DNA of 64,000 nt. It comes from an uncultured virus (IMG/VR IMGVR_UViG_3300021376_000011) (Duplodnaviria > Heunggongvirae > Uroviricota > Caudoviricetes). Positions 1 to 64,000 of this stretch are shown here, piece by piece. The number at the start of each line of letters is the position of its first letter. Positions within the stretch are counted from its first letter, which is position 1. Below the pieces are notes generated by a model. The model was not told the DNA's origin. It ran no database searches and worked only from the letters and a program-made list of their open reading frames with translations. Location: the IMG/VR virus record IMGVR_UViG_3300021376_000011; one strand, 5' to 3'. A program made the position numbers and the translations under genes.

Positions 1-356
1 TTACTATAAAGTTTGTAAGAGTATACGTCGTTTTGTAAAATAATATCTGAATTTCCTAATGTGTTGGTAAACGCCGAGTAACTTAAAGTCCAAGTTAATG
101 CAGAATACGTGTAACCACTGTCATTCACACTATTGTTATACTCAATTAAAGATATCGTATCTCTAACGCAATCAGTGTTTTGTAGCGATGTTGTATTAAT
201 TGTTAGTGCGGTATAAGTTATGGCGGTATTTAAATCTAAAACTAATTCATCATAGTCGTCTTGAGTTTTTGATATTTCATAATCATAGTACTCCGATGAA
301 TCTAATTGTAAATCTAACCTACTACCATAATATTTGAGTATGTTTTGACTATTCAT
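1..356 (-). CDS. Hypothetical protein, runs off the left edge (possibly virion structural)
   Basis: ATG at 356 reads MNSQNILKYYGSRLDLQLDSSEYYDYE... open to the window edge; TATTTATA motif on its sense strand at 364-371. Confidence 0.6.
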   Translation of the reverse strand, partial: MNSQNILKYYGSRLDLQLDSSEYYDYEISKTQDDYDELVLDLNTAITYTALTINTTSLQNTDCVRDTISLIEYNNSVNDSGYTYSALTWTLSYSAFTNTLGNSDIILQNDVYSYKLYS

Positions 357-412
357 GCTATTCTATAAATATCTTTCCTTTCTTTTGATATTTATTATAA
401 AAAGATTATTGC

Positions 413-1171
413 ATGGATAAATACATTAAAAATATTATTGAGGAAACATTTGCATCAAAAAAACAACAAAGATTCTTCTACGCAAAAGCCAATGACAAGT
501 CAACATCAAAGAAGGAAAGAAATAAATGGTCAAAATGGGCTAAAGAATATTCTGACGATACTGACTTTAAAAAAATACCAGAAAAGGTTGAAACCGAGGT
601 AGATGAAATTGTGGACGAAAAGGGTAATGTGGCCAGAAAAAAAATTCCTCTTACCAAAGCAACTAAAGGGGGTTCTCGTTCAATAACCGACAAAGTTGTT
701 AAAACCAGTGCCGGTAGTATGGGTACTCACGGGGTTCACGGTACTCACACATCCTTAAGATATTGGGCCGAATCAGACTTAAGTAAGGCTTTAGGATTTG
801 AAAAAACTTTAGGTCAAGACGAGAATATTGAAGGGGCTTATGAATACTTTGAAGATGATTTAGGTATGAGTGATGATGAAACCGAGGAAAGATTATCTTC
901 TTATGGTTACGATAAAAAATTAAAAGGAGATAAAGTAAGACTTATTGAAAACCCCAAAAAATTTGTAAATGACTATGTTGAAAGTGTTTTGAATAAAAAA
1001 TCAACTCATAGTGATTTAGTAAAAAAAGACCAAACAGAAGATATTGAAGTTGAATTAAGTCCAATCATAAAAAGACAAGTAATGTCTTTAAAAAATACCA
1101 TGTCAAAAAACAATATATCTGTTGAAGATGTGATAAATATTCTTAAAAAAGAAGAAAATACCGGTGAATAA
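413..1171 (+). CDS. Hypothetical phage protein (possible head-packaged protein)
   Basis: 252-aa ORF; N-terminal IIEE-TFASKKQQRFFYA basic motif of the kind seen in T4-like head-associated proteins. Confidence 0.6.
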   Translation: MDKYIKNIIEETFASKKQQRFFYAKANDKSTSKKERNKWSKWAKEYSDDTDFKKIPEKVETEVDEIVDEKGNVARKKIPLTKATKGGSRSITDKVVKTSAGSMGTHGVHGTHTSLRYWAESDLSKALGFEKTLGQDENIEGAYEYFEDDLGMSDDETEERLSSYGYDKKLKGDKVRLIENPKKFVNDYVESVLNKKSTHSDLVKKDQTEDIEVELSPIIKRQVMSLKNTMSKNNISVEDVINILKKEENTGE

Positions 1172-1661
1172 AGAATTAAAAGATAGAATTTTTGATATTC
1201 CACAAGATATTTTAGACAAGATAAACCATACAGTAATCGGTTTAAATGGTGAAAATACGCGAGGTATCGAAAGAGCTAAAAAACTTTTAATCGATAAAAA
1301 AGTAAAATATGGTCAACTGAAAAGAATTATTCACGATATCCAAAATATGGATAAAACAAAAGATAAAACCAAGTATGACTTATGTGGTGGAGACCTAATG
1401 GAAAAATGGGCTAAACAATTTTTACAAGGAGAACGAGATTTAATAAGTGGTAGAAAAGATTCAAGAAAAAAAGCCGATGAAATCACATCAATAACAGGAG
1501 AAAGAAAAAATAGTCATCTCAAAACTCATAAAAAAAGATTTGGTTTTAAAATTCCAACCAATTTAGTTAAAAGTAATTCTCATAAAACAAGTGTATCTCC
1601 ACTCACATCAATGAAATTATTTGAAGAAATAGACAAAATAAAAAAATTAATTAGTTATTAA
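1164..1661 (+). CDS. Hypothetical protein
   Basis: 165-aa ORF overlapping the upstream stop; ends LFEEIDKIKKLI. Confidence 0.6.
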   Translation: MNKELKDRIFDIPQDILDKINHTVIGLNGENTRGIERAKKLLIDKKVKYGQLKRIIHDIQNMDKTKDKTKYDLCGGDLMEKWAKQFLQGERDLISGRKDSRKKADEITSITGERKNSHLKTHKKRFGFKIPTNLVKSNSHKTSVSPLTSMKLFEEIDKIKKLISY

Positions 1662-1662
1662 T

Positions 1663-2325
1663 ATGCCAACACAATTAGAAATAATCGGAGATAGAGAAAG
1701 AAATATTCTCATGTCTAAAAATGAGTACAATCTTGGAGATTTGTATAGTTCAAATAATACTGGAGCGCTGTCAGATGGCGATGAAAGAGGTAAAGGAGAA
1801 TTAAATAATAGTATTGGTTCTAAAACAGATATTGTAGAAAGAACTTCTTTAGTTGCAAAAAATCTTTACGGCCCAACAAATGAATACAGTTCAAATAATG
1901 CCGGCGCGTTATCAGATGGCGATGAAAGAGGTAAAGGAGAGTTAAATAATAGTGTTGGTTCTAAAACAGATATTGTAGAAAGAACTTCTTTAGTTGCAAA
2001 AAATCTTTACGGCCCAACAAATGAATACAGTAGTGGTAACCCCAATGCACTATCAGATGGCGATGAAAGAGGTAAAGGAGAATTAAATAATAGTATTGGT
2101 TCTAAAACAGATATTGTAGAAAGAAACGGTCTTTTGTCTAAAAACATTTATAATAATTCTTTTGAATATTCTTCGGGCAACCCTAACGCCTTATCAGATG
2201 GCGACGAGAAAGGTAGAGGAGAAAACAATACGGGTGGAGTTGGTACCTTAACAGATATTAACGAAAGAACGACTTTAGGCGCTAAAAACAAATACGGTAG
2301 TACAAAAACTTACCCCGATTTTTAA
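1663..2325 (+). CDS. Tandem-repeat protein (47-aa repeats)
   Basis: Four copies of ALSDGDERGKGE...GSKTDIVER...KN.Y. Confidence 0.75.
   Translation: MPTQLEIIGDRERNILMSKNEYNLGDLYSSNNTGALSDGDERGKGELNNSIGSKTDIVERTSLVAKNLYGPTNEYSSNNAGALSDGDERGKGELNNSVGSKTDIVERTSLVAKNLYGPTNEYSSGNPNALSDGDERGKGELNNSIGSKTDIVERNGLLSKNIYNNSFEYSSGNPNALSDGDEKGRGENNTGGVGTLTDINERTTLGAKNKYGSTKTYPDF
1771..2225 (+). repeat. 141-bp intragenic tandem repeat
   Basis: tcagatggcga recurs at 1771, 1912, 2053 and 2194 (period 141 bp). Confidence 0.9.
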
Positions 2326-3179
2326 TGATAAAATTTCAATCAATATTAACAAACATTTTATCCGAAGCGCCTACAAGAAGTACACAAAAAACCCTTGAAA
2401 ACGCAATCAAAAATAGAATGCCTGTGTCTTTTGATTATAGAGGACCCAAAGGAGAGGTTCAACCTGGTAGAAGAATCAAAACGGAATTAGTTGCATCGGG
2501 ATTAACAAAAAAAGGAAATTTAGCGGTAAGGGGTTATGTTAAACCACCATCAGTATCTAAAAAAGGATTTAGAAAACATGGATGGAGAACATTTATTATA
2601 GATAGAATATCGTCAGGTTCAATCCAAGTTTATGAGGATGAACAATTCAATCAGAAAAGACCCGGATATAAAGAAGGTGATGATAATAGTTTTTCTACAA
2701 CATATGTTACAAGTGATTGGGGAGCAATGAAACAACCCCAACAAACAAAACCAACACCATCACCAGAACCAAAAAGAAAAGAAGAACCCAAAAAACAAGA
2801 ACTACCACAACCAAAACCAAAAGAAAAACCATCCACTGTCCCTGTTGAAACACCAAAAAGAGAAGTTGAGGTTTTCAATGATTTAAAAACAAAGGTTAAA
2901 GTTGTTGACAATATCAAACAAATTAGTCCTGAAGAATTTAAAACCGCCATTGAAGATTTATACAAAAAGAAAATGGACGATTGGAAAAAATCTCAAGTAG
3001 ATATTGGGGGAAATTTAAACGCTGGCGAAGGTACGAGAAGAAGAATTGAAAAAGACTCGGAATTAGATTTAGATAGATTATTAAAACAAGATAACATTAA
3101 AGTTATTGAACCCCCATCAGAAGAAACTGTTGAGTTACAAGAACAATTAAAAAGAATCAAGACTTTAATTTTGTTTTAA
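2325..3179 (+). CDS. WYL-like domain protein with Pro/Lys-rich linker
   Basis: AIKNRMPVSFDY...GRR...GNLAVRGY...GWRTFIIDRI resembles the WYL core. Confidence 0.6.
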   Translation: MIKFQSILTNILSEAPTRSTQKTLENAIKNRMPVSFDYRGPKGEVQPGRRIKTELVASGLTKKGNLAVRGYVKPPSVSKKGFRKHGWRTFIIDRISSGSIQVYEDEQFNQKRPGYKEGDDNSFSTTYVTSDWGAMKQPQQTKPTPSPEPKRKEEPKKQELPQPKPKEKPSTVPVETPKREVEVFNDLKTKVKVVDNIKQISPEEFKTAIEDLYKKKMDDWKKSQVDIGGNLNAGEGTRRRIEKDSELDLDRLLKQDNIKVIEPPSEETVELQEQLKRIKTLILF

Positions 3180-3206
3180 AAATACTTATTTTATAAAAAA
3201 ATCAAT

Positions 3207-3788
3207 ATGGAAAAAACAGGACAAGGCGTAATATCACAAAATGATTTAATGCAAAGATTAGTGCAAGCCAAAAAAGTGTTGAACAAAGTTGAGACTGGTG
3301 ACTTTGAAACAGGTAATGTTAATGAAGAAATACTAAGAAGTAACCCTGAAGATATTTTATCGTCAACAACTCAAAACCTACAAGTAAGACAACCACAACA
3401 ACCAAATTTACAAAAAATACAAGAATCTAAATTACCCGAAGTAATCAAAAGAGCGATGATTGAAAATCCAATACCACAAATTAGTTTATCGGATTCTTTA
3501 GATTTAAACTTTGTCGAAAAAACAAAAAAACTAATGGAATCAGAGGGTGTTGTCACAAAAAAATCTACACAACAAAGGAGTTCACAAGTAGATAGTTCAG
3601 ATTTGGTTAAACAACTTACACCAATAATTGAAAACATTGTAAGAAAAACTGTAGTCGAAATAATGGATTCCAAACTTAATCAAATTTTAACAGCGCAACA
3701 AACCATGAGTATTAATGAAAATTTAGTATTAAAGGTTGGTGATTCCGTCTTTAAAGGTAAAATTACAGGGGTAAATAAATCTAAGTAA
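3207..3788 (+). CDS. Hypothetical protein
   Basis: 193-aa ORF in the co-directional run. Confidence 0.6.
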   Translation: MEKTGQGVISQNDLMQRLVQAKKVLNKVETGDFETGNVNEEILRSNPEDILSSTTQNLQVRQPQQPNLQKIQESKLPEVIKRAMIENPIPQISLSDSLDLNFVEKTKKLMESEGVVTKKSTQQRSSQVDSSDLVKQLTPIIENIVRKTVVEIMDSKLNQILTAQQTMSINENLVLKVGDSVFKGKITGVNKSK

Positions 3789-3840
3789 GTTTGACTTTTT
3801 CAATTTCTTTTCTTATAATTTATAAAAAGAAAAGATTTGA

Positions 3841-5061
3841 ATGTCAAAAATTAAAATTTTAGCAATACCCCCCGATACACATGGTGTAGGTAAATATAGA
3901 ATATTAGACCCATATAAATTTATTGGAGACCATTATAGTGACGAATTTCATGTCGACATTACATTCTCTGCTGAAAACAACGATAATTTCTTTAAGAACT
4001 ACGATATTGTGGTCTTCCACAGTTTTATCCATCAAACGAGTCACGAAGAAAATATTTCAAGAATTAAGTGGTTAAAATCTCAGGGTATTAAAACCGTAAT
4101 GGATATTGATGACCATTGGTCTCCCGACCACAGACACCCAATGTATTTTCACATTAGAGAAAGTGAGCTACCAAAGAAAAAAGCTGACATGATGAAAGAG
4201 TCGGACTACGTTACGTGTACGACTGAATATTTTGCCGATACTTTAAGAAAAAGATTAAATTTAAAAAATGTTTTAGTATTCCCTAACGCAATCGACCCAA
4301 ATGAGAGCCAATTTAAACCTAAACCCACACAATCAGATAGACTTAGATTTGGGTGGCTTGGAGGTTCAACCCACTTACATGATTTAGAACAAATTAGAGG
4401 TGGAATTTCAATGATTAATAATGAATACGATAATATTCAATTTGTCTTGTGTGGTTACGATTTAAGGGGTTCTATTACTGAGGTAAATCAACAAACAGGT
4501 GAAAAAAAAACACGACAAATTCAACCCACGGAAACGGTTTGGTACAAATACGAACAAATATTTACGGACAATTACAAAACAATTGACTCTGAGTATAAAT
4601 CATATTTAATGAATTTTACACAAACACCAGAAATTGACGATAGTGATAAAAAATATAGAAGAGTTTGGACACAACCAATTGGAAAATATGGTTATAATTA
4701 TAACTTATTTGATGTATCTTTAGCACCAATTATACCCTCACAATTCAACTCCTGTAAATCACAGTTAAAAATAATCGAGGCGGGTTTCCATAAAAAACCT
4801 ATTATTGCAAGTGAAACATTGCCCTATACGATTGATTTAAAAACAGCATACAAAGAAGGTAAGTTGTTAGATAACGGTAACGCTTTATTAGTACATGAAA
4901 ACAAAAACCATAAACTGTGGTCAAAGTATATGAAATTATTAATAAATAATCCAAATATGGTTGAAGATTTGGGTAATAGATTATACGAGACAGTGAAAGA
5001 CAAATACTCTTTAGTAACAGTTTCAAAAAACAGAACAGAATTTTTCAAATCAATAATTTAA
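3841..5061 (+). CDS. Glycosyltransferase (GT-B/GT4-like)
   Basis: GVGKYR, MDIDDHW, GWLGGSTH, DVSLAP...KSQLKIIEAG...PIIAS motifs. Confidence 0.8.
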   Translation: MSKIKILAIPPDTHGVGKYRILDPYKFIGDHYSDEFHVDITFSAENNDNFFKNYDIVVFHSFIHQTSHEENISRIKWLKSQGIKTVMDIDDHWSPDHRHPMYFHIRESELPKKKADMMKESDYVTCTTEYFADTLRKRLNLKNVLVFPNAIDPNESQFKPKPTQSDRLRFGWLGGSTHLHDLEQIRGGISMINNEYDNIQFVLCGYDLRGSITEVNQQTGEKKTRQIQPTETVWYKYEQIFTDNYKTIDSEYKSYLMNFTQTPEIDDSDKKYRRVWTQPIGKYGYNYNLFDVSLAPIIPSQFNSCKSQLKIIEAGFHKKPIIASETLPYTIDLKTAYKEGKLLDNGNALLVHENKNHKLWSKYMKLLINNPNMVEDLGNRLYETVKDKYSLVTVSKNRTEFFKSII

Positions 5062-5073
5062 AAACAAAAAACC

Positions 5074-5307
5074 ATGCATTATTTAGTAACAGTAGGTTAT
5101 GAAACCGAAAATTTAGACAGAAACGGTAATTCAAGATTGCAAAAAGTTAAGTACATTGTAGAAGCTGAGTCGGTTGAAGAAGCAACTTTGGTTGTTTCAA
5201 AGTACAGAGCCGGAGACACGAGGTCTTCAGAAAGTTTGGCGATTGTAAAGATGCCAATCGAATGTATTATTGACCCACAAAATACTCCTGAGTACTTTAA
5301 AAAATAA
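5074..5307 (+). CDS. Small hypothetical protein
   Basis: 77-aa ORF with KYIVEAESVEEA motif. Confidence 0.6.
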   Translation: MHYLVTVGYETENLDRNGNSRLQKVKYIVEAESVEEATLVVSKYRAGDTRSSESLAIVKMPIECIIDPQNTPEYFKK

Positions 5308-5312
5308 TTAAA

Positions 5313-5879
5313 ATGTTAACCGCAGAGCAAATAGAGTCAAACAAGAAAAAGTTTCTTGAAACAAACTCGAAATATAAAATTTTTACAGAAGAGTTGTTAG
5401 ACTTTTTGGGTAATGACTTTTTTTTAGCACCAGCTTCCACATCTTTAGACATGTATGGGTGTTTTCCAGGTGGATTATTGGGTCATTGTTTTAAAGCCGC
5501 GAAGTATTCGGTTAAAACCAATGAACTACTCCCTGAAACAATGAGGGTAGAAACGTCTTCTATTTTGAAGTGTATATTTTTATCACAGATTGGTAAAACT
5601 TTTATGTTTAAACCAAACCCAAGTGAATGGCATAGAAAAAACCTTGGTAAAATGTACGAATTCAACGAACAGGAAGTTTCAATGAAATCAGGTGAAAGGG
5701 CAATATATTATGCGGTAAACAACGGGGTAAAATTATCAGAAGACGAATTCCAATCAATCATGAACTCGGATAAAGAATCGGATGATAAAATGGCTAAGTA
5801 TCGTTCTGGTACTTTATCTAATGTAATAAGAGTCGGTTTTGAACTATCAATATTAGAAGAAAAAAATGGACAAAAATGA
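5313..5879 (+). CDS. Degenerate HD-domain-like protein
   Basis: FFLAPAS...GCFPGGLLGH...LSQIGK; the usual His/Asp ligands look substituted. Confidence 0.5.
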   Translation: MLTAEQIESNKKKFLETNSKYKIFTEELLDFLGNDFFLAPASTSLDMYGCFPGGLLGHCFKAAKYSVKTNELLPETMRVETSSILKCIFLSQIGKTFMFKPNPSEWHRKNLGKMYEFNEQEVSMKSGERAIYYAVNNGVKLSEDEFQSIMNSDKESDDKMAKYRSGTLSNVIRVGFELSILEEKNGQK

Positions 5880-6465
5880 AATTGAGTCGTATATTAAACG
5901 ACTCCAAGAATTAGAAAAAGAAATCCTTAACGATAACTCCGATGATACGTCAATTATGGGAGACTTAAATAATTTGTTATTTAGTCTTGGTGATGATATC
6001 AAAAATCAAGTTGAGGAACAAGTTAATCGATTTGAAGTAAAAGTTAAAAAATTACATCCTGACGCAGTGATTCCCAAATACGCAAAAGATGGAGACGCGG
6101 GAATGGATTTAGTTGCAACATCAATCTTATCGGAAACCACAACTCATGTTACTTATGGTACAGGAATCTCTATTGAAATTCCAAAAGGTTTTGTTGGGTT
6201 AATATTTCCTCGCTCATCTATTAGAAAATATGATTTATCATTAACAAATTGTGTCGGTGTAGTTGATAGTGGATATAGGGGGGAATTACAAGCAACATTC
6301 AAAAAATCTAATTGGTTAAAAGGAAATGAATCTGAAAAATATCAAATCGGTGATAGGATTGTTCAAATAATGATAATTCCATATCCTTCAGTCACTTTTG
6401 TTTGGGTAGACGAATTATCTCAAACAGACAGGGGGGAAGGGGGGTTTGGTTCTACGGGTTCATAA
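5866..6465 (+). CDS. dut: dUTPase (trimeric type) with N-terminal extension
   Basis: GDAGMDL, PRSS, GVVDSGYRGE, GDRIVQ and DRGEGGFGSTG motifs. Confidence 0.95.
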   Translation: MDKNEIESYIKRLQELEKEILNDNSDDTSIMGDLNNLLFSLGDDIKNQVEEQVNRFEVKVKKLHPDAVIPKYAKDGDAGMDLVATSILSETTTHVTYGTGISIEIPKGFVGLIFPRSSIRKYDLSLTNCVGVVDSGYRGELQATFKKSNWLKGNESEKYQIGDRIVQIMIIPYPSVTFVWVDELSQTDRGEGGFGSTGS

Positions 6466-6488
6466 TAATTTTATTAAAAAAAACTGAA

Positions 6489-7205
6489 TTGAGAAAATCA
6501 ACAATAAAAACCGTAAATGTAGTGGAAGATAAAAAAACATCTAAAAAAGATAGAATTAGGCAAATTATAAAACAACCTAAAGAAAAATTTCTTAACAAAA
6601 ATCAAGAAAATTATTGGAAAACTTTAGGTGAAAATGAAATAACATTTTGTTTTGGACCCGCCGGTGTTGGTAAATCTTATATTGCAATGAAAAGGGCTGT
6701 TGATTTACTTTGGGACGAAAATAATAAATATGAAAAAATTATTATCGTTAGGCCAGCGGTCGAAGCGGAGGAAAAATTAGGTTCACTACCCGGTGGATTA
6801 GAAGAAAAACTAGACCCATACATCTATCCTTCATACTATTTACTAAATAAAATAATAGGTAAAGAGGCAAGAGAAAAATTAAAAGATGAAGGGTTTATTG
6901 AAATTGCCGCATTGGCTTATATGAGAGGATGGAATGTTGACAATACAATTTTAGTCTTCGAAGAGGCTCAAAACACAACCCCGTCCCAAATGAAACTTTT
7001 ATTGACCCGTATTGGGTTTAATTCAAAATTTTTTATTTCGGGAGATTTAGAACAATCAGACAAATTTAAAGACAAAACAAAAACCGGATTATACGACGCA
7101 AAAGTAAGACTTGGTGATTTAAAAAACATCGGTGTATTTGAATTTAGTAATGAGGATATTGTTAGAAATCCAATTATTACTCAAATCTTAAAAATGTACG
7201 ATTAA
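6489..7205 (+). CDS. phoH: PhoH-like ATPase
   Basis: GPAGVGKS, RPAVEAEEKLGSLPG, AYMRG, EEAQN, GDLEQSD, DIVRNP; TTG at 6489 preferred over the 6402 start that overlaps dut. Confidence 0.92.
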   Translation: MRKSTIKTVNVVEDKKTSKKDRIRQIIKQPKEKFLNKNQENYWKTLGENEITFCFGPAGVGKSYIAMKRAVDLLWDENNKYEKIIIVRPAVEAEEKLGSLPGGLEEKLDPYIYPSYYLLNKIIGKEAREKLKDEGFIEIAALAYMRGWNVDNTILVFEEAQNTTPSQMKLLLTRIGFNSKFFISGDLEQSDKFKDKTKTGLYDAKVRLGDLKNIGVFEFSNEDIVRNPIITQILKMYD

Positions 7206-7242
7206 ACTTTACTTATAAAATTTTATAAATTATATTTCCTAT

Positions 7243-7923
7243 ATGGAAATATTTGTTGGTATTGATGGTGTTTTAAGAAATACAATACAGAAATTTGATT
7301 ACCATTATAGAGATTATTTTTTAAACACCGAAACATGTGAGGAAGAAAAGTTTGATTATGGTGTAAATGGTGTGCCAATATCTATTGAAAATTTGTTAAG
7401 TACCTACAATTTTCAATCAATCGATGAATTTAATAAATTTTTATATTTTGATTTCCCAATTGAAATATATGGACACGCCGGTTTGAGTTATAATCAAGCA
7501 GCCACTGAATTAAACAAATTAATTTTTGAAAATAAAAACCACAAAATAACCTTAGTTGGTTTAAGCGAAAAGGGTAAAGCAAAACCCGCCACACTCTTTT
7601 TTCTTTCAAAAAATGGTATTATATGTGATAATATCATTTTTTCAACGACTGGAGAAATAAAAAAATTATGGAAAAAATGTGATTTATGGATAACGGATGA
7701 TATAAATGTTGTTTCACAATGTCCAATACACAAAAAAGTTATAAAATTTAATACCTTTTATAATAATAACTTTACAAATAAACTACAAATAAATAAATTA
7801 TCAGAAATAAATAAAACATGGTTGAAATTTTCGGTAAAAACTATTATATCGATGTTGATAGAATCAGTGACAAATGTCAAACGGGTAATCAAATTCAAAA
7901 TGAGGACGGAATCACAACATTAG
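7243..7923 (+). CDS. HAD-like 5'-nucleotidase-related protein
   Basis: N-terminal IFVGIDGVLRN and later LWITDD; the first catalytic Asp appears missing. Confidence 0.55.
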   Translation: MEIFVGIDGVLRNTIQKFDYHYRDYFLNTETCEEEKFDYGVNGVPISIENLLSTYNFQSIDEFNKFLYFDFPIEIYGHAGLSYNQAATELNKLIFENKNHKITLVGLSEKGKAKPATLFFLSKNGIICDNIIFSTTGEIKKLWKKCDLWITDDINVVSQCPIHKKVIKFNTFYNNNFTNKLQINKLSEINKTWLKFSVKTIISMLIESVTNVKRVIKFKMRTESQH

Positions 7924-8099
7924 AAATAAACCTATTTAAATATGAGATTATTAAAAGTTGTATTGAGAGAATACTAAATGAGTTTGATGAAGTAGATGAA
8001 GAATTGGGTGAATTTGGCCAAAGTAGTTTATCAACATCTTTTAAAATTGCTTTTAATACTCTAATAAAATATGACATACTAATATCAGAAGATGAATAA
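7818..8099 (+). CDS. Hypothetical protein
   Basis: 93-aa ORF overlapping the next gene's start. Confidence 0.55.
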   Translation: MVEIFGKNYYIDVDRISDKCQTGNQIQNEDGITTLEINLFKYEIIKSCIERILNEFDEVDEELGEFGQSSLSTSFKIAFNTLIKYDILISEDE

Positions 8100-9177
8100 C
8101 AAAGAAAATATAGAAAAATTATCGGTTGCTTTAGAAAAACTAAAAACCAAAACCAACACCATATATTTTTTGGTGTACGATACAAAAAAGAATCCAAGAG
8201 CGTCAGTAAAGCATATTTACGACATCGCTTTAACTTTAAAACAAAGTGGGTATAATTCAAAATTACTTGTTGAAGATAAAACATATTCAGGAGTGAATTC
8301 TTGGTTGGGTGACAATTACTCCGAATTAGAAATTGTAACAATTAAAGACGACCGAGTTGAAATCAAAATTGAAGATGTTATTATTGTTCCTGAGTACTAT
8401 TCGAACGTGTTGGAATCTATGACCAATATTAGATGTGTAAAAGTCATGTTAGTTCAACAAAAAGAATACATTTTTGAAACATTACCAATTGGTAGTAGAT
8501 GGTCCGATTACGGATTTGATAGGGTAATCACAACTACTAAATTTTCTAAAAAATATATTAGTGAGATTTTTCCCGAGTCTCTGGTGCATATTATTCCTCC
8601 AATTATAGGTGATGAATTTAAGGTTAATGATAAAAATACAAAACCAATTATTTCTATAATGTGCAAAGACAGGTCAACAAACAAGAGAATTATATCTGAA
8701 TTTTATATTAGATACCCACACTTGAGGTGGTTGACGTTTAGAGACATGGTTAATATGTCTTATCAAGAATTTGCTGATAACCTGAGAGAGTGTATTGTTT
8801 CAGTATGGGTAGATGAAGATTCCACATTTGGGACCTTCCCATTAGAATCGATGAAATCGGGAGTACCCGTAATCGGTAAGATACCAAAGAATGAACCAGA
8901 TTGGTTAAGTGAAAATGGTATGTGGACATATGACGATTCAAAAATTGTTGAAATCCTCGGAACATATATTAACGCTTGGTTGGAGGGTGTTGAAATTAAT
9001 GATGATATCAAAAATAAAATGAAAGACACGTTGTTGCCATATGAATCAGATATTACAAAAAGTAACATATTAAATATTTTTGATTCATTTATAAATAAAA
9101 GAATTGATGTAATAGAACAAGCAATAAATAAAATAAAAGAAGAATTTAATAAATCAACTAAAGAAGAGGTATCATGA
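8092..9177 (+). CDS. Glycosyltransferase-like protein (GT-B)
   Basis: DVIIVPEYY and STFGTFPLESMKSGVPVIG motifs. Confidence 0.7.
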   Translation: MNNKENIEKLSVALEKLKTKTNTIYFLVYDTKKNPRASVKHIYDIALTLKQSGYNSKLLVEDKTYSGVNSWLGDNYSELEIVTIKDDRVEIKIEDVIIVPEYYSNVLESMTNIRCVKVMLVQQKEYIFETLPIGSRWSDYGFDRVITTTKFSKKYISEIFPESLVHIIPPIIGDEFKVNDKNTKPIISIMCKDRSTNKRIISEFYIRYPHLRWLTFRDMVNMSYQEFADNLRECIVSVWVDEDSTFGTFPLESMKSGVPVIGKIPKNEPDWLSENGMWTYDDSKIVEILGTYINAWLEGVEINDDIKNKMKDTLLPYESDITKSNILNIFDSFINKRIDVIEQAINKIKEEFNKSTKEEVS

Positions 9178-9953
9178 AAGACATATCAATAATTTTACCC
9201 ATTCATAAATGGGATGAGGAATATGAAACGATGTTTAGAAACGCGTTCAGTTCAGCCGAACAATTTTATAACGATGTAAAGTTGATAATTGTTGGGCCAC
9301 CAAGTGTTGTTTCAAAAATAAACATTGAACAATCTAATTTGGAGTATAAAATAATGGAAAACAGTGGTGAACAAGATTTTTGTTCACAGATTAATCTAGG
9401 TATCACAAATTGTGACACAGAGTGGTTTTCTATTTTGGAAGTTGATGATGAATATCACAAAAATTGGTTAACATTAGTAAACTCATACAGAAAAGAAAAC
9501 CCTGAAGTTGGGGCTTTTTTAAGTTTAGTAAAAGATATCAATGTTGAAGGAAAGTTTTTAAGTTACACCAATGAATCAACTTGGGCCTATGGATTTACAG
9601 ATAAACAGGGATTCTTAGATAATGAAGCTTTATTAGAATACCAAAACTTTCAAATTAATGGTGGCCTATACAAAACATCTGTTATAACAGAGTATGGTAA
9701 ATTAAAATCAAACATCAAACTAACATTTGGTTATGAATTTTTATTAAGGTTAACACATAACAATGTGAATGTCATGACGATTCCGAGATTAGGATACCAA
9801 CACGTAAACTTTAGAGAGGATTCTTTATTTTGGAATTATAAAAATTCAGAAAAAATGAGACTTTCACAAGAAGAGGTTAAATTTTGGTTAAACACAGCAA
9901 AAAAAGAGTTTTTCTTCAAAAACGTAAGAGATATAAATTATGTAGAAAATTAA
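9174..9953 (+). CDS. Glycosyltransferase family 2-like
   Basis: DISIILPIH, INLGI...EWFSILEVDD. Confidence 0.75.
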   Translation: MKDISIILPIHKWDEEYETMFRNAFSSAEQFYNDVKLIIVGPPSVVSKINIEQSNLEYKIMENSGEQDFCSQINLGITNCDTEWFSILEVDDEYHKNWLTLVNSYRKENPEVGAFLSLVKDINVEGKFLSYTNESTWAYGFTDKQGFLDNEALLEYQNFQINGGLYKTSVITEYGKLKSNIKLTFGYEFLLRLTHNNVNVMTIPRLGYQHVNFREDSLFWNYKNSEKMRLSQEEVKFWLNTAKKEFFFKNVRDINYVEN

Positions 9954-9956
9954 TAT

Positions 9957-10655
9957 ATGCCGCGTAAACGAACCCAAAAAATATATTTTGGGGAGGAACA
10001 AGAAAAAGCGGTTGTAAGATACTTAGAATCCGAATCCGAAACAGAAAAGAATAAGATATTCAACGAATATTTAAGAGAACCTCTCACAATAATGGTCGAA
10101 AGCATAATTCGACGTTATAAATTATATAGAAAAGATTTTGAATTTGTGGACATACACGCAGATACAATGTCTTTTTTAATGACGAAGATTAATAAATTTG
10201 ACCATACAAAAAACCATAAAGCTTATTCTTATTTTGGTACTATTTGTAAAAACTACTTAATGGGTGCAATTCAAAGGGACGCTAAAGAAATGAATCGAAG
10301 CGTTTCTTACGATGATATCTCATCCGATTTAGAGGAAAGTGCAGAGCATTCTTATTACATTGATGAATATCATATTGATTACAAAGATGTTATAATAAAA
10401 TTTATAATTGAATTAGAAACCTTTATAGAGACAGAAGAATTGAATGATAATGAACAGAAAATAGGGTATGCTTTAATTGAGATTTTTAGCAACTTTGAAA
10501 AAATATTCCAAATAGGTGAAGGAAATAAATTCAATAAAAATTTAATTCTATTATCATTAAGAGAAATGACATCATTATCAACAAAAGAAATCAGAATCTC
10601 TCTAAAGAGATATAAAAAAGTTTACGAAGGAATCATGGTAAGATTCGTAAATTAA
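9957..10655 (+). CDS. Phage late-transcription sigma factor (gp55-like)
   Basis: KINKFDHTKNHKAYSYFGTICKNYL resembles sigma region 2 of T4-like gp55 proteins. Confidence 0.65.
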   Translation: MPRKRTQKIYFGEEQEKAVVRYLESESETEKNKIFNEYLREPLTIMVESIIRRYKLYRKDFEFVDIHADTMSFLMTKINKFDHTKNHKAYSYFGTICKNYLMGAIQRDAKEMNRSVSYDDISSDLEESAEHSYYIDEYHIDYKDVIIKFIIELETFIETEELNDNEQKIGYALIEIFSNFEKIFQIGEGNKFNKNLILLSLREMTSLSTKEIRISLKRYKKVYEGIMVRFVN

Positions 10656-10676
10656 CTATTTCTCTATTTATATATT

Positions 10677-11051
10677 ATGAGGGAAAAGAAAAATATAATA
10701 TCATTAGACACAGATTCAGCGTTAGCGTTGATGCAAGAAATCTACAACGATATTGTTGAACAAAAAAATACTGCGTCAATGATAACTAAAAAAATGTTAA
10801 CATTCATGAAAGACGCTGAGGATATGAGCGTCATTGGTCCCGTCATTAAAGAACAACAAAAAATATTAAACGATTGTACCGAAAAAAAGATTTCATTAGT
10901 TAAACTTCAAGGAGCCTTATTAAAACAAACCCAAGGAAGTGGCCCAAATTCAAGTGGTGGTAAATTACAACTTACTGATGAAGATAGAGTCATATTGGAA
11001 AAACTGATGAATGATACTGAAGGAGAGTCGTCAGGAACATATACAGACTAA
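10677..11051 (+). CDS. Hypothetical helical protein
   Basis: 124-aa ORF preceded by TATTTATA at 10665. Confidence 0.6.
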   Translation: MREKKNIISLDTDSALALMQEIYNDIVEQKNTASMITKKMLTFMKDAEDMSVIGPVIKEQQKILNDCTEKKISLVKLQGALLKQTQGSGPNSSGGKLQLTDEDRVILEKLMNDTEGESSGTYTD

Positions 11052-13009
11052 TGGCTAATTCAAAAGAACCCAAAAAAAAACTTCAAGCTTCGATTGAAGC
11101 AATAAAAAAAATTAATGACGACCCAAAGGGTTCATTGGGTTCTATTGCCGACTCTTATCAAAAAAACATACCGGACCCAAACGAGTTATTTTCTAAAAAA
11201 AGTGCCGATTTAAAAAATAAATTAAAATCTAAGGTAGAAAATAATAAAGACATCTTTAAAGAATTGTTAGAAATTACAGAACAATTCATTACCAGTAACA
11301 AAAAAACAAAAACCGATACTACACCAACAAAAAGTGACAGTGTACCTGTCAATGTTGACAAGAATCTCGTAAAAGGAAAAATAAAACGTTATGCGGTTTC
11401 TTCCTCAAAAACAACTCTAAAATCTGCAAAACAAATTGCAATTAAACATTTTTCAGAAGCTCTTTTTATGGGTGACGGAATTTGTGGTAGTCAGTCCGTT
11501 TTTAATATAGATTCAATAGTCCTAAAACCTGACGAATTTGACTTCTTAGATATTTTTACAATTGACCCCGATTCAGATTGTGGTCAATTAATTTACGAGA
11601 AAAAGTCACCTGATAAAAACAAACAAAAGGCGAATAGAAAATTTTATGATTTAATGTCTTCAGGAGGTTTATACACTTACTCATCAAACAATGGTAAAAA
11701 CCTATTTAGTACCCAATGGAGTGCTTCAACACAACAATTTTTAATTACAGGATTAACTCAAGGTACAACAGGTACAACCAAAGTGCAAGACTTCATCAAA
11801 GACTATTATGAGTCTTTGGAATTTCCTGATATTGAAGATATCATGAAGACCGCTATGATGTTAACCATACAAGGCGGTTCAAGTTGTAGTGACTCAAGTA
11901 AATTTACAGTATCATTAAATAAATCTCTAAGATTAATTGATAAATTATTCAAAGTATGTGGTTCCAATACTCAAAAAGATGAATTAAAAAATCAGACACC
12001 TGTTGATATGTTTAGTGAAAACGACCAAGACATTGAATTCTATTTTGATTTCGATGATGTGGAAGGTATTGACTTAGACGATGAACAAAATAGATTTAAA
12101 AGAGTATTAAAGTTTAAAGACTGTTATAATTTTGAAATACCAGTAGACGACATGCATGTGGAGGATTTTATCTACTTAACAAATAATCAGAGCGTAGAGA
12201 GTGCGGTAGACAACACTTTAGAAAATTTAGCTAAAGATGCTTTATCACAATCAGACTCCTCTTTTGATATTAGCGCATTTTTAAATAACCTATTAAATAA
12301 TTTCATCATCAATTTACCAAAAGCTTTGGTTATGTCGATTTTGTCGGCTAAAATATTCTTACCAATTATAGTATTATATAAAATATTTAAAACAGGTTTA
12401 ACCAATGTGTATTTAAACAGTAAAGAATTAGCCAAGAAATTTTACAAGGCTATCGGTGCGATAATTAAAGATTTATTTTGGTTATTCATAAGAGAATTTT
12501 ATAGATTAATAAAAGTAGATTTATTGGCGTTTATCCAAAGTATTGTACAGAGAATTATTAAAAATAAGTACAAAAGGTATCTATTAATTATTACATCGTT
12601 AATTGCTTTATTGAGGAAAGCTTTAGAGACAGAGATAAATAATTGTTATGATTTATTCCAAACAATACTATCAACAATTGAGGCCGCATTATCACAAAAA
12701 GCACCTATAACAATACCTTCAATTCTTTTACTATTTTCAGATTCATTACCGGGTTTCAGTCAAGATAGGGCATTTATGAATATCATGAATAAATTAGAAG
12801 CGTCAGGTGTACCTACCGGACCTTTATTTGGTGAATCAAATGACATAGGTAGTTTGGTAAAATCCGTTGTTGATGGGTATACCGAAGAAGAGGATGCAAA
12901 TTCATTTGTAAAAATTGTATTGAAAGGTGGAACACTACCCGGTCCACCACTCGCTGGTGGCGCGGTAATACCACCTGGATTTATTACGGGCGTAGGTAAA
13001 AAACAATAA
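11051..13009 (+). CDS. Large hypothetical protein, probably structural
   Basis: 652-aa ORF in a late operon ahead of a gp5-like gene. Confidence 0.55.
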   Translation: MANSKEPKKKLQASIEAIKKINDDPKGSLGSIADSYQKNIPDPNELFSKKSADLKNKLKSKVENNKDIFKELLEITEQFITSNKKTKTDTTPTKSDSVPVNVDKNLVKGKIKRYAVSSSKTTLKSAKQIAIKHFSEALFMGDGICGSQSVFNIDSIVLKPDEFDFLDIFTIDPDSDCGQLIYEKKSPDKNKQKANRKFYDLMSSGGLYTYSSNNGKNLFSTQWSASTQQFLITGLTQGTTGTTKVQDFIKDYYESLEFPDIEDIMKTAMMLTIQGGSSCSDSSKFTVSLNKSLRLIDKLFKVCGSNTQKDELKNQTPVDMFSENDQDIEFYFDFDDVEGIDLDDEQNRFKRVLKFKDCYNFEIPVDDMHVEDFIYLTNNQSVESAVDNTLENLAKDALSQSDSSFDISAFLNNLLNNFIINLPKALVMSILSAKIFLPIIVLYKIFKTGLTNVYLNSKELAKKFYKAIGAIIKDLFWLFIREFYRLIKVDLLAFIQSIVQRIIKNKYKRYLLIITSLIALLRKALETEINNCYDLFQTILSTIEAALSQKAPITIPSILLLFSDSLPGFSQDRAFMNIMNKLEASGVPTGPLFGESNDIGSLVKSVVDGYTEEEDANSFVKIVLKGGTLPGPPLAGGAVIPPGFITGVGKKQ

Positions 13010-13010
13010 T

Positions 13011-13211
13011 ATGAATATTGAAAAATTACAAAATATTGTAGAAAATGCAAAAGATAAATCAAATAAGGATTTATTTGATGCTGAAGAATTTTTATTTAAA
13101 CAACACGAAGAATTAAAACTGTACATTGTTGAATTAACAAAAAAATTAGAGTTCATTGAAAATCTACATGGGACAATAATTACTGAAATTGAAAATAGAA
13201 AAATACAATGA
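13011..13211 (+). CDS. Small coiled-coil hypothetical protein
   Basis: 66-aa ORF with ATGA coupling to the next gene. Confidence 0.55.
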   Translation: MNIEKLQNIVENAKDKSNKDLFDAEEFLFKQHEELKLYIVELTKKLEFIENLHGTIITEIENRKIQ

Positions 13212-14767
13212 AAATAGTTGATATAGGTGTATGTTTAGACAACAATGACCCTAAAGGTTTAGGACGTATTCGTGTTGTTGATTATGATGATTACATTGGG
13301 GGTAAATCGAATATAAAAGAAGGTATTCAAAATTGGAGTAAAGATGACCCATTTGTAGCATCTCCATTTTTACCCAATAATATAAATTTTATACCTGAAA
13401 ATAAACAAGCGGTTAAAATCATTAGATACGATACCGAAAAAACAACAGTAAACCAAGAATACATTGCAGGTCCGTTTTCAACAAGATATGATTTTAACTC
13501 ACAAGAATTTAATACACAAATATCTCAAACATCTTATGGTGTTTCTGTTGAGGATAAGGTAGATATTATAAAAAATGAAGAAGGAACTCTTCCCGAGAAT
13601 TGTAAAAACGCCTTATCGAAATATAGAGACTATTCTGTAGGTGGAAAGTATGGTTCTGATGCTTTATTTACACAAGACGGATTAGTTTTAAGAGGTGGTA
13701 AGTTAATTCAAAAGGAGGTTGCTAGTAATCAAAACAGAGAACTTCTAACAAAAGGATTCCCAATAGTTTCTGATAAGGTTGCTAAATTACATTTAAAAAA
13801 ATTCGGACCTAAACAATTTATATCAGAAGAAATAAAAACGGAAAATGTAACAGAGAATTCAAATTTAAAGTTCATAATTGAGTATGATGTTGACAACCTG
13901 ACAAACCCAACTTATGTAAATTTTTATTTATATCAAATAAAACCTAATGTAACTGAAAAATATAATTCAAGTAATTTTACGGAGTCGACGCAAATATTAG
14001 CGGGAGAATCTGTTTTTCTATCTGAATCCGGTAACACTTATACGTTTAGGATTGATTTAAATTCAATTTTTTTATATAACGTAGCGTCACTAAACGAAAA
14101 AATTAAATTAATATATCAAGAAATTAGAAATAAACTAAAAACAATACAAAGTAATGGATTCGAGGATATTGTTCCTTTTAAAATACTCACAGATTTAATA
14201 GTAACTCAATCAGATTCAAACATATATCCTTTTTTCTTTAGACCGACAAATGAGTTTGAAAACAGGTCAACAACAAGTACTGAAAAAAATAACAGATTAA
14301 CTCTGTTTAATAACATAAAAATACCCGGGTCTACTTCAAAATCAAGTTTAGTTTATAATAGAGATAAGGTTACACCAAACACGAAGACAGTTGAAAAAGT
14401 CATAAAAGTTTTAAAAACGGATTCTACGTCTTTTGAACAAACTTTTGGAAACGTGACCGCCGATAAAATTTACTTACTTTCTACGGACACAAATTTTACG
14501 GATAAAAAAATTGATTTTCCTGTTTTAAACACTTATGAATATGACCAATCTGACTATATTGAAAAGATAGAACCAAATACATATTCTTTAGTGAGAGGTG
14601 AAATATTATTAGATTTTATTGATGCTCTTTACACCGTTTTAACTAGTCACGTACACAATATCAATAAAGAGTATGTTAAGAATGGATACTCCCCTCACGC
14701 AAAATTGGAAATACTGTATAAAAAATTAAGGGACGAGTTGATAAATAAATCTATTAAAATCAACTAA
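13208..14767 (+). CDS. Baseplate hub/spike-like protein (gp5 N-terminal OB-fold-like)
   Basis: GVCLDNNDPKGLGRIRV N-terminus; C-terminal SHVH motif as in spike tips. Confidence 0.6.
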   Translation: MKIVDIGVCLDNNDPKGLGRIRVVDYDDYIGGKSNIKEGIQNWSKDDPFVASPFLPNNINFIPENKQAVKIIRYDTEKTTVNQEYIAGPFSTRYDFNSQEFNTQISQTSYGVSVEDKVDIIKNEEGTLPENCKNALSKYRDYSVGGKYGSDALFTQDGLVLRGGKLIQKEVASNQNRELLTKGFPIVSDKVAKLHLKKFGPKQFISEEIKTENVTENSNLKFIIEYDVDNLTNPTYVNFYLYQIKPNVTEKYNSSNFTESTQILAGESVFLSESGNTYTFRIDLNSIFLYNVASLNEKIKLIYQEIRNKLKTIQSNGFEDIVPFKILTDLIVTQSDSNIYPFFFRPTNEFENRSTTSTEKNNRLTLFNNIKIPGSTSKSSLVYNRDKVTPNTKTVEKVIKVLKTDSTSFEQTFGNVTADKIYLLSTDTNFTDKKIDFPVLNTYEYDQSDYIEKIEPNTYSLVRGEILLDFIDALYTVLTSHVHNINKEYVKNGYSPHAKLEILYKKLRDELINKSIKIN

Positions 14768-14791
14768 AACGATATTTATACTATAAAGGGA

Positions 14792-16165
14792 ATGTCGTAC
14801 TATCGCTCATATTTTTCTAAAAACAATACTATCATCGAAGACAGTAGAGTTAACACCGCAAAAAATCCAACAACTGAGATTTATTATGGGGACGGATATT
14901 CGAGATTCATATTTAAAGTTGATTTTACAGATTTACAATCAAAAATTGACAGTGGTGATTTAGTTATAACCACAGGAACAACTCACTACTTGAAAATGAC
15001 TAATACGGTCATTGGTGACGCTAAATTAGTTGGAGACAGTAAGTCCAATGGTAAAGACCGAGCAACATCATTCGATTTAATATTATTTTCAATACCACAA
15101 TCATGGGATGAAGGTGTTGGATATGATTATGAATTTACCACTTATGATGACAGTTCAGGTAACAAAATATATGACACACGAGCTTCTAATTGGTACGATA
15201 GAACTACAACATCGGGATGGACTCATCCAGGTGTGTATACAGGTGCGACCGTAATAAGTACAATACACTTTGACAATGGTAATGAAAATATCAATGTTAA
15301 CATTACAAATTATGTAAATGGTATATTACTATCAGGTAACACTGACCATGGATTAGGGTTGGCTTTCACATCAGCATTTGAATCCATAACTACGGGTGAA
15401 ACACAACAATCGGTATCGTTTTTCTCAAAATACACTCAAACATTCTTTGAGCCATTTGTTGAGACGACTTTGTACGATAGAATATATGATAACAGACATA
15501 ATTTTATTGAAAAGAGATATAATAATCTTTATCTATATGTAACGAAAGGTTCTAATTTCTATGATTTAGAAAGTAACCCCACTGTTGATATACTTAATTC
15601 AAGTAGTGTTGCTATTTCTGGATTAACAGGTCTTACAACAACAAAAATTAGAAAAGGTGTCTACAAAGTGAGATTCGGTTTAACAGGACAACTATGTGAT
15701 GGTAAAAGATTTTTCTATGATAGATGGAAAAATCTAACACTTGATGGTGTGTCTATAGGTAACGCCACTCAAAAGTTTGTACCAAAACCGTATACATCGG
15801 GGTATAGTGTTGGTTCAAACCCAACCGAGACTCAAAACTATAAAATTCAATTTTCAGGAATAAAACAGAATGAAAAAATAATTAGGGGTGAATTAAAAAA
15901 GATTGTACTTTATTTGAAATCAATTGAACAATCAAGAACAATATTATTTGACGATGTTTATTATAGAATTTTCATAAAAGAAGGAAAAACAAATGTAATT
16001 GTTTACGATTGGACTAATGTAGATGTTACAAATGAGAATTCTTTTTATTTAGATACATCGTTTATGATTCCAAGGGAGTATTTTATGGAATTTAAAGCTA
16101 AAACATATACTGAGGAAATATTTTACAACGACTATGTCAAGTTTGAAATATTATCAGAAATTTAA
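14792..16165 (+). CDS. Virion structural protein (beta-rich, T/S/G-rich)
   Basis: 457-aa ORF with SWDEGVGYD and W motifs; late motif TATTTATA at 14773. Confidence 0.5.
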   Translation: MSYYRSYFSKNNTIIEDSRVNTAKNPTTEIYYGDGYSRFIFKVDFTDLQSKIDSGDLVITTGTTHYLKMTNTVIGDAKLVGDSKSNGKDRATSFDLILFSIPQSWDEGVGYDYEFTTYDDSSGNKIYDTRASNWYDRTTTSGWTHPGVYTGATVISTIHFDNGNENINVNITNYVNGILLSGNTDHGLGLAFTSAFESITTGETQQSVSFFSKYTQTFFEPFVETTLYDRIYDNRHNFIEKRYNNLYLYVTKGSNFYDLESNPTVDILNSSSVAISGLTGLTTTKIRKGVYKVRFGLTGQLCDGKRFFYDRWKNLTLDGVSIGNATQKFVPKPYTSGYSVGSNPTETQNYKIQFSGIKQNEKIIRGELKKIVLYLKSIEQSRTILFDDVYYRIFIKEGKTNVIVYDWTNVDVTNENSFYLDTSFMIPREYFMEFKAKTYTEEIFYNDYVKFEILSEI

Positions 16166-16178
16166 AATATTTATTATT

Positions 16179-16610
16179 ATGGATAACTTAGAAGGAATTA
16201 TTAAAAATCAACTTGACAATTACAAGAATGAAAATATAACTGAAAACTACATGTTTTTCAGTAATCTTAAACAACTTCACAGACAATGTCAAATGTTGTT
16301 ACAATTAGACCCATCTATCGTTGAAGACATTTTACAAAATGGTCATGATTGGGCTGATGACCATGTTGCTGTCGCTAAAGAAAATGTTGACCAAGTTTTT
16401 GATTTTATGATGAATATAACGAAAGAATCATTAAACGAGGCCAAATCAAATAAACTTTGTGCACGAGGAAAATCAGCAGCAAAATCAAAATTTAAAGTCT
16501 ATCCAAGCGCGTACGCTAATGGATATGCGATTCAAGTTTGTAAAGGTAAAATAAAAGGTTTAGATGGGGTAAGAAAGTGCTCGGGGTCATATTGCTCGGG
16601 TAAAAAATAA
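16179..16610 (+). CDS. Hypothetical protein with basic Cys-containing C-terminal module
   Basis: ITENYMFF...GHDWADDH; LNEAK...KFKVYPSAYANGYA; MDNLEG start preferred over 16134. Confidence 0.6.
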   Translation: MDNLEGIIKNQLDNYKNENITENYMFFSNLKQLHRQCQMLLQLDPSIVEDILQNGHDWADDHVAVAKENVDQVFDFMMNITKESLNEAKSNKLCARGKSAAKSKFKVYPSAYANGYAIQVCKGKIKGLDGVRKCSGSYCSGKK

Positions 16611-17638
16611 TGGATAAAAAAATTGTCTGTCAATGCGGTTGGAATTGGTCTTTATATGATGGTGGAGATGACCCGTATACGTGTCATAAATGTGGTCATG
16701 ATAATACAGATAAGTACACAATGAAGATTTATATTAGTGAAGAAGATTTATCTTATGTAAATGAATCTATTGAATCTGGAGAGGTTTTAAAAGAAGACTT
16801 GGCAAGATGGTTTAAAGAAAAATGGGTTGACGTTTCTCGTAAGATTGACGGTAAACACCCCCCCTGTGGTAGAAAATCGGCTGATGGTGAAGAAGGTAGA
16901 AAGGGTTATCCAAAATGTAGACCATCAAAAAAAGTATCAAAAGACACTCCAAAAACCGCTGGTAGTTATAGTAAAAAAGAAAAAAAATCTATGACTTCTC
17001 AAAAAAGAAGAGCAGAAAAGAAAGAACCGAAGATAGGCAAGGGTAACAAACCTACAATGACAAAATTTAATGAAAATATGGAAAATATAATTAAATTAGA
17101 TACAACTACAATTCAAAATACAATTAAACATCCAAAATTGGTTACTGAAAATATGGAAATTTCTAACGCTCTCCAATATCATATTATTTATAAAAAATCA
17201 TTATTAGAAAATGTATACAAATTAGGTACTGATAATTTTTTTAAATTATTAGAAGAATGTAAAGAACTATATTTGACTGGTCACTTAGATTTATCGGATG
17301 AGGATATTACATTCATTTATCAAAATGAATACGGCCCAATTGAAGAAACTAATTATGAAATTACAGACCTTTTAAATGAAGCCGAATATCAGGGAAGAAA
17401 GGTACAACTTGGAAAAATTATGCAGGGTGATATTAAGAAATTTAAAGTTTATGTTAAGAATGATAAAGGAAAAGTAGTAAAAGTAAATTTTGGGTTTGGT
17501 GGTAAATCTGCAAAGGGTAAAGTAATGAAAATTAAAAAGAATAATCCCGAAAGAAGAAAATCATTTAGAGCTAGACACAATTGTGATAATCCAGGTCCAC
17601 GTTGGAAACCAAGATATTGGGCTTGTAGAACTTGGTAA
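16610..17638 (+). CDS. Multi-module basic hypothetical protein (T4-like/giant-virus DUF-type modules)
   Basis: Zn-ribbon N-terminus; EDLARWFKEKWVD...CGR...YPKCRP; AEYQGRKV...RRKSFRARHNC...RYWAC. Confidence 0.6.
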   Translation: MDKKIVCQCGWNWSLYDGGDDPYTCHKCGHDNTDKYTMKIYISEEDLSYVNESIESGEVLKEDLARWFKEKWVDVSRKIDGKHPPCGRKSADGEEGRKGYPKCRPSKKVSKDTPKTAGSYSKKEKKSMTSQKRRAEKKEPKIGKGNKPTMTKFNENMENIIKLDTTTIQNTIKHPKLVTENMEISNALQYHIIYKKSLLENVYKLGTDNFFKLLEECKELYLTGHLDLSDEDITFIYQNEYGPIEETNYEITDLLNEAEYQGRKVQLGKIMQGDIKKFKVYVKNDKGKVVKVNFGFGGKSAKGKVMKIKKNNPERRKSFRARHNCDNPGPRWKPRYWACRTW

Positions 17639-18079
17639 TTAATAATAATTAACAACAACCCCACATTCAAGGAGGAGTTGGAGGGATTTCTTTTGAGATT
17701 CATCCCACTTCTCCTTATTTTTTGTGGTACATACCTCTTTACAGTAAACAGTTTTAATTCCACTATTTACTATACCTCTAGCACAGTCCATACATGGTAA
17801 TCCCGACGTAAGATATATTGTGGAACCTTTTAATGGTGTTCCTACACGAGCGGCGTTATAAATTGCATTACGTTCCGCATGTTCAAACCAGAAGTATTTT
17901 TCAGGTCTTTCCTGACGTTCTAATTTAGAATCGTCCATTCCCCTTGGGAAAGAATTATAACCCGTAGAAAGTACCTCATTGTCACCCCCAACGATTACCG
18001 CACCTATCTGTGTGAATTGGTCTTTTGATTTAAGTTTTACTTGTTCCGCTAATCCTAAAAAATATTCCGTCCAATTCAT
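17639..18079 (-). CDS. dCMP deaminase
   Basis: KSKD...IGAVIV, STGYN, HAERNAI, PCMDC. Confidence 0.92.
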   Translation of the reverse strand: MNWTEYFLGLAEQVKLKSKDQFTQIGAVIVGGDNEVLSTGYNSFPRGMDDSKLERQERPEKYFWFEHAERNAIYNAARVGTPLKGSTIYLTSGLPCMDCARGIVNSGIKTVYCKEVCTTKNKEKWDESQKKSLQLLLECGVVVNYY

Positions 18080-18429
18080 ATTAATTTTTGGTTTGAAATA
18101 AAATGTACTCTATTATTGTAATATAATCTAAGATTTTCGGCAAGACCTTTTTCCATTAATTTACTCATCTCTCTACAATTGTCCGAATCACTAATATCAA
18201 TACCGACTATGAATCTACCATCATATTGTTTTTGATAAGTAATTGGTCGAATATATTTTCCTTGGTCTTCCATCTTAAGATATTTCACCATTTCATCTTT
18301 AGTCTGTTTACACTCAATATTCCTACTTTCTATCAAACCTTTTAATACGTCTAATCTTAATTTCTCATAATCAAAGGGTTCGTCGGACATAATTGCTTTT
18401 TGTATATTTTTTTTTGATATTTTACCCAT
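18076..18429 (-). CDS. Hypothetical protein (SAP/HeH-like N-terminal helix pair)
   Basis: YEKLRLDVLKGLIESRNI...TKDEMVKYL. Confidence 0.5.
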   Translation of the reverse strand: MGKISKKNIQKAIMSDEPFDYEKLRLDVLKGLIESRNIECKQTKDEMVKYLKMEDQGKYIRPITYQKQYDGRFIVGIDISDSDNCREMSKLMEKGLAENLRLYYNNRVHFISNQKLI

Positions 18430-18458
18430 ATTACAAATATACTGAAAAATTGTACAAT

Positions 18459-18487
18459 AAAAAAGGGGGACTAATGTCCCCCTTTCT
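18459..18487 (-). terminator. Intrinsic terminator of the major capsid gene
   Basis: GGGGGAC-TAAT-GTCCCCC hairpin with a U-tract on the minus strand, about 20 nt past the gp23 stop. Confidence 0.85.
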
Positions 18488-18505
18488 ATTATGAGATAGT
18501 TATGA

Positions 18506-20269
18506 TTATCTCAAGGTGTCAAGACTAAATGTAGACAAACCACTTACGTTTACCACACCAAAATAACGGTTGTTAACCATTTTCTTAGCGTATCTGGTCA
18601 TAATACCTTTGATTGGTGTAAAGTTGAATGGATTGTACATTGTAGGTGTTAATTGTAATGGAACGTATGGTGCGTAAATATAACCAGCGTCCAACAATGA
18701 TTTACCTTTGTGACCGATAACAACCTTACCAGCTGGTAAGTATGGGTCACGGTACACTTGATAACGACCTGCTAAAGAACCGATTTTCTCGATACCCATG
18801 TTATATTGGTCTTGCTCAGGAGCCGCGTTTGAAACGTGGAAGTATTCCAAGTCGTCAAATACTGCAGATACCTCAGAAGATACAACAATCCAGTTAGCTC
18901 CACCTCTTAAGGTAGTTTTATGGATTTGAGCTGAGATTTGGTTAATTTTGGTAACCAATGTTTGGTTCCAGTCTTTTTGAGTGTAACCAGCGAATGATGA
19001 ACCATCGTTACCGTATCTCCATTCGTTGTAGTCCCACTTAGATGTCCAAGCGGCACCTTTACGAATGTCACGAAGGATTTCACGGTCGATTTCTGCTGCG
19101 ATTTGCTCAGACAATAAAGCTGTCAATTCAGCTTCAGCATCGATGTTGTGGAATGCACTTACGTCTTGTGCTAATTCAGGAGACCAGCTAGCTCTCAATT
19201 TTCTTTCAGTTACAGAAACTGTTACTGACTCAAGGTCGAAAGATACTTCACCGATTTCTTCTTCGAATTCTAATGAATTGTATTCTCTCCAACTTACCTT
19301 AATGTCACTCGCCGCTAATGATGAACCAGCAACTGTGTAATCTGTAAAACCTGTTGTTACACCGTTGTACTTTTGTAAGTCGATAGATAAGTAAATAACT
19401 CCATCAGCGTCACAAACGTTTGTGAATTTACCTGTTCTACCACTGTCTTTAGAACCGTACTCTACAATGCCTTTACCGTATTTTTGAGTTACTACGCTGA
19501 AAGGAATATTAGCGGCTGCAGTAGCACCTAAGTGAGTATATAACGAACTATCAAGACCTGATAAAGTGTAAACAGTTAATGATGCTAAGAACTCTTCAGT
19601 ATCCATGACATGACCATTAGGGCCGGAAAGTTTACTAGCACCTTCGTAAGTTGTAAAACCTGAAATTTTAGCAATTACACTTGATACTGTGTTACCTGTA
19701 GCAATAGCCGCTTGAGTTGAAGCTACGCCGTTACTAAATGTAACAAATTCAATTGTTGAGCCAGTAATTGTTGCAAAAGTACCTTTTGAGTAGTCAAACA
19801 AACCAGAATCAACTGAATCACTCGCTTCGTAGAAACGGTCATACAAGTTGTTACCAGTGTAACCAACGGCTGGGTCGGTATCGGTTGTGTTTGGGAAACC
19901 GAATGGTTGACGGTGTGCGTTTGCCGATGTTCTATCTTGAATTTTAGGTACAAAGTAGAACAATTTACCGATAGGTAAGTTCATTGCTTGTACGGATACG
20001 ATGTCGTTCGCTAACAATTTAGAGAAAACACGACGGATAATAGGGAATACTACAGTTTCAAATGAACCTGAAGCATCGGCTACAGCCGCTTCGTTGATTA
20101 GGTATGAAGCTTGGTTTTCATACAATTGTGCGATGTTGTCTTTTTGGTGACCGTTAAGACCCTCAAGGAATCCTAAGTCATCCCATTTTTTAATGGTATC
20201 TTCTTTGATAACACGGAGGTGTTTTAATCCAATGTTACCAACCATACCAGATTCTAATAATGCTCCCAT
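18506..20269 (-). CDS. Major capsid protein (T4 gp23-like)
   Basis: DIVSVQAMNLPIG, RKLRASWSPELAQD, AEAELTALLSEQIAAEIDREI, YAPYVPL...GIMTRY. Confidence 0.97.
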   Translation of the reverse strand: MGALLESGMVGNIGLKHLRVIKEDTIKKWDDLGFLEGLNGHQKDNIAQLYENQASYLINEAAVADASGSFETVVFPIIRRVFSKLLANDIVSVQAMNLPIGKLFYFVPKIQDRTSANAHRQPFGFPNTTDTDPAVGYTGNNLYDRFYEASDSVDSGLFDYSKGTFATITGSTIEFVTFSNGVASTQAAIATGNTVSSVIAKISGFTTYEGASKLSGPNGHVMDTEEFLASLTVYTLSGLDSSLYTHLGATAAANIPFSVVTQKYGKGIVEYGSKDSGRTGKFTNVCDADGVIYLSIDLQKYNGVTTGFTDYTVAGSSLAASDIKVSWREYNSLEFEEEIGEVSFDLESVTVSVTERKLRASWSPELAQDVSAFHNIDAEAELTALLSEQIAAEIDREILRDIRKGAAWTSKWDYNEWRYGNDGSSFAGYTQKDWNQTLVTKINQISAQIHKTTLRGGANWIVVSSEVSAVFDDLEYFHVSNAAPEQDQYNMGIEKIGSLAGRYQVYRDPYLPAGKVVIGHKGKSLLDAGYIYAPYVPLQLTPTMYNPFNFTPIKGIMTRYAKKMVNNRYFGVVNVSGLSTFSLDTLR

Positions 20270-20296
20270 TTTAGTATTAATTTTTAATTTTTAAGT

Positions 20297-21631
20297 TTAT
20301 TTTATTTTTGCCATTAAATCTTTCATTCTTCTGAATTGTGGATTCTCATATGCTTTTGATTCCGACAATACTTTTGAAGAAGAAGATGTTTGTGACGTTG
20401 TTATTTTATCAACCACTGATTCAGTTACAGGTTTTTTTGTATCTAATTCAGTTTTTATAGAACTATATAAGTTCTTAGACTCTTTCAAGGTTGAGATTGA
20501 ATCGAATCTTTTTAAGATGTTTAACTTCTCTTGTTTGGTGGTCGAGTGTTCAGTAAACAAACGGGTAGCGTAAGCCAAGTTAGCGTTGAATACAGCAACT
20601 TCATTTAACTTTTCTTTGAATAAGACTAAAGCCTTTTTATATTCATCGTTTTGTTTTTTGAGTTTACTAACTTCTTCGTTGATTGAACCCGAACCAGCTT
20701 TATATTTTGTTTTGCCTTTAATACCGGCTCTATTCATACCACCTTTATCTCCGTGAAGATTTGATGTAGTTCTTGATGCTTCATCAACGTCACCCATCTT
20801 GGGGTCTTGGTCTTCGTCATCTTCGCACATCTTTTCGTCCTCGTACATCTTGGGGTCTATTTCATATTCGCACAACTCGTCGTCCTCGGGCATCATCATA
20901 GGGTCCATCATGTCTTCATCAACATCATCAAGTTCGATTTCGTAAACTGTTTGTTCAGAATCATCCATCATTTCTTTCAATTCATTTGAATATTCCGACT
21001 CATAACCCATGCCCATGTCTTCATCATCCATTTCCATGTCTTCATCATCCATTTCCATGTCTTCATCATCCATTTCCATGTCTTCATCATCCATTTCCAT
21101 GTCTTCATCATCCATTTCCATGTCTGCACCTAACTTAATGATATACTCGTCATCACCATCAGACAATTCGATGTGGTCATCATCTTTCTTAACGATTACT
21201 CCATCTTCAGGACTCATTGCTTTAAAAACTTTTAAAATTTCGTCTTCGTCAGCACCAGTCATATCAACCACATCGTCATCATCCATGTCTCCAAAGTCGT
21301 TCATGTTATCCATGTCGCCAAAGTCGTCATCAGATGAATCTTTTGAGTCGATGTCTTTAGATAGTTCATCAGATGAGTTGTCATCATCTTCGTCTGATTT
21401 ATCGTCCCCAGTGTTATCGTCAGCACCTGCTGATACATCGTCTGCGGGGTCTTCTTCAGGATTAGGTTGTTCTTTAACAACTTTTTCCTCATCTTCCATG
21501 GATTCTTTCAACAAATCGCCGATTTCTTGTTTCATAGTTGAAGCAAGTATACCTTTTGCGTTTGCCCTTACCGCCTCCTCAAGGGTCTGTACTTGAAGCA
21601 ATGCTTGTTCTAGAATGGATTTTTCGCTCAT
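20297..21631 (-). CDS. Prohead core/scaffolding protein (acidic)
   Basis: Lies between protease and capsid genes; very D/E-rich with a coiled-coil C-terminus. Confidence 0.8.
   Translation of the reverse strand: MSEKSILEQALLQVQTLEEAVRANAKGILASTMKQEIGDLLKESMEDEEKVVKEQPNPEEDPADDVSAGADDNTGDDKSDEDDDNSSDELSKDIDSKDSSDDDFGDMDNMNDFGDMDDDDVVDMTGADEDEILKVFKAMSPEDGVIVKKDDDHIELSDGDDEYIIKLGADMEMDDEDMEMDDEDMEMDDEDMEMDDEDMEMDDEDMGMGYESEYSNELKEMMDDSEQTVYEIELDDVDEDMMDPMMMPEDDELCEYEIDPKMYEDEKMCEDDEDQDPKMGDVDEASRTTSNLHGDKGGMNRAGIKGKTKYKAGSGSINEEVSKLKKQNDEYKKALVLFKEKLNEVAVFNANLAYATRLFTEHSTTKQEKLNILKRFDSISTLKESKNLYSSIKTELDTKKPVTESVVDKITTSQTSSSSKVLSESKAYENPQFRRMKDLMAKIK
21013..21125. repeat. 21-bp tandem repeat (x5) encoding DDEDMEM
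   Basis: ccatgtcttcatcatccattt repeated about five times. Confidence 0.95.
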
Positions 21632-21711
21632 ATTATTAAATATATTTACCTATAAATATGCTGATAATGTAAAAAAATACCGATTATAGTTTGATAACCT
21701 ATAATAAATTA

Positions 21712-22395
21712 TTATTTACCTAAATAACTATCCAACTTTGACATCAAATTTTTCATTCTATTTGAGTCTGATGGATTTTCTTGAATTGATTCTTGATATT
21801 GGTCCCTGTCTTTTAAGTCTGAGAATACATATGCACCTGGTGTACTTGGGGATGACACTAAATCAAAACACACTAATTCAAAATCTTCTTGAACAATGTT
21901 TTGACCTTTAATATTTTTTAAAGAACCAACACCTCTTGATGATATACCAAGTGTTGCACCATTCATTAATAACATGGCAGCTTGGTCACCTTTAGTACTA
22001 ACTATTCCCATTTTTTTCCAAGCGGGAGAAGTAAATAATTTTATTTTACCCATAAGGATTTTACCATCCCACCATGTTTCTAAAATCGAATGTGAAACTC
22101 TGTCTAAATCTATTAGTGAAGATGTTGGGTGATTTAGTTCGTTTAATGCACCACCTTTATTTATAATAGATTGATATTTTTCATTTTCTCTCTTAAGAAT
22201 GTCTTCAGGGTAGATTCTACCATTTTTATTTGGTGTATCATATTTTTGTAAAACAGCGTAAAGGACCACATCATCAGAATAGTCCACATCTTTCATTTCA
22301 GAAATAATTTTCTGATTTTCTTTTGGTGATATATAACCAGCGTCGTATTCTATTAGTATACCTTTACCGGTTTCATTTGGGCCGAGTATTTTCAT
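21712..22395 (-). CDS. Prohead protease (T4 gp21-like)
   Basis: NKNGRIYP, ELNHP, DRVSH, GISSRGVGS, FDLVSSPS. Confidence 0.95.
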   Translation of the reverse strand: MKILGPNETGKGILIEYDAGYISPKENQKIISEMKDVDYSDDVVLYAVLQKYDTPNKNGRIYPEDILKRENEKYQSIINKGGALNELNHPTSSLIDLDRVSHSILETWWDGKILMGKIKLFTSPAWKKMGIVSTKGDQAAMLLMNGATLGISSRGVGSLKNIKGQNIVQEDFELVCFDLVSSPSTPGAYVFSDLKDRDQYQESIQENPSDSNRMKNLMSKLDSYLGK

Positions 22396-22425
22396 CCAAC
22401 TTTTTATAATAAATACCTCAGATAC

Positions 22426-22854
22426 TTAATTAATTTTTTTTTCAAAGAAATTAAATAAAGTTTCGTTCGTCAAAACGGTGTCTATTATAGTTTCTGATAA
22501 GTTGGTAATAATATTTTCAACTTCTTTAGAACGCACATCAAAAAATTTATCGACATACAATGTAATTTCAAGGTCCATGAAAGACCTTTTATTTGTTTTT
22601 ATGGCACTAGTTTTAATATCCAAATCAACAATTGATTCTCTTTTAAATAAATCAGAATTTAAACAATAAACTTTTTCTTTTATTTGTCTTCTTGTTTTTG
22701 AAATTAATTTTTCAAAATCGTGGTCGTTTATTGTTGGTTGAGTCCATGAATTTAATTGTACGTAGATTGTTTTTAAGTTTTTACAATCAACCGTTCCGTA
22801 TCCAATTTTTACATTATTGTGAACACCAATTGAAATAAACTTTCCTTTTTTCAT
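22426..22854 (-). CDS. Hypothetical protein
   Basis: 142-aa ORF between the protease and bS21 genes. Confidence 0.6.
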   Translation of the reverse strand: MKKGKFISIGVHNNVKIGYGTVDCKNLKTIYVQLNSWTQPTINDHDFEKLISKTRRQIKEKVYCLNSDLFKRESIVDLDIKTSAIKTNKRSFMDLEITLYVDKFFDVRSKEVENIITNLSETIIDTVLTNETLFNFFEKKIN

Positions 22855-22951
22855 TTAATAATATCATACTTATGTACTTTATGGTGTATTTAAAATATAC
22901 AAAATAAACTTAATAAATCAAAACTTTTTATTTATATTTCAAAAAAAGATT

Positions 22952-23152
22952 ATGATAATCGTAAACGTCAACAAAGAAAAAAACCTTGAATCAGCATTAA
23001 AAAAATACAAATACAAGGTTCAAAAAACTAAACAAATCGAAAAACTTAGAAAAAAACAAGAATATGTTAAACCATCGGTTGAAAAAAGAGATAAAAAATT
23101 AAAGGCGATTTATAAGCAGCAATTGTTTACCGATAAAGAAAAATCAAATTAA
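22952..23152 (+). CDS. rpsU: Ribosomal protein bS21
   Basis: MIIVNV...NLESALKKYKYKVQKTKQIEKLRKKQEYVKPSVEKR is the bS21 pattern; 66 aa and very basic. Confidence 0.9.
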   Translation: MIIVNVNKEKNLESALKKYKYKVQKTKQIEKLRKKQEYVKPSVEKRDKKLKAIYKQQLFTDKEKSN

Positions 23153-23884
23153 ACCATTTTTTAATTCAATTAGTTTATAGTAATTGAATTTTGAAATTTC
23201 CGATTTTTCAACTTCTAATTTTACATTAGTAAGTTTACTAACTACAGAATCTTCAGTAGATTCTTTTAATAGTGAATCTAATTTGTTATTAAGTTCTTTT
23301 TTTACAGAGTTCATTTCATTAATCAATTCCTCATCAGTCATTGATACAATCTTATTGAAAGTTTCTTTTTGTTCCTCATTCAAAAAATCACTATACTTAA
23401 TATTAAAATTATTTACCAACACCGCATTCAATAAAGAATGATTTTCTATTTGAACTGAAGGTTTTTCAAAAATTTCTTTTTTCTTTTCTTGAATCAAATG
23501 AAATATTAAGTTTTCTCTAGCGTCAATCTTAGATGCGATATTGTGCATATTGGTTTCCTCCGAAAGAATATCCAAATCGTTATAAAGTAAATTTGATTCC
23601 GCTACAACGCCTTTGATTGATTTATCAAACTCTTTTATTTCTTTTTTCAAAGATTTAGTTTTTTCTACTAAAATAGGTTCAATAGATTCCACATATAATT
23701 TGGCTTTATCTTTTGATGAAATGTTCAAGTTTTCAATATTTTCATAAAACATATACATTTCAGATAAAGATTTATTTGATTTTAGTTTATTTACTAAATC
23801 TTTAATTTCACCTTTATTATTAGAGGCGTAAGATTCGGTAAGTTTTGTTAATAGTTTTATTTTTAATTTACCAAAGTTTGTCAT
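23144..23884 (-). CDS. Hypothetical head-module protein
   Basis: 246-aa helical ORF immediately downstream of the portal gene. Confidence 0.6.
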   Translation of the reverse strand: MTNFGKLKIKLLTKLTESYASNNKGEIKDLVNKLKSNKSLSEMYMFYENIENLNISSKDKAKLYVESIEPILVEKTKSLKKEIKEFDKSIKGVVAESNLLYNDLDILSEETNMHNIASKIDARENLIFHLIQEKKKEIFEKPSVQIENHSLLNAVLVNNFNIKYSDFLNEEQKETFNKIVSMTDEELINEMNSVKKELNNKLDSLLKESTEDSVVSKLTNVKLEVEKSEISKFNYYKLIELKNGLI

Positions 23885-23889
23885 TTTTG

Positions 23890-25704
23890 TTATTCGTTTA
23901 AGAAGTTTTTAAGTTTATTTTCTATTTCATAAATATTATCTTGAGCTTTATTCATATCAAACAAATCTTCTAATTTGTCATTTTCGTTCAACATACTCAA
24001 TATATTGTGTTTTTTTGTTTCGTTCTCACTCAAAGGAGCGTCTCCACCCCCCGCTGGTGGCGGTGGTGGTGGGGTACCTCCGCCCGTACCCATATTCATA
24101 CCGCCAGCATCGCCGCCAGCCGCATCTCCACCTTCTTGTCTTTCCTCTTCGGGAACCCCATATTTTGAATCAACATCATCAAATACACCACTTCGTTTGA
24201 TAACGTTTTGTGTGTTAGTTAATTCGAAACCAATTGCTCTTTCAATTCTTTGTTGTTGTAAATCAAGAATCACTTCACTGTCACTCATACCAAGAATATT
24301 TTTCTTAGCCCAAGTATGTGAAACAGGTAGGATTCCAATTTGAGATTGGTCAGATGTTGCATCTTTATACAATACAATTTTTTCTTTCCATTGTTCAATT
24401 CTCAACAAATCAGATTGTGCTGACGGGTTTGTTAATGATAATGTGAAATTATCTAATTCATCTTCCAAACCCAATAAGTAAAGATGAATTAATGCTATTT
24501 TATTTAATTCTTGAATTACCGATTTTTGAATTCTGTTGATTGTTCTTGCAAAACGAATATCCATCAACGCGAGAGTTTTACCGTCACCAACAACTTCTTC
24601 AAAACCTAAGAAAGCTTTTGGAATACGAAGTGCCGCCAACATTTTCTTTTGGATATATTCAATGTCGGCAATTTCACCTAAGTTTTGTGCCCCTGCTAAT
24701 GTTTCAATAGGATTTGTTTGAGCTGGGTCACGAACAGGGATGAAATAATCTTGGTCAACCGCCATTTGATTATATCTCATATCAACTTGACCGTTTCTTG
24801 AATCAACCACTTGGTCTCTTTTAAATTTATTAGCCACACGTTGTACATAAGCCTCGATGTCTTTGTCATCCATGTTACCAACAAATATTTTAAAAACCCT
24901 TCTTTCAGGTGCTCTTGTTGTTCTATAAATCAACATAGCATCCTCTGCTAAAAGTAATTGTTTCCAAATTCTTCTAATTTTATCCAACATAGAGGTACCA
25001 TAAGGAAGTTTTCTATCATCACCCAATAATCTAAAATGGGCTATTTCCCAAGCTTGAAATTCTAAATCTTTATTTTTCCATTGAAATCTTAACTCTCTTG
25101 TTGGAAGTTGCATTGAGTTTTGTTGATTTGGTGTTTTGCTTTCTTTACCTTCATGTCTTTCAATTTCAATATTAGGTAATTGTTGACACCCAATAATACC
25201 TCTTTCAGGGTCTATTTTAAGGTAAACAAAGTTATCGCCGTACTTACAAGTACCCCTTGTCCACATTTGTAAGTTAGTGTTCAAATCTAACCTATTCATA
25301 AACAAATCATCAAGAATAATTTTGACTCTTGATGATTCTGAAAAAATAGTTAATATTTCACCTTTTTCAGATAATGTTGTTGATTCTTCGGCGTATATAT
25401 CTAAAGCGGCAGAAATTTCAGGAGTAAATTCCATCGATTCATAATCGTAATATGCTGACAACCTATTTGGTTCGTAATATACCGATTGATTATAAAGAGA
25501 TTGGTCAAGTTTTGTCCACTTGTCTGCAATGTATTGACTCTGCTGAGCTTGTAGCATCGATTTTTCATACTCCTCCCTACTATTTGTTTTTAGTATTTGT
25601 TCTTTATCAAAATTGAAAGACGGAGCCTCCTCAGGAGTTACCCTACCAGGGAACCCAAACATTTTTGTTAATCTCTGAAATACCGTTAAATTACTTTCCG
25701 CCAT
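23890..25704 (-). CDS. Portal protein (T4 gp20-like)
   Basis: PEISAALD, LLAEDAMLIYRTTRAPERRVF, DYFIPVR, IETLAGAQNLGEIADIEY. Confidence 0.95.
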   Translation of the reverse strand: MAESNLTVFQRLTKMFGFPGRVTPEEAPSFNFDKEQILKTNSREEYEKSMLQAQQSQYIADKWTKLDQSLYNQSVYYEPNRLSAYYDYESMEFTPEISAALDIYAEESTTLSEKGEILTIFSESSRVKIILDDLFMNRLDLNTNLQMWTRGTCKYGDNFVYLKIDPERGIIGCQQLPNIEIERHEGKESKTPNQQNSMQLPTRELRFQWKNKDLEFQAWEIAHFRLLGDDRKLPYGTSMLDKIRRIWKQLLLAEDAMLIYRTTRAPERRVFKIFVGNMDDKDIEAYVQRVANKFKRDQVVDSRNGQVDMRYNQMAVDQDYFIPVRDPAQTNPIETLAGAQNLGEIADIEYIQKKMLAALRIPKAFLGFEEVVGDGKTLALMDIRFARTINRIQKSVIQELNKIALIHLYLLGLEDELDNFTLSLTNPSAQSDLLRIEQWKEKIVLYKDATSDQSQIGILPVSHTWAKKNILGMSDSEVILDLQQQRIERAIGFELTNTQNVIKRSGVFDDVDSKYGVPEEERQEGGDAAGGDAGGMNMGTGGGTPPPPPPAGGGDAPLSENETKKHNILSMLNENDKLEDLFDMNKAQDNIYEIENKLKNFLNE

Positions 25705-25756
25705 GTATATAAATAGTTTAAGAGAATATAATTAATTTTATTATTATAATAAAGGA

Positions 25757-27532
25757 TTATCTTTTTTTATTAAACAACCAAGAGTACCGAGAGTATTGTT
25801 CTTTTGTTGCGTTGTTATTATGTCTTGGAATATTGGGGTCATTATCCACTGACATTGAACCTATTTGGTCAAACGCTGTTCCGTATGAATAAAATGATTT
25901 ATTTGGTTCATATGTTCTTTCGGACAATGTCCAAGATTCTAACATCGCTTTATTAGCATTCTCGTTTTTAGTTAGTTGTGCAAATGAAATATCACCAACA
26001 TATAATGCCATTGACATACTCATAATCGCATCATCGTGAGCCCCTTTCATGTGGTCAGGTCTACCATTTATATAAACAAATGTGTTTAATTCATTCATTA
26101 ATCTCGCAGACCTAACTTGAAACCCTTTTCTTAATTGTTCTTCAAAAGCAGCAACAATTTGTGTCCTTTTATTGTTAAAGTTAATACCTGGAATTTTTTC
26201 CAACGCTTTAGAGTTGTACTCCCAAATATTTTTGGTATTAATTCCATCTATATAAAGATTTTTATAATTTAACTCTTGTAGTTTTCTTGATGTTGCAACA
26301 CCCATACCACCGGTAATATCAACCACAATAAAAGCTTCATAAAGTATCCCCCATTTATATGCGACCGAAGCCAAATCATCAGGTGGTATTTTACCAACAT
26401 ATTCCGCCACTTGTTCTCTTTCATCAAAATCTATGATACTAATTGCAGAAAAGTCCTCACTATCACCTCTTGAAACGTCTACACCCATAATATATTTATG
26501 ACCCTGTACGGGTTCTTTCCATTGCCAAAAAGTACCATGCATATACTTTTCTTTTGGGTCCCTCAGCATGTTTTTAACAATATTATCTTGTACTTCAGTT
26601 GGAATTACACCGTCCCCTGAACCAAGAAAATCACATTCTAATTCTTGGGATATTTTTCTTCTATCAAACTTGAATTTTTTACACATTGATTCAAACCAAG
26701 AAGATAAAGGTTTAAAACCTTCTTCTTCGTATTGTTTGTAATTTTCAATATCAAAATCAGTCATTACAATATCATCATCGTTATATTGTTCTCTATTCAA
26801 CATGTAATGAACAATATCATTACATTTAACCCATCTCAAATCTTTTGTGTAACGAGGGTCTTTGAACCATCTAAGGTCGGTAATGTGAAAATCATTTACA
26901 GCTCTAATTGCTTGGTCATAAACACCATAATAAATCGGGTCAAAACCGTTTGGGGTAGAAATAAGAATAATCTTACCACCCGTAGATAATGACGCCATAG
27001 ACGCTGCCCAAAAGTCTTCACCCGCCTCAATATACGCAGCTTCGTCAAATATAAGAATTGTAGGTGTATAACCACGTAAAGCATCCGCAGAAGTTGCAAC
27101 TGCTTTCACTTCGCAACCATTGTTTAACCTAAATCTACTTTCTGAGTTTTTATCGGGTGAAAATCCTACATTAATCCAATCAGGCCACTGGTCTAAAAAA
27201 TGTCTAATCTTGTTAGCCATTTCAACCGCGGTGTCTTTTTTGTTTGCGATAATAAGAACTCTTTCAGGGTTCTCGGGTTTTGCTAATTGTAATTTTTTAG
27301 AAATCCAAGCGGCAGTAACCGTGGTCACACCCGCTTGTCTATACTTTCTTGTGATATTTTCATTGTAATCCTCGTAATCTTTTAATAATTGAATTTGGTC
27401 AGGAAAAAGTTTTAATGGAACAAATCTTTTTTGAGTATTATCGTAAGTCTGTAGGTATGTTCTCAAAGCATATGGTGTATCTTTTAAAATACGGGCATAC
27501 TCTTTTAATTGTTCTATTTTTTGATTACTCAT
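25757..27532 (-). CDS. Terminase large subunit (T4 gp17-like)
   Basis: KYRQAGVTT (Walker A), LIFDEAA, ISTPNG, MGVDVSRG, HDDAIM. Confidence 0.95.
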   Translation of the reverse strand: MSNQKIEQLKEYARILKDTPYALRTYLQTYDNTQKRFVPLKLFPDQIQLLKDYEDYNENITRKYRQAGVTTVTAAWISKKLQLAKPENPERVLIIANKKDTAVEMANKIRHFLDQWPDWINVGFSPDKNSESRFRLNNGCEVKAVATSADALRGYTPTILIFDEAAYIEAGEDFWAASMASLSTGGKIILISTPNGFDPIYYGVYDQAIRAVNDFHITDLRWFKDPRYTKDLRWVKCNDIVHYMLNREQYNDDDIVMTDFDIENYKQYEEEGFKPLSSWFESMCKKFKFDRRKISQELECDFLGSGDGVIPTEVQDNIVKNMLRDPKEKYMHGTFWQWKEPVQGHKYIMGVDVSRGDSEDFSAISIIDFDEREQVAEYVGKIPPDDLASVAYKWGILYEAFIVVDITGGMGVATSRKLQELNYKNLYIDGINTKNIWEYNSKALEKIPGINFNNKRTQIVAAFEEQLRKGFQVRSARLMNELNTFVYINGRPDHMKGAHDDAIMSMSMALYVGDISFAQLTKNENANKAMLESWTLSERTYEPNKSFYSYGTAFDQIGSMSVDNDPNIPRHNNNATKEQYSRYSWLFNKKR

Positions 27533-27548
27533 ATATATAAATATGAAA

Positions 27549-27571
27549 AAGGGTGGTTAAAAACCACCCTT
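27549..27571 (-). terminator. Intrinsic terminator
   Basis: AAGGGTGGTT-AAA-AACCACCCTT hairpin with a U-tract on the minus strand. Confidence 0.7.
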
Positions 27572-27578
27572 CGAACTT

Positions 27579-29021
27579 TTATACTATGGGACCTTGTGGG
27601 TCATCATCGTCATCTGTTAATCGTATACCAAGACCACCCAAGAAGTTTCCCAAATCATCATCATCTGTTTTATCTGTGATTCGTTCCAATTCTTGGTTAA
27701 ATCTATTAATTGCGTCATTGTAATTTTTATCTCTTAACATTTGACCGATACCTTGAAGTAGTACCCCCATCAATCTTTTACCTTCACCAGAACCTGAAAC
27801 AACTTCTTTTGTGAATACTAAAAATTCTTTCGCCGGTAATCTAAAGATACTGGTAACTAGGTAATTTTGAAGATAATATGATTCTTCTTCATTAAAAATT
27901 TCATCAGGGAATTGTTGTCTGATTCTATCATAAATTGCTGGTCCTAATCTTAAATCCCATACCTCTTTTTCTAACGTATCTTCTGATTGTTCAATTTCAG
28001 CGAATCTTGGGTCTTCTTTACCTTCATCATCTTTTGGTCTTCCTTGTATACCAAATAACTCATATGTACCTTTAATTAATTCGTGCACTAAAATTGGGAA
28101 ATTTACCGCTTCTACATAAACTGTTGGTGGTGTTGTACTACGTTTTACTTGTTCTTTTCCACCCATACCAGCACCTCCCATCATACCTTTCATTTGGTTA
28201 TCACTTAATTGCCAGTATAATGTATCATTTATTGACATTAAAATACCGTAGTTAGCAACCAAATTGTTAGAACCTGTAATTTCAGCAAGTTTGTCCGCAA
28301 CATACGAATACATGTAGTGACCCTTTTTAGAGACACCTTGTATCATTGCGTTAATCATTCTTCTTTTAGCTCTTTCAAAATCCATTTTTTCCAAATCAGT
28401 GGCTAAGTCTTTTTCAACATCAACAGGGTCAATATTTTGTTGTTGTTGCATTTCTCGATTGAAACCCTCAGGATTTACTTGACCTTGACCGACAAGTTTT
28501 GCATCATATTGTATTTTGTACTTTTTACTACCATCTGGTAATCTATAAAAAACTTTATAAATTCCATTATCGAATTCAATTCCACCATTATCACCCTCAC
28601 TTAAAGTTGATTTTTCCTTTCTACTTAAAACAGGAATTTCATCAACAGCCAACCTAATACCTAACGCAATCAATTCCGGTCTATGATTTTCTTCTGCTTG
28701 TACAATTTCATTATGTGCAGTCATCATCATTTGTACCAACGGCATTATCCCACTCTCATCATCTGTTAATCTAACGTTTGAACCAGTAAGTTCCCTCAAT
28801 CTTGCAACAACTTGTCTGTATCTTTCAGATGCTAATAATTCTTGGAAATTTTTATTTGGTTCATCACCCGTTTTGGGTAGAGGGACTTTTTTAAGTGGAG
28901 TATCACCCGTAGAAAGAGTTCTCTGTATGTCTATGTTCGGTCTATCTTCCGAATCAAAATCCATTGGCATTTCGTTTATATCTTCCAGTAAAGATACTAA
29001 ATCTTTTTTCTTGAATTTCAT
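27579..29021 (-). CDS. Conserved hypothetical large-phage protein
   Basis: 480-aa ORF; KRRMINAMIQG, FPILVHELIKG, EVWDLRLGP motifs. Confidence 0.6.
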   Translation of the reverse strand: MKFKKKDLVSLLEDINEMPMDFDSEDRPNIDIQRTLSTGDTPLKKVPLPKTGDEPNKNFQELLASERYRQVVARLRELTGSNVRLTDDESGIMPLVQMMMTAHNEIVQAEENHRPELIALGIRLAVDEIPVLSRKEKSTLSEGDNGGIEFDNGIYKVFYRLPDGSKKYKIQYDAKLVGQGQVNPEGFNREMQQQQNIDPVDVEKDLATDLEKMDFERAKRRMINAMIQGVSKKGHYMYSYVADKLAEITGSNNLVANYGILMSINDTLYWQLSDNQMKGMMGGAGMGGKEQVKRSTTPPTVYVEAVNFPILVHELIKGTYELFGIQGRPKDDEGKEDPRFAEIEQSEDTLEKEVWDLRLGPAIYDRIRQQFPDEIFNEEESYYLQNYLVTSIFRLPAKEFLVFTKEVVSGSGEGKRLMGVLLQGIGQMLRDKNYNDAINRFNQELERITDKTDDDDLGNFLGGLGIRLTDDDDDPQGPIV

Positions 29022-29824
29022 TTTTTAATTTTTTTCTTTTCGGCTAACGCCTTTGGTTTAGTATCAGGACCTGGTTGTGGTTCAAACGGGTCAAACGGTT
29101 CGTCTTCTTGTGGTCTTGTTGGTGTTTTTGGTTTGGTTGGTGTTTCTGTTGGTGTTTCAACAGGTGCTGGTTGGGCTGCAGCCATGATTGCATCATAAGT
29201 CATAAACTCAGGTACACCATTGTGACCTTTTTTCGCTCTTGTTGCCGGCATTGGTTGAAACGTCGCTTCCATTTTTTCACTAATAATATTCATGATGTCA
29301 TTTTTAGATGTAAAATTACTGTATTTTGATTCAGTCAAATCTAACACCCATTCTTCAACTTCTGAAACACTTTCGTTCATTTTTTTCTTCCAACCTTGTT
29401 TTGCTCTAATAGCAAATTTTATTTCGGCTTCTTGGTCTATAATTTTTTTAGGTACTTTTTTACCTTCGTCTTGATATTTCTTACTTTTTTCTTTTAAAGA
29501 ATTAAGTTCTTTTTTTAGTTCTACAACTGACTTACCAGCGTGTTCACCGGTTTTTTTAACCTTGGTATCACCCTCCCATTTTTCATTTACACCCCCATGT
29601 TTTTTGTCCTTACATTTAGGACATACTTTAGATTCGTAAGTTTCAATGGTTTTACCATCGGCTTTAGCTGCTTCGATATCTTTTAAATTATTCGCTTTAA
29701 TCATAACAGCTTCTTTAAGAACTGTTTTAGATAAAGTTATAAGTTCGTTATCACTTAAACGAGAAAGAGTTCTCTCTGAAAACCCTTCCATTATTAATTC
29801 TTCAATGACTAATCTTCTATTCAT
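29018..29824 (-). CDS. Hypothetical protein with Pro-rich tail
   Basis: 268-aa ORF coupled to both neighbours. Confidence 0.6.
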   Translation of the reverse strand: MNRRLVIEELIMEGFSERTLSRLSDNELITLSKTVLKEAVMIKANNLKDIEAAKADGKTIETYESKVCPKCKDKKHGGVNEKWEGDTKVKKTGEHAGKSVVELKKELNSLKEKSKKYQDEGKKVPKKIIDQEAEIKFAIRAKQGWKKKMNESVSEVEEWVLDLTESKYSNFTSKNDIMNIISEKMEATFQPMPATRAKKGHNGVPEFMTYDAIMAAAQPAPVETPTETPTKPKTPTRPQEDEPFDPFEPQPGPDTKPKALAEKKKIKK

Positions 29825-30222
29825 GATTCTTTGAATTTTATTGATTTTTTTTCAAGGGAGATATTCCTTTCTTTTAATTTTTTTGAAACATTTTCATATG
29901 ACTCACCAAAACGGAAAAATAACCTATCTTCTTCTAAATCAAAATTAGATTTTTCCCACGCCATAGCAATTATACCATCTACAGCATCAATAACACCGAA
30001 ATAGTCTGAATTTTGTATTAATTCAAAAACTATTTCGGTGTCTTTCAGTAGACCAACTTGGTCTATATATTCAATGTTTGGTGATTTTGGTGTGGATGTT
30101 GATGATGCGGGTATGTCAAACCATTCGTCCATGTCTATCTCAGTTGATTCACTAAAAATGAATTCATACTGTTTTTGACCCTTATAATCGGTTCCAATTT
30201 CGTTGACATATATAAGTCGCAT
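29821..30222 (-). CDS. Hypothetical protein
   Basis: 133-aa ORF; YEFIFS and DAVDGIIAMAWE. Confidence 0.6.
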   Translation of the reverse strand: MRLIYVNEIGTDYKGQKQYEFIFSESTEIDMDEWFDIPASSTSTPKSPNIEYIDQVGLLKDTEIVFELIQNSDYFGVIDAVDGIIAMAWEKSNFDLEEDRLFFRFGESYENVSKKLKERNISLEKKSIKFKES

Positions 30223-30223
30223 T

Positions 30224-31285
30224 TTACTTAAAGTATTTACCTAAAGTATTAGATATTGTTTTGTTAATTTCTTTTTTGATTTCGTCCAAATCGATTTCCT
30301 TAACATCATCACCACCTAAATCAGCGTATTTTGATAAATCAATTTCTTCTTCCGTTGACATTGGTGTGTTTATAAAACTTTCCAATTTGTCCATTGCGTG
30401 CATTTCACCTAAATCAGCGTCAGCAGTTGGTTCAGCTGGTGTAGTATCGTCATCAGCAGGAACGTCAGACATATCATCAGATGGTTCGTCAGATAACTCT
30501 ACATCATCCTCAATATCCCTATCGAATTTTTTACCAATCTCTTCGATATCATCATCCTCCAACTTATCTAAATCTACTGCCGAAATAACCATGTTAAGGA
30601 CATATTTGATATCGTCACTTTCCATTTTATCTTTTTGGTCTCTTAGTTCTTGTCCTAATTTTCCTGCAAATTTTTGGATTTCAGTCATATAGTCAGATGG
30701 TTTACCTGATTCATCAGATGGTAAATCATCACCCATTTCGTCCCCTTCAGGTGCCATTGGAGTATTACTTTCGGGAGCCATTGGGACATCACTTTCGGGA
30801 GCCATTGGGACATCACCACCCATTTCAGGTGATGGTGGTACGTCACCCTCAGGAGCTACGGGAGCTGGCGGAACCTCACCCATTTCTGGTGATGAAACAG
30901 GAGCTTCGTTAGCGGGTTCTGAAGTTGGTTTTTGTTTTAAAACGTACTTAGTTGCTTCATTTAATTCACGTCCAGATAATAACTCTAATCTTTTTAGTGC
31001 TTCCGCATATGAATTAAATTTATTTTTATTTTTCATGAATAGACCACCGATGTAGTCTAATGAATTTTCGTTTAAACCTTTTTTAACGTAGTATCCATCT
31101 TTTTCTCTTACAATACCAAATCTGAAACCACTTACGGATTCAGAAAGATATTCAGTTTTAGATACTGGTGATTGGTTAGGGGTAGATGATTTTTTATCAT
31201 TACCGTAATAGGTCAACTCGAGGATACGTCTTAGTTTGTCGTCTCCGTTAAGTTTTTCGCTTCCTAATGGTTTTAAATCTGCCAT
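30224..31285 (-). CDS. Acidic Pro-rich head-associated hypothetical protein
   Basis: 353 aa; DVPMAPES duplication (24-bp repeat near 30768-30815); late motif at 31323. Confidence 0.6.
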   Translation of the reverse strand: MADLKPLGSEKLNGDDKLRRILELTYYGNDKKSSTPNQSPVSKTEYLSESVSGFRFGIVREKDGYYVKKGLNENSLDYIGGLFMKNKNKFNSYAEALKRLELLSGRELNEATKYVLKQKPTSEPANEAPVSSPEMGEVPPAPVAPEGDVPPSPEMGGDVPMAPESDVPMAPESNTPMAPEGDEMGDDLPSDESGKPSDYMTEIQKFAGKLGQELRDQKDKMESDDIKYVLNMVISAVDLDKLEDDDIEEIGKKFDRDIEDDVELSDEPSDDMSDVPADDDTTPAEPTADADLGEMHAMDKLESFINTPMSTEEEIDLSKYADLGGDDVKEIDLDEIKKEINKTISNTLGKYFK

Positions 31286-31359
31286 TGCTTTAAATGTTGA
31301 TAATTATATTATTCTTGTATCCTATAAATACATGCATATAGATAAAAAATTTACTGTTT

Positions 31360-32148
31360 CTATTGCGGTAAGGACAATTTTTTATTTCGTATTGAACTTT
31401 TGATATTAAAAAGTTTTTCGATAAATCCATTTCTTCTTAATAATTTGAAGGTTAAATTTTCATAGGAATATTCACCTCCTTTTTCTAATCCTGATTGTCT
31501 GAATTTTTTTAGCTTGTCTTTTAGGGTTTTTATTTCTTTTGAAACATCTCGACCTTTATTGTTTAAATCTTCTAAACGTTCTACTTCTTTTGCGTATTCC
31601 TCGGATTTTTCTAAAATTTTCTTCTCATCGATTTCAAAAGCTGATTCAAATTTTTTAGGTTCAATAACCCAATCATTATTCAAAACCGAGTAAACACCTG
31701 TTGCAAAATACTTGTCATCCACGTCTTGAACATACATCTCCACTTCATATCCTTTAATTTTAATATCGGTGGTCTCGTTCCACAATCTTCGTTTTACATC
31801 AAAAAATTCTTGTACGATTTGGTGATAAACAACTAAATCTTTAGACTCTGATTCATCAAATTCGTCATAATCAATTAATATGTGGATATCAACGTCTGAA
31901 TATTCAGACCAATTATAGTTTGCTAATGAACCAATAAAAATAATATCATAGATGAAAAAATTAACCCCAACAAAGTCGATAAATTCTTCTGTTATTTCTA
32001 ACATTTTTTTTCGAACTTCTGAATTTAAAACAGATTTACCATTATTAATATCAAAGATATCGTTAGGCAATGAATCCTTTGGAACAAAAGATTTTACAAT
32101 CTCTTTGTTCTTTTCCATGTCTTCAATTATTTCGTCAATTACACTCAT
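31360..32148 (-). CDS. Pol-beta-superfamily nucleotidyltransferase-like protein
   Basis: IGSLANYNWSEYSDVDIHIL (hGS-x-DxD) with a later acidic VEMYVQD strand. Confidence 0.7.
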   Translation of the reverse strand: MSVIDEIIEDMEKNKEIVKSFVPKDSLPNDIFDINNGKSVLNSEVRKKMLEITEEFIDFVGVNFFIYDIIFIGSLANYNWSEYSDVDIHILIDYDEFDESESKDLVVYHQIVQEFFDVKRRLWNETTDIKIKGYEVEMYVQDVDDKYFATGVYSVLNNDWVIEPKKFESAFEIDEKKILEKSEEYAKEVERLEDLNNKGRDVSKEIKTLKDKLKKFRQSGLEKGGEYSYENLTFKLLRRNGFIEKLFNIKSSIRNKKLSLPQ

Positions 32149-32390
32149 TTGATTTTTTTATATTTATACGTTCTCGATATATTCGAATTAAAAAATTTAC
32201 CTTGAGATTCTGATTTTTTAAAATTTTCAAAAATCTCTAGTGGCACATTTTCATATTCATAAATAGAACCATTATTAAATTCAATCGATAAATGGTTTTC
32301 AGAGGAATTATAAATCGCTCGATTCAGATTTGATGATGAAACCACAACCTCTGTAATGTTACCTTCTGTTTTTTCTAAAATAATTGACAT
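32145..32390 (-). CDS. KTSC domain protein
   Basis: VSSSNL...IYNS...LSIEFNNGSIYEYENVP...SESQGKFFNSNI. Confidence 0.9.
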   Translation of the reverse strand: MSIILEKTEGNITEVVVSSSNLNRAIYNSSENHLSIEFNNGSIYEYENVPLEIFENFKKSESQGKFFNSNISRTYKYKKIK

Positions 32391-32562
32391 AATTTTTTTT
32401 TTAGATATTAGTATACATAATAAATATCAAATAAAAAACCCCTTGTAGGGGTGTCATTTTTTATTTATGTTTGTGGAAACAGGTATTCCTAAAAACAACT
32501 TCTCGGAGTCAACATTTGTTTTTACGGGATTCTTTTTGTATACTTAAAGAAAATTATTTCGT

Positions 32563-34581
32563 ATGTCAGTAGATTTTTTCGAAGAAGGAAACACAACCAA
32601 CCCAAAGAAAACAAGAAAGGGTTCAACCACCCCTATCCTTGATAACTTTTCAAGGGATTTAAACAAAATGGTAGAAGAGGGTAAAATTGACCCAATAATT
32701 GGGAGAGATGGTGAGGTTAAAAGAATTGCACAGATATTATCTAGAAAAAAGAAAAACAACGTAGTGATAATTGGTGACGCGGGTGTGGGTAAATCGGCTT
32801 TAGTTGAGAAACTCGCTCAGATGATTGTAAAAGGAGATTGTCCATCAAATCTTTTAGACAAACGAGTTGTATCATTAGATTTAACATCTTTGGTGGCTGG
32901 TACAAAATACAGAGGTCAGTTTGAAGAACGTATTAAAGCAGTTCTAAACGAAATACAGAATGAACCTAATGTAATTGTGTTTATTGATGAAATACACACA
33001 ATGGTTGGTGCTGGCAACGCTAGCGGGTCAATGGACGCCGCTAATATTATGAAACCCGCATTAGCTCGAGGAGAAATTCAATGTATTGGGGCGACAACAT
33101 TTGATGAATTTAAAAAACACATCGAGAAAGATGGTGCATTAGTTAGAAGATTTCAAAAAATAATTTTGAAAGAACCAAGTAAGGAAGAAACAGTTCAAAT
33201 TTTAAAAAATTTAAAAGATTCATATCAAAATTTTCACAAAGTATTTTATGAACCGGAGGTTTTTGAAACTATCGTGAATTTGTCATCAAGATTTATCACA
33301 GACCGTCAGTTTCCCGATAAAGCAATTGACGTGATGGATGAATTGGGTTCAGAAAAAAAAATAAATACCAAAATTCCTGAGATTATTGAAAAACTAAAAA
33401 AGGAATCTGATGATTTAAAAAATAGGAAGATAGAAGTTGTAAAAAGTCAAAACTATGAACAAGCGGCTAAATTAAGAGATGAAGAAAGAAAATTACTGAG
33501 TAAATTAAATGATGAAAAAAAGAAGTGGTTAGACAAACAAAAAGACAATAAAACACCCGTAACGGTTGCAGATGTATATGAAATGATTTCACAAATTACA
33601 GGTGTACCTCTCTCTAAGATTGATGATACAGAGACCGCAAATCTTTTGAACTTAGAAGAAAAATTAAAATCTAAAGTAATTGGTCAAGACGAGGCTATTT
33701 CAATAATTTCCAAATCAATTAGAAGAAATAGGGTTGGTATTAAAGATACAAATAAACCAATAGGTTCTTTTATATTTTTAGGTTCAACTGGTGTTGGTAA
33801 AACATATCTCGCAAAATCGATTGCTGAACTACTTTTCGGAGACTCCGAAAAAGTAATTCGTGTTGATATGAGTGAATACATGGAAAAACACAACGTGGCA
33901 AAATTAATTGGTTCACCTCCAGGTTATGTTGGTTATGATGAAGGAGGCCAACTTACTGAGAAGATTAAAAATAATCCATTTTCTGTGGTATTGTTCGATG
34001 AGGTTGAAAAAGCACACAAAGACGTTTTCAATATCTTACTTCAAATTTTGGATGAAGGACATTTAACCGATTCGTTTGGAAGAAAAGTAAACTTTACAAA
34101 CACTATAGTAATCATGACATCCAATATTGGTGCAAAAAAAGTATCTGAATTTGGTAAGGGTGTTGGTTTTAGTTCATCATCTTCAGAATCACAAAACTTT
34201 GAGGTTAAAAAATCAATCGTTCAAAAATCATTAAAACAACACTTTAACCCTGAGTTTTTGAATCGAGTAGACGACATAATCAGTTTTAATTCGTTAGATA
34301 AAGATGTAATTAAAAAGATTATTGAAATTGAATTAAATAAGTTGTCTGTTAGATTAAAAGAAAAAAATTATAAAGTTTCTTTTGATAAGACAATTGTGGA
34401 GAGAATATCGGAACTTAATATTCAAGAAGATTTTGGTGCAAGACCAGTTAAAAGAATCATCCAAAATATGTGTGAAGATTATTTAAGTGATTCAATCTTA
34501 AAAGGCGAAATTAAGGAGAATGATTCCATTAATTTAAAATTTAAAGACGGTGAAATAAAAATTTTTAAAAAAAGGGTGTAA
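32563..34581 (+). CDS. Clp/Hsp100 ATPase (ClpC-like, no N-terminal Clp repeat)
   Basis: Two AAA+ modules (GDAGVGKS...FIDEIH; GSTGVGKT...LFDEVEKAH), UVR-like YEQAAKLRD, GSPPGYVGY. Confidence 0.93.
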   Translation: MSVDFFEEGNTTNPKKTRKGSTTPILDNFSRDLNKMVEEGKIDPIIGRDGEVKRIAQILSRKKKNNVVIIGDAGVGKSALVEKLAQMIVKGDCPSNLLDKRVVSLDLTSLVAGTKYRGQFEERIKAVLNEIQNEPNVIVFIDEIHTMVGAGNASGSMDAANIMKPALARGEIQCIGATTFDEFKKHIEKDGALVRRFQKIILKEPSKEETVQILKNLKDSYQNFHKVFYEPEVFETIVNLSSRFITDRQFPDKAIDVMDELGSEKKINTKIPEIIEKLKKESDDLKNRKIEVVKSQNYEQAAKLRDEERKLLSKLNDEKKKWLDKQKDNKTPVTVADVYEMISQITGVPLSKIDDTETANLLNLEEKLKSKVIGQDEAISIISKSIRRNRVGIKDTNKPIGSFIFLGSTGVGKTYLAKSIAELLFGDSEKVIRVDMSEYMEKHNVAKLIGSPPGYVGYDEGGQLTEKIKNNPFSVVLFDEVEKAHKDVFNILLQILDEGHLTDSFGRKVNFTNTIVIMTSNIGAKKVSEFGKGVGFSSSSSESQNFEVKKSIVQKSLKQHFNPEFLNRVDDIISFNSLDKDVIKKIIEIELNKLSVRLKEKNYKVSFDKTIVERISELNIQEDFGARPVKRIIQNMCEDYLSDSILKGEIKENDSINLKFKDGEIKIFKKRV

Positions 34582-34617
34582 ATATTCATACTTTTTAAAA
34601 AAACATATATATTTATA

Positions 34618-34722
34618 TTCACACAGGATATCTTTGCCGATTTCCTTTCGTTTTATAGTCTGTGGTGTTGAAACCACAAAATGACCACAAACCCCCGACT
34701 CTCTGTTGGGGGTTTTTATTTT
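34618..34722 (+). ncRNA. Candidate small RNA (promoter-to-terminator unit without an ORF)
   Basis: TATTTATA at 34610-34617, hairpin TGTGGT/ACCACA, terminator ACCCCCGAC/GTTGGGGGT plus U-tract at 34691-34725. Confidence 0.5.
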
Positions 34723-34746
34723 TTTGGTATTCTAAAAATTATTATT

Positions 34747-34754
34747 TATATTTG
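34747..34754 (+). promoter_or_regulatory. Bacteroidota-type -7 promoter element TAnnTTTG
   Basis: TATATTTG 18 nt upstream of the ATG at 34773; same element at 37934, 40213 and 44102. Confidence 0.6.
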
Positions 34755-34772
34755 CGATAAATCTATTTTACC

Positions 34773-35186
34773 ATGGAATATACAAAAGATTTGATATTAG
34801 TTAGGGGTTTACCCGGCTCGGGTAAATCCACTTTAGGTGAGGTCATTCTTTATACCCCAAATAATCCAATGAAACCATTGTCGGCGGATGATTTCTTTAC
34901 AGACAAGGAAGGTAACTACAATTTTGACCCAATAAAATTAAGGGAAGCTCATAACGACTGCCAACAAAGGTGTGCAAATTTGATGATGAATAGCGTCGTA
35001 AGAGTTGTTGTGTCAAATACGTTTACCCAAGAATGGGAAATGGAACCATATTTTGAAATGGCGAAAAGATACGGATATCGAATTCACACTATTGTTGTTG
35101 AAAACAGACACGGTGGTGAAAATGTCCACGGAGTACCCTCTGACAAATTAGAGATTATGAAAAATCGTTTTGAAGTAAAACTCTGA
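34773..35186 (+). CDS. P-loop kinase (AAA_33/polynucleotide-kinase-like)
   Basis: LVRGLPGSGKST, SADDFF, AHNDCQ, VVVSNTF, HGVP. Confidence 0.85.
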   Translation: MEYTKDLILVRGLPGSGKSTLGEVILYTPNNPMKPLSADDFFTDKEGNYNFDPIKLREAHNDCQQRCANLMMNSVVRVVVSNTFTQEWEMEPYFEMAKRYGYRIHTIVVENRHGGENVHGVPSDKLEIMKNRFEVKL

Positions 35187-36265
35187 TAGTTAGGTTACAA
35201 AAATACCATGAGGATGGTTTGTTAATAAAACAAACTCACCCCACAAAAGATTTGTGCATATGGAATTATACCCCAAGAGTACAATACGAATCTTTGTGGG
35301 ACGATATTACTATGCAATGTCGTGGACTCGTTACCAATTCAAAAGGCGATGTAATTGCAGAACCGTTTGGTAAGTTCTTTAACTATGAGGAAGTTATTGA
35401 TAAGGACTTAATTCCATGGGACAGTGAATATGTTCACATTCAAGATAAAATGGATGGTTCTCTTGGTATTCTATTCTTTTACGATGGGGAATGGATTATG
35501 TCAACAAGAGGTTCATTTACTTCTGAACAGTCTATCCGTGGTTTTGAAATTTTAAAATCAAAATACAATTTAAATAATTTTGTAAAAGAGGTTACATACC
35601 TATGTGAAATTATTTATCCTGAGAATAGAATTGTTGTAAATTATAATTGTGAAAAAATCACATTCCTTTCTGTAACAACCCCTGAAGGTGAATTGAACTG
35701 GTACACCGCATGTGCAATTTTTAATTCATCAGGTATTTTGGAAGAAGACGTTGTTGGAAGCACAATGGTAACTTTCAATAAAGAAACATTTGACACATAT
35801 AAGAAACTTAATACATCAAACAGTGAAGGTTTTGTTGTAAGATTTTACCCATCAAATTTTAGAATGAAAATTAAATTTGAGGAGTATGTTCGATTACATA
35901 AAATTTTAACCAATGTGTCAAGTAGAGATATTTGGGAATACCTTAAAGAAGATAAATCATTTGATGAGTTACTTGAAAAAGTACCTGATGAGTTTAACAG
36001 TTGGGTGAAAGAAACTGTTAAAGATTTTGTGGTTCGTTATGAAAATATTGAGAAGGAATATCAATGGATATTCAATAAAATACGAAACACTTATTTTGAG
36101 GCACATCAAAAAGAATGTAACCGACGCGAGTTTGCTGAATTAGCAAAAAGATATAACCACCCATCAATATTATTTAATATGTTGGACGGTAAAGAATATA
36201 AAAGTATAATATGGAAAATATTATACCCACCATATACAAAACCATTTAAAAAAGATGAAATATAA
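35183..36265 (+). CDS. RNA ligase (T4 Rnl1 family)
   Basis: QCRGLV, FGKFFN, DKMDGSLG, TRGSF, EIIYPENRIV, EGFV, KIKF; frame is open back to CTG at 35183. Confidence 0.9.
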   Translation: MIVRLQKYHEDGLLIKQTHPTKDLCIWNYTPRVQYESLWDDITMQCRGLVTNSKGDVIAEPFGKFFNYEEVIDKDLIPWDSEYVHIQDKMDGSLGILFFYDGEWIMSTRGSFTSEQSIRGFEILKSKYNLNNFVKEVTYLCEIIYPENRIVVNYNCEKITFLSVTTPEGELNWYTACAIFNSSGILEEDVVGSTMVTFNKETFDTYKKLNTSNSEGFVVRFYPSNFRMKIKFEEYVRLHKILTNVSSRDIWEYLKEDKSFDELLEKVPDEFNSWVKETVKDFVVRYENIEKEYQWIFNKIRNTYFEAHQKECNRREFAELAKRYNHPSILFNMLDGKEYKSIIWKILYPPYTKPFKKDEI

Positions 36266-36665
36266 AATTTACTTAGATGATGTAAGAACCCCCGTTGATA
36301 AATAAAATTGGGTAGTGGTTCGTTCCTATGATGAATTGGTTCAAAAGATAACCGAGATTGGTTTAGATAATGTTGAGTTGATTTCTTTAGACCACGACTT
36401 GGGTGATAGCGCAATGAAAGAATGGTTACACGGTGTAGTTAAAAACTACGAAATCAACTACGACAATATCACCGAGAAAACAAGTATGGACTGTACCAAA
36501 TGGTTAGTTAATCAGTGGTTGGATGGAAAACCTGTTGTTGATGTGGTTGTACATTCAGCCAACGCGGTTGGGAGTGCTAATATGATGGGGTACATCAATA
36601 ATTATAGACATATCCACAGATTACCCCAAAACTGTGTGAGAGTTCAGTGGGACCATACGGTTTAA
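36255..36665 (+). pseudogene. Cyclic-phosphate-processing receiver domain gene with an in-frame TAA at codon 17
   Basis: ATG 36255 reads MKYKIYLDDVRTPVDK*NWVVVRSYDE...ISLDHDLG...VHSANAVG; stop at 36303-36305. Confidence 0.75.
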
Positions 36666-36748
36666 ACTTTTTTTAAACAATTTATTCATTTATTTGTATA
36701 GGTCGATTTTTTTGGTCAAATTTGTGATGAACCAAAAATTAAATCGAC

Positions 36749-37093
36749 ATGCCACCAAAACTACCTAAAAAACCAAACGATACCGTAATCAAAAAGTTAA
36801 TACTCCAACAGGACTATAATAGCTTTGGTGATTTTTACAATGTTAACAAAGAACTAATTTATCTGACGTTAGTCAACCTCTTTAAAAGTCTTAAAAGAAA
36901 AGATAAAAACAATGTAATTTTAGTGTTAGGCGCTAAGATAAATGGTTTACAATGGGAAACTGAGTTAAAATTTAAAAGAAAAGAATCAATTGTTTTAGTA
37001 AGGGATATTCTACCATTCTTTGAAGGTAACGAAGATTATGAAACTTGTGCTGAAATAACCGATACGTACAATAAAATACTTCAGATTCAATAA
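36749..37093 (+). CDS. Hypothetical protein
   Basis: 114-aa ORF ending in UVR-like EDYETCAEI. Confidence 0.55.
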   Translation: MPPKLPKKPNDTVIKKLILQQDYNSFGDFYNVNKELIYLTLVNLFKSLKRKDKNNVILVLGAKINGLQWETELKFKRKESIVLVRDILPFFEGNEDYETCAEITDTYNKILQIQ

Positions 37094-37147
37094 TAAGATG
37101 ATGATTGATTGATATCACCTAAACGGGTTATATCACTCCGTAATCAC

Positions 37148-37402
37148 TTACTCAGATACTGAGTCGTCTGATTTCTTTTTATGTGAGAACTTGTCTACAG
37201 TATCTGCACCCATTCCAATTGCAGTAATAACCATAACTGCGTTTACTAATTCTTCAGATGGTTTAATGTCACCATGAGAAAAAGAATTTACAGCCATGGT
37301 ACCACAAAGGAATAATGCGCCTAATAGAGCAATTACCGGTTTGATTGAAGTTGACCCTCTTTCATCTTTGAATAGGTCAATAATCCATTTTTTAAAGTTC
37401 AT
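37148..37402 (-). CDS. Small two-TM membrane protein (holin-like)
   Basis: Two hydrophobic segments, charged C-terminus, late motif at 37440. Confidence 0.55.
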   Translation of the reverse strand: MNFKKWIIDLFKDERGSTSIKPVIALLGALFLCGTMAVNSFSHGDIKPSEELVNAVMVITAIGMGADTVDKFSHKKKSDDSVSE

Positions 37403-37537
37403 AGTTGTAATTTAGTTTAGTTTTATTTATTTGGTTTACTATAAATACCTCGGCAATGAAGATTGTTATATATATTTTTTTAAACATTTTGAAATATGAA
37501 ATTTACTTGTTATAATTTATAATAAAAGTTAACAGAT

Positions 37538-37623
37538 GAATAAGAAGCGAAGTTGGTCGATTACATCTGACTTGAAATTAGGTGTACTACAAAGTATCGT
37601 AGGTTCAAATTTTACTCTCTCCG
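37538..37623 (+). pseudogene. Degenerate tRNA-Ser(TGA)
   Basis: Anticodon arm TCTGA-CTTGAAA-TTAGG, long variable arm, T-arm GTAGG-TTCAAAT-TTTAC and 3' TCTCTCCG; the 5' acceptor strand no longer pairs. Confidence 0.6.
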
Positions 37624-37678
37624 ACACAGATGAAAGAGTGGTTCGATTTCCTATAGGGATACAACTAAAAAAGACAAT

Positions 37679-37921
37679 ATGTTAGAAAAAATTTTAGAAC
37701 AATATGCAGATGAGGAAATTTTAATAGCGGATGGATTTGATTCCGCGGTATTAGGAATTGATGAAAACTCTATGAGATTGATTTACTCGGTTGAAAAGTG
37801 TTTAAAGATTCTCATGGACCAAGGTATGGACATGACTGAAGCGGTTGAATATTTTGATTTTAACGTGTCAGGTTCATACATGGGAGAGAAGACACCAATA
37901 TGGTGTGATGATTTATTTTAA
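37679..37921 (+). CDS. Conserved small phage hypothetical protein
   Basis: ADGFDSAVLG...IYS...EAVEYFDFNVSGSYMGEKTP. Confidence 0.7.
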   Translation: MLEKILEQYADEEILIADGFDSAVLGIDENSMRLIYSVEKCLKILMDQGMDMTEAVEYFDFNVSGSYMGEKTPIWCDDLF

Positions 37922-37958
37922 AAAAACTTTTTGTATATTTGTATATACTTATTAAACA

Positions 37959-38060
37959 ATGATGAACTTGGTACACATACAACAAACGTCAAACAACCCG
38001 CTAAGTGGTAATGGGAGAGGTTTGTATTTAAGTAACCCAAGTTCGGATTTTAAGTTGTAA
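37959..38060 (+). CDS. Putative leader peptide (33 aa)
   Basis: MMNLVHIQQTSNNPLSGNGRGLYLSNPSSDFKL*, between the TAnnTTTG promoter at 37934 and a terminator. Confidence 0.5.
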   Translation: MMNLVHIQQTSNNPLSGNGRGLYLSNPSSDFKL

Positions 38061-38090
38061 GTTATACTGAGAGTAAACTCTAACTAATTG

Positions 38091-38130
38091 AACCCGAACT
38101 TTTATTTTTGAAGTTCGGGTTTTTTATTTT
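38091..38130 (+). terminator. Intrinsic terminator/attenuator upstream of the tRNA cluster
   Basis: AACCCGAACTT/AAGTTCGGGTT stem followed by TTTTATTTT. Confidence 0.85.
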
Positions 38131-38206
38131 AAGTCTTTTTTTTGTATAATTGTACAATAGTTCAGATTGAACTGAATTTGTTCTTTGACATGTTGGTGAA
38201 ATTGAT

Positions 38207-38292
38207 GCCGCTGTGTTGAAACAGGTAGACAAGAGAGACTTAAAATTTCTTGGACAGTAATGTCCGTGCCGGTTCGATTCCGGCCAGCGGTA
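38207..38292 (+). tRNA. tRNA-Leu(TAA)
   Basis: GCCGCTG/CAGCGGT acceptor, AGAGA-CTTAAAA-TTTCT anticodon arm, long variable arm, GGTTCGATTCC. Confidence 0.92.
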
Positions 38293-38356
38293 CAAAAATG
38301 GAAAACTCCTCAAATCTACAACTACGGTTATCGTAGAAGGAAATTTCCATTTTAAT

Positions 38357-38428
38357 GGGCCCATAGGTAAAGGGATATACCCTCTCACTTCTAATGAGAT
38401 ATTCCAAGTTCGAATCTTGGTGGGCCTA
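38357..38428 (+). tRNA. tRNA-Arg(TCT)
   Basis: GGGCCCA/TGGGCCT acceptor, TCTCA-CTTCTAA-TGAGA anticodon arm, CCAAG-TTCGAAT-CTTGG T-arm. Confidence 0.92.
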
Positions 38429-38590
38429 CGAATTTAAATGATGTCTCTTTCTATGACAATTTGAACATAAAAGAACACATTTATTAAGTTCATTTTTGAT
38501 TGATTCATCAGACTTCAATCTGAGTTTTGACCAATCAACATCTTTTTCAGAAGGATTTAAATGGTGAAAATCAAAAATGACATATGAACG
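38426..38590 (-). pseudogene. HNH endonuclease C-terminal remnant
   Basis: FDFHHLNPSEK...ELNKCVLLCSNCHRKRH; the first CxxC and the N-terminus are absent. Confidence 0.65.
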
Positions 38591-38755
38591 ATTGAACTTT
38601 TGTTCGTACAGATTGTGGTAATTGGACATGTCATATGAATCCCTCGGGACATAAAAAGGTGGCAAATGCTGTTATCACACAGATGAAATTCAAAGTAAAA
38701 AACTAATATCGCCGATTTAAACGATAATTCATTTTATCGGTTATTTCGACGATAC

Positions 38756-38829
38756 GGTCCCTTAGCTCAGTTGGTCAGAGCACCCGACTCATAATCGGTA
38801 GGTCCACGGTTCAAGCCCGTGAGGGACCA
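38756..38829 (+). tRNA. tRNA with CAT anticodon, probably tRNA-Ile2 (lysidine type)
   Basis: GGTCCCT/AGGGACC acceptor, CCGA-CTCATAA-TCGG anticodon arm; resembles ileX-type tRNAs and lacks initiator features. Confidence 0.85.
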
Positions 38830-38855
38830 CGAGATATTTATATAATAAAAAAATC

Positions 38856-39308
38856 ATGGGAATTGAATTAAAAAAGAAAAAACAACTTATCGAAAGATTA
38901 AACAAAAGACTCCTATCCGAAGCGGAAATGGAATGTCCTAAAGCAACTCAAGATTTAGAGTTAAATACCAATAATAGAGACAAGTCAATAAAAGCGGATT
39001 ATATAAAATATGGTCCACTTAATATTGACGAACCCGGTGATTATTGGGAAATGGTTGCATCTGATTGGAACACCACTGTTGAAGCTGCTAAAAAATCACT
39101 ATGTGGTAATTGTGTAGCATTTGATATATCACCAAGAATGGATGAGTGTATGCCAGGTTCGGTTTCTGATGATAGTGGTAGATTAGGGTACTGTTGGATG
39201 CATCACTTTAAATGTCACTCCGCAAGAACATGTAAAACATGGGCAAAAGGTGGTCCAATTACCGAAGATACGGTGTCCTATGAGTGGCAACAAAAAAATC
39301 AAAAATAA
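38856..39308 (+). CDS. Cys-rich hypothetical late protein
   Basis: LLSEA site, CGNCVAF, GYCWMHHFKCHSARTC; late motif at 38835. Confidence 0.65.
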   Translation: MGIELKKKKQLIERLNKRLLSEAEMECPKATQDLELNTNNRDKSIKADYIKYGPLNIDEPGDYWEMVASDWNTTVEAAKKSLCGNCVAFDISPRMDECMPGSVSDDSGRLGYCWMHHFKCHSARTCKTWAKGGPITEDTVSYEWQQKNQK

Positions 39309-39377
39309 TATCAACATGTGGTCGTACCCTTAACTCCAAAACCTATTAAGGAAATCGTTATGGGAAGACCACTCCAA

Positions 39378-39452
39378 GCGGGAGTAGCTCAGTGGTAGAG
39401 CATCGCCTTGCCAAGGCGAGGGCCGTGGGTTCAAATCCCATTTCCCGCTCCA
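39378..39452 (+). tRNA. tRNA-Gly(GCC), CCA encoded
   Basis: GCGGGAG/TTCCCGC acceptor, CGCC-TTGCCAA-GGCG anticodon arm, GGTTCAAATCC, TCCA end. Confidence 0.95.
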
Positions 39453-39697
39453 AGTAGACCTTAAAAAGGGCCCTTCCGTTGCGTACGAAAACGGCTTGTT
39501 GGGCCCGGGTCTACCTTTTAAGCGAATATCGTATAACCGACATTATCGGTTATATTAAAGACTACTTGGTAGTTATGTGTAATAATTTTCACCAACCCAC
39601 ATCAACCCCACAAAATTACTACACATAACAAGGTGTTACAGTCGCAAGGGTTCGAGCCCCTCACCTTCCGCGGAGTACTTATATATTATAAAATGGT

Positions 39698-40159
39698 ATG
39701 AAAAAATTTAGAACATTGCACGGAACACTCATAACCGACGTTATAGGTTACATCAAAGATTATTTGGTGGATAAAAACGATATTGAAATATTGATTGGTT
39801 CGGATTCACAATCATTTAGTAATTCTAAAACAGTTTACGGGGTGGTTATTGCTCTTTACACAAAAGGTAAGGGTGCTCACGTATTGTGTACTAAAGACAC
39901 AATACCATTTGAAAAAGATACGTCAAGTAGACTAATGACTGAAGTGTGGAAGGCGGTTGAAGTTGCTGAACACTTGAGAAACAATGGTTTACCAAAAGTC
40001 ACTTGGATTGATATTGACCTTAATCCTGACCCAAAATACAAATCAAATAAGGTTTTAAGACAAGCCGTTGGTTTGGTTGAGGGTATGGGGTATAAAGTGA
40101 GATACAAACACGCGGGGGCTATGATGACCTACAGCGCGAATCATTTGGTGAGGATTTAA
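39698..40159 (+). CDS. RNase H-like YkuK (DUF458) family protein
   Basis: ILIGSDSQ, GKGAHV, RLMTEV, IDIDLN, SANH. Confidence 0.8.
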   Translation: MKKFRTLHGTLITDVIGYIKDYLVDKNDIEILIGSDSQSFSNSKTVYGVVIALYTKGKGAHVLCTKDTIPFEKDTSSRLMTEVWKAVEVAEHLRNNGLPKVTWIDIDLNPDPKYKSNKVLRQAVGLVEGMGYKVRYKHAGAMMTYSANHLVRI

Positions 40160-40256
40160 AAATTTTTTTTAATTTTTTTTAAAAAAAACTTTGTTTTTAC
40201 AAAAAGTTTATATATCTTTGTACCATTACAATAAATTACAACATTAATACGACATT

Positions 40257-42329
40257 ATGACAACAAGGAATTTAGTTGCGTTTCAAAAAGGTTTGGTCTG
40301 TTCACCAAACGACGGTCAAGATAATAGAATCGCGGTAGCAACCGTTCAATCCCACTTAATGCAATGGGGTTACATGTTAGACGAAGATGCTTTCTTCGCG
40401 TTGTCCAAATCAGAATTATCGTTTATTCAAAACTTCAATCATGAAGTATTGAATCATTTGAAAAATGTAATGGGTGGTAATCGTAATTACCAACCCCTAT
40501 ATAAGAATTTCCCACAAGAAGTGATGGTTATGTCCGACTTCGAATTATACATGAACGCAATCTTGCATTATTGGAGTAATGGTCAATGGGAACCATCAAC
40601 CCACACTTACGAAAAAGAAATCAAGTTTGAAAAAATTAAATACAACTTGATTAAGTATGGTACCTCTGATAGATTCTCAAAAATTTTCACTGACTTAGTG
40701 TCAATCAACACATCATTAACCCCCCAAGACCTTGAGATTGTTAAGTGGTTTGTATCAAGTGGTGAAACATTGATTTTCCCTGACACAATTCCTTTCAAAG
40801 AGAATTTGTGTACACTTGCGGGAATGGGAATCGAGGGACTTCCAGTAAAGACTTCAACCGACGTGTTAAGAATAGCCGTTCATCTTTCAGGTGGAGACAT
40901 TAGTTTACCTAAAGTTCCTGAAAAGGAAATTAGACTAAACAGATGGTCTACCGATAAAGGAGTAAATCCCGAAAGAGAAAAGTTTAAATTCAAGAAATTC
41001 ACTCGTAAAGAGAGGAAGTACATCTTGAATTTACTTGAGAACACAAACTGTGACCCAAGAGAAATGGTTTTAAGAGACCAACGATGGGTTCGTTTAGGTG
41101 AAATCTTACACCCGGGTGAGTATAAAAACCAATTCCCTAAATCTTTTGATGCGTTCAACAAGATTAGAAACGAGAAAGTAAAATCTTGGTTCTCCCTTGT
41201 AGATGAGGGATTCAAAAAAAGTTTGGAGAATGGTTTGAGAGTATTGTCTCAAAGACCCGGTGAATTCTCTCGTCGATTAGATTGGTTGGTTCGTACATAT
41301 CCACAAGATATTGAAACAATTATGAAATTATTCGGAGAAGCGGTAAAAGGTACATCAAACAAAGTATTGTTTGAGGTTTACACTCACTTTGAAGGTCGTA
41401 CTGAACCTAAAACAAATAGGTCAGTTATGATTAAAGGAGCGAGAAAACGTACCGAATTACCATCACTACAAGCAATCCCTAAAGAGATTGTGGAAACCAT
41501 CCACTCTAAATTATTCGAAACTCTTAGAGATAAGTTTTCGGTAATGGATTCTTTAGGTAACTGTTGGATTGATGAGGAATTAAAAAAGATTCCTTTACCA
41601 ACCAACATGAGAAGTATGAACTTCTCAACTAAACCTACCATCAGAGGTCAACGAGTTCCGCTCGATAACCCCGATGCAAAAGTTATCAGACCATTTATTC
41701 ATTGGATGGATAAACGTGGTTCTGAAGACTTGGATTTAAGTGTTACGTTTGTTGGTGAAAAAGTGTCAGAAGTACTATCTTTCAGTAACTTGAGAGTTGG
41801 TAACTCTGTTCACTCGGGGGACGTGAGACATAGACAGGGTCCTTGTGCGGAGTACATCGACATCGATATTCAAGATGGATTAAATCGTGGATTCAAGTAC
41901 GCGGTTATTGACGTAAGAAACTTCAATGGCGGTAGTTTAAGTTCACTTGAAACATCCTTTGGTATCATGGAGAGAGAACATCCTGAATCAAACACGACAT
42001 GGTTACCTGAGACAATTTCAAATTGTCAATCATTAGAATCTGAGTCGTCAAACACTTTGATTGCAATTATTGACTTAGAAACCAAAGAGTACATCATGTT
42101 GGACATTGATTCAAGTGGTTTTGTAACCGCGAGGAGCGACTTCAATAACACCTTTAAAGTAATTCAACAATACGCTGAATTACCAAAAGTAAGTGTTTAT
42201 GACCTTATTCTTCTACACGTAGAAGGTCGAGGAAAACAAGTTACCCTTGACGAGAATGTGGATACACATTTCAAGTACGAGGACTTCTGTTACTCTTATG
42301 AAGAGACAGGTAAATTGATGGGTGTCTAA
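40257..42329 (+). CDS. Large protein with C-terminal TerD-like domain (resembles the MXAN_6230/SCO0854-type family but lacks the RING)
   Basis: PLYKNFP, FKENL, TSTDVLR, RPGEFSRRLD, then W...DLDLS...HSGD...AEYIDID. Confidence 0.65.
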   Translation: MTTRNLVAFQKGLVCSPNDGQDNRIAVATVQSHLMQWGYMLDEDAFFALSKSELSFIQNFNHEVLNHLKNVMGGNRNYQPLYKNFPQEVMVMSDFELYMNAILHYWSNGQWEPSTHTYEKEIKFEKIKYNLIKYGTSDRFSKIFTDLVSINTSLTPQDLEIVKWFVSSGETLIFPDTIPFKENLCTLAGMGIEGLPVKTSTDVLRIAVHLSGGDISLPKVPEKEIRLNRWSTDKGVNPEREKFKFKKFTRKERKYILNLLENTNCDPREMVLRDQRWVRLGEILHPGEYKNQFPKSFDAFNKIRNEKVKSWFSLVDEGFKKSLENGLRVLSQRPGEFSRRLDWLVRTYPQDIETIMKLFGEAVKGTSNKVLFEVYTHFEGRTEPKTNRSVMIKGARKRTELPSLQAIPKEIVETIHSKLFETLRDKFSVMDSLGNCWIDEELKKIPLPTNMRSMNFSTKPTIRGQRVPLDNPDAKVIRPFIHWMDKRGSEDLDLSVTFVGEKVSEVLSFSNLRVGNSVHSGDVRHRQGPCAEYIDIDIQDGLNRGFKYAVIDVRNFNGGSLSSLETSFGIMEREHPESNTTWLPETISNCQSLESESSNTLIAIIDLETKEYIMLDIDSSGFVTARSDFNNTFKVIQQYAELPKVSVYDLILLHVEGRGKQVTLDENVDTHFKYEDFCYSYEETGKLMGV

Positions 42330-42357
42330 ACTCACCCATTAGTTCTTTGAAATATTA

Positions 42358-42776
42358 TATGTGGCTATGTGAGCCATTGAGAGGATAGTCAACTGACCAT
42401 CACATCAAACCACGGAGTGGTTCTGTTTTGGTCCTTAGCGGTGACAAAAGTATCAATGCAAACGTCTTACTTCTAACAAACAACTATCAGATACGAAAAC
42501 CAGACACACAATTTCCACATAACTTCTTAGACGGCTATGTATTGGGTTACTTCTGCTAGGGGACTAATGTCCCCCCTTCTATAACAATTATATGTTACAT
42601 TACCCGTACTTTTTCCGTCAATCATATTGAGTGGCTATCTATCAACTTACTTCTAAATTTTAAGCAAAAAATCAAAAATTAGTTGTAGTCTTTCCACTTT
42701 TAAAACACACATGGATATGTGTTCAGTTATTTCTACTTTGACCGATAATCAAAACAATTATTGACACAGTTTCCAT
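42358..42776 (+). ncRNA. Array of four related structured RNAs
   Basis: Each unit reads stem-GG-(C/A)TA-stem-TTA(C/T)TTCT-variable loop-stem-TTT-CC-stem, with compensatory changes; units at 42358-42521, 42530-42619, 42629-42699, 42711-42776. Confidence 0.75.
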
Positions 42777-42817
42777 TTTTTAAAAACAACAAAATAAATA
42801 ACATAAAAACAACAATT

Positions 42818-43264
42818 ATGGCAACAAAAACAACTGACCAGAAAGTAAAAGAACTATTCGATTTAGTTCAAAGTAAAAAATTAGCAATTGAAAAAGCTGA
42901 AAGACCTTGTTGGAAAACCAGCGGTAACTTTGGTTATTCAGCGAATTCCGCACATGACAGGACATCAATTCCAACTATCACAGATGTACGTAAAATCGTA
43001 GAGATGTACGCATTTCTGATGGAAAGAAAAGATAAATCCGAAACCGCAGCCAAAGAACTTGGCGTAAACTACAAATTCACATGGTTAGGATTTACTGTCG
43101 ATGAATGGAAAGATGATTTTCAAACAAGAGTAAATCAAATTTTAATTCAAGAAAAACGTAAAGAACTTTCTGAAATTGAATCTCGTTTGAATTCATTAAT
43201 TTCACCCGAGATAAGAGTACAAATGGAATTGGAAGCAATCACGGAGTTACTTAACGAAAAGTAA
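42818..43264 (+). CDS. Hypothetical coiled-coil protein
   Basis: MATKTTDQKVKEL...; ATG 42818 preferred because the 42761 start lies inside RNA unit 4. Confidence 0.7.
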   Translation: MATKTTDQKVKELFDLVQSKKLAIEKAERPCWKTSGNFGYSANSAHDRTSIPTITDVRKIVEMYAFLMERKDKSETAAKELGVNYKFTWLGFTVDEWKDDFQTRVNQILIQEKRKELSEIESRLNSLISPEIRVQMELEAITELLNEK

Positions 43265-43321
43265 TTTCTTGGTTTTTTAAACCAAGTGGTGGAGTCGAAC
43301 CGAGAAACCGGTCGTCCTAAA

Positions 43322-43352
43322 AAGGGGTTGGGTGACTAACCCCTTCTTTTTT
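43322..43352 (+). terminator. Intrinsic terminator
   Basis: AAGGGGTTGG-GTGA-CTAACCCCTT plus U-tract. Confidence 0.8.
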
Positions 43353-43380
43353 AAACATATTTTTTGATATATTTACAAAT

Positions 43381-44100
43381 ATGAGAATAGTATGTATTTC
43401 TGACACCCACTCTTTACACAATGGTATGTTGTATAACATACCACAGGGAGATATTTTGATACACTCAGGAGATTGCACAAATGTCGGACGACAAAATGAT
43501 GTTCGTGATTTTATTAATTGGTTTCAAAATATACAAGGATTTACCCATAAAATTTTCATTGCAGGTAACCACGATTTTGCGTTTCAAAGAAAACCAACAT
43601 GGTTAAATCTTTACATAGACCCATCAATTCTCACAGAAAATAATGTTACTTATTTGGAAGATGGTGAGTTGGAAATTATTAGTTCAGAATTCTCAAGACC
43701 AATAAAAATTTATGGTTCTCCATGGCAACCTGAATTTTTTGATTGGGCATTTAATTTACCAAGAAACGGTGAGGTGTTAAAAGAAAAATGGGACTCAATC
43801 CCAAATAATACCGATATCTTAATAACACATGGTCCACCACATGGAATTAGAGATTTTACACCCAATAATTTACAGGTCGGATGTGAACTTTTAAGAGAGC
43901 GTGTTGAAGTTTTAAAACCACTTTTACATGTTTTTGGTCACATACATGGTGCATATGGTGTTGCAATGATTGGCGATACAGTATTTGCTAACGCATCAAC
44001 TTGTACAGAAAGGTATCGACCAATAAATAAACCATTAGTTTTTGATTTAATCGAAAATGATGGTATATTTACAATAAATTATATAGACGAAGAAAATTAA
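43381..44100 (+). CDS. Metallophosphoesterase (calcineurin-like)
   Basis: ISDTH, HSGD, AGNHD, THGPP, FGHIH. Confidence 0.92.
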   Translation: MRIVCISDTHSLHNGMLYNIPQGDILIHSGDCTNVGRQNDVRDFINWFQNIQGFTHKIFIAGNHDFAFQRKPTWLNLYIDPSILTENNVTYLEDGELEIISSEFSRPIKIYGSPWQPEFFDWAFNLPRNGEVLKEKWDSIPNNTDILITHGPPHGIRDFTPNNLQVGCELLRERVEVLKPLLHVFGHIHGAYGVAMIGDTVFANASTCTERYRPINKPLVFDLIENDGIFTINYIDEEN

Positions 44101-44127
44101 CTATCTTTGTCTTGTTCTTTGACTTAT

Positions 44128-44703
44128 GGGGGTGTATGGAATTGATTGGCGTTGATATGGTAAATGGGCACGTAGTCGGATGTCATCTACGACTTTAATC
44201 CACGGTGGTAAATTTTAAACGGCAACGTTTATAACCAAATGGAAGTAGCAGGTCTTCTTGCGACTTCTAAAGTTGCAGCCTAATTGGTTGTAACTAACGG
44301 GTCGACGGACAGATAACCTTGGAACAGAAGTCCTTGTAGGGTGTGGTTTCTATCCTAAAAGAAACAAAGTGGAAGATTAGTTCTCAGTAAACCGAACCAC
44401 TTTAAAATAAGGGAATTGTGAATTTCGGAGTATTAGAAAATACTGTCCTAAACGTGTAGTCCATTTATTGTATTGCGAGCAAGACGCGGGTTTTTAATCG
44501 AGCCCCTTCATATCGTGAGATATGTCGAAAATCGGATGAACTCAGGGGAAGTCTTTTAGATAATCCTGAGCCAAGCCTGATAGGAACAGGAAGGTGCAGA
44601 GACTAGTGGGTGATAGACGCTTCTATCGTAATACCACATTAGCGTCCGACATCTCGTTGAGATGATGATATAGTCCAATAATTGTCGAAACCCGCCACCT
44701 CCA
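44128..44703 (+). ncRNA. ssrA: tmRNA, interrupted by a group I intron
   Basis: GGGGGTG/CACCTCC-A acceptor with G3:U70; tag ORF 44221-44283 GNVYNQMEVAGLLATSKVAA*; T-arm GCGGGT|TCGAAACCCGC restored by removing 44492-44684. Confidence 0.9.
44492..44684 (+). mobile_element. Group I intron without an ORF (IC3-like core) in the tmRNA T-loop
   Basis: Core elements AATCCTGAGCCAAG, AAGGTGCAGAGACT and GATATAGTCC; exon ends in U, intron ends in G; IGS GCCC pairs the exon GGGU and intron TCGA can pair the 3' exon TCGA. Confidence 0.88.
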
Positions 44704-44717
44704 CATTAAAGGGAACC

Positions 44718-45239
44718 TCAAAAGGGTTCCCTTTTATTTTTAATTAAAATACTAATTAATTCATGAATATACGCATCATCCATTTCATTTTTCATCCAAT
44801 TAATTGCCCTTGAAACCCATCTAACATTTCCTTTAACATAACCTAATTTATTATCTATCCTATCTAAAGACGCAGAATATATTGGATTCTTTTTTATTTT
44901 GGTATATGATGACAACTCTAATTTTATACCACTGAATGGACAAATTCCATTTTGTAAAACCCATTGATTAGACAAATCTTCAATAGTTAAATCAATAATT
45001 TGATTTCTTTTTTTAATATTTCTAAAATGATATTTGAATTTTGAATATTCCCCACCTCTATTATTTGAGTGTCTTTGTATATCGTATCGATTTTTAACGT
45101 TTAATAAATTTTTAGTATTGTTAATACCAACACAATTTCTTGAACAAAAATTAGGTCTATTTAATTTTTTATTACGATTTAATTCAGAATTTGATTTTTC
45201 AAATTCAATCCCACAGCTTGAACAAATACATTTTCCCAT
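44718..45239 (-). CDS. Free-standing putative homing endonuclease (His-Me/HNH-like) with N-terminal Zn ribbon
   Basis: CSSCG...FCSRNC; QNGICPFSG...ASLDRIDNKLGYVKGNVRWVSRAINWMK. Confidence 0.75.
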   Translation of the reverse strand: MGKCICSSCGIEFEKSNSELNRNKKLNRPNFCSRNCVGINNTKNLLNVKNRYDIQRHSNNRGGEYSKFKYHFRNIKKRNQIIDLTIEDLSNQWVLQNGICPFSGIKLELSSYTKIKKNPIYSASLDRIDNKLGYVKGNVRWVSRAINWMKNEMDDAYIHELISILIKNKREPF

Positions 45240-45304
45240 TTTATTACTTTATTATAAATATGGAGATAATGGGAAAAGTATGGAGGTGTTACTAATTAAA
45301 TAAT

Positions 45305-45329
45305 AAACCCACCAATTGGTGGGTTTTTT
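45305..45329. terminator. Likely bidirectional terminator
   Basis: AAACCCACC-AATT-GGTGGGTTT with A/T tracts on both sides. Confidence 0.75.
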
Positions 45330-45478
45330 GTTTTAAGGACACTTTGTCCTCGATATTGTCTTTGAGAGGTATATAACGAACAAAGAGGTCAATTCAGACC
45401 CCTTTGCCGAGATGTGGAATACCTCCTTTCGTTTTTAGTCTAATTATCATCTCATGGCGACCAAACCATTTGATTCTA
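45305..45478 (-). ncRNA. Candidate structured late small RNA containing GAAAGGAGGUAUUCCA
   Basis: Late motif at 45481-45488 pointing leftwards, terminator at 45305-45329, and a hairpin (45381-45406) with G:U on the minus strand but A:C on the plus strand. Confidence 0.55.
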
Positions 45479-45503
45479 ATTATAAATATCTTGTAATCTT
45501 AAT

Positions 45504-46466
45504 TTAGACGTATTTTTTTGCTAAAGTTTTTAATAAACCTATACCTAAAATTCCAGCTAAGGGGTTCACAGATTCCCCTCCTTGATTTGTGTTTGAATCA
45601 CCTTCAATTTGACTTAAATCATCGGGAGTCGTGTTTTGTGCAATGTATTGACTAACTGTTGGGTCATTAGCTAAAGCATTTTTAAATCTATCATCAAGCA
45701 TCGCTCTATCGAGTTGGTTCATACTTAAATTGGGTAAGCCAAACATTTTTGCAACTTGACTTGATATGACAATTGACCTAAACATGTCTTTTCTTGATTG
45801 TCTTCCTGCTCTTGTTATATTCCACCATTTACTCAACCAATTGCTAGGTTCCATACCTTTTTTCGCAATATACTGAGCTAATTTTTCTTCTCTAAAGAAT
45901 GCTTTCATACCTGTTGCCACAGGTCCTCTACCTGACATCATTTTAAGATAACCAGCCGAAGGTTGTGTTGCAATCTCTTTACCAATTCTTTGAGTCATTT
46001 GTACAGGTCTTAATTTAGATGCTGTGGTTTTTAGAGAACTAAGACCATCAGTCATTTTTTGACCCCAACCCTTGTTTATATTTGATACTGAATTTATTGT
46101 TTGTTTTACACCAGCATCGTCAAAGTGTTTTGACATCTTTAAGAATTGTTCTTTCGCACTTGGATTTTGCATCAAGTATTTAGCTAAATCATCACTACTC
46201 CTAAGAGCTGTTTTACCAGCAATACCTGCGCTCTTTAATACTCGAATAAATGGTTTAACTATAAAGTCACCCACTGTAGGTATAAGCGCGACTAACATCA
46301 ATGCTGCGTATAGATATTCTTTTTTATAGATATATCTAATAATCAATATAATGTCAGCGATTTCACCAATTACAGGTACAAATCCCGCTACCATTAGAAT
46401 ATTTTCTAATGTATCTTCTTTTAATACTTTTTTATTTTCTATTATTTGTTTTTTAGTGAATTCCAT
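45504..46466 (-). CDS. Putative head-packaged membrane-active protein
   Basis: VLKE-D site, then hydrophobic hairpin AGFVPVIGEIADII...LIPTVGD (pre-toxin TG-like). Confidence 0.55.
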   Translation of the reverse strand: MEFTKKQIIENKKVLKEDTLENILMVAGFVPVIGEIADIILIIRYIYKKEYLYAALMLVALIPTVGDFIVKPFIRVLKSAGIAGKTALRSSDDLAKYLMQNPSAKEQFLKMSKHFDDAGVKQTINSVSNINKGWGQKMTDGLSSLKTTASKLRPVQMTQRIGKEIATQPSAGYLKMMSGRGPVATGMKAFFREEKLAQYIAKKGMEPSNWLSKWWNITRAGRQSRKDMFRSIVISSQVAKMFGLPNLSMNQLDRAMLDDRFKNALANDPTVSQYIAQNTTPDDLSQIEGDSNTNQGGESVNPLAGILGIGLLKTLAKKYV

Positions 46467-47068
46467 TAGTGAATAAATTTACATATTTTGTCTGATATGG
46501 TTTCACCTATATTAGAATCTTTTATTACTTCACCAAATATATTTCCAGCAAAACCTGAAGATAAACCTCCTAAATTTAATCCGTAATTATTCCTATCTAC
46601 ACCAACAGCAGAACCTGCCACATATCTTGATAAAGCTTCTAATACCCCATCAACCATTTTTGGCATATGAGACATACAATTCGGTTCATCTTTAAAAGGT
46701 TTAAGTATGTCTCTAACATCATAATCAGCAAAAACCACTGAGATGGTTGTAATCATTCCTTGATTCTTACCACCAAAAATAAATGTTAATAATAGATTGA
46801 TTGCGTACTCTTTCAATTGCGAACCACCCGCACTTAATAAATCATCACCAGTTAAGTCAAGACCCGATAATGGATTTTCAACTTCATTAAGTACAGACTC
46901 AACTTCTTCAAAGGAATATCCTTCATTTAAAAGACCAGAGGTTATAACAAAGTATCTTTCAAGAAAATACTCCTTATCTCTGATGTCATTTAATTCATCA
47001 TAAGATTCGTACAACTTTCTTTCTCTTTCTTCGAGTAGAGTTTCTTTAATGTATTTCCTTAATTCCAT
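46466..47068 (-). CDS. Hypothetical protein
   Basis: 200-aa ORF with several LxE sites at the N-terminus. Confidence 0.6.
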   Translation of the reverse strand: MELRKYIKETLLEERERKLYESYDELNDIRDKEYFLERYFVITSGLLNEGYSFEEVESVLNEVENPLSGLDLTGDDLLSAGGSQLKEYAINLLLTFIFGGKNQGMITTISVVFADYDVRDILKPFKDEPNCMSHMPKMVDGVLEALSRYVAGSAVGVDRNNYGLNLGGLSSGFAGNIFGEVIKDSNIGETISDKICKFIH

Positions 47069-47079
47069 TGTCTATATTT

Positions 47080-49173
47080 TTATCTTATTCCTCTGTCTCC
47101 ACCTGAAGATGTTAGTCCATATCTTCTCTTCATTCTAGTTACACCACTTCCAACACCAAAGTTGTACTGTTGCATACAGAATTTAAGTTGTTGTTTTTCT
47201 TTATCCGTAGCAGTTGCTTTACCCGCGGATTGGTCTCTATCGTTAATTGTGTCAAACAAATTTTTACAAGTTCTTCTATTTAAAGAGGCTTCAGGTTTAA
47301 CAGTTGTGTCTCCACCTGATGTTGGTTTTGGTGAAACAGTTCCACCACCCTGTACAGGTGGTGTTACGGTTGTTCCAGTACTAGCAATTGTAGTTCCTGT
47401 ATTAACCGTGGTACCTGTTTGTGATACTTTTTTACATTTACTGATAATTCCATTATATGTGATTTCATCAATAACATCCATACCAAATTTATTTCTCATT
47501 TGAGATAAAGTTAATGGCCCAAAATTACCCGTTTGGTATTTCGATTCCATCCCTAAACATCTTTGTACTTCTCTAATTTTTTCATTCTTACAACCAAATC
47601 TGAATGGGAACGCATCACATTGATAATATTTTATTGGTTGAGGCACTGGTATTGGTTTATCACCGTCACCGCCTCCACCTTCTTCTTTTTTCTTTTCACC
47701 ATCCCATGTAATTTCAATACCAGATAAATCTGCGGTTTGATTACCTCCTTGATTTTCACCACCACCTGTTTTACCAGATTCGATTTGTTTAATAAGTTCA
47801 TACATTTTATTTTTAGATAAAACTGAACTTGCTTGGAATGTTGCGATGTAATCTAATGATTTTTTTAACGAACCACTTCCTAATCCTGAGTCTTTATATA
47901 ATTGTAAGAAATCTTTTCCTTTTGGACTTTTTGCATATTTTGCCAATAATGTTCTTGCCTGTACCAAGTCACCACCCGAAACCGGAAAGTCTAACAAATC
48001 AATCATTGTCTCAACGTCGTTTGTCATTTCGGTTTCGGATTGTTCATTAATTACAAATGATTCAGGAATTGTTTGAATTTTACCTTGTTTACATTTCCAA
48101 TTACCTCTTTTAGATGCATCATCACTAATAACTCTACCATTCATGTAGAAATTTAACCCACCTAAACTATCGTATTCTGAGTTACCTGTGTTTTTAACAT
48201 AAACTATTGGGGAACCGTCAGATGATTCTTCAATTTGTGCAGAACCATTATCAATAAGGTTTCTTAAACATTCTGCCATTCCATCGATTAAATTTGGGTC
48301 AACTTTTTTACCCTCCTCATCAACAACAACAACGTCACTTCCGTCTGAATCGGTTAATAAAGAGTAAATGAAGTATGCACCACCGGCCAATAATGCCCAT
48401 TGTAATAATTTTTTAGTAACGGTAACTTTTTTAATACCATCTTCGATAACAGTTTTTTTCTTACCGAATTTTTCCCACATTTTTTTCAACCACTCGTGGT
48501 ATTTTTTACCACCACCAGCAATCATAACTTCTTTACCTTTTGAGATTTTAGAAGCTTCCTCAGCCGTCTTAGCAGCATCTTTACCCGCTCCTGTGGCTTT
48601 TTTGGTGGTATCACCAGCCCTTTTTGCGACTGCCTTGTCTACAGCTTTCGCGGTAACTTTAGTAGAACCACCCGCATCTTGTGCTGCTTTTTTCAACATA
48701 GCCTCAGCTTCTTTACCCTCAATACCAAATTTAGCCATTGTTTCTTGTGCTAACTTTAGTTTAGACGCATCTGCAGCCATTTGTGTTCCTTTTGGAAATA
48801 CTTGTTTTGCAATTTCCTTAAATTCAGGTTGAGTTCTTAAAAGTCCTTTCATTTTAATTGCAACTTCAGGAACATTCTTGATTGCATATTTTACAATTTC
48901 TGCAGACTCAACAGAGGTAATTTTACCAGCCTCAGCGGCTGCTTTAAATTCTGCGGCACTTTTAAATTTATTTCCAATTGCTGGAATTTCAGTTTTAAGT
49001 GTTTGCCATAACGCTTTTTCCACTTCAACTGTTCTTGCTAAGGTTTTTACCAAATCTTGGAACATTCTTAACTGTTCATTAAGAGGTTCTTCTGTTTTTG
49101 ATTTAACTTTATTATCAATTGACTCCATTAGAGTCAGATACTTTCTTATTAGGATTGCGTCTTTGTTTTCCAT
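47080..49173 (-). CDS. Large protein with a TM segment and a peptidoglycan-binding-like module
   Basis: LLQWALLAGGAYFIYSLL TM; FRFGCKNEKIREVQRCLG...TGNFGPLT. Confidence 0.6.
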   Translation of the reverse strand: MENKDAILIRKYLTLMESIDNKVKSKTEEPLNEQLRMFQDLVKTLARTVEVEKALWQTLKTEIPAIGNKFKSAAEFKAAAEAGKITSVESAEIVKYAIKNVPEVAIKMKGLLRTQPEFKEIAKQVFPKGTQMAADASKLKLAQETMAKFGIEGKEAEAMLKKAAQDAGGSTKVTAKAVDKAVAKRAGDTTKKATGAGKDAAKTAEEASKISKGKEVMIAGGGKKYHEWLKKMWEKFGKKKTVIEDGIKKVTVTKKLLQWALLAGGAYFIYSLLTDSDGSDVVVVDEEGKKVDPNLIDGMAECLRNLIDNGSAQIEESSDGSPIVYVKNTGNSEYDSLGGLNFYMNGRVISDDASKRGNWKCKQGKIQTIPESFVINEQSETEMTNDVETMIDLLDFPVSGGDLVQARTLLAKYAKSPKGKDFLQLYKDSGLGSGSLKKSLDYIATFQASSVLSKNKMYELIKQIESGKTGGGENQGGNQTADLSGIEITWDGEKKKEEGGGGDGDKPIPVPQPIKYYQCDAFPFRFGCKNEKIREVQRCLGMESKYQTGNFGPLTLSQMRNKFGMDVIDEITYNGIISKCKKVSQTGTTVNTGTTIASTGTTVTPPVQGGGTVSPKPTSGGDTTVKPEASLNRRTCKNLFDTINDRDQSAGKATATDKEKQQLKFCMQQYNFGVGSGVTRMKRRYGLTSSGGDRGIR

Positions 49174-49188
49174 TTTTTTATTTTTAAT

Positions 49189-50490
49189 TTATTGATTATC
49201 CATTTGTTTAAATTTATTGATTAAAGCCTGCATATCGGTTTGTGCCGCCTGTTTTAAGGTTTCGTCATTACTTGCGTATTGGGCAATTGCTTGGTCAGCT
49301 TTTGCTTTCTCTTGTTTTAATTTATTTTCATCTTCTTTAGCCTTACTTTCCGCATATTTCTCCACACCTTTCATACCAAGAGCAAATGCGGTACCTGTTT
49401 TAGCACCTTTAAATGCTGCCCTCTCTAATTCCGCTGCGGTTTTAGTTTTTAGTGCGGTTTTTAATGGATTAACAACATCAGTTTTAACACCTTGAACTAT
49501 TGTTTTACCAAGACCTGGCCCCTCTGCAGCTTTACTAAAGGCATTTTGTAGTTTTTTAACAACCTCACCAATTTTATTCTTAGCGATGTTTATCATTTCT
49601 GTTACCTTAGAACCACCCAAAGTTTTTGCCAACCATTCAATTGGTTTTAAAATCATATTACTAATGAAACTAACACCCTTTCCTAAAAGTTGTAATAATT
49701 GTTTGATACCAGGTAATTTTGCTAATTTAGCAATACTTCTACCTGTTGCTTTTATTGCACCACCTAAGGCCTTTGCAGCGCCACCTGTTAAAAGTAAACC
49801 AAGAAGACAAACACCAATATCAAGATAAGACCATATGCTATTTTCAATTTTACCTGTGAACAGTTGATATATTTTCCATATTCCAAGAGCGCCCCATAAG
49901 ATTGCTCCCGCGATTTTACCCACACCTATTGCCATTAATGCAACTTCAATACCAATGGTTACGGGATTCAATAAAAATGCTTCGAGTTTTTCAAAAAACC
50001 AAGGAAGTCCTTTATTTAAAATCCAAGAACCAGCTTGTTTGACTTTATCCCAAACATATGAAGCCCCTTGTTTGACTTTTCCCCACGTATCATCCAACCA
50101 TCCTTCCAACAATTCTGAAGGTGTGACAGGGAATACTTCTAACATTTTTGTTTTGACAAAATCCCAAGATTCCTCAATTGTTCTATATGTAGTCAGACTA
50201 AATTCTTCGGTTGATTCATAAATGAGATGCATACCAAATCTTATTTCATATTCCGAAACAATACCTCTATCGTGTGTGATTAGTGGGTATATTAATTGTT
50301 TCATCTTTGAAAACAAATCAGTAGATTCCATTAATTTATATTTGTAACTGTGTGTAAACTGATTTTTGAACATTTCACAAACAACGGATGGGTGGGCGTG
50401 ATTTAAATCAAATTTTATTCCCGTTTCTAAATCTACAACCATAGTTTCTAGTTGTACATATCTTCTATCTTTACTAACAGTAAAATCCAT
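49189..50490 (-). CDS. Putative membrane-inserting virion protein
   Basis: LLEGW site followed by amphipathic and Gly-rich hydrophobic helices. Confidence 0.55.
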   Translation of the reverse strand: MDFTVSKDRRYVQLETMVVDLETGIKFDLNHAHPSVVCEMFKNQFTHSYKYKLMESTDLFSKMKQLIYPLITHDRGIVSEYEIRFGMHLIYESTEEFSLTTYRTIEESWDFVKTKMLEVFPVTPSELLEGWLDDTWGKVKQGASYVWDKVKQAGSWILNKGLPWFFEKLEAFLLNPVTIGIEVALMAIGVGKIAGAILWGALGIWKIYQLFTGKIENSIWSYLDIGVCLLGLLLTGGAAKALGGAIKATGRSIAKLAKLPGIKQLLQLLGKGVSFISNMILKPIEWLAKTLGGSKVTEMINIAKNKIGEVVKKLQNAFSKAAEGPGLGKTIVQGVKTDVVNPLKTALKTKTAAELERAAFKGAKTGTAFALGMKGVEKYAESKAKEDENKLKQEKAKADQAIAQYASNDETLKQAAQTDMQALINKFKQMDNQ

Positions 50491-50531
50491 TTTTTTGTGT
50501 TTCTATATAATAAATATCATATAAATATCAT

Positions 50532-50786
50532 TTATTTGAGTGGATTTCCATGACCTCTTTTTAAAACTGAACCAACCACGTCCGACCATTTGGTCACACC
50601 AATTTGATTGCCAGGCCCTCTAGTTACACCGCTTTCCCATTTTCCAACCTCAGGATAACCTTGTTTGCTACCTGAACTACCAACACCACTGGACGGTTGT
50701 GCCGCGGATGGGTCATTACCTTGCTCATCTAATTGAGCACTATCTACAATTTTTTTATATTGTTTTTCTGAGATTATAATCTTCAT
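50532..50786 (-). CDS. Small late protein
   Basis: MKIIISEKQYKKI N-terminus, KWESGVTRGPGNQ; late motif at 50792. Confidence 0.6.
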   Translation of the reverse strand: MKIIISEKQYKKIVDSAQLDEQGNDPSAAQPSSGVGSSGSKQGYPEVGKWESGVTRGPGNQIGVTKWSDVVGSVLKRGHGNPLK

Positions 50787-50870
50787 ATCCTTATAAATAG
50801 TAAAAAAAATCTTTAAAAATTTATTGTATAGTATAAAAATATACCTATTTTAGCTGAAATTTTAAATATC

Positions 50871-51461
50871 ATGAAAAATTTATTTTATGTTTTTATTTTA
50901 CTATTACTTACAAGTTGTCAGAAATATGAAGAAGTAAGTGAACCAATTTTGTACATGGGTGGTGGTAAATGGACTTTTGTTGATTATGATGTTGTTGTAA
51001 TAAGTTCCCAAAGTCAAGTTGAGCTTATAAAAAACGACACCATTTGTATCAATTCGTTTAATCAACAAAGTTTTATTAGTGGAGGGACTTTAATGTCACA
51101 AAATTATAAAAACACCGCGTTGTCACGTAGGTTTATTAAGAATAAAACGATGTGGGAGTTTGATGGATATAATTTGTATTGTGATTGGTCGTTTCAACCA
51201 GGAGGTCAAAAACCCTCTCATGAACCATTTTGGGTTACTTACCCATCAAATGGTTTGTACACAAACTACACAAGGATGTCAATTTTAGACCATACTCTTG
51301 GTTTAAAAACCGATTACACTTTTAAAACGAATAATGTTGGGGTTGCACCACCAAATGAATTAATTTTAATGAGCCCTGAAATAATTACGGATTTATATCT
51401 TTCAGATGGGACAAGAGAAAGGGCGGTTACTGTGAAAGTAATTTTAACCTTTTTAAGATAA
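50871..51461 (+). CDS. Lipoprotein
   Basis: MKNLFYVFILLLLTS-C signal/lipobox followed by QKYEE. Confidence 0.75.
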   Translation: MKNLFYVFILLLLTSCQKYEEVSEPILYMGGGKWTFVDYDVVVISSQSQVELIKNDTICINSFNQQSFISGGTLMSQNYKNTALSRRFIKNKTMWEFDGYNLYCDWSFQPGGQKPSHEPFWVTYPSNGLYTNYTRMSILDHTLGLKTDYTFKTNNVGVAPPNELILMSPEIITDLYLSDGTRERAVTVKVILTFLR

Positions 51462-51462
51462 T

Positions 51463-51831
51463 TTACTCATCATATATTGTATTATCTTTCTTGGAAAACA
51501 TCTTTATGTATTGTCCAGCTTTAGAATTGGCTTCATCTTCAATTTCACCCCCTATGTCAGGTGGTTGTACTTTTAGTCTACCTTGTTCATATTGTTTATG
51601 GTGAATCATTTCGTGAGCGATACTTCTTAACACGTCAACCAAAGCTCTATTTTTAACATTAACTCGAATTATTTTTGGGTCCTTTAAATAATTGTAACTC
51701 GCTGTGGTTTTTAGTTCACCTCTACCATTTTGTAAAATAACAACAGGGCACTTCTCTAAGTTTAGTTCGATTTTAACAAACTTAACAAACTCACTAATTT
51801 TATCTTTTTTTTTGTCACTTAAAAAATCCAT
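51463..51831 (-). CDS. Small HExxH zinc-metallopeptidase-like protein
   Basis: LRSIAHEMIHHKQ...EDEANSKAG. Confidence 0.7.
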   Translation of the reverse strand: MDFLSDKKKDKISEFVKFVKIELNLEKCPVVILQNGRGELKTTASYNYLKDPKIIRVNVKNRALVDVLRSIAHEMIHHKQYEQGRLKVQPPDIGGEIEDEANSKAGQYIKMFSKKDNTIYDE

Positions 51832-51911
51832 ATTAATAAATATTGTTGGTATGGTAATTTATCATTGAAAAAAAAAATTGAATTAATATCTTATTTCAAA
51901 TAATTACTGAT

Positions 51912-52247
51912 ATGATGGATTGGTATACCATTAAATATTTATATCCGAGAGCGTTAAACATCTTTTCTAAAATGATGTTTCCTAACGTTGGTTTACCATG
52001 CTTATCGGTTCTTCGATATTACGACATTAAGAAATTGTACAAATTTTTTGATAAAAACGGTATCTATCTTACTGTAGAAATGATGACAAGGAATAATTGG
52101 GTTTATAGTTTGTCATTAAATGATGGCAAGATATTTTTTCCTTGTCAAGACTCTCAATCAAATAGAGAATTGATTGAAGTAGAGGGTTTTTATGAATGTT
52201 TTAGATTATTAGAATCAAAACTGAAAGATGTCAATTATCCTTTTTAG
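51912..52247 (+). CDS. Hypothetical protein
   Basis: 111-aa ORF. Confidence 0.55.
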   Translation: MMDWYTIKYLYPRALNIFSKMMFPNVGLPCLSVLRYYDIKKLYKFFDKNGIYLTVEMMTRNNWVYSLSLNDGKIFFPCQDSQSNRELIEVEGFYECFRLLESKLKDVNYPF

Positions 52248-52461
52248 AAGATAATGTTCGAGTAAAAAATATATACGATAACCAAAAACATCCTGAAATA
52301 AAGTAAAAAATTATATCTGCAACCCAATACGAGCCAGTGACCTCCATCAACAACTTGAATGAAGCGTCGTACCCAAATGGGAGAAAGAACATCGCTAACA
52401 TTAGAGATGTATCTCGATAAAGGGTCAATCTTGTCTCCTTGTGTTTCAGTTTGTGTATCAC
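52231..52461 (-). CDS. Small two-TM membrane protein
   Basis: MLAMFFLPFGYD...GSYWVADIIFYFISGCFWLSYIFF; the overlapping frame 52244-52474 is an alternative. Confidence 0.45.
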   Translation of the reverse strand: MIHKLKHKETRLTLYRDTSLMLAMFFLPFGYDASFKLLMEVTGSYWVADIIFYFISGCFWLSYIFFTRTLSSKKDN

Positions 52462-52517
52462 TATCGGGGTCCATATAGGTGTATTAAAATACTTATGACT
52501 ATTAGTCGGGGTTTATA

Positions 52518-53450
52518 TTAAATATTCGGATAATCTAACATTTTTTTAATACCATCTTTTAATTGTATAAAATTATTATAATTTGTACAATTTTTTAATT
52601 CATCTAAATCAGGTTTTCTCCATTTAGTATCGTTCTTCCAACCTTCTTTATAGATAACGTTGAACTCAATACCCATGATTTCGTGAATTACTTTTGATAA
52701 TTCATTTATTGTCACCTCTTCGTCAAAACCAATATTTAAAATTTTATCATTAACATTTTCAATCAATTGATTCATTATGTCGGTATGGTTTGTAACATAA
52801 CAAAAAGAACGAGTTTGTTTACCATCACCAAACAAGTAAAATTGTTCGCTCGATTTAATTCTTTCTATAAATTCAGGTATAACTTGTCCGTAACCGTTTG
52901 TTGCCATTCTTGGTCCATAGGTATTGAATGGTCTAACGATTAGATAATTTTTTTGATTTTCCCTAGCCCATAATCTAACCAAATACTCACCTATTGCTTT
53001 TGATGACGCATAAGAATCTCTATCGGATAATGAATCTAAAATTATATATTCAGTTTCTTTTGTTGGGACTTTAGGTTCGGGACCATATACTTCAGAAGAC
53101 GACGCATAAACAACTTTTCTAACTGACTTTCCACAGGATTCTAAAATGTTTTGTGTTAAAAGAATATTATCATTACAAACTTTGTACGGTATGTCATAAA
53201 AATACTTTGTTCCGTTGATTGCTGCATAGTGTACAACAATTTCAGGATACTCGGTATTCATCATAATCTTTGTTTGACTTAAATTCCTTAAATCAATTTC
53301 GTAAAACCTAAAATTATCATGAATCGGTAAATTTGATTTTTTACCTCTGAAAAAATTATCAACACCAATAACTTGATGTCCATTACTTAAAAGAGAATCA
53401 CATAAATGTGAACCTAAAAATCCAGCGGCTCCTGTGACTAAAATTCTCAC
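52518..53450 (-). CDS. NAD-dependent epimerase/decarboxylase (UDP-glucuronate decarboxylase-like)
   Basis: VTGAAGFLGSH, ASSSEVYG, YASSK, RPFNTYGPRM, GDGKQTRSFCYV. Confidence 0.9.
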   Translation of the reverse strand: MRILVTGAAGFLGSHLCDSLLSNGHQVIGVDNFFRGKKSNLPIHDNFRFYEIDLRNLSQTKIMMNTEYPEIVVHYAAINGTKYFYDIPYKVCNDNILLTQNILESCGKSVRKVVYASSSEVYGPEPKVPTKETEYIILDSLSDRDSYASSKAIGEYLVRLWARENQKNYLIVRPFNTYGPRMATNGYGQVIPEFIERIKSSEQFYLFGDGKQTRSFCYVTNHTDIMNQLIENVNDKILNIGFDEEVTINELSKVIHEIMGIEFNVIYKEGWKNDTKWRKPDLDELKNCTNYNNFIQLKDGIKKMLDYPNI

Positions 53451-54248
53451 TTATTTTCTCATCCCTTTTGGGACCTTTTTTATAAATTTATCATTTTCCT
53501 CATCAATAAATTTGAAAATGTCAACATCGATATTATATTTTTTACAAAGAACTTTCATAGCTTTGGTGTCCTTAGGTAAACAAGGGCCCGCGTATCCACC
53601 AAACTCTTCATTTACGTTCAAATAATGACTTTCACCCACTCCGTGAAATAAAAACGCATCTTTAATCGCGCCATAATTAGCTCCAAAATGTTGACAAACT
53701 TTGTGGAATGAATTCGCAAATGTAATTTTTGTTGCTTTATAAGTGTTTGAAAAATACTTCATTAATTCAGCTTCAACAATTTTCATTTTTACCCTATGAA
53801 TAGGTAAATTACCATGACTTTCAACAATTAAGTTATAATCGATATCATTTTCAGTCCCAACTACAAGTATGTTATTATTAAATACAAAATCATTATATGC
53901 GCATCTTTCTTTTAAAAATTCCGGTACAAAAACAAATCTACAATTTGGATAAACTAATTTTAATTTATTAGTTGTTCCAGGTTCTACCGTGCTTTTTATT
54001 GCAATTAAACCGTTATAGTTTAATTCATCTAATTGACTCACCACACTGCTTACCGCGGATAAATCACATTCTTCATTTAAACCAATTATCGTACTAACCG
54101 TTAAGTATACGATTTCACAACCTAAAACATCCTCTATTTTTGTCTCAGGCATTTTTATATCGTAAATAGATACTTCGTGTCCAATATATTCAAACCCATC
54201 TTTAATTGCTTGACCCACAACACCAATACCAATGACTCCAATTTTCAT
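53451..54248 (-). CDS. UDP-glucose/GDP-mannose dehydrogenase family (short form)
   Basis: GIGVVG, IKSTVEPGT, PEFLKE, AELMKYFSN, GYAGPCLPKD. Confidence 0.9.
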   Translation of the reverse strand: MKIGVIGIGVVGQAIKDGFEYIGHEVSIYDIKMPETKIEDVLGCEIVYLTVSTIIGLNEECDLSAVSSVVSQLDELNYNGLIAIKSTVEPGTTNKLKLVYPNCRFVFVPEFLKERCAYNDFVFNNNILVVGTENDIDYNLIVESHGNLPIHRVKMKIVEAELMKYFSNTYKATKITFANSFHKVCQHFGANYGAIKDAFLFHGVGESHYLNVNEEFGGYAGPCLPKDTKAMKVLCKKYNIDVDIFKFIDEENDKFIKKVPKGMRK

Positions 54249-54253
54249 AAAAT

Positions 54254-55963
54254 TTAATTTTCTCTTCTTTCGTCGGGTTGATAGTGTTTAATTCTATCAT
54301 GCCAAATCGGTGACGCTAATAATACCGCAGGTCTTAGTTTATTTTCTTTTGTTAATTGATACATATATGACATCCACGTTTGTTCAAATGGATGTGCCCA
54401 TTTTGTTTCTATGAACATTTTATAATTACCTTCTTTACTAACAATCATTGGCCAATTTGCATAATAAATTTCACCGTCGATATAAGATAATCCATCCATA
54501 CTTTTAATATTCTTAAAATTAGTTAATGGTACATTTGGGTCTAAACCTGTCACAGGTAATTTATCATAGTTGGGCCAATCTCTTGTTCTAATTGTTTGTG
54601 GCACATTGTACCAAGAACATTGTTTGTCGTTATCAAAATATACTTCAGTAAATGACAATTTAAGAAAATCAAATTGTTCTTTTAACATTATTCTGTGAAC
54701 CAAATTGTAAAGATTGGGGATGTATTTTCTAAATCCGTTTCTACAAAATTGACCTTCAATTTCAGGAGGATTAACGGTCATATCGTCTTCAAAAAAGAAC
54801 ATAAAATCAGCATCAGAATTATGAAAATGTTCTGACGCCGCTTGTCTACCTCCACAAATACCGGTGTTACCCCCTAAACTAACATATTCAAATTTAAAAC
54901 TTTCAGCGATTTCCCTATTTTTATCTCGAGATTCTTGGGTTGTTGAATTATCGAGTAAAACTAAATGCGGTCTATTTAACCAATCGGGCGTTTTTTCCAT
55001 TGATGTAATGGTGTGTAAAACCTGCTCAGCGAAATTAAATGTTAAGACGTATAAATTTGTTTTAACCTTTTCAACATCCCTATCTGTGTACTTAATAAAT
55101 TTTTGGGATTGGGTTATTTTAGGTGCAACGATATCTACTTTTTTATCAATAATCGCTTGGGTAAATTTCACAATCAAACCATTACCATCTAATTCAAATC
55201 TTTTGTACAAGTGAGGTTCATTGTATGACATCAAAGTAAAGACACTTTCCTCTGTTCCCATGTAACCCGTATTCAATGTGTTAGTCAAGATTGAATAATA
55301 TGTTGCATTTGCTTCGTGTATTTGTTGTTTGTGTCCACCGAACAAACCACCTCGACAAACATATTCTACCTTCGTTCGTGCAATCTTATTCATTTCAGTA
55401 AAAGTGAAACCATGAATTTCATTTTCGGCTTGATATGGATAACTTAAAAATAAAAATGGATTACCATATTCAGGTAATTTATTTAAGATGTTATTTTCAG
55501 TTATATGTGTGTGAGGCACAGTATTTGTAATTCCCGCATCTAACCAAAAGAAATACTCAGTGTCAAATGGATTCCAAATTGACGCGTCATTTAACATAAA
55601 CATTTTAGATTGAACTATTGGGTTATAGTATTCCAAAACTGCTTGTGGTGAACCCGATAACCAACCAGCTTGATTTAACCAATCAGGACATGTCCTTATT
55701 TCTTGAGTTTTATTCCAAAAAGGGTCGTATAATCTTTTTATATCTTCCAATTCGGTTATTCGTACATATGTATTCTCTCTACTTCGTTTTTCCCAAACCA
55801 AATATTCATATTCCGCTGGTATATAAATGAATAAATTTTGTGGAATATCTAAGAACATTTTGAAGTGTTCAATATAATGTGTAAAATCCCTCCCCGGTCT
55901 ACCAATATTCCATAAACCAGTAACAATAGTTAAATTTTTATTAATCTCTTGATTCATCACCAA
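54254..55963 (-). CDS. HtrL/YibB-like glycosyltransferase fused to a GT2-like domain
   Basis: TIVTGLWNIGR...SKMFML...FWLDAG...GGLFGG...GTEE; second domain LDNS...NTGICGGR...FFEDD. Confidence 0.7.
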   Translation of the reverse strand: MVMNQEINKNLTIVTGLWNIGRPGRDFTHYIEHFKMFLDIPQNLFIYIPAEYEYLVWEKRSRENTYVRITELEDIKRLYDPFWNKTQEIRTCPDWLNQAGWLSGSPQAVLEYYNPIVQSKMFMLNDASIWNPFDTEYFFWLDAGITNTVPHTHITENNILNKLPEYGNPFLFLSYPYQAENEIHGFTFTEMNKIARTKVEYVCRGGLFGGHKQQIHEANATYYSILTNTLNTGYMGTEESVFTLMSYNEPHLYKRFELDGNGLIVKFTQAIIDKKVDIVAPKITQSQKFIKYTDRDVEKVKTNLYVLTFNFAEQVLHTITSMEKTPDWLNRPHLVLLDNSTTQESRDKNREIAESFKFEYVSLGGNTGICGGRQAASEHFHNSDADFMFFFEDDMTVNPPEIEGQFCRNGFRKYIPNLYNLVHRIMLKEQFDFLKLSFTEVYFDNDKQCSWYNVPQTIRTRDWPNYDKLPVTGLDPNVPLTNFKNIKSMDGLSYIDGEIYYANWPMIVSKEGNYKMFIETKWAHPFEQTWMSYMYQLTKENKLRPAVLLASPIWHDRIKHYQPDERREN

Positions 55964-55976
55964 CTCTTTATTTATT

Positions 55977-56753
55977 TCATTTGTTTCGTAATCTGTTATA
56001 CGTGTTTTTTATTCCTTGTTCTAATCCAACATACTCAATTCCTAAATCAATAAAATTTCCGCAATATTTTTTACCTATTATAGAGTCGTTAAGGGTTGGT
56101 GATTTGAACTCACCTAAATTATTTATCATCTGTAGAATTTCTATAGTTTTAAAGGTTTTATTGTAAGTACATTCATGAATTTTTGGTAGAATATCTTTAT
56201 CACTAAAGATAAAATATTTTACCAACCTTGTAAAGTCTTCCATATAAAAAAAATCCATTTCTTTATTTTCATATAAAACAAATGGCTCCTCCTTGATGTA
56301 TCTTACTATATTCGACTTTATAAATCTTGTGTCAATCTCGTTTTCATCAAAAACTGCAAACAATCTTATATTAAAAAAATTATCTTTTTCTAAAATGGAA
56401 TTATGGATAACTTTTTTACTTAAACCATATGGTGACTCACTATTGAAAATTTCTGCACCCGAACCCAAATTAATAAATCTATCAAACCGATTTTTACAAC
56501 CTAAAAGATTAAAATACATCTTCAAATTCTCATCCATTATTTGAAAATCATCTTTTTTTAGTCTACTTCCTCCAATTACTGCGCAATGTAAAACAACATC
56601 GAAATATTTGTCTGAAAAAAATTTCAAAGTTTCAAAAGAGTCGGTTAAATCAAAATCTTTTCTCGATATCCCAACAACATTAAATTGATTTTTTAAACTT
56701 TCAAACAATGATTTACCTATGTATCCATTTGCTCCTGTAATTAGTATTCTCAT
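55977..56753 (-). CDS. NAD-dependent sugar epimerase/reductase
   Basis: ITGANGYIG, HCA, GSGAE, YGLSK. Confidence 0.85.
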   Translation of the reverse strand: MRILITGANGYIGKSLFESLKNQFNVVGISRKDFDLTDSFETLKFFSDKYFDVVLHCAVIGGSRLKKDDFQIMDENLKMYFNLLGCKNRFDRFINLGSGAEIFNSESPYGLSKKVIHNSILEKDNFFNIRLFAVFDENEIDTRFIKSNIVRYIKEEPFVLYENKEMDFFYMEDFTRLVKYFIFSDKDILPKIHECTYNKTFKTIEILQMINNLGEFKSPTLNDSIIGKKYCGNFIDLGIEYVGLEQGIKNTYNRLRNK

Positions 56754-57226
56754 TTTTTTAAATTAATATAAACAGGAGAATTATTATTAACAGCAAAATT
56801 AAAATCATTTTCTAATTCATCCTGAGTATGTGGTTTAAATAATTTAAGATTTTCAAATATGCTTAGAGCAGCTAAATCTTCACTAGCCCAATGTGAGAAT
56901 CCTAAATAACCATAATCTTCATTTCTACCACCACCTAATATCTTTACAGGAATATTTTCATGATTAACGTAATTTCTAATCATTTCAAATGGTCTATAAA
57001 TAGCAAACGGTGTAATTGAATATACAAATGGTATTTTATTTTCCATCGCTAGTCCAATAGCTATGCCCATCATAGCCATTTCAGATGACCCCACATTAAA
57101 AAATCTATCAGGAAATATATTCATAATGTCATCCCATAAACCATAACCTAAATCACCTGTAATAAGATAAATATCAGGATTAGATTTCATTTCATTAAGC
57201 AATAATTTAGCAAATTCTCGTCTCAT
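56750..57226 (-). CDS. Transketolase-like, pyrimidine-binding subunit
   Basis: TGDLGYG, FFNVGSSEMAMMGIAIGLA, RPFEMIR, GFSH. Confidence 0.88.
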   Translation of the reverse strand: MRREFAKLLLNEMKSNPDIYLITGDLGYGLWDDIMNIFPDRFFNVGSSEMAMMGIAIGLAMENKIPFVYSITPFAIYRPFEMIRNYVNHENIPVKILGGGRNEDYGYLGFSHWASEDLAALSIFENLKLFKPHTQDELENDFNFAVNNNSPVYINLKK

Positions 57227-57846
57227 AATAATTGTTCTAATGCTGTTTGGTAATCATTTTCTTTCATTATATGGTAGTGAGCATTTAATCCTTTAAGAAA
57301 TGAAAAATGTTCTACTGTAGTGTAATGGATATTAATATTAGATAGAAATGATTTTAATCTATTTGTCAAATATTCAACGTCTACTTCTCTATAAGCTGCA
57401 TATCCATTTACGTTAACATGTACCTCAATGTTTGTAATGTTTTGTTCAACTATGGTTTTAAGAGATTCCCAAACACTACCTTCAGCACACTCACCATCAC
57501 TTAATAACACATATACTTTTCTATTTAGATTAGCAATTGCTCTTCCTAGGGCAATAGTAATACCTAAACCCAAACTACCTGTTGAGCAACATATACCCGC
57601 TTCTTCATCCCAATGTGGGTGTCCACCATGTTTTAAAAATAATGCTTCAGCATCTTGTCCTCTATATTTTTCCAAGCAAACGTATAATGCTAATGCGGCA
57701 TGGCCTGATGATAAGATGAATATATCATCTTTATTCATTTTTTGATAGATACTATCAATTATTTCTAGTGCTGAGAAATAACTACCAAGATGACCTAATT
57801 TATGTTTATAGGCGATTTCAACTATTCGTTTCTTTAGCTCTACCAT
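57223..57846 (-). CDS. Transketolase-like, ThDP-binding subunit
   Basis: GHLGSYFS, FILSSGH, GGHP, STGSLG, SDGECAEGSVWE. Confidence 0.88.
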   Translation of the reverse strand: MVELKKRIVEIAYKHKLGHLGSYFSALEIIDSIYQKMNKDDIFILSSGHAALALYVCLEKYRGQDAEALFLKHGGHPHWDEEAGICCSTGSLGLGITIALGRAIANLNRKVYVLLSDGECAEGSVWESLKTIVEQNITNIEVHVNVNGYAAYREVDVEYLTNRLKSFLSNINIHYTTVEHFSFLKGLNAHYHIMKENDYQTALEQLL

Positions 57847-58787
57847 ATAAATTTATTTTTATAATATTCTACTATTTTTATTATTTCATCATCAAAATTT
57901 TTCAATGGTGTCCAACCTAATGACCTCATTTTAGAATCGTTTAATGAATATCTCATATCCATACCGGGTCTGGAATATGTTAAATCAATAAAATCATTTG
58001 GGTCGTCTTTACCATGGTAAATTTTCACTATTTTACTCACGGTTTCGTAATTTGTCTGTTCGTAATTTGATGAGATATTAAAAATCTCATTTACTCTATT
58101 TGAATTTATTATTGTTATTACGGCCCTTGCAGTATCTTCAGCGTGTAACCAATTTCTAATTGGGAAACCATTGTTATGTAAAGGTATTTTTCTACCTAAT
58201 ATTAGATATTTGCAAGTTTTTGGTATAAGTTTTTCAACGTATTGACCAACACCATAATTGTTTGTTGGTCGAATAATTACATATGGTAAGTTATACGTCC
58301 TACCCCACGCAACTATTAATTGGTCTGCGGCTGATTTGGTTGCAGAATAAGGATTACTTGGTTTTAAGATATCATCTTCATTGTGTTCACCATTAAGTAT
58401 ATCACCATATACCTCATCGGTACTAAAATGTAATAAAACAGGTGTCTTTGACGTTTCTAAACGATATGTTCTAATTAATTCCAATAAATTATGGACACCA
58501 TTAATATTACTTGAGACAAATTCATTACTATTTGATATTGAATTACCAACGTGGGTTTCTGCTGCGGTATTAATCACATAGTCACAATCATATAAAAATT
58601 TTAAATCATTAATATCACTTTTAACAAATGTGAAATTTTTATATTCATTAAATTCTTTTAATAATTCTTTATTTGATGCATATGTCATTTTATCAACACC
58701 CATAACATACCACCCTAAATTCAGACATTCTCTTGTAATATGAGAACCAATAAAACCTAAACAACCTGTTATGTAAACTACCTTCAT
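57840..58787 (-). CDS. NDP-glucose 4,6-dehydratase (RmlB-like)
   Basis: TGCLGFIGS, DKMTYA, AAETHV, STDEVYG, PYSATK, NNYG...EKLIP. Confidence 0.9.
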   Translation of the reverse strand: MKVVYITGCLGFIGSHITRECLNLGWYVMGVDKMTYASNKELLKEFNEYKNFTFVKSDINDLKFLYDCDYVINTAAETHVGNSISNSNEFVSSNINGVHNLLELIRTYRLETSKTPVLLHFSTDEVYGDILNGEHNEDDILKPSNPYSATKSAADQLIVAWGRTYNLPYVIIRPTNNYGVGQYVEKLIPKTCKYLILGRKIPLHNNGFPIRNWLHAEDTARAVITIINSNRVNEIFNISSNYEQTNYETVSKIVKIYHGKDDPNDFIDLTYSRPGMDMRYSLNDSKMRSLGWTPLKNFDDEIIKIVEYYKNKFIW

Positions 58788-59926
58788 TAATTAAAAAATT
58801 TTATAATTTTATCTGTCACGTAATCAACATCATCAATATTCATCCCATGGTGTGCACCAAGTAAAAACCCATTTCTCATAATCATGTCTGAGTTTTTAAA
58901 TGACTTTAAATAATTTCTATACGCTGGATGTCTTGTAACATTACCAGCAAAAGTTACTCTTGTTTGTATATTATTTTCCTCTAAGAAATGAAGTAAATCG
59001 TACCTGTACTCACTTTGTAGTGGGATAGCCAACCAATTGGGTTTTATTGAATCATCGGGTAAAATAATGTCACCAACACCTCTTAAATTATTAATGTATC
59101 TTTCTATATTATTTCGTCTTATTTGTTCAAAATTTTTAAATCTATCTAATTGTACTAAACCAAATGCCGCATTCATTTCCGAACTTTTAAAATTATAACC
59201 CAACACCGAATACAAGAATTTGTGGTCGTAAGGAATTCCGTCAACAGAATGGTTAAATCTGTCAGACATTATTTCAGAATTATCTCCTAACCTTCCCCAA
59301 TCTCTGTATTGTAAGCATACGTCTCTTAATTTGGTGTCATTGAACATAACCATACCCCCCGAACCACCAGCTGTAATCACATGACTAGCGTAAAAACTTG
59401 TTGTTGAGATGTCCGATTCTAATGTGTGAGTTATAGTGTCAGCAGAATCCTCAATTAAAATAATATCCCCTCTACCAATTTCGATTAAACATTCTTTTAA
59501 TAATTTCCAATTGGGTTTGTTACCAATAAGATTTGGTAGCATAATGACTTTAACTTCATTATCAACCAAAGAAATTATTTCACTTACAGTTGGTACATAA
59601 GAGTTTATACCAACATCACAAAATACAGGTATTAAACCTAATTGAATTATAGGTGCTAAAGTTGTTGAAAATGTACAAGAGGGTGTAATCACCTTAGTTC
59701 CCTTGTTTAATTGTAAACAAGCTAATGATAATAAACAGGCGGACGAACCGCTGTTCACAAAAACACCGAATTTTTTACCAAAAAAACGACTAATTCTTTC
59801 TTCAAATTCAATCGTTTTAGGTCCAAATCCGGCAATCCAACCATCTCTTAAACAATTAACAACCGCTTGTATTTCCTCCTCACCATATGACTCAAACTTA
59901 TTAGGTGCGTACCATATTTTTTTCAT
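58787..59926 (-). CDS. DegT/DnrJ-fold PLP enzyme, likely NDP-4-keto-6-deoxyhexose 3-dehydratase (DdhC/RfbH-like)
   Basis: FVNSGSSA, IEDSAD, SFYASHVIT (His where aminotransferases have Lys), RDWGR, YDHKF, TRVTFAGN. Confidence 0.8.
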   Translation of the reverse strand: MKKIWYAPNKFESYGEEEIQAVVNCLRDGWIAGFGPKTIEFEERISRFFGKKFGVFVNSGSSACLLSLACLQLNKGTKVITPSCTFSTTLAPIIQLGLIPVFCDVGINSYVPTVSEIISLVDNEVKVIMLPNLIGNKPNWKLLKECLIEIGRGDIILIEDSADTITHTLESDISTTSFYASHVITAGGSGGMVMFNDTKLRDVCLQYRDWGRLGDNSEIMSDRFNHSVDGIPYDHKFLYSVLGYNFKSSEMNAAFGLVQLDRFKNFEQIRRNNIERYINNLRGVGDIILPDDSIKPNWLAIPLQSEYRYDLLHFLEENNIQTRVTFAGNVTRHPAYRNYLKSFKNSDMIMRNGFLLGAHHGMNIDDVDYVTDKIIKFFN

Positions 59927-59935
59927 AATGTTTTT

Positions 59936-60781
59936 TTACATCCAACCTAATTGAATAAATCTCATGTGGTTGTCGTCAATATTTTGATTCCTGTGTATGT
60001 TACAACCCTCGATACCTTCGTGTGTTGTATGTCTGATTACTGGAAATGTGGTGACACCACCTTTTTCTCTCCATTGTTCAATGGTGATAAGTGGTTCTTC
60101 GTCACTGTAAAATCTAACCAATTTCTTAAATCCATGTTTACCCATGTATGCAGAAAATGATACGTCATCATTCCATGATACGTCCATAAACTCCTTATAT
60201 AAATCATCTTGGAAAAAATATCTTTGATAAGAAATTGTTTTATAGTGTTGTAAAAATTTTACATACACGTCTTTATAAACGGAAACAACAAAAGTGTTTC
60301 TAACATCATCAAAATCACTCGGGTTCTCACATCTACTTCCATCATATCCACAAGCGGTGTCAGTATAGGTTTCTTGATTTTTAACTTGTTCTTCAACCAT
60401 CTTGGGGTGATAAACTAAATCATCATCACATACAATCAAAATAGCGTCTCTTTCGGTAACTCTTTTTAAGGTGGGAACTAACTTTGTCATAGTACCTAAA
60501 TCATCTAAACCTTCAAAAATTTTAAATTTAGGATGTTGTTGTGACAACTCTTTCATCCATTCTGGTATAACGTAAGGTTCACCGGTTAATTTACTTACAG
60601 ACGGTACGTTTAAATGTATTTCATATTCACCATTATATTCTTGTTCTATTAATGATTTAATATTACTTTTTATCCCTGTATCATATTCCGCCGAAAGTCT
60701 TGATGGGATTGTTGTTAATGTTACGATAACTCTTCTCTTATGTTTCATAATTAAATTTTTAATTGTATTCAGAATTGACAT
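59936..60781 (-). CDS. Glycosyltransferase (GT-A-like)
   Basis: VTLTTIPSR, DLGTMTKL, IVCDDDLVY, NDD. Confidence 0.7.
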   Translation of the reverse strand: MSILNTIKNLIMKHKRRVIVTLTTIPSRLSAEYDTGIKSNIKSLIEQEYNGEYEIHLNVPSVSKLTGEPYVIPEWMKELSQQHPKFKIFEGLDDLGTMTKLVPTLKRVTERDAILIVCDDDLVYHPKMVEEQVKNQETYTDTACGYDGSRCENPSDFDDVRNTFVVSVYKDVYVKFLQHYKTISYQRYFFQDDLYKEFMDVSWNDDVSFSAYMGKHGFKKLVRFYSDEEPLITIEQWREKGGVTTFPVIRHTTHEGIEGCNIHRNQNIDDNHMRFIQLGWM

Positions 60782-60784
60782 AAT

Positions 60785-61636
60785 TTATTTTTGAGTGTAA
60801 ATTTTATTGTTATTTTGGGTAAATTCATCAAAAATTCTATCATGCATATAACCCATATGGTGACCGCATTGAGCTCTAAACTCATTAAATCCCGAATCAG
60901 GAAATAATATCTGTCTTACGATTGGGAAAGAATGTGAACCTCTTCCATTATTGTTTACAGACCTCCAGTCCGTCTCATTTTCCCAAGTTGCAACAATATA
61001 TGGTCTTTCCCTTAATCTAAAATAATAACCTGTTAATACATCATCATTTGTTGCCATGGATAAAAATGATTCATCCATAAAATCATCACTAAAGTAATTT
61101 CTTAGATAAGATACCGAATGCCAATGACCGGGTTGAATAACTTGACCATCGTATTTTATTGGGAAATAAAAATGTGTAGGACTTAAGGTATATTTAACAA
61201 TACCATCACTGTCTAACCACTCTCTTTTTTCAATACAATTATCACCCCTGAAACAAATCATAGCTTCAGGGTATTGAGACATCTTTTTTAAATGGTATTC
61301 TAACATGTCTTCGTGGTAAACATGGTCATCATCACAAACAATCATTATGTCGTCGGGATTTGTGATATAGAGTAACGCTCCTGTAATTTTAACCACGGGA
61401 CCATAATCTTTCTCAACGCGATTAATTATTAATTTAGAATTTTTATTTACAAAATCAATTAAGTCATTTGAGATGATGTATTCTTCATCGTTATTATTTT
61501 TATACTTGTATGGTATATTTAACAATACTTTGTAATCTTTATCTGTCTTCTGATTCAAAAGAGAGGTCAGATTTTCTTTAAATGAATCCCAAAGATTTAT
61601 TCTTTTAGGTACTGTTGTAAGTGAAATGTAAATCAT
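60785..61636 (-). CDS. Glycosyltransferase (GT-A-like), paralog of the neighbouring gene
   Basis: ISLTTVPKR, DYGPVVK, IVCDDDHVY, NDD. Confidence 0.7.
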   Translation of the reverse strand: MIYISLTTVPKRINLWDSFKENLTSLLNQKTDKDYKVLLNIPYKYKNNNDEEYIISNDLIDFVNKNSKLIINRVEKDYGPVVKITGALLYITNPDDIMIVCDDDHVYHEDMLEYHLKKMSQYPEAMICFRGDNCIEKREWLDSDGIVKYTLSPTHFYFPIKYDGQVIQPGHWHSVSYLRNYFSDDFMDESFLSMATNDDVLTGYYFRLRERPYIVATWENETDWRSVNNNGRGSHSFPIVRQILFPDSGFNEFRAQCGHHMGYMHDRIFDEFTQNNNKIYTQK

Positions 61637-61637
61637 G

Positions 61638-62423
61638 TTATAGTTTGTTTATTAATTTTATAAAATCTAAAGAATGTTCGGGTCTATTTAAATCGTTTTT
61701 TCTATCATATTCGGGATTTGGGTAATTGTTCATATCTAAATCAACTTTTTTACCACTTTTAAAAGTGTCTAAAAATCTACTTAGAGTCGACTTATTATTC
61801 GCGACCAGTGTTTTATTTATGAACGTCATTTCCAATATGTGTGGTAAAGTAATATCAAGTCCATATTCTGAGTATGGAGATGAACCCGCATAATTGTTAC
61901 AATGAATATGACAATGATAAAAATATTCGTTAATTTTTTTAAGTACGTCAAAATACTCTTGTAGTAATCTTGGGTTGTCAATTGGGTGAAACTCCACAAC
62001 AATTCCCGTTACGATTTCTGATAATCTTTTTATATCAGAATTTAAAAAGAAGGGGAATTCTGCACCCTCAATATCCATTTTTAAAAAAACTTGTTCTTTA
62101 ATGCCACTCTGTTCATAGTGAGCAAAGAATGTATCTAAATCGGTTTCTTTTTGGTAAGACAAACCCTCTTTTTTAAACACCATTAGGTGTTGTAAATCAT
62201 GAGGAATACCCGCACCTTCCACTGTGTGGTCATATGAGAATGAAGGTTTATTAGTTTTTCTTACGTAATCAATTTCAAATGAAATATCAGAACCAACTCC
62301 ATAAGAGAATAATGCTGCACTTGAATCTAATATTATTTGGGGAGCAACATAACCACCATCCCATTCATTTCCCAATCTAACTTTGGGTGACTTAACGTCG
62401 TATAATTTTAATTGCTCAATCAT
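61638..62423 (-). CDS. FkbM-like/Methyltransf_22 SAM-dependent methyltransferase
   Basis: RLGNEWDGGY, SYGVGSDISFE, LKMDIEGAE, VVEFH. Confidence 0.8.
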   Translation of the reverse strand: MIEQLKLYDVKSPKVRLGNEWDGGYVAPQIILDSSAALFSYGVGSDISFEIDYVRKTNKPSFSYDHTVEGAGIPHDLQHLMVFKKEGLSYQKETDLDTFFAHYEQSGIKEQVFLKMDIEGAEFPFFLNSDIKRLSEIVTGIVVEFHPIDNPRLLQEYFDVLKKINEYFYHCHIHCNNYAGSSPYSEYGLDITLPHILEMTFINKTLVANNKSTLSRFLDTFKSGKKVDLDMNNYPNPEYDRKNDLNRPEHSLDFIKLINKL

Positions 62424-62440
62424 TTTTTCTTTATCTTTAA

Positions 62441-63070
62441 TTATAGTAATCCCATTTTTTCAAAAAAATCAAATAGTCTATCTCTATCAGTTATATGTAC
62501 TTCACCATCTGACCATTCTTTTACCATGTAACCTTCGTTATCACAGTATAATGAATGTACATCAATGTATGGGTAGTTATTTTCTTTACATTTTTCTTTT
62601 AATAAATCATTTATTTTTTGAACGTAACGTAATCTATCACTGTCTAATCCAATTACAGGGTATTGTTCTTGGAATCGACTATGGTCATAATTACCTGTGA
62701 GATACCTTATTGTGGGAACGACACTCATTATTGCAATTTCATGATAATTTGCGTTTTTAATTGATTCAAAATAGTTTGAAACTAATGTGTTTATTACTTC
62801 ATCTTCATTTCTACCGTTCACATTAATCTGATTCCATAAATGACATCGACAATCTATTTCACCAAACGCCAACACCCACAAACCTTCTCTTGAAACTTCA
62901 CCTCTCGGAATGTAATAGTTATCAAAGTTTTCTTCTAAACCATCTCTACCAACTCTATGCATGGTTATTGGTCCAACGTTTAGTGTCCCTATTTTTGGGT
63001 GACCAATATGAAAAGTGTTTGAATGCGAATCACCGATTACCCATATTTTTTCATATTTTTTATAATTCAC
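62441..63070 (-). CDS. SGNH/GDSL hydrolase-like protein
   Basis: IGDSHS, FGEIDCR, DGEVH. Confidence 0.75.
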   Translation of the reverse strand: MNYKKYEKIWVIGDSHSNTFHIGHPKIGTLNVGPITMHRVGRDGLEENFDNYYIPRGEVSREGLWVLAFGEIDCRCHLWNQINVNGRNEDEVINTLVSNYFESIKNANYHEIAIMSVVPTIRYLTGNYDHSRFQEQYPVIGLDSDRLRYVQKINDLLKEKCKENNYPYIDVHSLYCDNEGYMVKEWSDGEVHITDRDRLFDFFEKMGLL

Positions 63071-63978
63071 TATAAAAGTTTATCTAAGTTTATTAATTCA
63101 TCAACAAATAGTTTTGAATAAGAATCTAATCTTGAATTTTCCTCATACCATTTTCTACCATTTTGACCAATAAATTCTACCAATTTCGGTTTGTTTTTTA
63201 ATTCTTCAAATTTTTCAATATAAGCGTTCGCTAATCTGGGAAAATCAGACAAATCATCACAATCAACTTTAGCATAATGATAATTAGGAATCAATTTATT
63301 ATGATATTGAATAGCTAATTCAGGTCTTATAACCGCACAACCCAAACCCATACCGTCAATTAAACGACCTGATATTTCTACCACTGAGTTTACGTCCATA
63401 ATGATAGAATATTGTGAAAGTTCTATCATAAATTCATCACCCGTTAACCTATCGGGATAAAAAATGTTAAACCTATCATCAAAATGTCTCAAGTATTCCC
63501 TAAACGGGGCATTACCACCTCTTAAAAACAATTTTTCGGGTATTTTCCTATCGACCCTATTGTATAACTTTTCAATTTCAATCATACCACTTTTAAAATA
63601 TGTTGACATGGTACACGGTGTGTAGACATATTCCAAACAATTTTTTTTATACCCCTCTTCATCGGTACAATCAAATGGTATCATTGGTTTATAATGTACG
63701 ACATCAAAATTAATGCCCACAGGTTGAAACACATCAACACAATTATCTAAATCCCAACCCCAAGGCGATTCGCCCTTTGTTATATAATACCCCCTATCGC
63801 AATACGATATTATCATAAACTTTCCCGTTTTTGGATTTTTTATGACAGGTGTGGCAATACCATATGCGGGGCAACAACAATCTTTGTTTATTAATCTTGT
63901 ATTAATTGGTATGAATTCAATTTCTGGATATTTTTTAATTAAACTTCTAAGAATTTCTATGGGACATATTTGATGCAT
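63070..63978 (-). CDS. Glycosyltransferase-like protein (CAP10/GT90-like C-terminus)
   Basis: KLFLRG, LIPNYHY, FIGQNGRKWYE. Confidence 0.55.
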   Translation of the reverse strand: MHQICPIEILRSLIKKYPEIEFIPINTRLINKDCCCPAYGIATPVIKNPKTGKFMIISYCDRGYYITKGESPWGWDLDNCVDVFQPVGINFDVVHYKPMIPFDCTDEEGYKKNCLEYVYTPCTMSTYFKSGMIEIEKLYNRVDRKIPEKLFLRGGNAPFREYLRHFDDRFNIFYPDRLTGDEFMIELSQYSIIMDVNSVVEISGRLIDGMGLGCAVIRPELAIQYHNKLIPNYHYAKVDCDDLSDFPRLANAYIEKFEELKNKPKLVEFIGQNGRKWYEENSRLDSYSKLFVDELINLDKLL

Positions 63979-64000
63979 ATATTCTACACCATCGTATGTA

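Follow-up and report, generated by a model that had tools for sequence, protein, structure and literature searches.

Two conserved small RNA genes on opposite strands of a giant Bacteroidota phage are predicted to pair with one another

Two predicted small RNA genes in a jumbo phage

The window, the whole 64,000-nucleotide stretch of an uncultured Caudoviricetes virus analysed here, appears to carry two small RNA genes of a giant Bacteroidota phage, A and B, which are predicted to be transcribed from opposite strands and to be able to pair. We hold with moderate confidence that A is an antisense RNA encoded in trans to B, which would mask or titrate B or mark both RNAs for decay. Locus A (~34621-34722, plus strand) and locus B (~45478-45303, minus strand) are separated by ~10.8 kb in the window and by 8-27 kb in other contigs. 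The ends given below are estimates.

34621..34722, plus strand, predicted RNA A, ~100 nt
45303..45478, minus strand, predicted RNA B, ~175 nt

Both loci were single copy in the window, with covariance model R2 matching A (140 bits, E 4e-31) and model R1 matching B (131 bits, E 8e-31), while the next best match to either model had an E-value of 0.004 or worse. Distinct homologues were found in uncultivated jumbo phages, 30 for A and 41 for B. RNAalifold and pair counts supported both consensus folds, with 98.7% of 539 cells paired in A (35-52% when partners were slid) and 97.6% of 861 cells in B (45-68% when slid). By homology and predicted fold, each of the two belongs to its own conserved family of structured RNAs. 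No Rfam 15 family reached its gathering threshold at either locus, including in a search to E 10; the best match at A was rnk_pseudo, with 27.4 bits against a threshold of 55, and B had just terminator-like leader matches of at most 33.8 bits against a threshold of 55. Among GenBank phages (INPHARED), neither RNA had a match at E up to 1e-3.

Both RNAs were present in 31 records besides the window and lay on opposite strands in every one (31/31 and the window). A strong A was observed in 15 of the 17 B-bearing records searched. Three contigs first listed as having A without B (G020-G022) were set aside as uninformative on the absence of B, because they stop at the equivalent of window ~39.4 kb, before the position of B.

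Promoter-like motifs, terminators and strand

The first-pass annotation had placed the two transcripts on opposite strands, which is supported indirectly by the ATATTTAT motif, the terminators and an asymmetry of G.U pairs. It had also reported TATTTATA at 34610 followed by a plus-strand terminator, and both are present (terminator 34689-34725). An own promoter-like motif and an intrinsic terminator on the proposed strand were found for each RNA.

34609..34616, plus strand, promoter-like motif ATATTTAT before RNA A, nearly invariant in the A family
45482..45489, minus strand, promoter-like motif ATATTTAT before RNA B, invariant in 38/38 aligned B loci
34689..34725, plus strand, intrinsic terminator of A with a U-tract, called on the plus strand only
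45305..45326, called on both strands, bidirectional terminator hairpin ending B on the minus strand

Fifteen of the 21 copies of ATATTTAT in the window have a same-strand ATG-initiated ORF of at least 60 aa within 60 nt downstream, compared with just 4 of 21 for its reverse complement. The motif is therefore orientation-specific by this measure and stands in sense before both RNAs, and we infer that it serves as a promoter. Within the A terminator, changes on both sides were observed in 6 of 10 pairs, and G.U occupies one pair in 11 of 30 sequences, where the other strand would have C.A. For B, 199 of the 861 cells are G.U when read in the window's minus sense. The hairpin homologous to the B terminator sits, in L017/L023, between B and the 3' end of an intron-less tmRNA gene.

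Twenty-four riverine metatranscriptome runs held 6-12% of the words of 34500-44400. Unstranded contigs of relatives (90-99% alike) from four metatranscriptomes had a depth of 0-2.8 at A and B, and strong coverage of the tmRNA and of the gene at 40.2-42.4 kb. Expression of the two RNAs, their pairing in the cell and the role of B are proposed here from sequence.

Architecture of the two RNAs

RNA A consists of three short blocks, a hairpin and the terminator, and each block has its complement in B.

34632..34640, plus strand, block 1 of A (CUUUGCCGA), complement of B 45402-45410
34641..34654, plus strand, block 2 of A (UUUCCUUUCGUUUU), complement of the 5' half of B's extended Shine-Dalgarno sequence (SD)
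34656..34661, plus strand, block 3 of A (UAGUCU), a variable spacer, complement of B 45436-45441
34662..34677, plus strand, hairpin GUGGU-GUUGAA-ACCAC of A, with a co-varying fifth pair

Block 1 was kept in all 30 distinct A sequences, save for one C/U position and one terminal change. Block 2 is an unstructured, conserved stretch of the A consensus fold and partly resembles the 16S 3' tail. The fifth pair of the hairpin was UA in 10 of the 30 sequences, GC in 9, AU in 5, UG in 1 and unpaired in 5; the hairpin is also partly complementary to helix H1 of B.

RNA B is predicted to form three helices, and the B counterparts of blocks 2 and 3 sit between H1 and H2.

45449..45474, minus strand, helix H1 of B, whose loop GGUUUGGUCRCC is invariant
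45436..45441, minus strand, block 3 of B (AGACUA), complement of A block 3
45416..45430, minus strand, extended SD of B (GAAAGGAGGUAUUCC), able in sequence to pair with the Bacteroidota 16S 3' tail
45409..45425, minus strand, helix H2 of B (GAGGU/AUCUC), holding part of the SD
45402..45410, minus strand, block 1 of B (UCGGCAAAG) at the H2/H3 junction, complement of A block 1
45379..45408, minus strand, helix H3 of B, 9 pairs, many of them G.U

Two-sided changes were seen in the outer pairs of H1 and G.U wobbles in its inner pairs; one pair of H2 is G.U in 41 of 41 sequences. In H3, 97% of cells were paired, with changes on both sides in 3 pairs. Two candidate small ORFs, beginning AUG-GUU-UGG in H1 of B and AUG-ACC in A, were rejected as not conserved. 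With no conserved ORF found in either RNA and no tandem repeats in the alignments, the pair did not fit type I or type III toxin-antitoxin systems.

Complementarity and shared origin

The shared blocks were located where the first-pass annotation had put them, on one DNA strand. On this strand CTTTGCCGA occurs at 34632-34640 and again at 45402-45410, TTTCCTTTCGTTTT (34641-34654) has its counterpart in CCTCCTTTCGTTTT (45422-45435), and TAGTCT occurs at both 34656-34661 and 45436-45441. A plus/plus alignment of the two loci gave 18/19 and 9/9 identities. The duplex of 9 + 14 + 5 bp proposed earlier was recovered in slightly longer form, with predicted helices of 10, 14 (including two G.U) and 6 bp and 11 nt of B looped out; two extra 6-bp helices link the A hairpin to the first hairpin of B. 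Cofolding gave a net gain of -15.3 kcal/mol, whereas 200 shuffles gave -6.41 +/- 2.78, with a minimum of -15.0. Block 1 of B is buried in H2/H3, and the cofold leaves it unpaired to A. The complementarity runs through an accessible seed, which is unpaired in the A consensus fold. We set aside whole-RNA duplexfold energies, which overstate A-B pairing because folding within each RNA is ignored. Contact between the A hairpin and H1 was likewise rejected as a conserved feature, being strong in the window's clade only (-14.8 to -18.2 kcal/mol, vs -4 to -11 kcal/mol elsewhere).

Taken in the window alone, the match was not clearly above chance: the 11-mer, allowing one mismatch, was seen 3 times against 2.95 expected, the 9-mer 9 times against 6.56 expected, and the gapped local score was 34, where 100 dinucleotide shuffles scored 29.9 +/- 2.2 and at most 36. 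We count the match as real because of its conservation: contigs of related phages have both loci and retain the blocks.

A diverged duplication, offered at first as the alternative to an antisense pair, turned out to be true. In the window the loci share 40 identical positions, 5 wobble-type transitions and 1 mismatch-type transition, and blocks 1, 2 and 3 and the hairpin follow in the same order and orientation at both. The complementarity thus comes from collinear, diverged copies on one DNA strand that are predicted to be transcribed on opposite strands, so the duplication and antisense readings would both hold. The RNAs do not derive from one shared DNA segment, as a cis-encoded antisense pair would.

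Extended Shine-Dalgarno sequence and bS21

All 41 distinct B RNAs contained an unbroken run of 6-14 nt that complements the Bacteroidota 16S 3' tail; the tail sequence itself was verified in at least 114 of 120 genome loci. Of the 41, 40 reached 9 contiguous bp or more (-13.6 to -23.3 kcal/mol), and 10 reached 13-14 nt. The SD of the window's B would form 10 contiguous + 4 bp with GGAACACCUCCUUUCU (-23.3 kcal/mol) and is the sole exact copy of GAAAGGAGGTRTTC in the window. No AUG, GUG or UUG was found 7-10 nt past it, where an AUC is invariant instead. Read from this AUC, the frame is open for 6 codons in L133 and for 26 in the window, and it was rejected as an ORF since its length is not conserved; the helix behind the AUC varies by compensatory change. 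Compared with an rpsU-type initiation region, B therefore has the complementarity of at least 9 nt and lacks the start codon and the bS21 ORF.

Two studies (Jha et al. 2021, PMC7797042; McNutt et al. 2023, PMC9976891) describe how in Bacteroidia the anti-SD is concealed by bS21, bS18 and bS6, how essentially one gene, rpsU, senses bS21-lacking ribosomes via a very long SD, and how the extended SD of Flavobacteriales rpsU, up to 13 bp, serves bS21 autoregulation. An element of the same type was observed in 34 of 34 rpsU leaders examined (-17.1 to -22.2 kcal/mol), all from Flavobacteriaceae, which may not be the hosts of these phages. The phages encode bS21 themselves, in 5 of 5 A/B-phage records tested. 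PF01165 scored 43.7 bits in G001, whose locus L243, 3,159 nt surrounding the bS21 gene, is 100% identical to window 21461-24619.

22952..23152, plus strand, phage bS21 gene encoding 66 aa that retain Tyr54; its leader lacks an SD and follows a TATTTATA motif

The resemblance of block 2 to the 16S tail could also mean that the target of A is the host rpsU mRNA, where A as a 16S-tail mimic would occlude the SD and shut off host bS21, leaving B, with its likeness to an rpsU leader, either to buffer A as a target mimic (sponge) or to act on ribosomes independently. We consider this unlikely, since block 2 alone can pair with rpsU and blocks 1 and 3 and the hairpin fit B only. Block 2, as UCCUUUCGUU(U), is exactly complementary to AACGAAAGGA in rpsU leaders of the CG-AAAGG type (4/34), and the L394 leader reached -23.6 kcal/mol with the window's A seed, yet AG or UG rather than CG precedes the A-run in 29 of the 34 host leaders. 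The block 2 variant CCUCUCG, mismatched to its own B in 3/19 pairs, does exactly complement the AGAGG-type SD (13/34 leaders), with improved energies (-19.3 vs -16.7 in L370, -21.7 vs -19.1 in L376), and the SD-less leader of phage bS21 would suit such a shut-off too. Block 1, in contrast, is nearly invariant even though host rpsU mRNAs lack its complement; its pairing with the rpsU coding region (FDKT codons) was tried and rejected, with 2-3 mismatches in most of the 34 (to UCGGCAAAG in 32/34, to the variant UCGACAAAG in 25/34).

Co-variation between A and B

The view of A and B as a trans-encoded antisense or sponge pair gained from their predicted opposite strands and conserved complementarity, while the co-variation, counted over 19 distinct seed pairs, was mixed. 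Compensatory change across related phages, proposed earlier as a mark of pairing, was seen in run lengths, C/G vs U/A exchanges and spacers, with uncompensated mismatches standing against it. The U-run and A-run of block 2 agreed in 14 of the 19 pairs (9 with 3U/3A, 5 with 4U/4A), one further pair was rescued by a wobble, and none had 3U/4A or an unrescued 4U/3A. Block 1 was Watson-Crick in 13 pairs and wobble in 2. Lineage-specific spacers matched within genomes (UAGUCU/AGACUA, AUAAGUA/UACUUAU, CGUUUAAAAU/AUUUUAAACG). Cognate seeds gave -26.7 kcal/mol vs -23.5 kcal/mol for non-cognate seeds (0/20000 permutations), and spacers alone favoured cognate over non-cognate pairs (p = 5e-5), both p-values ignoring relatedness.

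On the other side, an uncompensated C.A mid block 2 was observed in 3 of the 19 pairs (CCUCUCG in A vs CGAAAGG in B), one pair requires a bulge, and block 1 has 1-2 mismatches in 4 pairs. Two of these 4 (L070/L237 and L080/L236) have two block 1 mismatches and a cognate energy worse than the non-cognate. An NJ tree built from 400 nt of the ClpB-like gene reduced the set to 9 roughly independent genome pairs, for which the penalty of swapping partners was positive in 5, zero in 2, -8.5 in one and invalid in one (truncated seed); the B seed of L171 was shortened in this and the seed-energy comparison. The phylogeny-aware signal of co-variation is weak, and gene conversion acting on the two DNA copies, instead of selection for pairing, could explain the correlated changes.

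These data bear on a further reading, in which the complementarity is the relic of an old partial duplication and the two RNAs act separately with no need to pair. The collinear copies, the uncompensated mismatches and the outcome for the independent pairs all agree with it, and B's own helices also constrain its blocks. We nonetheless think it quite improbable, as the A seed is nearly invariant though unstructured while the flanking ClpB-like proteins are at 57-67% identity, and the spacers and U-run and A-run lengths match within genomes and differ across lineages. Independent drift following a single old duplication would predict no advantage of cognate over non-cognate pairs.

The neighbourhood of A suggests another origin for it, as the 3' UTR or terminator of the ClpB-like mRNA or as the leader of the next gene. 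A was found downstream of the ClpB-like gene in 19 of 19 loci tested, starting 25-50 nt past the stop codon with no intervening terminator in 17 of them (in L210/L211 ~0.9 kb separates the two). Such an origin is very unlikely given the conserved promoter-like motif between the stop codon and A, and a downstream gene that varies (PNK-like vs lipoprotein-like ORF) and has its own TAnnTTTG box; the same plus-strand sequence would complement B even so. That the shared blocks are DNA sites, either protein-binding or a host-type -7 box (TAnnTTTG as TATCTTTG), is scarcely credible: a TA precedes block 1 in the window to give TATCTTTG, and host rpsU promoters read TATCTTTGCCGA, yet the A family does not keep this TA (AA, CA, TC and GT occur there), which led us to reject block 1 as such a box, and RNA-type covariation, the G.U asymmetry and terminators are found at both loci.

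Discussion

Our preferred reading, that A is an antisense RNA to B, would account for the features above as follows. A would have begun as a copy of part of the B gene, transcribed in the reverse direction, and so would be a trans-encoded antisense RNA to B. Its unstructured 5' half would pair with the single-stranded A-run and the 5' half of the SD in B (blocks 2 and 3), and opening of H2 and H3 would then allow block 1 to pair too. The ORF-less extended SD of B may bind the host 16S 3' tail over 9-14 nt in the manner of an rpsU leader. Since A would take the same nucleotides of B as the 16S tail, it most likely masks or titrates B, and masking would set the timing and amount of B's engagement with ribosomes. 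Alternatively, the A-B duplex may mark both RNAs for decay.

A more speculative proposal, which we put forward as doubtful, is that B is an ORF-less mimic of the rpsU leader that captures the 16S tail of bS21-lacking 30S subunits, with A as its antagonist or timer. If so, B, with a non-start AUC at the place of the start codon, would outcompete host rpsU mRNA and break host bS21 autoregulation, and the SD-less, late-expressed phage bS21 would fill the ribosomes. A, as a partial 16S-tail mimic, would antagonise or time B and may strike host rpsU directly. This would be a virus-borne copy, at the RNA level, of an SD:anti-SD switch that seizes ribosome composition.

Several known systems resemble the pair in part. 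Anti-sRNAs and sponges of phages and prophages include AgvB (against GcvB) and AsxR (against FnrS) of EHEC prophages, with SroC and 3'ETS-leuZ as further sponges. Like A, they have an sRNA partner, are trans-encoded, and carry their own terminator and a conserved single-stranded seed. In contrast, A and B are both phage-encoded and related by duplication, their predicted complementarity is multi-block and much longer (~30-45 bp), and the host phylum is Bacteroidota. IstR-1/tisB and OhsC/shoB are trans-encoded antisense RNAs with long matches beside type I toxin genes; as with A and B, separate genes share at least ~20 nt of engineered-looking complementarity, whereas A and B have no toxin ORF and are not adjacent. 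ColE1 RNA I/RNA II and CopA/CopT are cis-encoded antisense pairs that recognise each other hairpin to hairpin. The A hairpin and H1 of B could nucleate pairing in a similar way, although A and B come from different DNA segments and their loop complementarity is partial and not conserved beyond the window's clade. A and B would be an example of an antisense regulator made from a copied part of its target read backwards. These two structured RNA families, absent from Rfam 15, join very few sRNAs of Bacteroidota phages.

Freshwater Bacteroidota jumbo phages that encode bS21 have been described (Chen et al. 2022, PMC9723584), and their genomes are of the same kind, with 32% GC, contigs to 334 kb, tRNAs and bS21 beside structural genes. 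The words tmRNA, small RNA, non-coding and promoter do not occur in its main text. The study treats the reason for bS21 in large freshwater phages as an open question. In bS21-encoding phages, the combination of a conserved RNA that bears an orphan SD of rpsU type and a second, complementary RNA gives a concrete and cheap handle, as existing F. johnsoniae 30S, toeprint and rpsU'-gfp assays suit A and B.

The closest parallel to B is the extended SD of rpsU itself. B likewise complements 9-14 consecutive nt of the 16S 3' tail, and its variants CGAAAGGAGG, UGAAAGGAGG, AAAGGGGG and GGGAGG are also found in host rpsU leaders. Unlike rpsU, B has no start codon or conserved ORF; it is phage-encoded and lies within a conserved three-helix RNA that has a dedicated predicted antisense partner.

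Shared blocks and two RNA families

Sequence blocks shared by the loci of RNA A (a predicted small RNA, about 34621-34722, plus strand) and RNA B (likewise predicted, about 45478-45303, minus strand) had been reported in the first-pass annotation, and we confirmed them at the same positions in the window sequence.

34632-34640 and 45402-45410, plus strand: block 1, CTTTGCCGA
34641-34654 and 45422-45435, plus strand: block 2, TTTCCTTTCGTTTT in locus A opposite CCTCCTTTCGTTTT in locus B
34656-34661 and 45436-45441, plus strand: block 3, TAGTCT

Direct blastn between the two intergenic regions returned 18/19 and 9/9 matches, both plus/plus. Judged from the window alone (64 kb, 32% GC), the match was not clearly above chance: the 11-mer with at most one mismatch occurred 3 times (2.95 expected), the 9-mer 9 times (6.56 expected), and locus B was the best gapped local alignment of the 59-nt core of A to the rest of the window with a score of 34, compared with 29.9 +/- 2.2 and a maximum of 36 for dinucleotide shuffles (n=100). 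We consider the match real because it is conserved in relatives. On one DNA strand, both loci carry block 1, block 2, a spacer (block 3) and a hairpin (GTGGTGTTGAAACCAC in A, ATGGCGACCAAACCAT in B) in the same order, with the loop of H2 (a helix of RNA B) and a GAUAA segment missing from A. Reading these collinear copies in opposite directions yields complementary RNAs. A trans-encoded antisense or sponge pair had been proposed, with a diverged duplication as the alternative; the collinear same-strand copies bear out the duplication, and the two alternatives both hold: A corresponds to part of the B gene, copied and read in reverse.

Scanning IMG/VR for exact matches to the two blocks identified 40 loci, 26 with the 3-nt gap of A and 14 with a gap of 13-14 nt (12 B-like; 2, L004 and L032, unrelated). 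Patterns not requiring the shared blocks identified 50 loci for the hairpin of A and 115 for the 5' part of B, the latter including some chance matches, and nhmmer recognized 71 A and 68 B loci, window included; within the window each was single-copy. Consensus folds and covariance models R1 (B) and R2 (A) were built from alignments of 38 distinct B (A1) and 21 distinct A (A2) sequences. In model-based alignments, 97.6% of 861 cells were paired in B (41 distinct rows; 45-68% with partners slid) and 98.7% of 539 in A (30 distinct rows; 35-52% with partners slid), with both-side changes at 6 and 9 pairs, respectively. No Rfam 15 family reached its gathering threshold at locus A or B, and GenBank phage records contained no match to either RNA.

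Strand signals and the promoter-like motif

The claim that the two RNAs come from opposite strands was supported indirectly. In B, 199 of the 861 paired cells were G.U when read in the minus sense of the window and become A.C if read from the other strand, and one H2 pair was G.U in 41 of 41 sequences. The terminator of A, which has a U-tract, was called on the plus strand only, and 11 of 30 sequences had a G.U at one of the terminator's pairs. The motif ATATTTAT precedes both RNAs in sense; 38 of 38 B loci carry it unchanged, and in A it is nearly invariant. Finally, A and B lay on opposite strands in all 31 records containing both, as well as in the window.

Within the window, a same-strand ORF (ATG, at least 60 aa, within 60 nt) followed 15 of 21 copies of ATATTTAT (reverse complement, 4/21) and 17 of 23 copies of TATTTATA (reverse complement, 2/23), a related form that is also the motif of the bS21 gene. 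These features suggest, from sequence, a phage promoter like the host -7 box, and the motif's very short distance from gene starts hints at late mRNAs without leaders. Window-wide, spacing to gene starts was 4-44 nt, and copies without an ORF behind them were observed at 32160 (+), 26492 (+), 6731 (-) and 1140 (-). Apart from a replaced G, the motif looks like the host -7 box TAnnTTTG.

Small shares of the region were contained in 24 riverine metatranscriptomes. In four metatranscriptomes, A and B had depths of 0 to 2.8 (contigs of relatives, without strand information), and the gene at 40.2-42.4 kb and the tmRNA were well covered in the same four. The ORF at 40.2-42.4 kb (40257-42329, plus strand; phrog_33734, function unknown) was the best covered by far in four riverine metatranscriptomes, with a summed depth up to ~600, and is probably a major structural gene.

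Gene neighbourhood and co-occurrence

The following features flank the two loci or bear on their biology.

32563-34581, plus strand: ClpB-like ATPase gene, one flank of locus A
34773-39452: RNA-repair cluster, the other flank, directly after RNA A
45504-46466, minus strand: ORF without known function, one flank of locus B
44718-45239, minus strand: HNH endonuclease gene, the other flank of locus B, adjoining the tmRNA gene on the opposite strand
44128-44704, plus strand: tmRNA gene with a group I intron in the T-loop (Rfam)
44686-44704: tmRNA 3' exon, CGAAACCCGCCACCTCCAC
22952-23152, plus strand: phage bS21 gene (PF01165), 66 aa, Tyr54 kept

The RNA-repair cluster contains, in order, a PNK-like kinase (AAA_33), an Rnl1-like RNA ligase, a cREC_REC cyclic-phosphate receiver domain and four tRNAs (tRNA-Leu, tRNA-Arg, tRNA-Met, tRNA-Gly). 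The ClpB-like gene preceded A in 19 of 19 loci tested; its C-terminus falls to 57-67% identity between clades, and the unstructured 5' half of A is almost invariant. The tmRNA gene is convergent with B. Rfam scored its intron at 68.8 bits (44482-44694) and the tmRNA at 35.4 bits, below the gathering score of 47. ARAGORN identified an intron-less homologue with the tag GNVYNNMEIAGILASSKVAVA in related loci L017/L023, and metatranscriptome contigs running from 44492 straight into the T-loop/acceptor end represent an intron-less or spliced form.

The window's clade consists of uncultivated jumbo phages (IMG/VR contigs up to 334 kb) and matches the bS21-encoding Bacteroidota phages described in the main text of Chen et al. 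2022 (PMC9723584), where the words tmRNA, small RNA, non-coding and promoter are absent. All five related records tested encoded bS21 (PF01165), including G001, whose locus L243 (3,159 nt around bS21) was 100% identical to window 21461-24619. The bS21 leader is A-rich and SD-less, behind the TATTTATA motif.

A strong A (E of 1.5e-14 or lower) was found in 15 of the 17 B-bearing records searched; of the remaining two, one had only a weak A match and one (a 54%-complete contig) none. Conversely, a strong B was found in 3 of 17 A-bearing records without a previously known B. Its absence from the three largest of the others, G020-G022, is uninformative because these contigs stop at the ~39.4 kb equivalent, short of B's position. 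All three (L247-L249) stop within about 1-3 kb of one place in the tRNA region; the end of a genome, a repeat or a break in the assembly may lie there.

The SD-like element of B

The Bacteroidota 16S rRNA ends in ...GCGGCUGGAACACCUCCUUUCU, and the 16S helix-45 sequence lay upstream of this 16-mer in at least 114 of 120 genome loci containing it; an 11-nt tail, ACCUCCUUUCU, and a 'perfect SD', AGAAAGGAGGU, are given in PMC7797042. The best match to the tail fell at the same place in all 41 distinct B RNAs (-13.6 to -23.3 kcal/mol), with a longest contiguous pairing of 14 nt in 8, 13 in 2, 10 in 20, 9 in 10 and 6 in 1. No start codon or conserved ORF followed this element in the B family; the triplet at start-codon distance is an invariant AUC, followed by sequence that differs among B RNAs through compensatory changes in helix H3.

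An extended SD was also observed in all 34 Flavobacteriaceae rpsU leaders (L370-L404; 4 of 5 genomes plus the best 30 of 61), at -17.1 to -22.2 kcal/mol; the fifth of the first five, a Crocinitomicaceae MAG, had no SD in its rpsU leader. Twenty were of type AAAGG(A/G)GG, 13 of type AGAGGAGG, in which pairing to the 16S UUU involves a G.U, and one of type AAGGGAGG. Variants of the kinds seen in these leaders (CG, UG, GGGGG, GGGAGG) also occurred in B. In several rpsU promoters the sequence is TATCTTTGCCGA, identical in letters to RNA A's block 1, probably by coincidence. According to McNutt et al. (PMC9976891), the extended SD of rpsU can be as long as 13 bp and is practically the sole strong SD in F. 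johnsoniae, and bS21-lacking ribosomes translate rpsU preferentially.

Predicted pairing and co-variation

For the window pair, the first-pass annotation had proposed possible helices of 9 + 14 + 5 bp with two G:U pairs and 11 nt looped out; RNAduplex reproduced and extended this architecture, with helices of 10, 14 (two G.U), 6, 6 and 6 bp and 11 nt of B looped out. With intramolecular folding allowed, the dimer used blocks 2 and 3 and retained H3 of B, with a net gain of -15.3 kcal/mol compared with -6.41 +/- 2.78 (minimum -15.0) for 200 shuffles of the 5' part of A. In the consensus folds the seed of A is unpaired, and blocks 2 and 3 of B occupy the single-stranded H1-H2 interval.

Pairing states among 19 distinct A/B seed pairs (block 2, U-run of A vs A-run of B)
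Block 2, 3U/3A: 9/19
Block 2, 4U/4A: 5/19
Block 2, 4U vs AAAG (wobble): 1/19
Block 2, extra C in A, giving a bulge: 1/19
Block 2, A = CCUCUCG, uncompensated C.A: 3/19
Block 2, 3U/4A or unrescued 4U/3A: 0/19
Block 1, Watson-Crick (GCCGA/UCGGC or GUCGA/UCGAC): 13/19
Block 1, U.G wobble: 2/19
Block 1, 1-2 mismatches: 4/19

The variable spacers were lineage-specific yet matched inside each genome, as in UAGUCU/AGACUA (window), AUAAGUA/UACUUAU (L215/L145) and CGUUUAAAAU/AUUUUAAACG (L220/L174). With relatedness ignored, cognate seeds averaged -26.7 compared with -23.5 kcal/mol for non-cognate seeds (0 of 20000 permutations as low), seed swaps were penalized in 136 of 171 genome pairs (favourable in 29, near zero in 6), and spacers alone gave -3.76 compared with -2.17 kcal/mol (p = 5e-5). 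Nine roughly independent genome pairs, chosen on an NJ tree built from the flanking gene, gave eight valid swap penalties (+16.6, +15.1, +6.1, +5.8, +0.7, 0, 0, -8.5); a truncated seed invalidated the ninth value. Because the permutation tests ignore relatedness and the independent-pair penalties are mixed, co-evolution of A and B is suggested, not proven: run lengths and spacers match and cognate energies are lower, set against the uncompensated C.A pairs, the block 1 mismatches and the one penalty of -8.5. A similar pattern could arise from gene conversion between the copies, but fixed A/B differences directly beside the co-varying stretches count against frequent conversion. Overall, the analysis confirms and extends the observation and partly supports the earlier interpretation.

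Proposed function and relation to known systems

The most likely model, towards which we lean slightly, is one in which A and B, transcribed from opposite strands, pair with each other. In this model, A would mask the extended SD of B over its 5' half, which is CGAAAGGA in most lineages; in the window, A would mask the whole of AAAGGAGG with two G.U pairs. Since the covered nucleotides are those that the 16S tail would bind, A would antagonise B or trigger joint decay. A serious rival, though a rather unlikely one, has host rpsU mRNA as the true target of A: the CCUCUCG variant mismatches its own B yet complements exactly the rpsU SD of AGAGG type present in 13 of 34 hosts, but blocks 1 and 3 of A match B only, and the complement of block 1 was not found in host rpsU mRNAs. 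The boldest reading, speculative and rather unlikely, makes B a decoy for bS21-free 30S subunits that would weaken the host's autoregulation of bS21, to the advantage of the SD-less bS21 of the phage.

Compared with known systems, B shares with the rpsU leader an extended SD complementary to the 16S tail but falls outside that class because it has no start codon or ORF; its sequence points to an RNA that may act like a gene-less rpsU leader. A and B are two new RNA families that extend the sRNA/anti-sRNA theme, and their link to the biology of bS21 is specific and can be tested.

Follow-up and report, generated by a model that had tools for sequence, protein, structure and literature searches.

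Leader-peptide transcription attenuators are known from enterobacteria, where they include trpL, hisL, leuL and pheL as well as the multivalent thr and ilvGMEDA leaders. In the E. coli pheST system, the leader peptide (pheM) controls phenylalanyl-tRNA synthetase. T-box riboswitches, by comparison, act on synthetase and amino-acid genes and bind the tRNA itself, with no ribosome involved. The Bacteroid-trp motif is found ahead of bacterial amino-acid biosynthesis operons. Passages of one report describe leader-peptide attenuation as suspected in flavobacteria (PMC9723704). A full-text search of open-licence PubMed Central and bioRxiv returned no published case of leader-peptide control of tRNA genes. 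Why phages carry tRNA genes, and how these genes are timed and dosed, is an open question, to which the element described here may be relevant.

We analysed a 64,000-nucleotide stretch of DNA from an uncultured virus (IMG/VR IMGVR_UViG_3300021376_000011), referred to below as the window, with a G+C content of about 32%. Named phage records matched it in tRNA and HNH pieces only, and no close relatives were found among them. The element of interest precedes the window's four tRNA genes and is likely a ribosome-mediated, multi-codon leader-peptide transcription attenuator that senses tRNA supply. Its parts and neighbours are as follows.

34773-36265: kinase-like and RNA ligase genes, just upstream of the element
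37912..37941, + strand: P1, a putative Bacteroidota-type promoter, with a -33-like TTTA at 37912-37915 and a -7 box, TATATTTG, at 37934-37941
37959..38060, + strand: leader ORF with ATG start, 33 codons and TAA; peptide MMNLVHIQQTSNNPLSGNGRGLYLSNPSSDFKL
37959..37971, + strand: segment 1, core GAACTTGG at 37964-37971, extending across two ATG codons
38037..38049, + strand: segment 2, CCAAGTTCGG (38037-38046) plus ATT; pairs with segment 1 or segment 3
38053..38085, + strand: linker hairpin between segments 2 and 3, with the stop codon in its 5' side
38091-38101, + strand: segment 3, CCCGAACTT at 38093-38101; the 5' arm of the terminator
38111-38121, + strand: segment 4, AAGTTCGGG at 38111-38119, then TTTTTTATTTT
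38090..38129, + strand: intrinsic terminator, made of segment 3, a 9-nt loop, segment 4 and a T tract
38123..38152, + strand: P2, a promoter-like unit, with TTTA at 38123-38126 and a box, TATAATTG, at 38145-38152 that is one base off consensus
38180..38196, + strand: conserved 17-nt motif GTTCTTTGACATGTTGG, 10 nt 5' of tRNA-Leu and present in 20/20 variants
38207..38293, + strand: tRNA-Leu (anticodon taa), the first gene after the element (ARAGORN, Rfam)
38357..38429, + strand: tRNA-Arg (anticodon tct) (ARAGORN, Rfam)
38756..38830, + strand: tRNA-Met (anticodon cat) (ARAGORN, Rfam)
39378..39452, + strand: tRNA-Gly (anticodon gcc), the window's fourth and final tRNA gene (ARAGORN, Rfam)

Genes upstream include a kinase-like AAA_33 protein, an Rnl1-like RNA ligase and a cREC_REC protein (Pfam, PHROGs), which look like an RNA-repair set.

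The promoter element, the 33-codon ORF, segments 1 to 4 and the U tract described in an earlier note on this DNA were all present in the sequence where that note had placed them. The note had also put segment 1 over the start codons: the extended segment does span both ATGs, but the core touches the second ATG with that codon's last base only. A repeat search gave complementarity of 8/8 for pairing 1:2, 91% over 11 nt for 2:3 and 11/11 for 3:4, and segment 2 resembles segment 4 as a direct repeat. Between the leader ORF and the tRNA genes, a terminator scan located a 13-pair stem (38090-38122) followed by a T tail. The stem sequence GTTCGGGTTTTT occurs a single time in the window, ruling out a repeated terminator family. 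The GTTCG of segment 2 raised the idea that this segment derives from a degenerate tRNA or T-arm remnant, but neither ARAGORN nor Rfam gave it support.

The 191-nt RNA folds at -48.7 kcal/mol compared with a shuffle mean of -34.8 (z = -3.4), and none of 200 shuffles folded as well. Its minimum-energy fold consists of a long 1:2 hairpin, also seen in the consensus fold, and the terminator, whose stem alone contributes -17.6 kcal/mol in the window. An exact 8-nt complement of the terminator 5' arm appeared within the upstream 130 nt in 56 of 20,000 mononucleotide shuffles. Fold energy, the rate of this 8-nt complement and recurrence in 18 variants place the attenuator pattern beyond chance.

Relatives were gathered through the neighbouring 80-aa gene, two DNA patterns and a peptide-based scan, and the resulting 18 distinct variants were aligned. 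The 16-mer scan yielded 29 loci, of which 8 unrelated chance matches were dropped; the peptide-based locus scan added one variant, L134. All come from lake and river metagenomes, that is, from uncultured freshwater phages, and two of the contigs, 288 and 311 kb long, are rated 92-93% complete. The variants are mutually related, so counts over them are not counts of independent cases. The relatives carry 24-27 tRNA genes in two arrays, split by the 80-aa gene and the element:

Upstream array, 14 species: Ala, Phe, Lys, Val, Trp, Arg-acg, Cys, His, Ile-gat, Met, Thr, Asp, Ser-tga, Glu
Downstream array, 12 species: Leu-taa, Arg-tct, Pro-tgg, Asn-gtt, Leu-tag, Tyr-gta, Ile-tat, Met-cat, Gly-gcc, Gly-tcc, Gln-ttg, Ser-gct

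The description of the element as lying in front of a tRNA cluster thus needs refining: it precedes tRNA-Leu, but in the relatives its position is between two arrays. With the exception of L013, the element was directly 5' of tRNA-Leu(taa) in the 9 relative loci scanned with ARAGORN, and the 5' part of tRNA-Leu is visible in the flank of the remaining variants. The window's phage has retained 4 of the 12 downstream tRNA genes, and the nearest virus record (G001; 134 kb, 43% complete) likewise has only Leu-taa, Arg-tct, Met-cat and Gly-gcc. The upstream array and the leader that precedes it in the relatives (leader A, below) are gone from the window's phage; scraps of tRNA-Ser and tRNA-Glu are left at 37551-37678. 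Contigs of relatives from three river metatranscriptomes and a further run that may be RNA, all with a small word share, covered tRNA genes and parts of neighbouring genes and left 37924-38175 uncovered; in contig data from relatives such a gap carries no weight for or against transcription.

The leader ORF is open in 18/18 variants at 30-34 codons; the shared part contains two indels, of +3 and -3 nt, and ORF lengths differ by whole codons, whereas the indels in the linker have lengths other than the multiples seen in the ORF. In all 18, the distance from the segment 2 core to the leader stop is 2-14 nt, and 25-41 nt separate the stop from segment 3. An 18-nt block, AGTGGTAATGGGAGAGGT, shows no change at any codon position in 17/18 variants. 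Substitution rates were compared with those of the relatives' other leader and of the neighbouring gene:

Leader B (this element): pN/pS 0.41, pS 0.27
Leader A (the relatives' other leader): pN/pS 0.42, pS 0.29
Neighbouring 80-aa gene: pN/pS 0.17, pS 0.56

Synonymous divergence of the leaders is about half that of the 80-aa gene (0.27-0.29 versus 0.56). By this measure the synonymous sites of the leaders appear constrained and their peptides less constrained than a normal protein, as for a translated regulatory leader. The substitution pattern fits constraint on codon identity and on RNA pairing rather than on a folded protein.

The four-segment pairing is conserved as well. The earlier note had proposed looking for it ahead of the tRNA clusters of relatives, and 18/18 variants are able to form 1:2, 2:3 and 3:4; the trp-type topology that it had recognised is real and conserved, with the ORF open throughout and its stop just past segment 2. 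In the terminated form (1:2 with its inner helices, plus 3:4), 97.1% of 630 cells are paired, compared with 22-47% when partners are slid. Two of its pairs change on both sides, none of 500 shuffles reached its covariation score, and several one-sided changes stay paired through G-U. The form also breaks in places, for example by C-G to A-G in L012 and L108. Those same two variants hold the one compensatory pair of the 1:2 helix, U-A to A-U; in L134 this helix is weak (-17.0 kcal/mol, two mismatches). The terminator stem persists in every variant: 98% of its cells are paired, and its stability ranges from -12.0 to -17.6 kcal/mol. The linker hairpin is predicted in all 18 variants from differing sequences; examples of its arms are UAAG/CUUA and AGAGU/ACUCU.

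In folds that omitted segments 1 and 4, 2:3 formed in 18/18 variants (6-10 pairs; -9.8 to -16.9 kcal/mol), and the helix, which encloses the linker hairpin, is extended by pairs beside the core. Of its cells, 94.9% are paired, compared with 2-59% when slid. It is reduced to the 6 core pairs in L012 and L108, and the L086 group has an A-A mismatch. The segment 2 core, GTTCGG, is invariant across variants. In covariation analysis no 2:3 pair changed on both sides, and 500/500 shuffles reached the observed score; the six core pairs say nothing either way because they never vary. Covariation is therefore silent on 2:3 of this element, neither for nor against. Segment 2 copies segment 4 over 11/12 nt in most variants (AAGTTCGGAGTT versus AAGTTCGGGTTT), and L134 has the same A-to-T change in both segments.

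We regard the codon content of the leader as the strongest evidence for an attenuator that responds to tRNA supply. In a codon test framed after the sequences were seen, which used simple wobble rules and a background of 69 crudely called window genes (19,023 codons), 25 of the 33 codons in the window leader are read by the relatives' downstream array, compared with 38.5% in the background (binomial p = 1.5e-5). All 12 downstream-array species are sampled. Among 16,746 33-codon gene windows, none reached 25 matching codons and one sampled all 12 species. Eleven other variants tested had 21-27 matching codons and 11-12 species, the weakest being L134 (21/34, p = 0.005). The matches are concentrated ahead of segment 2, at 23/27 codons compared with 2/6 from segment 2 on. 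The other two frames of the leader contain stops and showed no enrichment for matching codons.

The earlier note had pointed to TTA and AGA as codons through which the leader may sense tRNA loss. Both are present, but they prove little: TTA makes up 57% of Leu codons and AGA 68% of Arg codons in the window genes. Codons for the window's own four tRNAs number 9/33 versus 15.9% in the background (p = 0.069), and the window leader thus matches its own phage's four tRNAs no better than chance. The broader proposal, in which the tRNAs sensed are those encoded downstream of the leader, has far better support than the note's evidence gave it: the leader has codons for all 12 species of the relatives' array, and the other leader samples the other array in the same way.

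That other leader belongs to a second unit (attenuator A), found in the relatives ahead of the first, upstream array, with segment sequences unlike those of this element. Its parts are:

Promoter-like box: TATCTTTG
Leader ORF: 29-31 codons, e.g. MIRSTHTMSFTICSKWAEVADICMSRGVL
Linker hairpin
Terminator: CCTCGGG...CTCGAGG plus T tract

The start codon of attenuator A is within the base of a long hairpin, and tRNA-Ala begins a few bases past the T tract with no promoter between. The ORF is open in 8/8 variants, with a single indel of 6 nt. Segment 2 (CCCGAGG) pairs with the terminator 5' arm (CCTCGGG), and this 2:3 helix has a compensatory change, C-G to U-A in L153, which 68/500 shuffles likewise show. 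All 14 species of its own array are sampled in 8/8 variants, as in 0 of about 17,000 gene windows, and 22-27 of its 29-31 codons match that array compared with a background of 51.7%.

The two leaders can be compared within a single phage, G002. Codons specific to the upstream array number 20 in leader A and 6 in leader B, and those specific to the downstream array number 3 and 25, respectively (Fisher p = 1.1e-6). When tRNA species were partitioned at random 200,000 times, 79 partitions matched leader B as well as the real one, and none matched both leaders.

The promoter assignment was made by comparison with Bacteroidota. Passages of two reports give the promoter consensus of this phylum as TTTG/TANNTTTG with G at -5 (PMC6847099; PMC9723704), and passages of the first describe A at -3 and an A-rich stretch ahead of the ATG as the start-codon rule (PMC6847099). 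The P1 box TATATTTG fits this consensus, and the relatives have TTTG-N19-TATCTTTG at the same site. Transcription from P1 is predicted to start at about 37946, which would leave 13 nt of leader ahead of the ATG; position -3 is an A, and the sequence preceding the ATG is A-rich. P2 is a direct repeat of P1: 32 nt holding P1 recur at 38123-38154, 3' of the terminator, and the -33-like part of P2 is located inside the terminator T tract.

Exact TAnnTTTG is present at P1 in 20/20 distinct variant flanks and at P2 in 18/20, the window and L122 being one base off. Within the window TAnnTTTG is not enriched (96 matches versus 106 expected, 12 of the 96 intergenic), so the motif alone is not evidence for a promoter; its conservation at the P1 and P2 sites is. 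We also considered whether the 14-nt repeat shared by P1 and P2 serves as a promoter word more generally. Searched with a tolerance of 2 mismatches, it gave 13 matches versus 7.1 expected, and 3/100 shuffles gave as many, making it a weak candidate.

Six of seven sequence-level features of attenuators were found in this element: a promoter-like box with a short ORF, a terminator, the 2:3 and 1:2 pairings, control codons and the placement of the stop. The exception is the absence of a promoter between the terminator and the regulated genes, a feature of the relatives' element A that P2 removes here. Lack of an internal promoter after the terminator is typical of attenuators rather than strictly defining.

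The repeated promoter bears on a different explanation, in which a small gene or RNA, complete with promoter and terminator, stands alone at this locus. Its terminator would then serve only to insulate P2 from transcription arriving from upstream, the 33-aa peptide or the roughly 180-nt RNA would act in trans, and 2:3 would be a by-product of two similar stems. P1 and P2 as direct repeats, with P2 conserved, do delimit a complete promoter-ORF-terminator unit, and 2:3 lacks covariation support. The invariant 18-nt block suggests a role at the RNA or peptide level, and a pN/pS of 0.41 indicates some constraint on the peptide. However, this explanation does not account for leader codons that match the downstream array, for an unrelated leader A that matches the other array, or for the end of the matching codons at segment 2. 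It also sits poorly with element A, which has no promoter between its terminator and the first tRNA, with a peptide that belongs to no Pfam or PHROGs family (the searches with the 33-aa leader peptide returned no matches) and with an RNA that has no Rfam match. We consider a stand-alone unit quite unlikely.

Downstream of the terminator, the 17-nt motif has just two exact copies per roughly 300-kb relative genome, ahead of tRNA-Phe and tRNA-Leu. A sigma-70 -35 box (TTGACA) was ruled out as its identity: no -10 box follows, and two copies per genome do not make a general promoter. The earlier note had the attenuator switching on tRNA transcription. The terminator does precede tRNA-Leu, but the P2 box and the 17-nt motif lie between them, and for this reason the attenuator is probably not the sole route into the tRNA genes; P2 may feed them without read-through.

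The same arrangement leaves room for a translation-coupled switch with another output, such as tRNA precursor processing or decay or occlusion of P2, or with the opposite sign, stalling lowering tRNA synthesis. The codon match links decoding to the arrays and does not itself give the sign. Read-through could interfere with P2, whose -33-like part overlaps the T tract, and the conserved motif ahead of both tRNA-Leu and tRNA-Phe could be read in the same direction. Against this, the classical four-segment geometry is kept in 18/18 variants, with the stop just past segment 2 and the terminator 5' arm common to the antiterminator, and element A has no P2 to interfere with. A different output or sign is in our judgement improbable.

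A further alternative is an RNA switch that needs no ribosome and binds tRNA or a protein (T-box-like, or protein-mediated antitermination), with the ORF incidental. In its favour are a block near the apex of the 1:2 hairpin that is invariant at the nucleotide level, and the tRNA and RNA-repair neighbourhood. It is very improbable given an ORF open in 18/18 variants with frame-keeping indels, a codon match confined to the frame of that ORF, and no match to any Rfam family, T-box included, at E up to 10.

The attenuator reading remains the one that we prefer. The sequences themselves establish the anatomy, its conservation, the codon match and the capacity to fold; promoter use, translation, kinetic folding order and direction of regulation are what we infer from them, and the proposed cycle would run as follows. 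Transcription would start at P1, at about 37946, and a ribosome would load at the AUG at 37959 before segment 2 is synthesized. With fast decoding, the ribosome would reach the stop at 38058 and cover segment 2, or depart and let 1:2 re-form; the 3:4 terminator would then form, and the transcript would end near 38125 (about 180 nt). If the ribosome lagged within roughly the first 24 codons, segment 2 would be free when segment 3 appears. Segments 2 and 3 would then form a helix that stacks on the linker hairpin and blocks the terminator, and polymerase would read into the tRNA genes. Without a ribosome, 1:2 would form first, and termination would follow. The leader would thus act as a multi-codon test strip written in the codons of the downstream array's tRNAs, and shortage of any array tRNA would raise transcription of the array, a negative feedback on tRNA supply.

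This scheme was modelled by masking -12 to +14 nt around the P site and folding the nascent RNA to 38110, with ribosome sterics and polymerase pausing ignored. A ribosome whose P site was in any of codons 1-24 left 2:3 formed (6-10 pairs), and one at codon 25 or beyond prevented it. The earlier proposal that a slowed ribosome covers segment 1 and frees segment 2 holds for the freeing of segment 2, but in the masking model a P site anywhere in codons 1-24 suffices. When the full terminator was present, 3:4 always won at equilibrium, even with the ribosome mask, and when no ribosome was present and segment 4 was not yet made, the minimum-energy fold already had 2:3. A switch with these properties must therefore be kinetic: on the model, 1:2 would have to form first, and 2:3 would have to form before segment 4 is made. 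The choice in the E. coli trp attenuator is likewise kinetic.

The two codon-matched attenuators might also serve as a counter-defence sensor, a possibility that we hold only tentatively and rather doubt. Cutting or withdrawal of host tRNAs, for example by anticodon nucleases, would stall ribosomes on the corresponding leader codons and turn on precisely the tRNA block that restores the missing species, in concert with the genes just upstream for a kinase-like protein and an RNA ligase. The leader RNA released by termination might also act in trans.

If the attenuator reading is true, the phage gauges how fast individual codons are decoded and adjusts tRNA synthesis through this feedback, and the element would be a natural, compact sensor of tRNA availability.

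Compared with T-box riboswitches (RF00230), the element would share the sensing of tRNA status and the choice between terminator and antiterminator; it differs in having no match to that Rfam family and in evidence that points to translation. The resemblance to enterobacterial leaders is closer. Both have a promoter, a short ORF with control codons in it, a 1:2 pairing, a 2:3 pairing that uses the terminator 5' arm, and a 3:4 pairing, and in both the terminator is more stable than the antiterminator, which points to a kinetic choice. Likeness to the Rfam leader families is absent: cmscan of 37000-40500 at E up to 10 returned no Trp_leader, His_leader, Leu_leader, Thr_leader, Bacteroid-trp or T-box, and matches over the element were at chance level only (Pseudomon-1 at 17.2 bits, L20_leader at 17.1 bits). 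The putative targets here are tRNA genes, and there they are biosynthetic enzymes; here there are 1-5 codons for each of 12 tRNA species, and there a run of codons for a single amino acid or a small number of them. Here, too, the ORF spans both segments 1 and 2, and the setting is a phage with Bacteroidota-type promoters, the second of them after the terminator.

In pheST (pheM), as proposed here, a leader-peptide attenuator sets a component of the decoding apparatus by the speed of codon reading, but pheST involves one amino acid and a protein gene, whereas this element involves tRNA genes and many codons. The flavobacterial candidates, as far as the passages of PMC9723704 describe them, and Bacteroid-trp would share with it the host phylum, judged by promoter type, and the kind of control; they precede amino-acid biosynthesis operons, in contrast to the phage tRNA genes here. 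Relative to these systems, the element would extend attenuation from amino-acid to tRNA supply, from one or a few to 12-14 control codons, and from bacterial operons to phage RNA genes.

Relatives of this phage carry two tRNA arrays, an upstream one of 14 species and one of 12 behind the candidate attenuator. Ahead of the first array these relatives possess a second leader unit, which is absent from the window (positions 390-590 in locus L155 and 330-530 in locus L153, with six further variants). The unit comprises a second promoter, a 29-31-codon leader, a linker hairpin and a terminator, and the codons of its leader sample all 14 tRNA species of the array. Its T tract is followed only a few bases on by the start of tRNA-Ala.

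Similarity of the window to its relatives runs to 37484, and beyond that point scraps alone are seen. The stretch 37403-37678 is what is left of a deleted upstream tRNA array, and a 49-aa ORF at 37536-37685 is probably spurious.

37551-37623, tRNA-Ser(tga)-like scrap, 73% likeness
37640-37678, scrap resembling the 3' end of tRNA-Glu

A set of RNA-repair-like genes (34773-36665) adjoins the tRNA region on its upstream side.

34773-35186, AAA_33/polynucleotide-kinase-like protein
35219-36265, Rnl1-like RNA ligase
36315-36665, cREC_REC protein

A 17-nt motif, GTTCTTTGACATRTTGG, lies upstream of tRNA-Leu in the window and, in relatives, also upstream of tRNA-Phe; exact copies number only two per roughly 300-kb genome in relatives. 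The near copy in the window has a TATCTTTG box before it (both within 44102-44130) and about 350 nt without an ORF downstream. In contig C1 of the relative G005, a one-mismatch copy lies close to a pair of tRNA-model matches that are distant from the arrays.

38180-38196, window, 17-nt motif
44114-44130, window, near copy
63879-63895, G005 C1, one-mismatch copy
64240-64360, G005 C1, minus strand, 121-nt tRNA-model match, 37.3 bits
65985-66105, G005 C1, minus strand, 121-nt tRNA-model match, 37.3 bits

In the relative locus L013, ARAGORN called no tRNA-Leu(taa) behind the element (3500-4460), and the nearest following tRNA was about 900 nt further along; this gap may reflect an insertion or an intron. 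The window itself contains a group I intron and, between tRNA-Arg and tRNA-Met, an HNH endonuclease ORF.

44482-44694, plus strand, group I intron, Rfam match, 68.8 bits
38426-38665, minus strand, HNH endonuclease ORF

The HNH ORF shares 72-74% DNA identity with HNH genes of Escherichia phages.

What the first reader, a model, noticed from the sequence alone, without database searches (positions are those of the whole stretch)
40257..42776. Candidate new ribonucleoprotein system: a TerD-like protein followed by four scaffold-conserved, loop-variable RNAs
Seen in sequence: the gap after the 690-aa gene holds a boxA-like GTTCTTTGAAA (42342) and then four tandem units with one architecture. Outer stems are TATGTGG/CCACATA, GACGG/CCGTC, GAGTGG/CCACTT and ATGG/CCAT. 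Each is followed by a conserved internal loop, (C/A)TA opposite TTT, and by inner stems (TGTG..GTC/GAC.CACA, GTA..GGG/CCC.TAC, CTA.CAACT/AGTTG.TAG, TGTG.TCAGT/ATTGA.CACA). A conserved unpaired TTA(C/T)TTCT sits at 42467, 42547, 42647 and 42727, followed by an unrelated loop of roughly 20-50 nt. The stem sequences differ while pairing is kept, which is covariation within one locus. Inference: these are processed small RNAs that share a protein-binding handle and carry interchangeable cargo, and the adjacent protein is the likely partner. The logic resembles Ro60/Y RNA, but this protein is not a TROVE protein and the repeats are not CRISPR repeats. I do not recognise a described RNA family for it.
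Basis: partly seen in the sequence, partly recalled or inferred. Interest (0 to 1): 0.9.

Follow-up and report, generated by a model that had tools for sequence, protein, structure and literature searches.

The report
New RNA partner of TerD-like protein

Summary
The gap 42330-42817 holds four units with one architecture. An outer stem ends in GG/CC, then comes a CUA: UUU internal loop, an inner stem, and an unpaired UUA(C/U)UUCU followed by a variable module.

- **Structure:** covariance models and covariation support the fold. About 96% of cells pair, against 36-55% when partners are slid.
- **Linkage in phages:** the same RNA lies beside homologues of the 690-aa protein in 23 of 23 related viral contigs and in 8 of 9 distant phages.
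- **Linkage in bacteria:** it lies beside the homologue in 53 of 80 chromosomal loci from many phyla. In 242 sampled genomes, 11 have the RNA and all 11 have the protein. One further genome has only a protein fragment and no RNA.
- **Databases:** Rfam 15 has no family for it.
- **Protein:** it has a true TerD-like domain (hhalign 96.8%) and no TROVE domain.
- **Modules elsewhere:** some units carry a YrlA-type tRNA-like head or sit inside a tRNA gene.

My best reading is a Y-RNA-like modular particle built from unrelated parts. Binding and function are inferred, not shown. The "boxA" label is not supported.

The parts
40257..42329 (+). Gene of the 690-aa partner protein. The N-terminal ~455 aa belong to no known family. 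A TerD-like domain covers about residues 460-578.
   Evidence: ORF. No Pfam hit. phrog_33734, function unknown. NCBIfam NF041916 at 237 bits, below its 600-bit cut-off. hhalign to a TerD alignment 96.8%, E 2.3e-10. 2410 representative clusters at E<=0.001.
42342..42350 (+). GTTCTTTGA box, 8 nt before unit 1. The same 9-mer precedes the tRNA cluster (38180) and the tmRNA-like gene (44114). It is probably a promoter or processing signal for the phage's stable-RNA genes.
   Evidence: It recurs before units in related loci. The function is inferred.
42358..42521 (+). Unit 1: the handle with a ~90-nt structured insert at the inner-stem bulge. UUACUUCU lies at 42467.
   Evidence: Fold. R1 gives 15.4 bits over the core. 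13 orthologues show 18 of 33 pairs with compensatory changes. RNA-library contigs run 42180 to 42494/42527/42529.
42530..42619 (+). Unit 2: the handle plus a 47-nt module holding two hairpins. UUACUUCU lies at 42547.
   Evidence: R1 47.4 bits, E 4.5e-10. R2 26.7 bits.
42629..42699 (+). Unit 3: a minimal unit. UUACUUCU lies at 42647.
   Evidence: R1 73.1 bits. R2, built from bacterial sequences only, gives 48.5 bits.
42711..42776 (+). Unit 4: a minimal unit with UUAUUUCU at 42727. Its module is a 5-bp hairpin (UUUGA/UCAAA) with a 7-nt loop.
   Evidence: R1 52.4 bits. Module fold.

Best explanation
The four units are genes for small structured RNAs of one family that no database files. This family is the dedicated RNA partner of the ~700-aa TerD-domain protein encoded next to it.

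**Anatomy.** Each RNA has a constant handle: an outer stem closed by two G-C pairs, a pyrimidine-rich internal loop (CUA opposite UUU), an inner stem of about 9 bp, and an unpaired UACUUCU tract (UCCUUCU in bacteria). Each also has a variable module, placed after that tract or at the inner-stem bulge.

**Proposed mechanism (inferred).** The protein docks on the handle. The module then brings in, mimics or occludes another RNA or protein, as Y RNAs do for Ro60. Bacteria keep one or two minimal RNAs. Phages expand them into arrays with different modules, among them YrlA-type tRNA-like heads and whole tRNAs.

**Likely field of action.** tRNA and stable-RNA surveillance or repair during infection or stress.

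**Shown versus inferred.** Shown: the RNA fold, its conservation and its strict linkage to the protein. Inferred: binding, processing and function.
For: **Structure**
- 24 phage units: 11 of 13 predicted pairs have compensatory changes.
- 57 hits: 95.8% of cells pair against 36-48% when partners are slid; covariation score 0.82 against 0.07-0.19.
- 63 bacterial hits: 96.7% against 48-55%; 0.85 against 0.07-0.16.

**Linkage to the protein**
- All 82 R1 hits in 18 related loci lie on the gene's strand, downstream of the homologue.
- 8 of 9 distant phages (21-31% protein identity; hosts include Actinobacteria, Alpha- and Gammaproteobacteria and Lactobacillus) have units beside the gene.
- 53 of 80 bacterial loci have a hit at E<=0.05: 41 upstream, 13 downstream, 1 of them both.
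- 121 genomes of one order: the RNA is in 4 and the protein in the same 4, adjacent each time.
- 121 genomes of another phylum: the RNA is in 7, and all 7 have the protein.

**Specificity control**
- 80 viral loci (492 kb) chosen only for containing the sequence pattern gave R1 hits in 2 loci. One of these has the homologue next door.

**A free-standing RNA rather than a leader**
- It has its own -10-like box, and an intrinsic terminator stands between RNA and gene (L231, L216, L163).
- An orphan pair of units lies with no homologue in the ~3 kb of contig on either side, in a genome that has the gene elsewhere.

**Y-RNA-like modularity**
- The handle carries the YrlA tRNA-like part (Rfam RF02553 positions 23-86, below threshold) in RpAliso, Weasels2 and two Lachnospiraceae genomes. 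In one of those two (L186) RtcB lies just upstream.
- 0 of 5 complete phage genomes with the module encode TROVE.

**Transcription**
- Contigs from RNA libraries of four runs cover the gene's 3' part and unit 1.
Against: - No experiment or model shows that the protein binds the RNA.
- Strict co-occurrence would also follow if the RNA regulated the gene, or if it were an antidote to the protein.
- In the window the gap folds no better than 5 of 100 shuffles.
- RNA-library contigs cannot show ends, strand or level, and may contain DNA. Cover of units 2-4 is thin: one contig at depth 4 in one run.
- One distant phage homologue (Salicola SCTP-2) has no unit nearby.
- 27 of 80 bacterial loci gave no hit at E<=0.05 with a model trained on phage units.
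- Bacterial gene neighbours are not conserved, so they say little about function.
- The alignments used for the pair counts were fitted to the model, which favours pairing.
Confidence: 0.55

Rival explanations
1. An RNA antidote or regulator of a conflict system. The RNA binds and holds the protein inactive, in the logic of a type III toxin-antitoxin pair. Phages carry expanded arrays to control their own copy or to neutralise a host copy.
For: - The two-gene module is patchy: present in 4 of 121 and 7-8 of 121 genomes.
- It has no conserved neighbours.
- It occurs in both phages and bacteria.
- The RNA is mostly upstream of the gene, sometimes with a terminator between them.
- Occasional neighbours are conflict genes: HEPN AbiU2, Fic, transposase.
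Against: - The units are not near-identical repeats. Only 13 of 89 alignment columns are invariant.
- Bacteria mostly have a single unit: 46 of 53 loci.
- The RNA lies downstream of the gene in 13 of 53 loci.
- The protein has 690 aa and matches nothing in PADLOC. No nuclease or toxin family appears in Pfam.
- tRNA-like modules and tRNA-embedded units are not expected of an antitoxin.
Confidence: 0.15
2. A cis-acting regulatory element of the protein's own mRNA, that is, a leader or trailer bound by the protein or by a ligand.
For: - Strict co-occurrence and same-strand adjacency. The nearest upstream unit lies 8-330 nt from the gene in 36 of 41 upstream loci.
- The pyrimidine tract could pair with a purine-rich ribosome-binding site (my inference, not tested).
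- RNA-library contigs bridge the gene's 3' end and unit 1.
Against: - Units lie downstream of the gene in 13 of 53 loci.
- Intrinsic terminators and -10-like boxes flank the RNA.
- An orphan pair lies far from any homologue.
- Phages have arrays of 3-7 units with unrelated modules.
- Some units are fused to tRNA-like heads or embedded in tRNAs.
Confidence: 0.1
3. An intron-like or processing cassette. The handle marks RNA to be cut out, and perhaps circularised, by the protein or by host enzymes. The tRNA-embedded copies are unusual tRNA introns.
For: - In 9 of 18 related loci the Rfam tRNA model spans a 123-137-nt gene that holds a permuted handle.
- In the four types I read by eye, the insert ends at UUACUUCU plus 0-3 nt, just before an intact-looking 7-nt anticodon loop.
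- One RNA-library contig joins 42527 back to 42359 (table 5c).
- RtcB lies next to the module in one bacterial genome.
Against: - Free-standing units have no exons.
- The back-joint is a single contig at depth 6 in 1 of 4 runs. It could be an assembly cycle or a tandem variant.
- L018 also has an uninterrupted tRNA-Asn, so splicing is not needed there.
- No nuclease motif was found in the protein.
Confidence: 0.08
4. Chance hairpins or plain terminators in an AT-rich gap.
For: The thermodynamic z-score of the gap is only -1.6.
Against: Covariation, conservation across phyla and exact co-occurrence with the protein all argue against it.
Confidence: 0.01

Closest known systems
Ro60 (Rsr) with Y RNAs, especially YrlA (Rfam RF02553; Chen et al. 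2014, PMC4201824: abstract and searched passages read)
   Same: - One or several small RNA genes lie next to the protein gene.
- The RNA is modular: a constant protein-side stem plus a variable module.
- The module can be a circularly permuted tRNA-like head (T arm, sealed acceptor, D arm).
- It occurs patchily in bacteria and in phages.
- RtcB lies next door in one case.
   Different: - The protein has no TROVE domain and carries a TerD-like domain instead.
- The handle differs: a CUA/UUU loop and a UU(A/C)CUUCU tract, not the Ro60-binding helix.
- The Y_RNA and YrlA models do not reach threshold on any unit.
- Two of the five genomes I checked have both systems.
- Some handles are embedded in full tRNAs.
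Type III toxin-antitoxin systems such as ToxIN (recalled from general knowledge; no paper read here)
   Same: A protein gene with a cognate structured RNA encoded beside it on the same strand, sometimes with a terminator between them. Patchy, mobile distribution. Phage-borne copies.
   Different: The units are not near-identical repeats, and bacteria mostly have a single copy. The protein is about four times larger and matches no defence or toxin family. The RNA may lie downstream of the gene.
TerD family proteins (PF02342) and NCBIfam NF041916 (MXAN_6230/SCO0854 family RING-domain protein)
   Same: - The C-terminal region aligns to TerD with the acidic metal-site motifs in register.
- NF041916 matches at E 5e-70 over profile positions 385-766.
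   Different: - The window protein has no Pfam TerD hit, even at E<=1 on the domain alone.
- NF041916 scores 237 bits against a 600-bit cut-off. Its best stretch covers only profile positions 385-766 of 842, and I found no match to a RING domain.
- No RNA partner was mentioned for TerD in the passages I read (PMC7824862, PMC7159879: searched passages only).
tRNA genes with inserted elements, such as group I introns or archaeal bulge-helix-bulge introns (recalled)
   Same: In related contigs a ~55-65-nt insert interrupts the anticodon arm of an otherwise canonical tRNA.
   Different: - By my own reading of the sequences, the insert lies 5' of the anticodon loop or inside the 5' strand of the anticodon stem.
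- Because the insert is a circularly permuted copy of this handle, no group I or bulge-helix-bulge structure is apparent.
- Splicing was not shown.

Membership tests
Ro60/Y RNA particle | The partner protein has a TROVE domain (PF05731) | tested here: not met
   - No Pfam hit at E<=0.1 on the protein.
- No TROVE hit at E<=0.01 in any of 68 relatives.
- None in the 134-kb virus record.
- hhalign against a 2-sequence TROVE alignment gives 0.9% probability.
- 0 of 5 complete phage genomes with the module have TROVE.
Ro60/Y RNA particle | The RNA matches Y_RNA or YrlA, including the Ro60-binding stem | tested here: not met
   - No Rfam hit on the window units at E<=10.
- Elsewhere only YrlA model positions 23-86 (the tRNA-like head) match, at 26-42 bits against a gathering score of 69.
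Ro60/Y RNA particle | Modular RNA genes encoded beside the protein gene | tested here: met
   This shows a likeness of design, not membership.
TerD domain family (PF02342) | Match to the TerD profile | tested here: inconclusive
   - Pfam gives none for the window protein.
- 2 of 68 relatives match at E 3e-4.
- Profile-profile comparison gives 96.8% probability, E 2.3e-10, over 121 columns.
- I read this as a divergent TerD-like domain.
NCBIfam NF041916 (RING_SCO0854 equivalog) | Score above the curated cut-off, with the RING region present | tested here: not met
   237 bits against a 600-bit cut-off. The best stretch covers profile positions 385-766 of 842.
Type III toxin-antitoxin | Tandem near-identical RNA repeats before a small endoribonuclease toxin | tested here: not met
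   - Units share 13 invariant columns of 89.
- The protein has 690 aa and no PADLOC or Pfam toxin hit.
- Toxicity cannot be tested with these tools.
CRISPR array | Identical direct repeats separated by unique spacers | tested here: not met
   Stem sequences differ between units while pairing is kept. I did not run a repeat finder.
Any Rfam 15 family | Match at or near the gathering score | tested here: not met
   - Window at gathering thresholds and at E<=10 over the gap.
- 8 phage loci and 9 bacterial loci at E<=1.
- No family falls on the handle in any of these.
tRNA (RF00005), for the embedded units of relatives | tRNA model above the gathering score across the insert | tested here: met
   9 of 18 related loci score 32-56 bits over 123-137 nt. 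The window itself has no embedded unit.

The most novel reading that the evidence does not exclude
A second Y-RNA-type ribonucleoprotein system, independent of Ro60, is spread through many bacterial phyla and their phages. A TerD-domain protein reads a universal handle: GG-CUA ... UU(A/C)CUUCU ... UUU-CC. Phages graft this handle onto arbitrary RNA modules, including complete tRNAs, and so tag chosen RNAs for this protein during infection.
Probability: 0.4. Interest if true: 0.92.

Novelty: categorically new. Interest (0 to 1): 0.86.

Why it matters
**Scale.** If the pairing is physical, this adds a new and widespread RNA-protein particle to bacterial and phage biology.
- The protein family has 2410 representative clusters at 50% identity.
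- The RNA has one of the cleanest covariation signals one could ask for, yet it is absent from Rfam 15.

**What it would explain.**
- It gives a partner to the "handle-less" YrlA-type tRNA mimics seen in phage tRNA islands that lack Ro60.
- It gives the TerD fold a possible link to RNA, something the passages I read do not mention.

**Why it is testable.** The module is present in cultivable, harmless bacteria (Priestia megaterium, Brevibacillus), so the question can be addressed directly with genetics and pull-downs.

**What the phage arrays show.** One handle is combined with hairpins, a 90-nt domain, tRNA-like heads and whole tRNAs. That is a natural example of modular RNA scaffolding.

**On the novelty label.** A cautious reader could call this a new variant of the Y-RNA kind of particle. 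I rate it categorically new because neither the RNA handle nor the protein is related to the Ro60 system, and the likeness is one of design only.

Tried and rejected
**Structure prediction**
No fold or fold search of the protein was therefore possible.

**Sequence and database searches with no useful result**
- PDB profile search: no relative at E<=1 beyond chance-level eL31 rows.
- ESM Atlas: only automatic "TerD family" names, and nothing for residues 1-455.
- blastn of the gene and of the gap against 50,697 phage records: no match.
- The search for related loci with the full alignment A1 failed for lack of a conserved stretch. Three single distant proteins then found nothing in viral contigs.
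- Search for longer, fused forms of the protein: none. The tool calls this weak evidence.

**A scan that was mostly chance**
- The pattern scan GGCTATN{7,12}TTACTTCT returned mostly chance matches: only 2 of 80 loci were real. I used it only as a specificity control.

**Ideas considered and not adopted**
- *The short module hairpins mimic anticodon stem-loops.* Of the 16 seven-base loops, seven are T-loop-like. Only a handful of the rest have U at position 2 and a purine at position 6. I dropped this as a general claim.
- *The pyrimidine tract pairs with SRP RNA or mimics the 16S 3' end.* This rests on recalled sequences only and was not tested, so I do not use it.
- *boxA.* Rejected; see the observation check.

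**RNA-library data**
- Parts of the stretch without cover, and depth differences between genes, are not used as evidence.

**Literature**
- Six full-text searches found nothing on this RNA-protein pair.
- Burroughs and Aravind 2016 (NAR 44:8525) is not held. It may bear on the protein family.
- Earlier findings of this scan: nothing on this genome or protein.
Full report
**1. What is in the window**

The window is part of a large phage. The nearest held virus record is 134 kb and is estimated 43% complete.

- The 690-aa ORF lies at 40257-42329.
- Upstream is a cluster of four tRNA genes at 38207-39452.
- Downstream are a 148-aa gene of unknown function, a metallophosphoesterase gene and a tmRNA-like gene that carries a group I intron.
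TTA(C/T)TTCT lies at 42467, 42547, 42647 and 42727. The four outer stems are as quoted. A minimum-energy fold resolves four separate domains.
- The fold energy of the gap is not unusual: z = -1.6. Everything that follows therefore rests on comparison with other sequences.

**2. The RNA is real**

Twenty-three related viral contigs that include DNA downstream of the homologue (67-100% protein identity) all carry 3-7 such units directly after the gene.

*Phage units.* An alignment of 24 short units, 2 from this window and 22 from 7 related loci, gives one consensus:
- P1 of 5 or more bp, ending in two invariant G-C pairs;
- an internal loop, CUAU opposite (A)AUUU;
- P2a of 3 bp, then a bulge on the 5' side, then P2b of 5 bp, whose last pair is the first U of the 8-mer with a conserved A;
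- then UACUUCU and the variable module.

Eleven of the 13 pairs show compensatory changes. On 57 model hits, 95.8% of cells pair, against 36-48% when partners are slid. The covariation score is 0.82 against 0.07-0.19. These alignments are fitted to the model, which favours pairing, but the margin is large.

*Unit 1.* It scores poorly (15 bits) because it carries a ~90-nt insert at the bulge. In 13 orthologues that insert is itself a conserved hairpin domain, with 18 of 33 pairs showing compensatory changes.

*Specificity.* There are no further copies in the window or the 134-kb record. In 492 kb of unrelated viral DNA chosen only for containing the sequence pattern, just 2 of 80 loci gave hits.

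**3. The RNA travels with the protein far beyond this phage**

*Distant phages.* tblastn finds the protein in 9 distinct phage genomes at 21-31% identity. In 8 of them the units lie next to the gene on its strand, upstream or downstream:
- a human-gut phage contig;
- Xanthomonas phages XacN1 and Xoo-sp13;
- Ruegeria phage RpAliso;
- Rhodobacter phage RcXuper;
- Rhodococcus phage Weasels2;
- an uncultured 485-kb phage;
- Lactobacillus phage LpeD.

The core tract varies only between UUACUUC, UUCCUUCU, AUACUUCU and AUCCUUCU. Salicola phage SCTP-2 has none.

*Bacterial loci.* A 12-sequence alignment of the protein finds 312 encoding stretches in bacterial genomes of many phyla, and 80 were fetched.
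- The phage-trained model hits 53 of these 80 loci at E<=0.05: 41 upstream of the gene, 13 just downstream, and 1 of them both. All 63 hits at that threshold are on the gene's strand.
- At the looser E<=1, 73 of 74 hits are on the gene's strand.
- The bacterial consensus is very sharp: NNNGG-CUAU-(8-9 bp)-C-UUCCUUCU-A ... YUAG-(8-9 bp)-CUUU-CCNNN. 96.7% of cells pair, and 11 of 14 pairs show compensatory changes.

*Genome samples.* A model built from the bacterial hits (R2) and the protein alignment were run over two samples.
- In 121 genomes of one order, the RNA is in 4 and the protein is in the same 4. They lie 10-422 nt apart on one strand.
- In 121 genomes of another phylum, the RNA is in 7 and the protein in 8. 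The extra genome has only a 219-aa TerD-part frame.
- Together: 11 genomes have both, 0 have the RNA alone, 1 has a protein fragment alone, and 230 have neither.

**4. An independent RNA gene, not a leader**

- In bacteria the RNA can have its own -10-like box at the right distance, with an intrinsic terminator between RNA and gene (L231, L216, L163).
- It lies downstream of the gene in 13 loci.
- One genome has a second pair of units with no homologue in the ~3 kb of contig on either side.
- In the window, GTTCTTTGA lies 8 nt before unit 1. The same 9-mer also precedes the tRNA cluster and the tmRNA-like gene. It therefore looks like a signal for the phage's stable-RNA genes rather than boxA.
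- Contigs of four riverine RNA libraries (90-99% identical relatives) cover the 3' part of the gene and run through unit 1, ending at 42494-42529. One contig at depth 4 covers units 3-4. Contigs cannot prove transcription, ends or levels.

**5. The protein**

- Pfam gives no hit for the protein. PHROGs places it in phrog_33734, of unknown function. PADLOC gives nothing.
- NCBIfam NF041916 (MXAN_6230/SCO0854 RING-domain family) matches at E 5e-70, far below its cut-off. The best stretch covers only profile positions 385-766.
Pfam TerD hits only 2 of 68 relatives and not the window protein. However, a profile-profile comparison with ten TerD domains gives 96.8% probability over residues 460-578, with the DxDxS, SGD and E-IDID motifs aligned.
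- TROVE is absent by Pfam and by hhalign (0.9%). Two of the five genomes checked have both a TROVE protein and this family.
- The N-terminal 455 aa match nothing.
- I could not fold the protein; see Tried and rejected.

**6. Why I read it as a Y-RNA-like particle**

The handle is combined with very different modules:
- 20-30-nt loops with a small hairpin;
- a 90-nt domain (unit 1);
- a T arm plus hairpin;
- in RpAliso, RcXuper, Weasels2 and two Lachnospiraceae genomes, a full permuted tRNA-like head (T arm, sealed acceptor, D arm). Rfam's YrlA model recognises this head below threshold in RpAliso, Weasels2 and one of the Lachnospiraceae genomes (positions 23-86 only).

In the Lachnospiraceae locus L186 the order is RtcB, short RNA, protein, tRNA-like RNA. 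This recalls the Salmonella rsr-yrlBA-rtcBA operon; that operon name is recalled, and PMC7790460 was seen only in a search listing.

In 9 of 18 related contigs the last unit sits inside a tRNA gene. The Rfam tRNA model spans 123-137 nt. The handle is circularly permuted: P1 is capped by a loop, and the tRNA body takes the place of the module. By my reading of four types, the insert ends 0-3 nt after UUACUUCU, right before a normal-looking 7-nt anticodon loop. Whether it is removed is unknown.

Distant phages keep the gene among tRNAs, tmRNA and CCA-adding enzymes. Bacterial neighbours are not conserved, with scattered RNA enzymes among 101 nearest ORFs: RtcB, a Thg1-like enzyme, an RNB nuclease and an AAA_33 kinase.

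**7. Mechanism and odds**

| Status | Statement |
|---|---|
| Shown | The fold, its conservation and its linkage to the protein |
| Inferred | The protein docks on the handle. The two pyrimidine-rich single-stranded elements lie about one helical turn apart, and many arginines are invariant. The module recruits, mimics or gates another RNA or protein |

I put 0.55 on this reading. The rivals are an RNA antidote of a conflict system (0.15), a cis regulator (0.10), an intron-like processing cassette (0.08) and chance (0.01). The rest is unassigned.

**8. Novelty**

- Rfam 15 has no family for the handle.
- Six full-text searches found no paper on the pair.
- Iyer et al. 2021 (PMC7824862, passages read) mention stand-alone TerD genes in actinobacterial jumbo phages as parts of the Ter system, with no link to RNA.
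- Burroughs and Aravind 2016 could not be read.
- Earlier notes of this scan describe "handle-less" YrlA-type mimics in other phages. Those may carry this handle, but I did not test them.

Noticed in passing
window 44125-44700: A tmRNA-like gene whose 3' part is interrupted by a group I intron. Rfam places the intron at 44482-44694 with 68.8 bits. ARAGORN and Rfam call tmRNA at the matching place in relatives (for example L012 7248-7667), with a tag peptide ending ...NMEVAGLLATSKVAA, but not in the window. RNA-library contigs break at 44492 and continue with letters that resemble the sequence just after the intron. That would fit splicing.
   Followed up: partly
window 42359-42527 (unit 1): One RNA-library contig (run X3, depth 6) joins 42527 back to 42359 with ATTA between. 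This could be a circular form of unit 1, a tandem variant or an assembly cycle. Contigs of three other runs end at 42494-42529.
   Followed up: no
window 38293-38350: A hairpin between tRNA-Leu and tRNA-Arg has an AAATGG / CCATTT outer stem and AATTT before CC, like the 3' half of the handle. It lacks CUAU and the UUACUUCU tract, and the models do not detect it.
   Followed up: partly
window 39450-39690: The non-coding stretch after tRNA-Gly contains a T-arm-like GGGTTCGAGCCCC and long complementary segments. It may be another tRNA-like RNA. Neither ARAGORN nor Rfam calls it.
   Followed up: no
L006, L007, L008, L009, L010, L011, L012, L015, L017, L018, L023 (end of each array): tRNA genes are interrupted in the anticodon arm by a circularly permuted copy of the handle. 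By eye the anticodon loops read GUU, UUG, UGC and GUA. L018 also has an uninterrupted tRNA-Asn. L006 and L007 were read by eye only and do not reach the Rfam tRNA gathering score.
   Followed up: partly
window 42727-42760 and orthologues in L004, L005, L006, L014, L018: The module of unit 4 is a hairpin with a constant stem (UUUGA/UCAAA) and a 7-nt loop. The middle three bases of the loop differ between close relatives: GAU, GAU, UCA, AUU, CGA, ACA.
   Followed up: no
L017 4490-5140 and L020 5070-5720: An extra ORF is inserted between the homologue and its RNA array. Its N-terminal sequence looks like a GIY-YIG homing endonuclease. That motif is recalled and was not scanned.
   Followed up: no
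L015 7272-7670; L005 22-84: A GOLLD RNA (315.7 bits) and a freshwater-1 RNA (73.8 bits) lie in the same RNA islands of related phages.
   Followed up: no
G224:C8:80848-80990 (L235 3349-3491): An orphan pair of units (GGCCAU variant of the handle) has no homologue of the protein in the ~3 kb of contig on either side. The genome has the gene with three more units on another contig.
   Followed up: partly
window 42818-43261: The 148-aa gene right after the array (phrog_2574, function unknown) keeps this position in the related contigs I read, but not in the distant phages. It may or may not belong to the module.
   Followed up: no

Follow-up and report, generated by a model that had tools for sequence, protein, structure and literature searches.

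The window, i.e., the whole 64-kb stretch of DNA that was analysed (64,000 nucleotides), has a G+C content of about 32% and contains four tRNAs, one group I intron and T4-like nucleotide-metabolism genes. Its closest public records are IMG/VR contigs of 134–171 kb, and relatives of the phage reach 288–311 kb at an estimated completeness of 92–93%. The Gp23-type capsid, the T4-like genes and the sizes of the related records therefore identify the source as a T4-like jumbo phage. The features considered here are the major capsid gene with the terminator behind it and a non-coding array that lies between two ORFs on the other strand:

18506–20269, minus strand: major capsid protein gene, Gp23 family (Pfam PF07068, E = 1.3e-75; phrog_138)
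18455–18489, minus strand: intrinsic terminator of the capsid gene, the proposed source of the hairpin; called on both strands, folds, and is conserved behind the capsid genes of relatives
40257–42329, plus strand: upstream ORF of 690 aa (phrog_33734; nearest atlas clusters TerD-like, a lead only)
42330–42817, plus strand: non-coding tandem array of four related modules and their linkers, between two plus-strand ORFs
42363–42474, plus strand: module 1 (U1), GGCTATG ... TCTTACTTCT around a structured domain of ~95 nt, recognised by covariation
42533–42554, plus strand: core of module 2, GGCTAT-N8-TTACTTCT, recognised by motif; the insertion begins 4 nt past its end
42559–42582, plus strand: apparent inserted copy of the capsid terminator hairpin and its 3' flank; 23/24 match, lineage-specific
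42559–42574, plus strand: stem-loop GGGGAC/TAAT/GTCCCC within this copy; 6 bp, −12 kcal/mol as RNA, z = −3.04
42633–42654, plus strand: core of module 3, recognised by motif
42713–42734, plus strand: core of module 4, GGATAT ... TTATTTCT, recognised by motif
42818–43264, plus strand: downstream ORF (148 aa, mostly helical), strongly conserved and invariably located behind the array

Each module of the array is laid out as a TTTCC box, GGCTAY, a variable middle and TTACTTCTA, and successive modules are joined by linkers of about 20 nt. Over 22 nt, the cores share 77% identity with the reference copy, and among 58 distinct units conservation is limited to GGCTAY and TTACTTCTA. Most copies have a middle of 8–9 nt; in some relatives it forms a covarying hairpin, and in module 1 a domain of 95 nt takes its place. 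Module 1, or U1, is a structured RNA of ~112 nt with four helices and invariant unpaired AGGATA and AAAGTA segments. Across 14 distinct sequences, compensatory changes occur in 10 of its 17 pairs, and the share of paired cells is 95.7%, compared with 30–46% in slid controls. U1 occurs in 21 IMG/VR contigs, always at the array locus, and may resemble the small stable RNAs encoded in T4's tRNA cluster. An Rfam search of 42250–42900 returned no family above noise (best E = 8.7), and the fold of the whole array gave a z-score of −1.5.

Several readings of the modules were tried and set aside. The earlier note had described 42555–42602 as the loop of RNA unit 2; the interval is a linker between two tandem sequence modules. 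The simple modules fold no better than shuffled sequence (z = +0.88 and +1.29), and on this ground folded RNA units with loops were rejected. Promoters of the sigma-70 or Bacteroidota type were rejected by eye, since some copies have a covarying domain of 35–95 nt between the two conserved boxes and the motifs are not over-represented elsewhere in the window. Dispersed mobile elements were rejected in view of a single locus per genome: the modules lie at one locus in each of G001, G002, G005 and G007–G011, and are absent from G003 and G004. Neither flanking ORF has a Pfam or PADLOC family, and the model of the 148-aa protein (mean pLDDT 78.6) predicts a four-helix-rich fold for which no PDB fold match was found at E ≤ 0.001.

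Two further observations concern the array. Contigs from three river RNA libraries end at 42527–42529, and one 202-nt contig, X19 (depth ~6), runs to 42527, continues with four letters and returns to 42359. This joint, which occurs in none of the array DNA loci compared, could reflect an RNA of ~172 nt, circular or rearranged, or else a tandem duplication in the DNA of this relative. The word GTTCTTTGA occurs on the plus strand at 38180–38188, 42342–42350 and 44114–44122, i.e., 18 nt upstream of the first tRNA (Leu), 12 nt upstream of U1 (GGCTATG) and 5 nt upstream of the tmRNA. Some modules of relatives are preceded by it too, and over the full window it is not over-represented.

At the array's 3' end, relatives have a tRNA that is canonical except for being interrupted by a module of ~50–56 nt (TTTCY box ... 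GGCTAY-N8-9-TTACTTCT). In six loci (L083, L084, L090, L092, L103 and L104) the host gene is tRNA-Asn(GTT)-like and the module, read by eye, sits between positions 28 and 29 in the anticodon stem. In two others it sits in the anticodon loop, of a tRNA called Gln(TTG) by ARAGORN in L085 and read by eye as Phe(GAA) in L091. The pair CTAAG/CTTAG of the L092 insert is CTTAG/CTAAG in L084. A bulge-helix-bulge intron of the archaeal type was considered, and no such pairing was seen by eye in the folds. The module-bearing tRNAs with assigned coordinates and the tmRNA locus of the window are:

L092, 1299–1422: tRNA-Asn(GTT)-like with module
L103, 1329–1455: tRNA-Asn(GTT)-like with module
L085, 1310–1440: tRNA-Gln(TTG)-like with module
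L091, 1311–1440: tRNA-Phe(GAA)-like with module
Window, 44128–44707, plus strand, with 44482–44694 and 44718–45239, minus strand: tmRNA locus (Rfam tmRNA, E = 2.9e-12, below the gathering score)

The tmRNA gene is apparently split near its 3' end by a group I intron (68.8 bits) and adjoins an HNH endonuclease gene on the opposite strand. ARAGORN called an uninterrupted tmRNA with the tag GNVYNNMEVAGLLATSKVAA in L082 and L083 and none in the window. An RNA-repair-like gene set surrounds the stable-RNA cluster (34773–36265, 39698–40159 and 43381–44100). It comprises an AAA_33 P-loop kinase, a weak match to RNA ligase (PF09414, E = 3e-4), a protein resembling RNase H (PF04308) and a metallophosphoesterase with a match to PDC-S10, a PADLOC candidate family (E = 1.6e-81).

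Within the array, a single linker has a counterpart elsewhere in the window. As the earlier note had claimed, 42559–42582 matches 18466–18489 at 23 of 24 positions: the array stretch is ggggactaatgtccccccttctat and the capsid-side stretch ggggactaatgtccccctttctat, both read on the plus strand, and the sole difference is C/T at position 18. The 16-nt core, allowing up to two mismatches, occurs twice in the 64-kb window against 0.01 expected occurrences, and none of 100 shuffles contained two. When the 488-nt intergenic region was compared with the window using blastn-short, the hairpin match alone exceeded chance (E = 2.5e-5), as judged against the best scores of 30 shuffled queries (24–34 bits); the second-best match was a 14-nt A-rich word (E ~0.1). 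The antisense relation drawn in the earlier note also holds. Because the flanking ORFs (40257–42329 and 42818–43264) are both on the plus strand and the capsid gene is on the minus strand, a plus-strand array transcript would be antisense to the capsid mRNA at its 3' end. The two hairpin copies lie 24,093 nt apart in the window and 22,970 nt apart in G002; since both ends are locally 100% identical, an indel of ~1.1 kb must separate the two records between 18.5 and 42.5 kb.

The capsid-side stretch belongs to a terminator. T4-type phages carry Rho-independent bidirectional terminators downstream of highly expressed late genes, and the capsid copy shows every sequence feature of these elements. 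The matched stretch is separated from the capsid stop codon by 17 nt, and the hairpin (18465–18482) begins 23 nt past the stop codon with a 7-bp GC stem and a 4-nt loop that are followed by TTTTTT on the minus strand. Its folding energy is −19.8 kcal/mol (z = −5.8 on the minus and −4.7 on the plus strand). The terminator scan called the site terminator-like on both strands, with a weaker T-run on the plus strand. The array copy differs from such terminators in that the stem-loop alone is kept, and the A-run and T-run are missing. Thus, both copies have the GC-rich stem-loop of an intrinsic terminator, whereas the U-tract is present on both strands at the capsid site and lacking at the array, where the scan of 42559–42574 called nothing on either strand. 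A sigma-70-like promoter scan of the plus strand beside the array copy called none; the sigma-70 consensus may not be that of the host.

The two copies differ markedly in their distribution. The exact 16-mer lies at the same place behind the capsid gene in relatives with 74–93% DNA identity around that gene, and tblastn places it behind Gp23 homologues in five flank contexts, at 59–99% amino-acid identity. The capsid-side copy is thus old and ancestral, since the exact 16-mer persists behind Gp23 homologues down to 59% amino-acid identity. The array copy is confined to four contigs that are 99.9–100% identical to the window (L029, L043, L048 and L054). We scanned 49 array loci, 28 fetched via the downstream 148-aa ORF and 21 via the structured module, and detected the hairpin (up to three mismatches) in 8, all from these four contigs; it is absent from the other 41. 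The junction after module 2 exists in eight other distinct versions, none of which has the hairpin. G005, the closest relative, which is 89% identical to the window over 2.5 kb, shows a clean 24-nt gap at the insertion site, and a contig from a river metatranscriptome library reads GGGTTACTTCTATCA and then directly 42583, with the hairpin missing. Because it is limited to window-identical contigs and absent from all other junction versions, the array copy is a young, derived insertion in one population. Copy counts agree: allowing two mismatches, the window, G001 and G002 (171 kb) have two copies and G003, G004 (288 kb, 92% complete), G005 and G006 have one, the counts beyond the window being taken from the nearest IMG/VR records.

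All sampled words of 41900–43400 are present in 14 DNA runs, labelled lake water metagenome. The four contigs and these runs may represent one campaign or one population. The presence of the insertion in all of them indicates that it is not deleterious and could be selected. Directly 3' of the insertion, the linker 42583–42615 differs from G005 at ~8 of 34 positions in otherwise near-identical surroundings; it keeps an AACA...TGTT hairpin that is conserved in relatives, with a changed loop.

We consider it likely that 42559–42582 arose as a recent, lineage-specific duplication of the phage's own capsid terminator hairpin, by templated insertion into an array linker. In the closest hairpin-free relative the junction reads GGGTTA-CTTCTAT-CAAAC, and G005 and most relatives have ...GGGTTA CTTCTAT CAA(A)C.... 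In the window the corresponding sequence is GGGTTA-CTTCT-GCTA-GGGGACTAATGTCCCCC-CTTCTAT-AAC. The most likely route would be a short templated insertion, in which microhomology primed a template switch of the polymerase or a patch repair, possibly during the recombination-dependent replication typical of T4-type phages. The TTCTAT flank would have pre-existed at the target and served as microhomology, so that the 17-nt hairpin alone was copied, CTTCT duplicated and four filler bases gained. With TTCTAT already at the target, the single mismatch at position 18 falls exactly at the junction, as a template switch predicts. The more distant relative L094 has TTCTAGCTA|AACAATT at this junction, and by this alignment the event would be a clean 24-nt insertion that includes the flank, an alternative that we rank equal to the 17-nt reading. 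Under both alignments the array sequence is a short templated copy of the capsid terminator. What the data establish is the match itself, that it is derived, that one population alone has it and that relatives offer no parallel; the mechanism, which draws on one junction, and the absence of a regulatory role are what we infer.

At its new site, the copy would give the plus-strand transcript a stable 6-bp GC hairpin without a U-tract. Because it is oriented in the genome like its source, while the region around it is transcribed from the other strand, it became antisense to the capsid mRNA. Arrays of other relatives have GC hairpins or true plus-strand terminators directly after modules; a hairpin at this position is therefore tolerated and possibly useful. 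It may mark or stabilise an RNA 3' end, and neutrality fits the data equally. We take the hairpin to be neutral or, at most, to serve the small RNAs upstream as a 3'-end, pausing or stability element.

The templated duplication has to be weighed against an origin outside this genome, in which the hairpin came from another phage or arose convergently, GGGGACTAATGTCCCC being a generally favoured terminator hairpin in the phage community. An exact-word scan of IMG/VR found this 16-mer in 68 loci (L001–L068) that represent 36 flank contexts, most of them not beside a detectable capsid homologue. In 25 of the 36 contexts A occupies at least five of the eight upstream positions, which yields a hairpin plus U-tract on the opposite strand; this is not expected of a random 16-mer. 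Moreover, with TTCTAT pre-existing at the target, 17 nt alone need explaining. Nevertheless, we regard this origin as unlikely. The capsid terminator is the nearest and sole other copy in the genome, and the array copy agrees with it through the fifth C or, in the alternative alignment, as far as the end of TTCTAT. Across the 36 contexts, this flank occurs solely behind capsid genes of close relatives, save for one TTTTCTAT context with a different stem length. In five loci (L005, L031, L042, L049 and L068) the hairpin lies between homologues of 227-aa and 444-aa head-region genes and not behind the capsid gene. The occurrence of one exact hairpin behind capsid genes diverged to 59%, and in dozens of unrelated contexts, suggests sequence-level selection or horizontal spread.

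The same counts bear on the simpler alternative raised in the earlier note, a dispersed small palindromic element. Within the genome the hairpin is not dispersed: with two copies, or one per record as in G004, it lacks the many copies of a REP/MITE-like or PeSL-like repeat. Across phages it is a widely common terminator hairpin. The generic-element alternative is thus right for the phage community and wrong for this genome.

A regulatory reading, in which plus-strand array RNA pairs through its 24-nt antisense segment with the capsid terminator or 3' UTR and modulates termination, stability or cleavage, the linkers being a store of captured segments, seems to us improbable. The complementarity has the extent expected of an antisense RNA (23/24 nt) and extends to the loop and flank, which are not palindromic. 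Cofolding slightly favours the heteroduplex, with a gain of −6.5 kcal/mol compared with −3.0 kcal/mol for an insert-free control, and the insertion is fixed in the sampled population. The array lies between plus-strand genes and is covered by RNA-library contigs, which come from relatives without the insertion, are unstranded and derive from libraries that may contain DNA, and which do not imply transcription of the stretch itself. These contigs leave 42530–42582 uncovered, a gap that carries no information. On the other side, both partners are locked in stable hairpins with 4-nt loops of A/U only, and for this reason pairing with the capsid mRNA is possible yet marginally favoured. Part of the flank match was probably target sequence that pre-existed. 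The match is carried by one near-clonal lineage alone, no effector-like protein was detected nearby, and the other linkers match nothing in the window above chance.

By the earlier note's own terms the guide reading falls if related phages show no loop–target correspondence, and a correspondence between array and capsid terminator was found in none of six relatives. Three of these have the identical capsid hairpin and an array without it (L002/L092, L014/L094 and L050/L082); the other three (G007, G008 and G009) have different capsid terminators and no copies of them in their arrays. When each relative's own capsid terminator was searched in its array, the best matches were A/T-rich, at most 11 nt long and of E at least 0.02. 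Two other relatives have GC hairpins behind modules, and no second copy of these was found in their genome records, which are 60% and 13% complete. Complementarity is thus neither conserved nor co-varying in related genomes. The suggestion that variable loops act as guides or are captured from phage transcripts stands in one respect, namely that the sequence truly derives from the phage's own capsid terminator (or an identical hairpin); the data give a guide or capture system no support.

A broader version of this idea, which we hold to be very doubtful, is that array linkers take up pieces of phage transcription units, the hairpin being the first instance caught and giving rise to an RNA antisense to the 3' end of the most abundant late mRNA. 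The GGCUAY...UUACUUCUA modules would then constitute a new class of processed RNA (structured, tandem and present in tRNA anticodon arms), maybe excised and rejoined by the nearby phage kinase, ligase and phosphoesterase.

An ancestral hairpin that was deleted in relatives, e.g., between TTCT direct repeats, is highly improbable. The 24-nt difference from G005 is bounded by TTCT...TTCT, a pattern that deletions also leave; against this, deletion needs loss in all eight distinct junction versions, whose capsid-region DNA identity ranges from ~76% to 93%, and retention in one clonal population, and the present identities suggest that the window lineage nests inside hairpin-free clades. Finally, we give practically no credence to an assembly artefact, i.e., a chimeric join at the GC hairpin, given that the same junction occurs in four IMG/VR contigs assembled separately from different samples and that the sampled words were all found in the fourteen DNA runs.

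Templated duplication of the capsid terminator hairpin, our preferred reading, can be compared with several known systems. Reportedly, Arbiol et al. in 2010 dealt with promoter-early stem-loop (PeSL) cassettes of T4-like phages. PeSLs are described as composite terminator/promoter motifs, present in many copies, at which homologous exchange takes place (Comeau, Arbiol and Krisch, 2014, PMC4122927). By that description, they share with our case small terminator-type stem-loops repeated in a T4-type genome and a plastic non-core region with indels. They differ in that here there are two copies, no promoter part appears to have been copied, the hairpin itself was inserted and no gene exchange took place between hairpins. 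Templated insertions of the MMBIR type, through microhomology-mediated template switching, have been described in eukaryotic cells (PMC8421209). As they are depicted in that account, the likeness lies in a patch of 17–26 nt from a distant site of the same genome, bounded on one side by TTCTAT microhomology and on the other by a few bases of filler or duplication. MMBIR is, however, a eukaryotic process, and the phage mechanism is deduced from one junction. The present case suggests that a terminator hairpin can be copied as a short patch (17–24 nt) within a T4-type genome.

CRISPR or guide-RNA arrays resemble the locus in having tandem units and variable spacing stretches, one of which matches the phage's own genome. 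In contrast to such arrays, the repeats are not near-identical and share a 6 + 9 nt motif alone, one linker has an above-chance match in the window, the arrays of the six relatives have none to their own capsid terminators, and neither flanking ORF resembles an effector or processing protein; no cas-like or other effector gene was detected beside the array. As this case shows, a striking self-antisense match need not imply regulation. In type III toxin–antitoxin systems (ToxIN, AbiQ, CptIN), a small ORF is directly preceded, on the same strand, by an RNA array of tandem direct repeats. The array here also directly precedes a small ORF on the same strand; unlike those repeats, its units are ~80 nt long and diverged, and the 148-aa ORF has no Pfam or PADLOC match and no PDB match at E ≤ 0.001, so the family or fold of a ToxN/AbiQ-type endoribonuclease is not found after the repeats.

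The hairpin copy is thus ordinary, and the RNA locus that received it is unusual and the more interesting object. It is an undescribed stable-RNA region that combines a structured RNA without an Rfam family with a bipartite module that interrupts tRNA genes of relatives, and it adjoins tRNAs, an intron-split tmRNA and RNA-repair genes. Short 'enigmatic introns' in tRNA genes have been reported for Lak megaphages of Prevotella (Devoto et al., 2019, PMC6784885). Judged by that report, the two groups are alike in being large phages with likely Bacteroidota hosts, whose tRNA genes carry short conserved insertions and whose non-coding regions are expressed. The likeness is one of description, and the inserted piece here differs from the Lak introns as reported in being a copy of a module that is also tandem-arrayed beside the tRNA. 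The locus thereby makes short phage-tRNA 'introns' testable in a second phage group.
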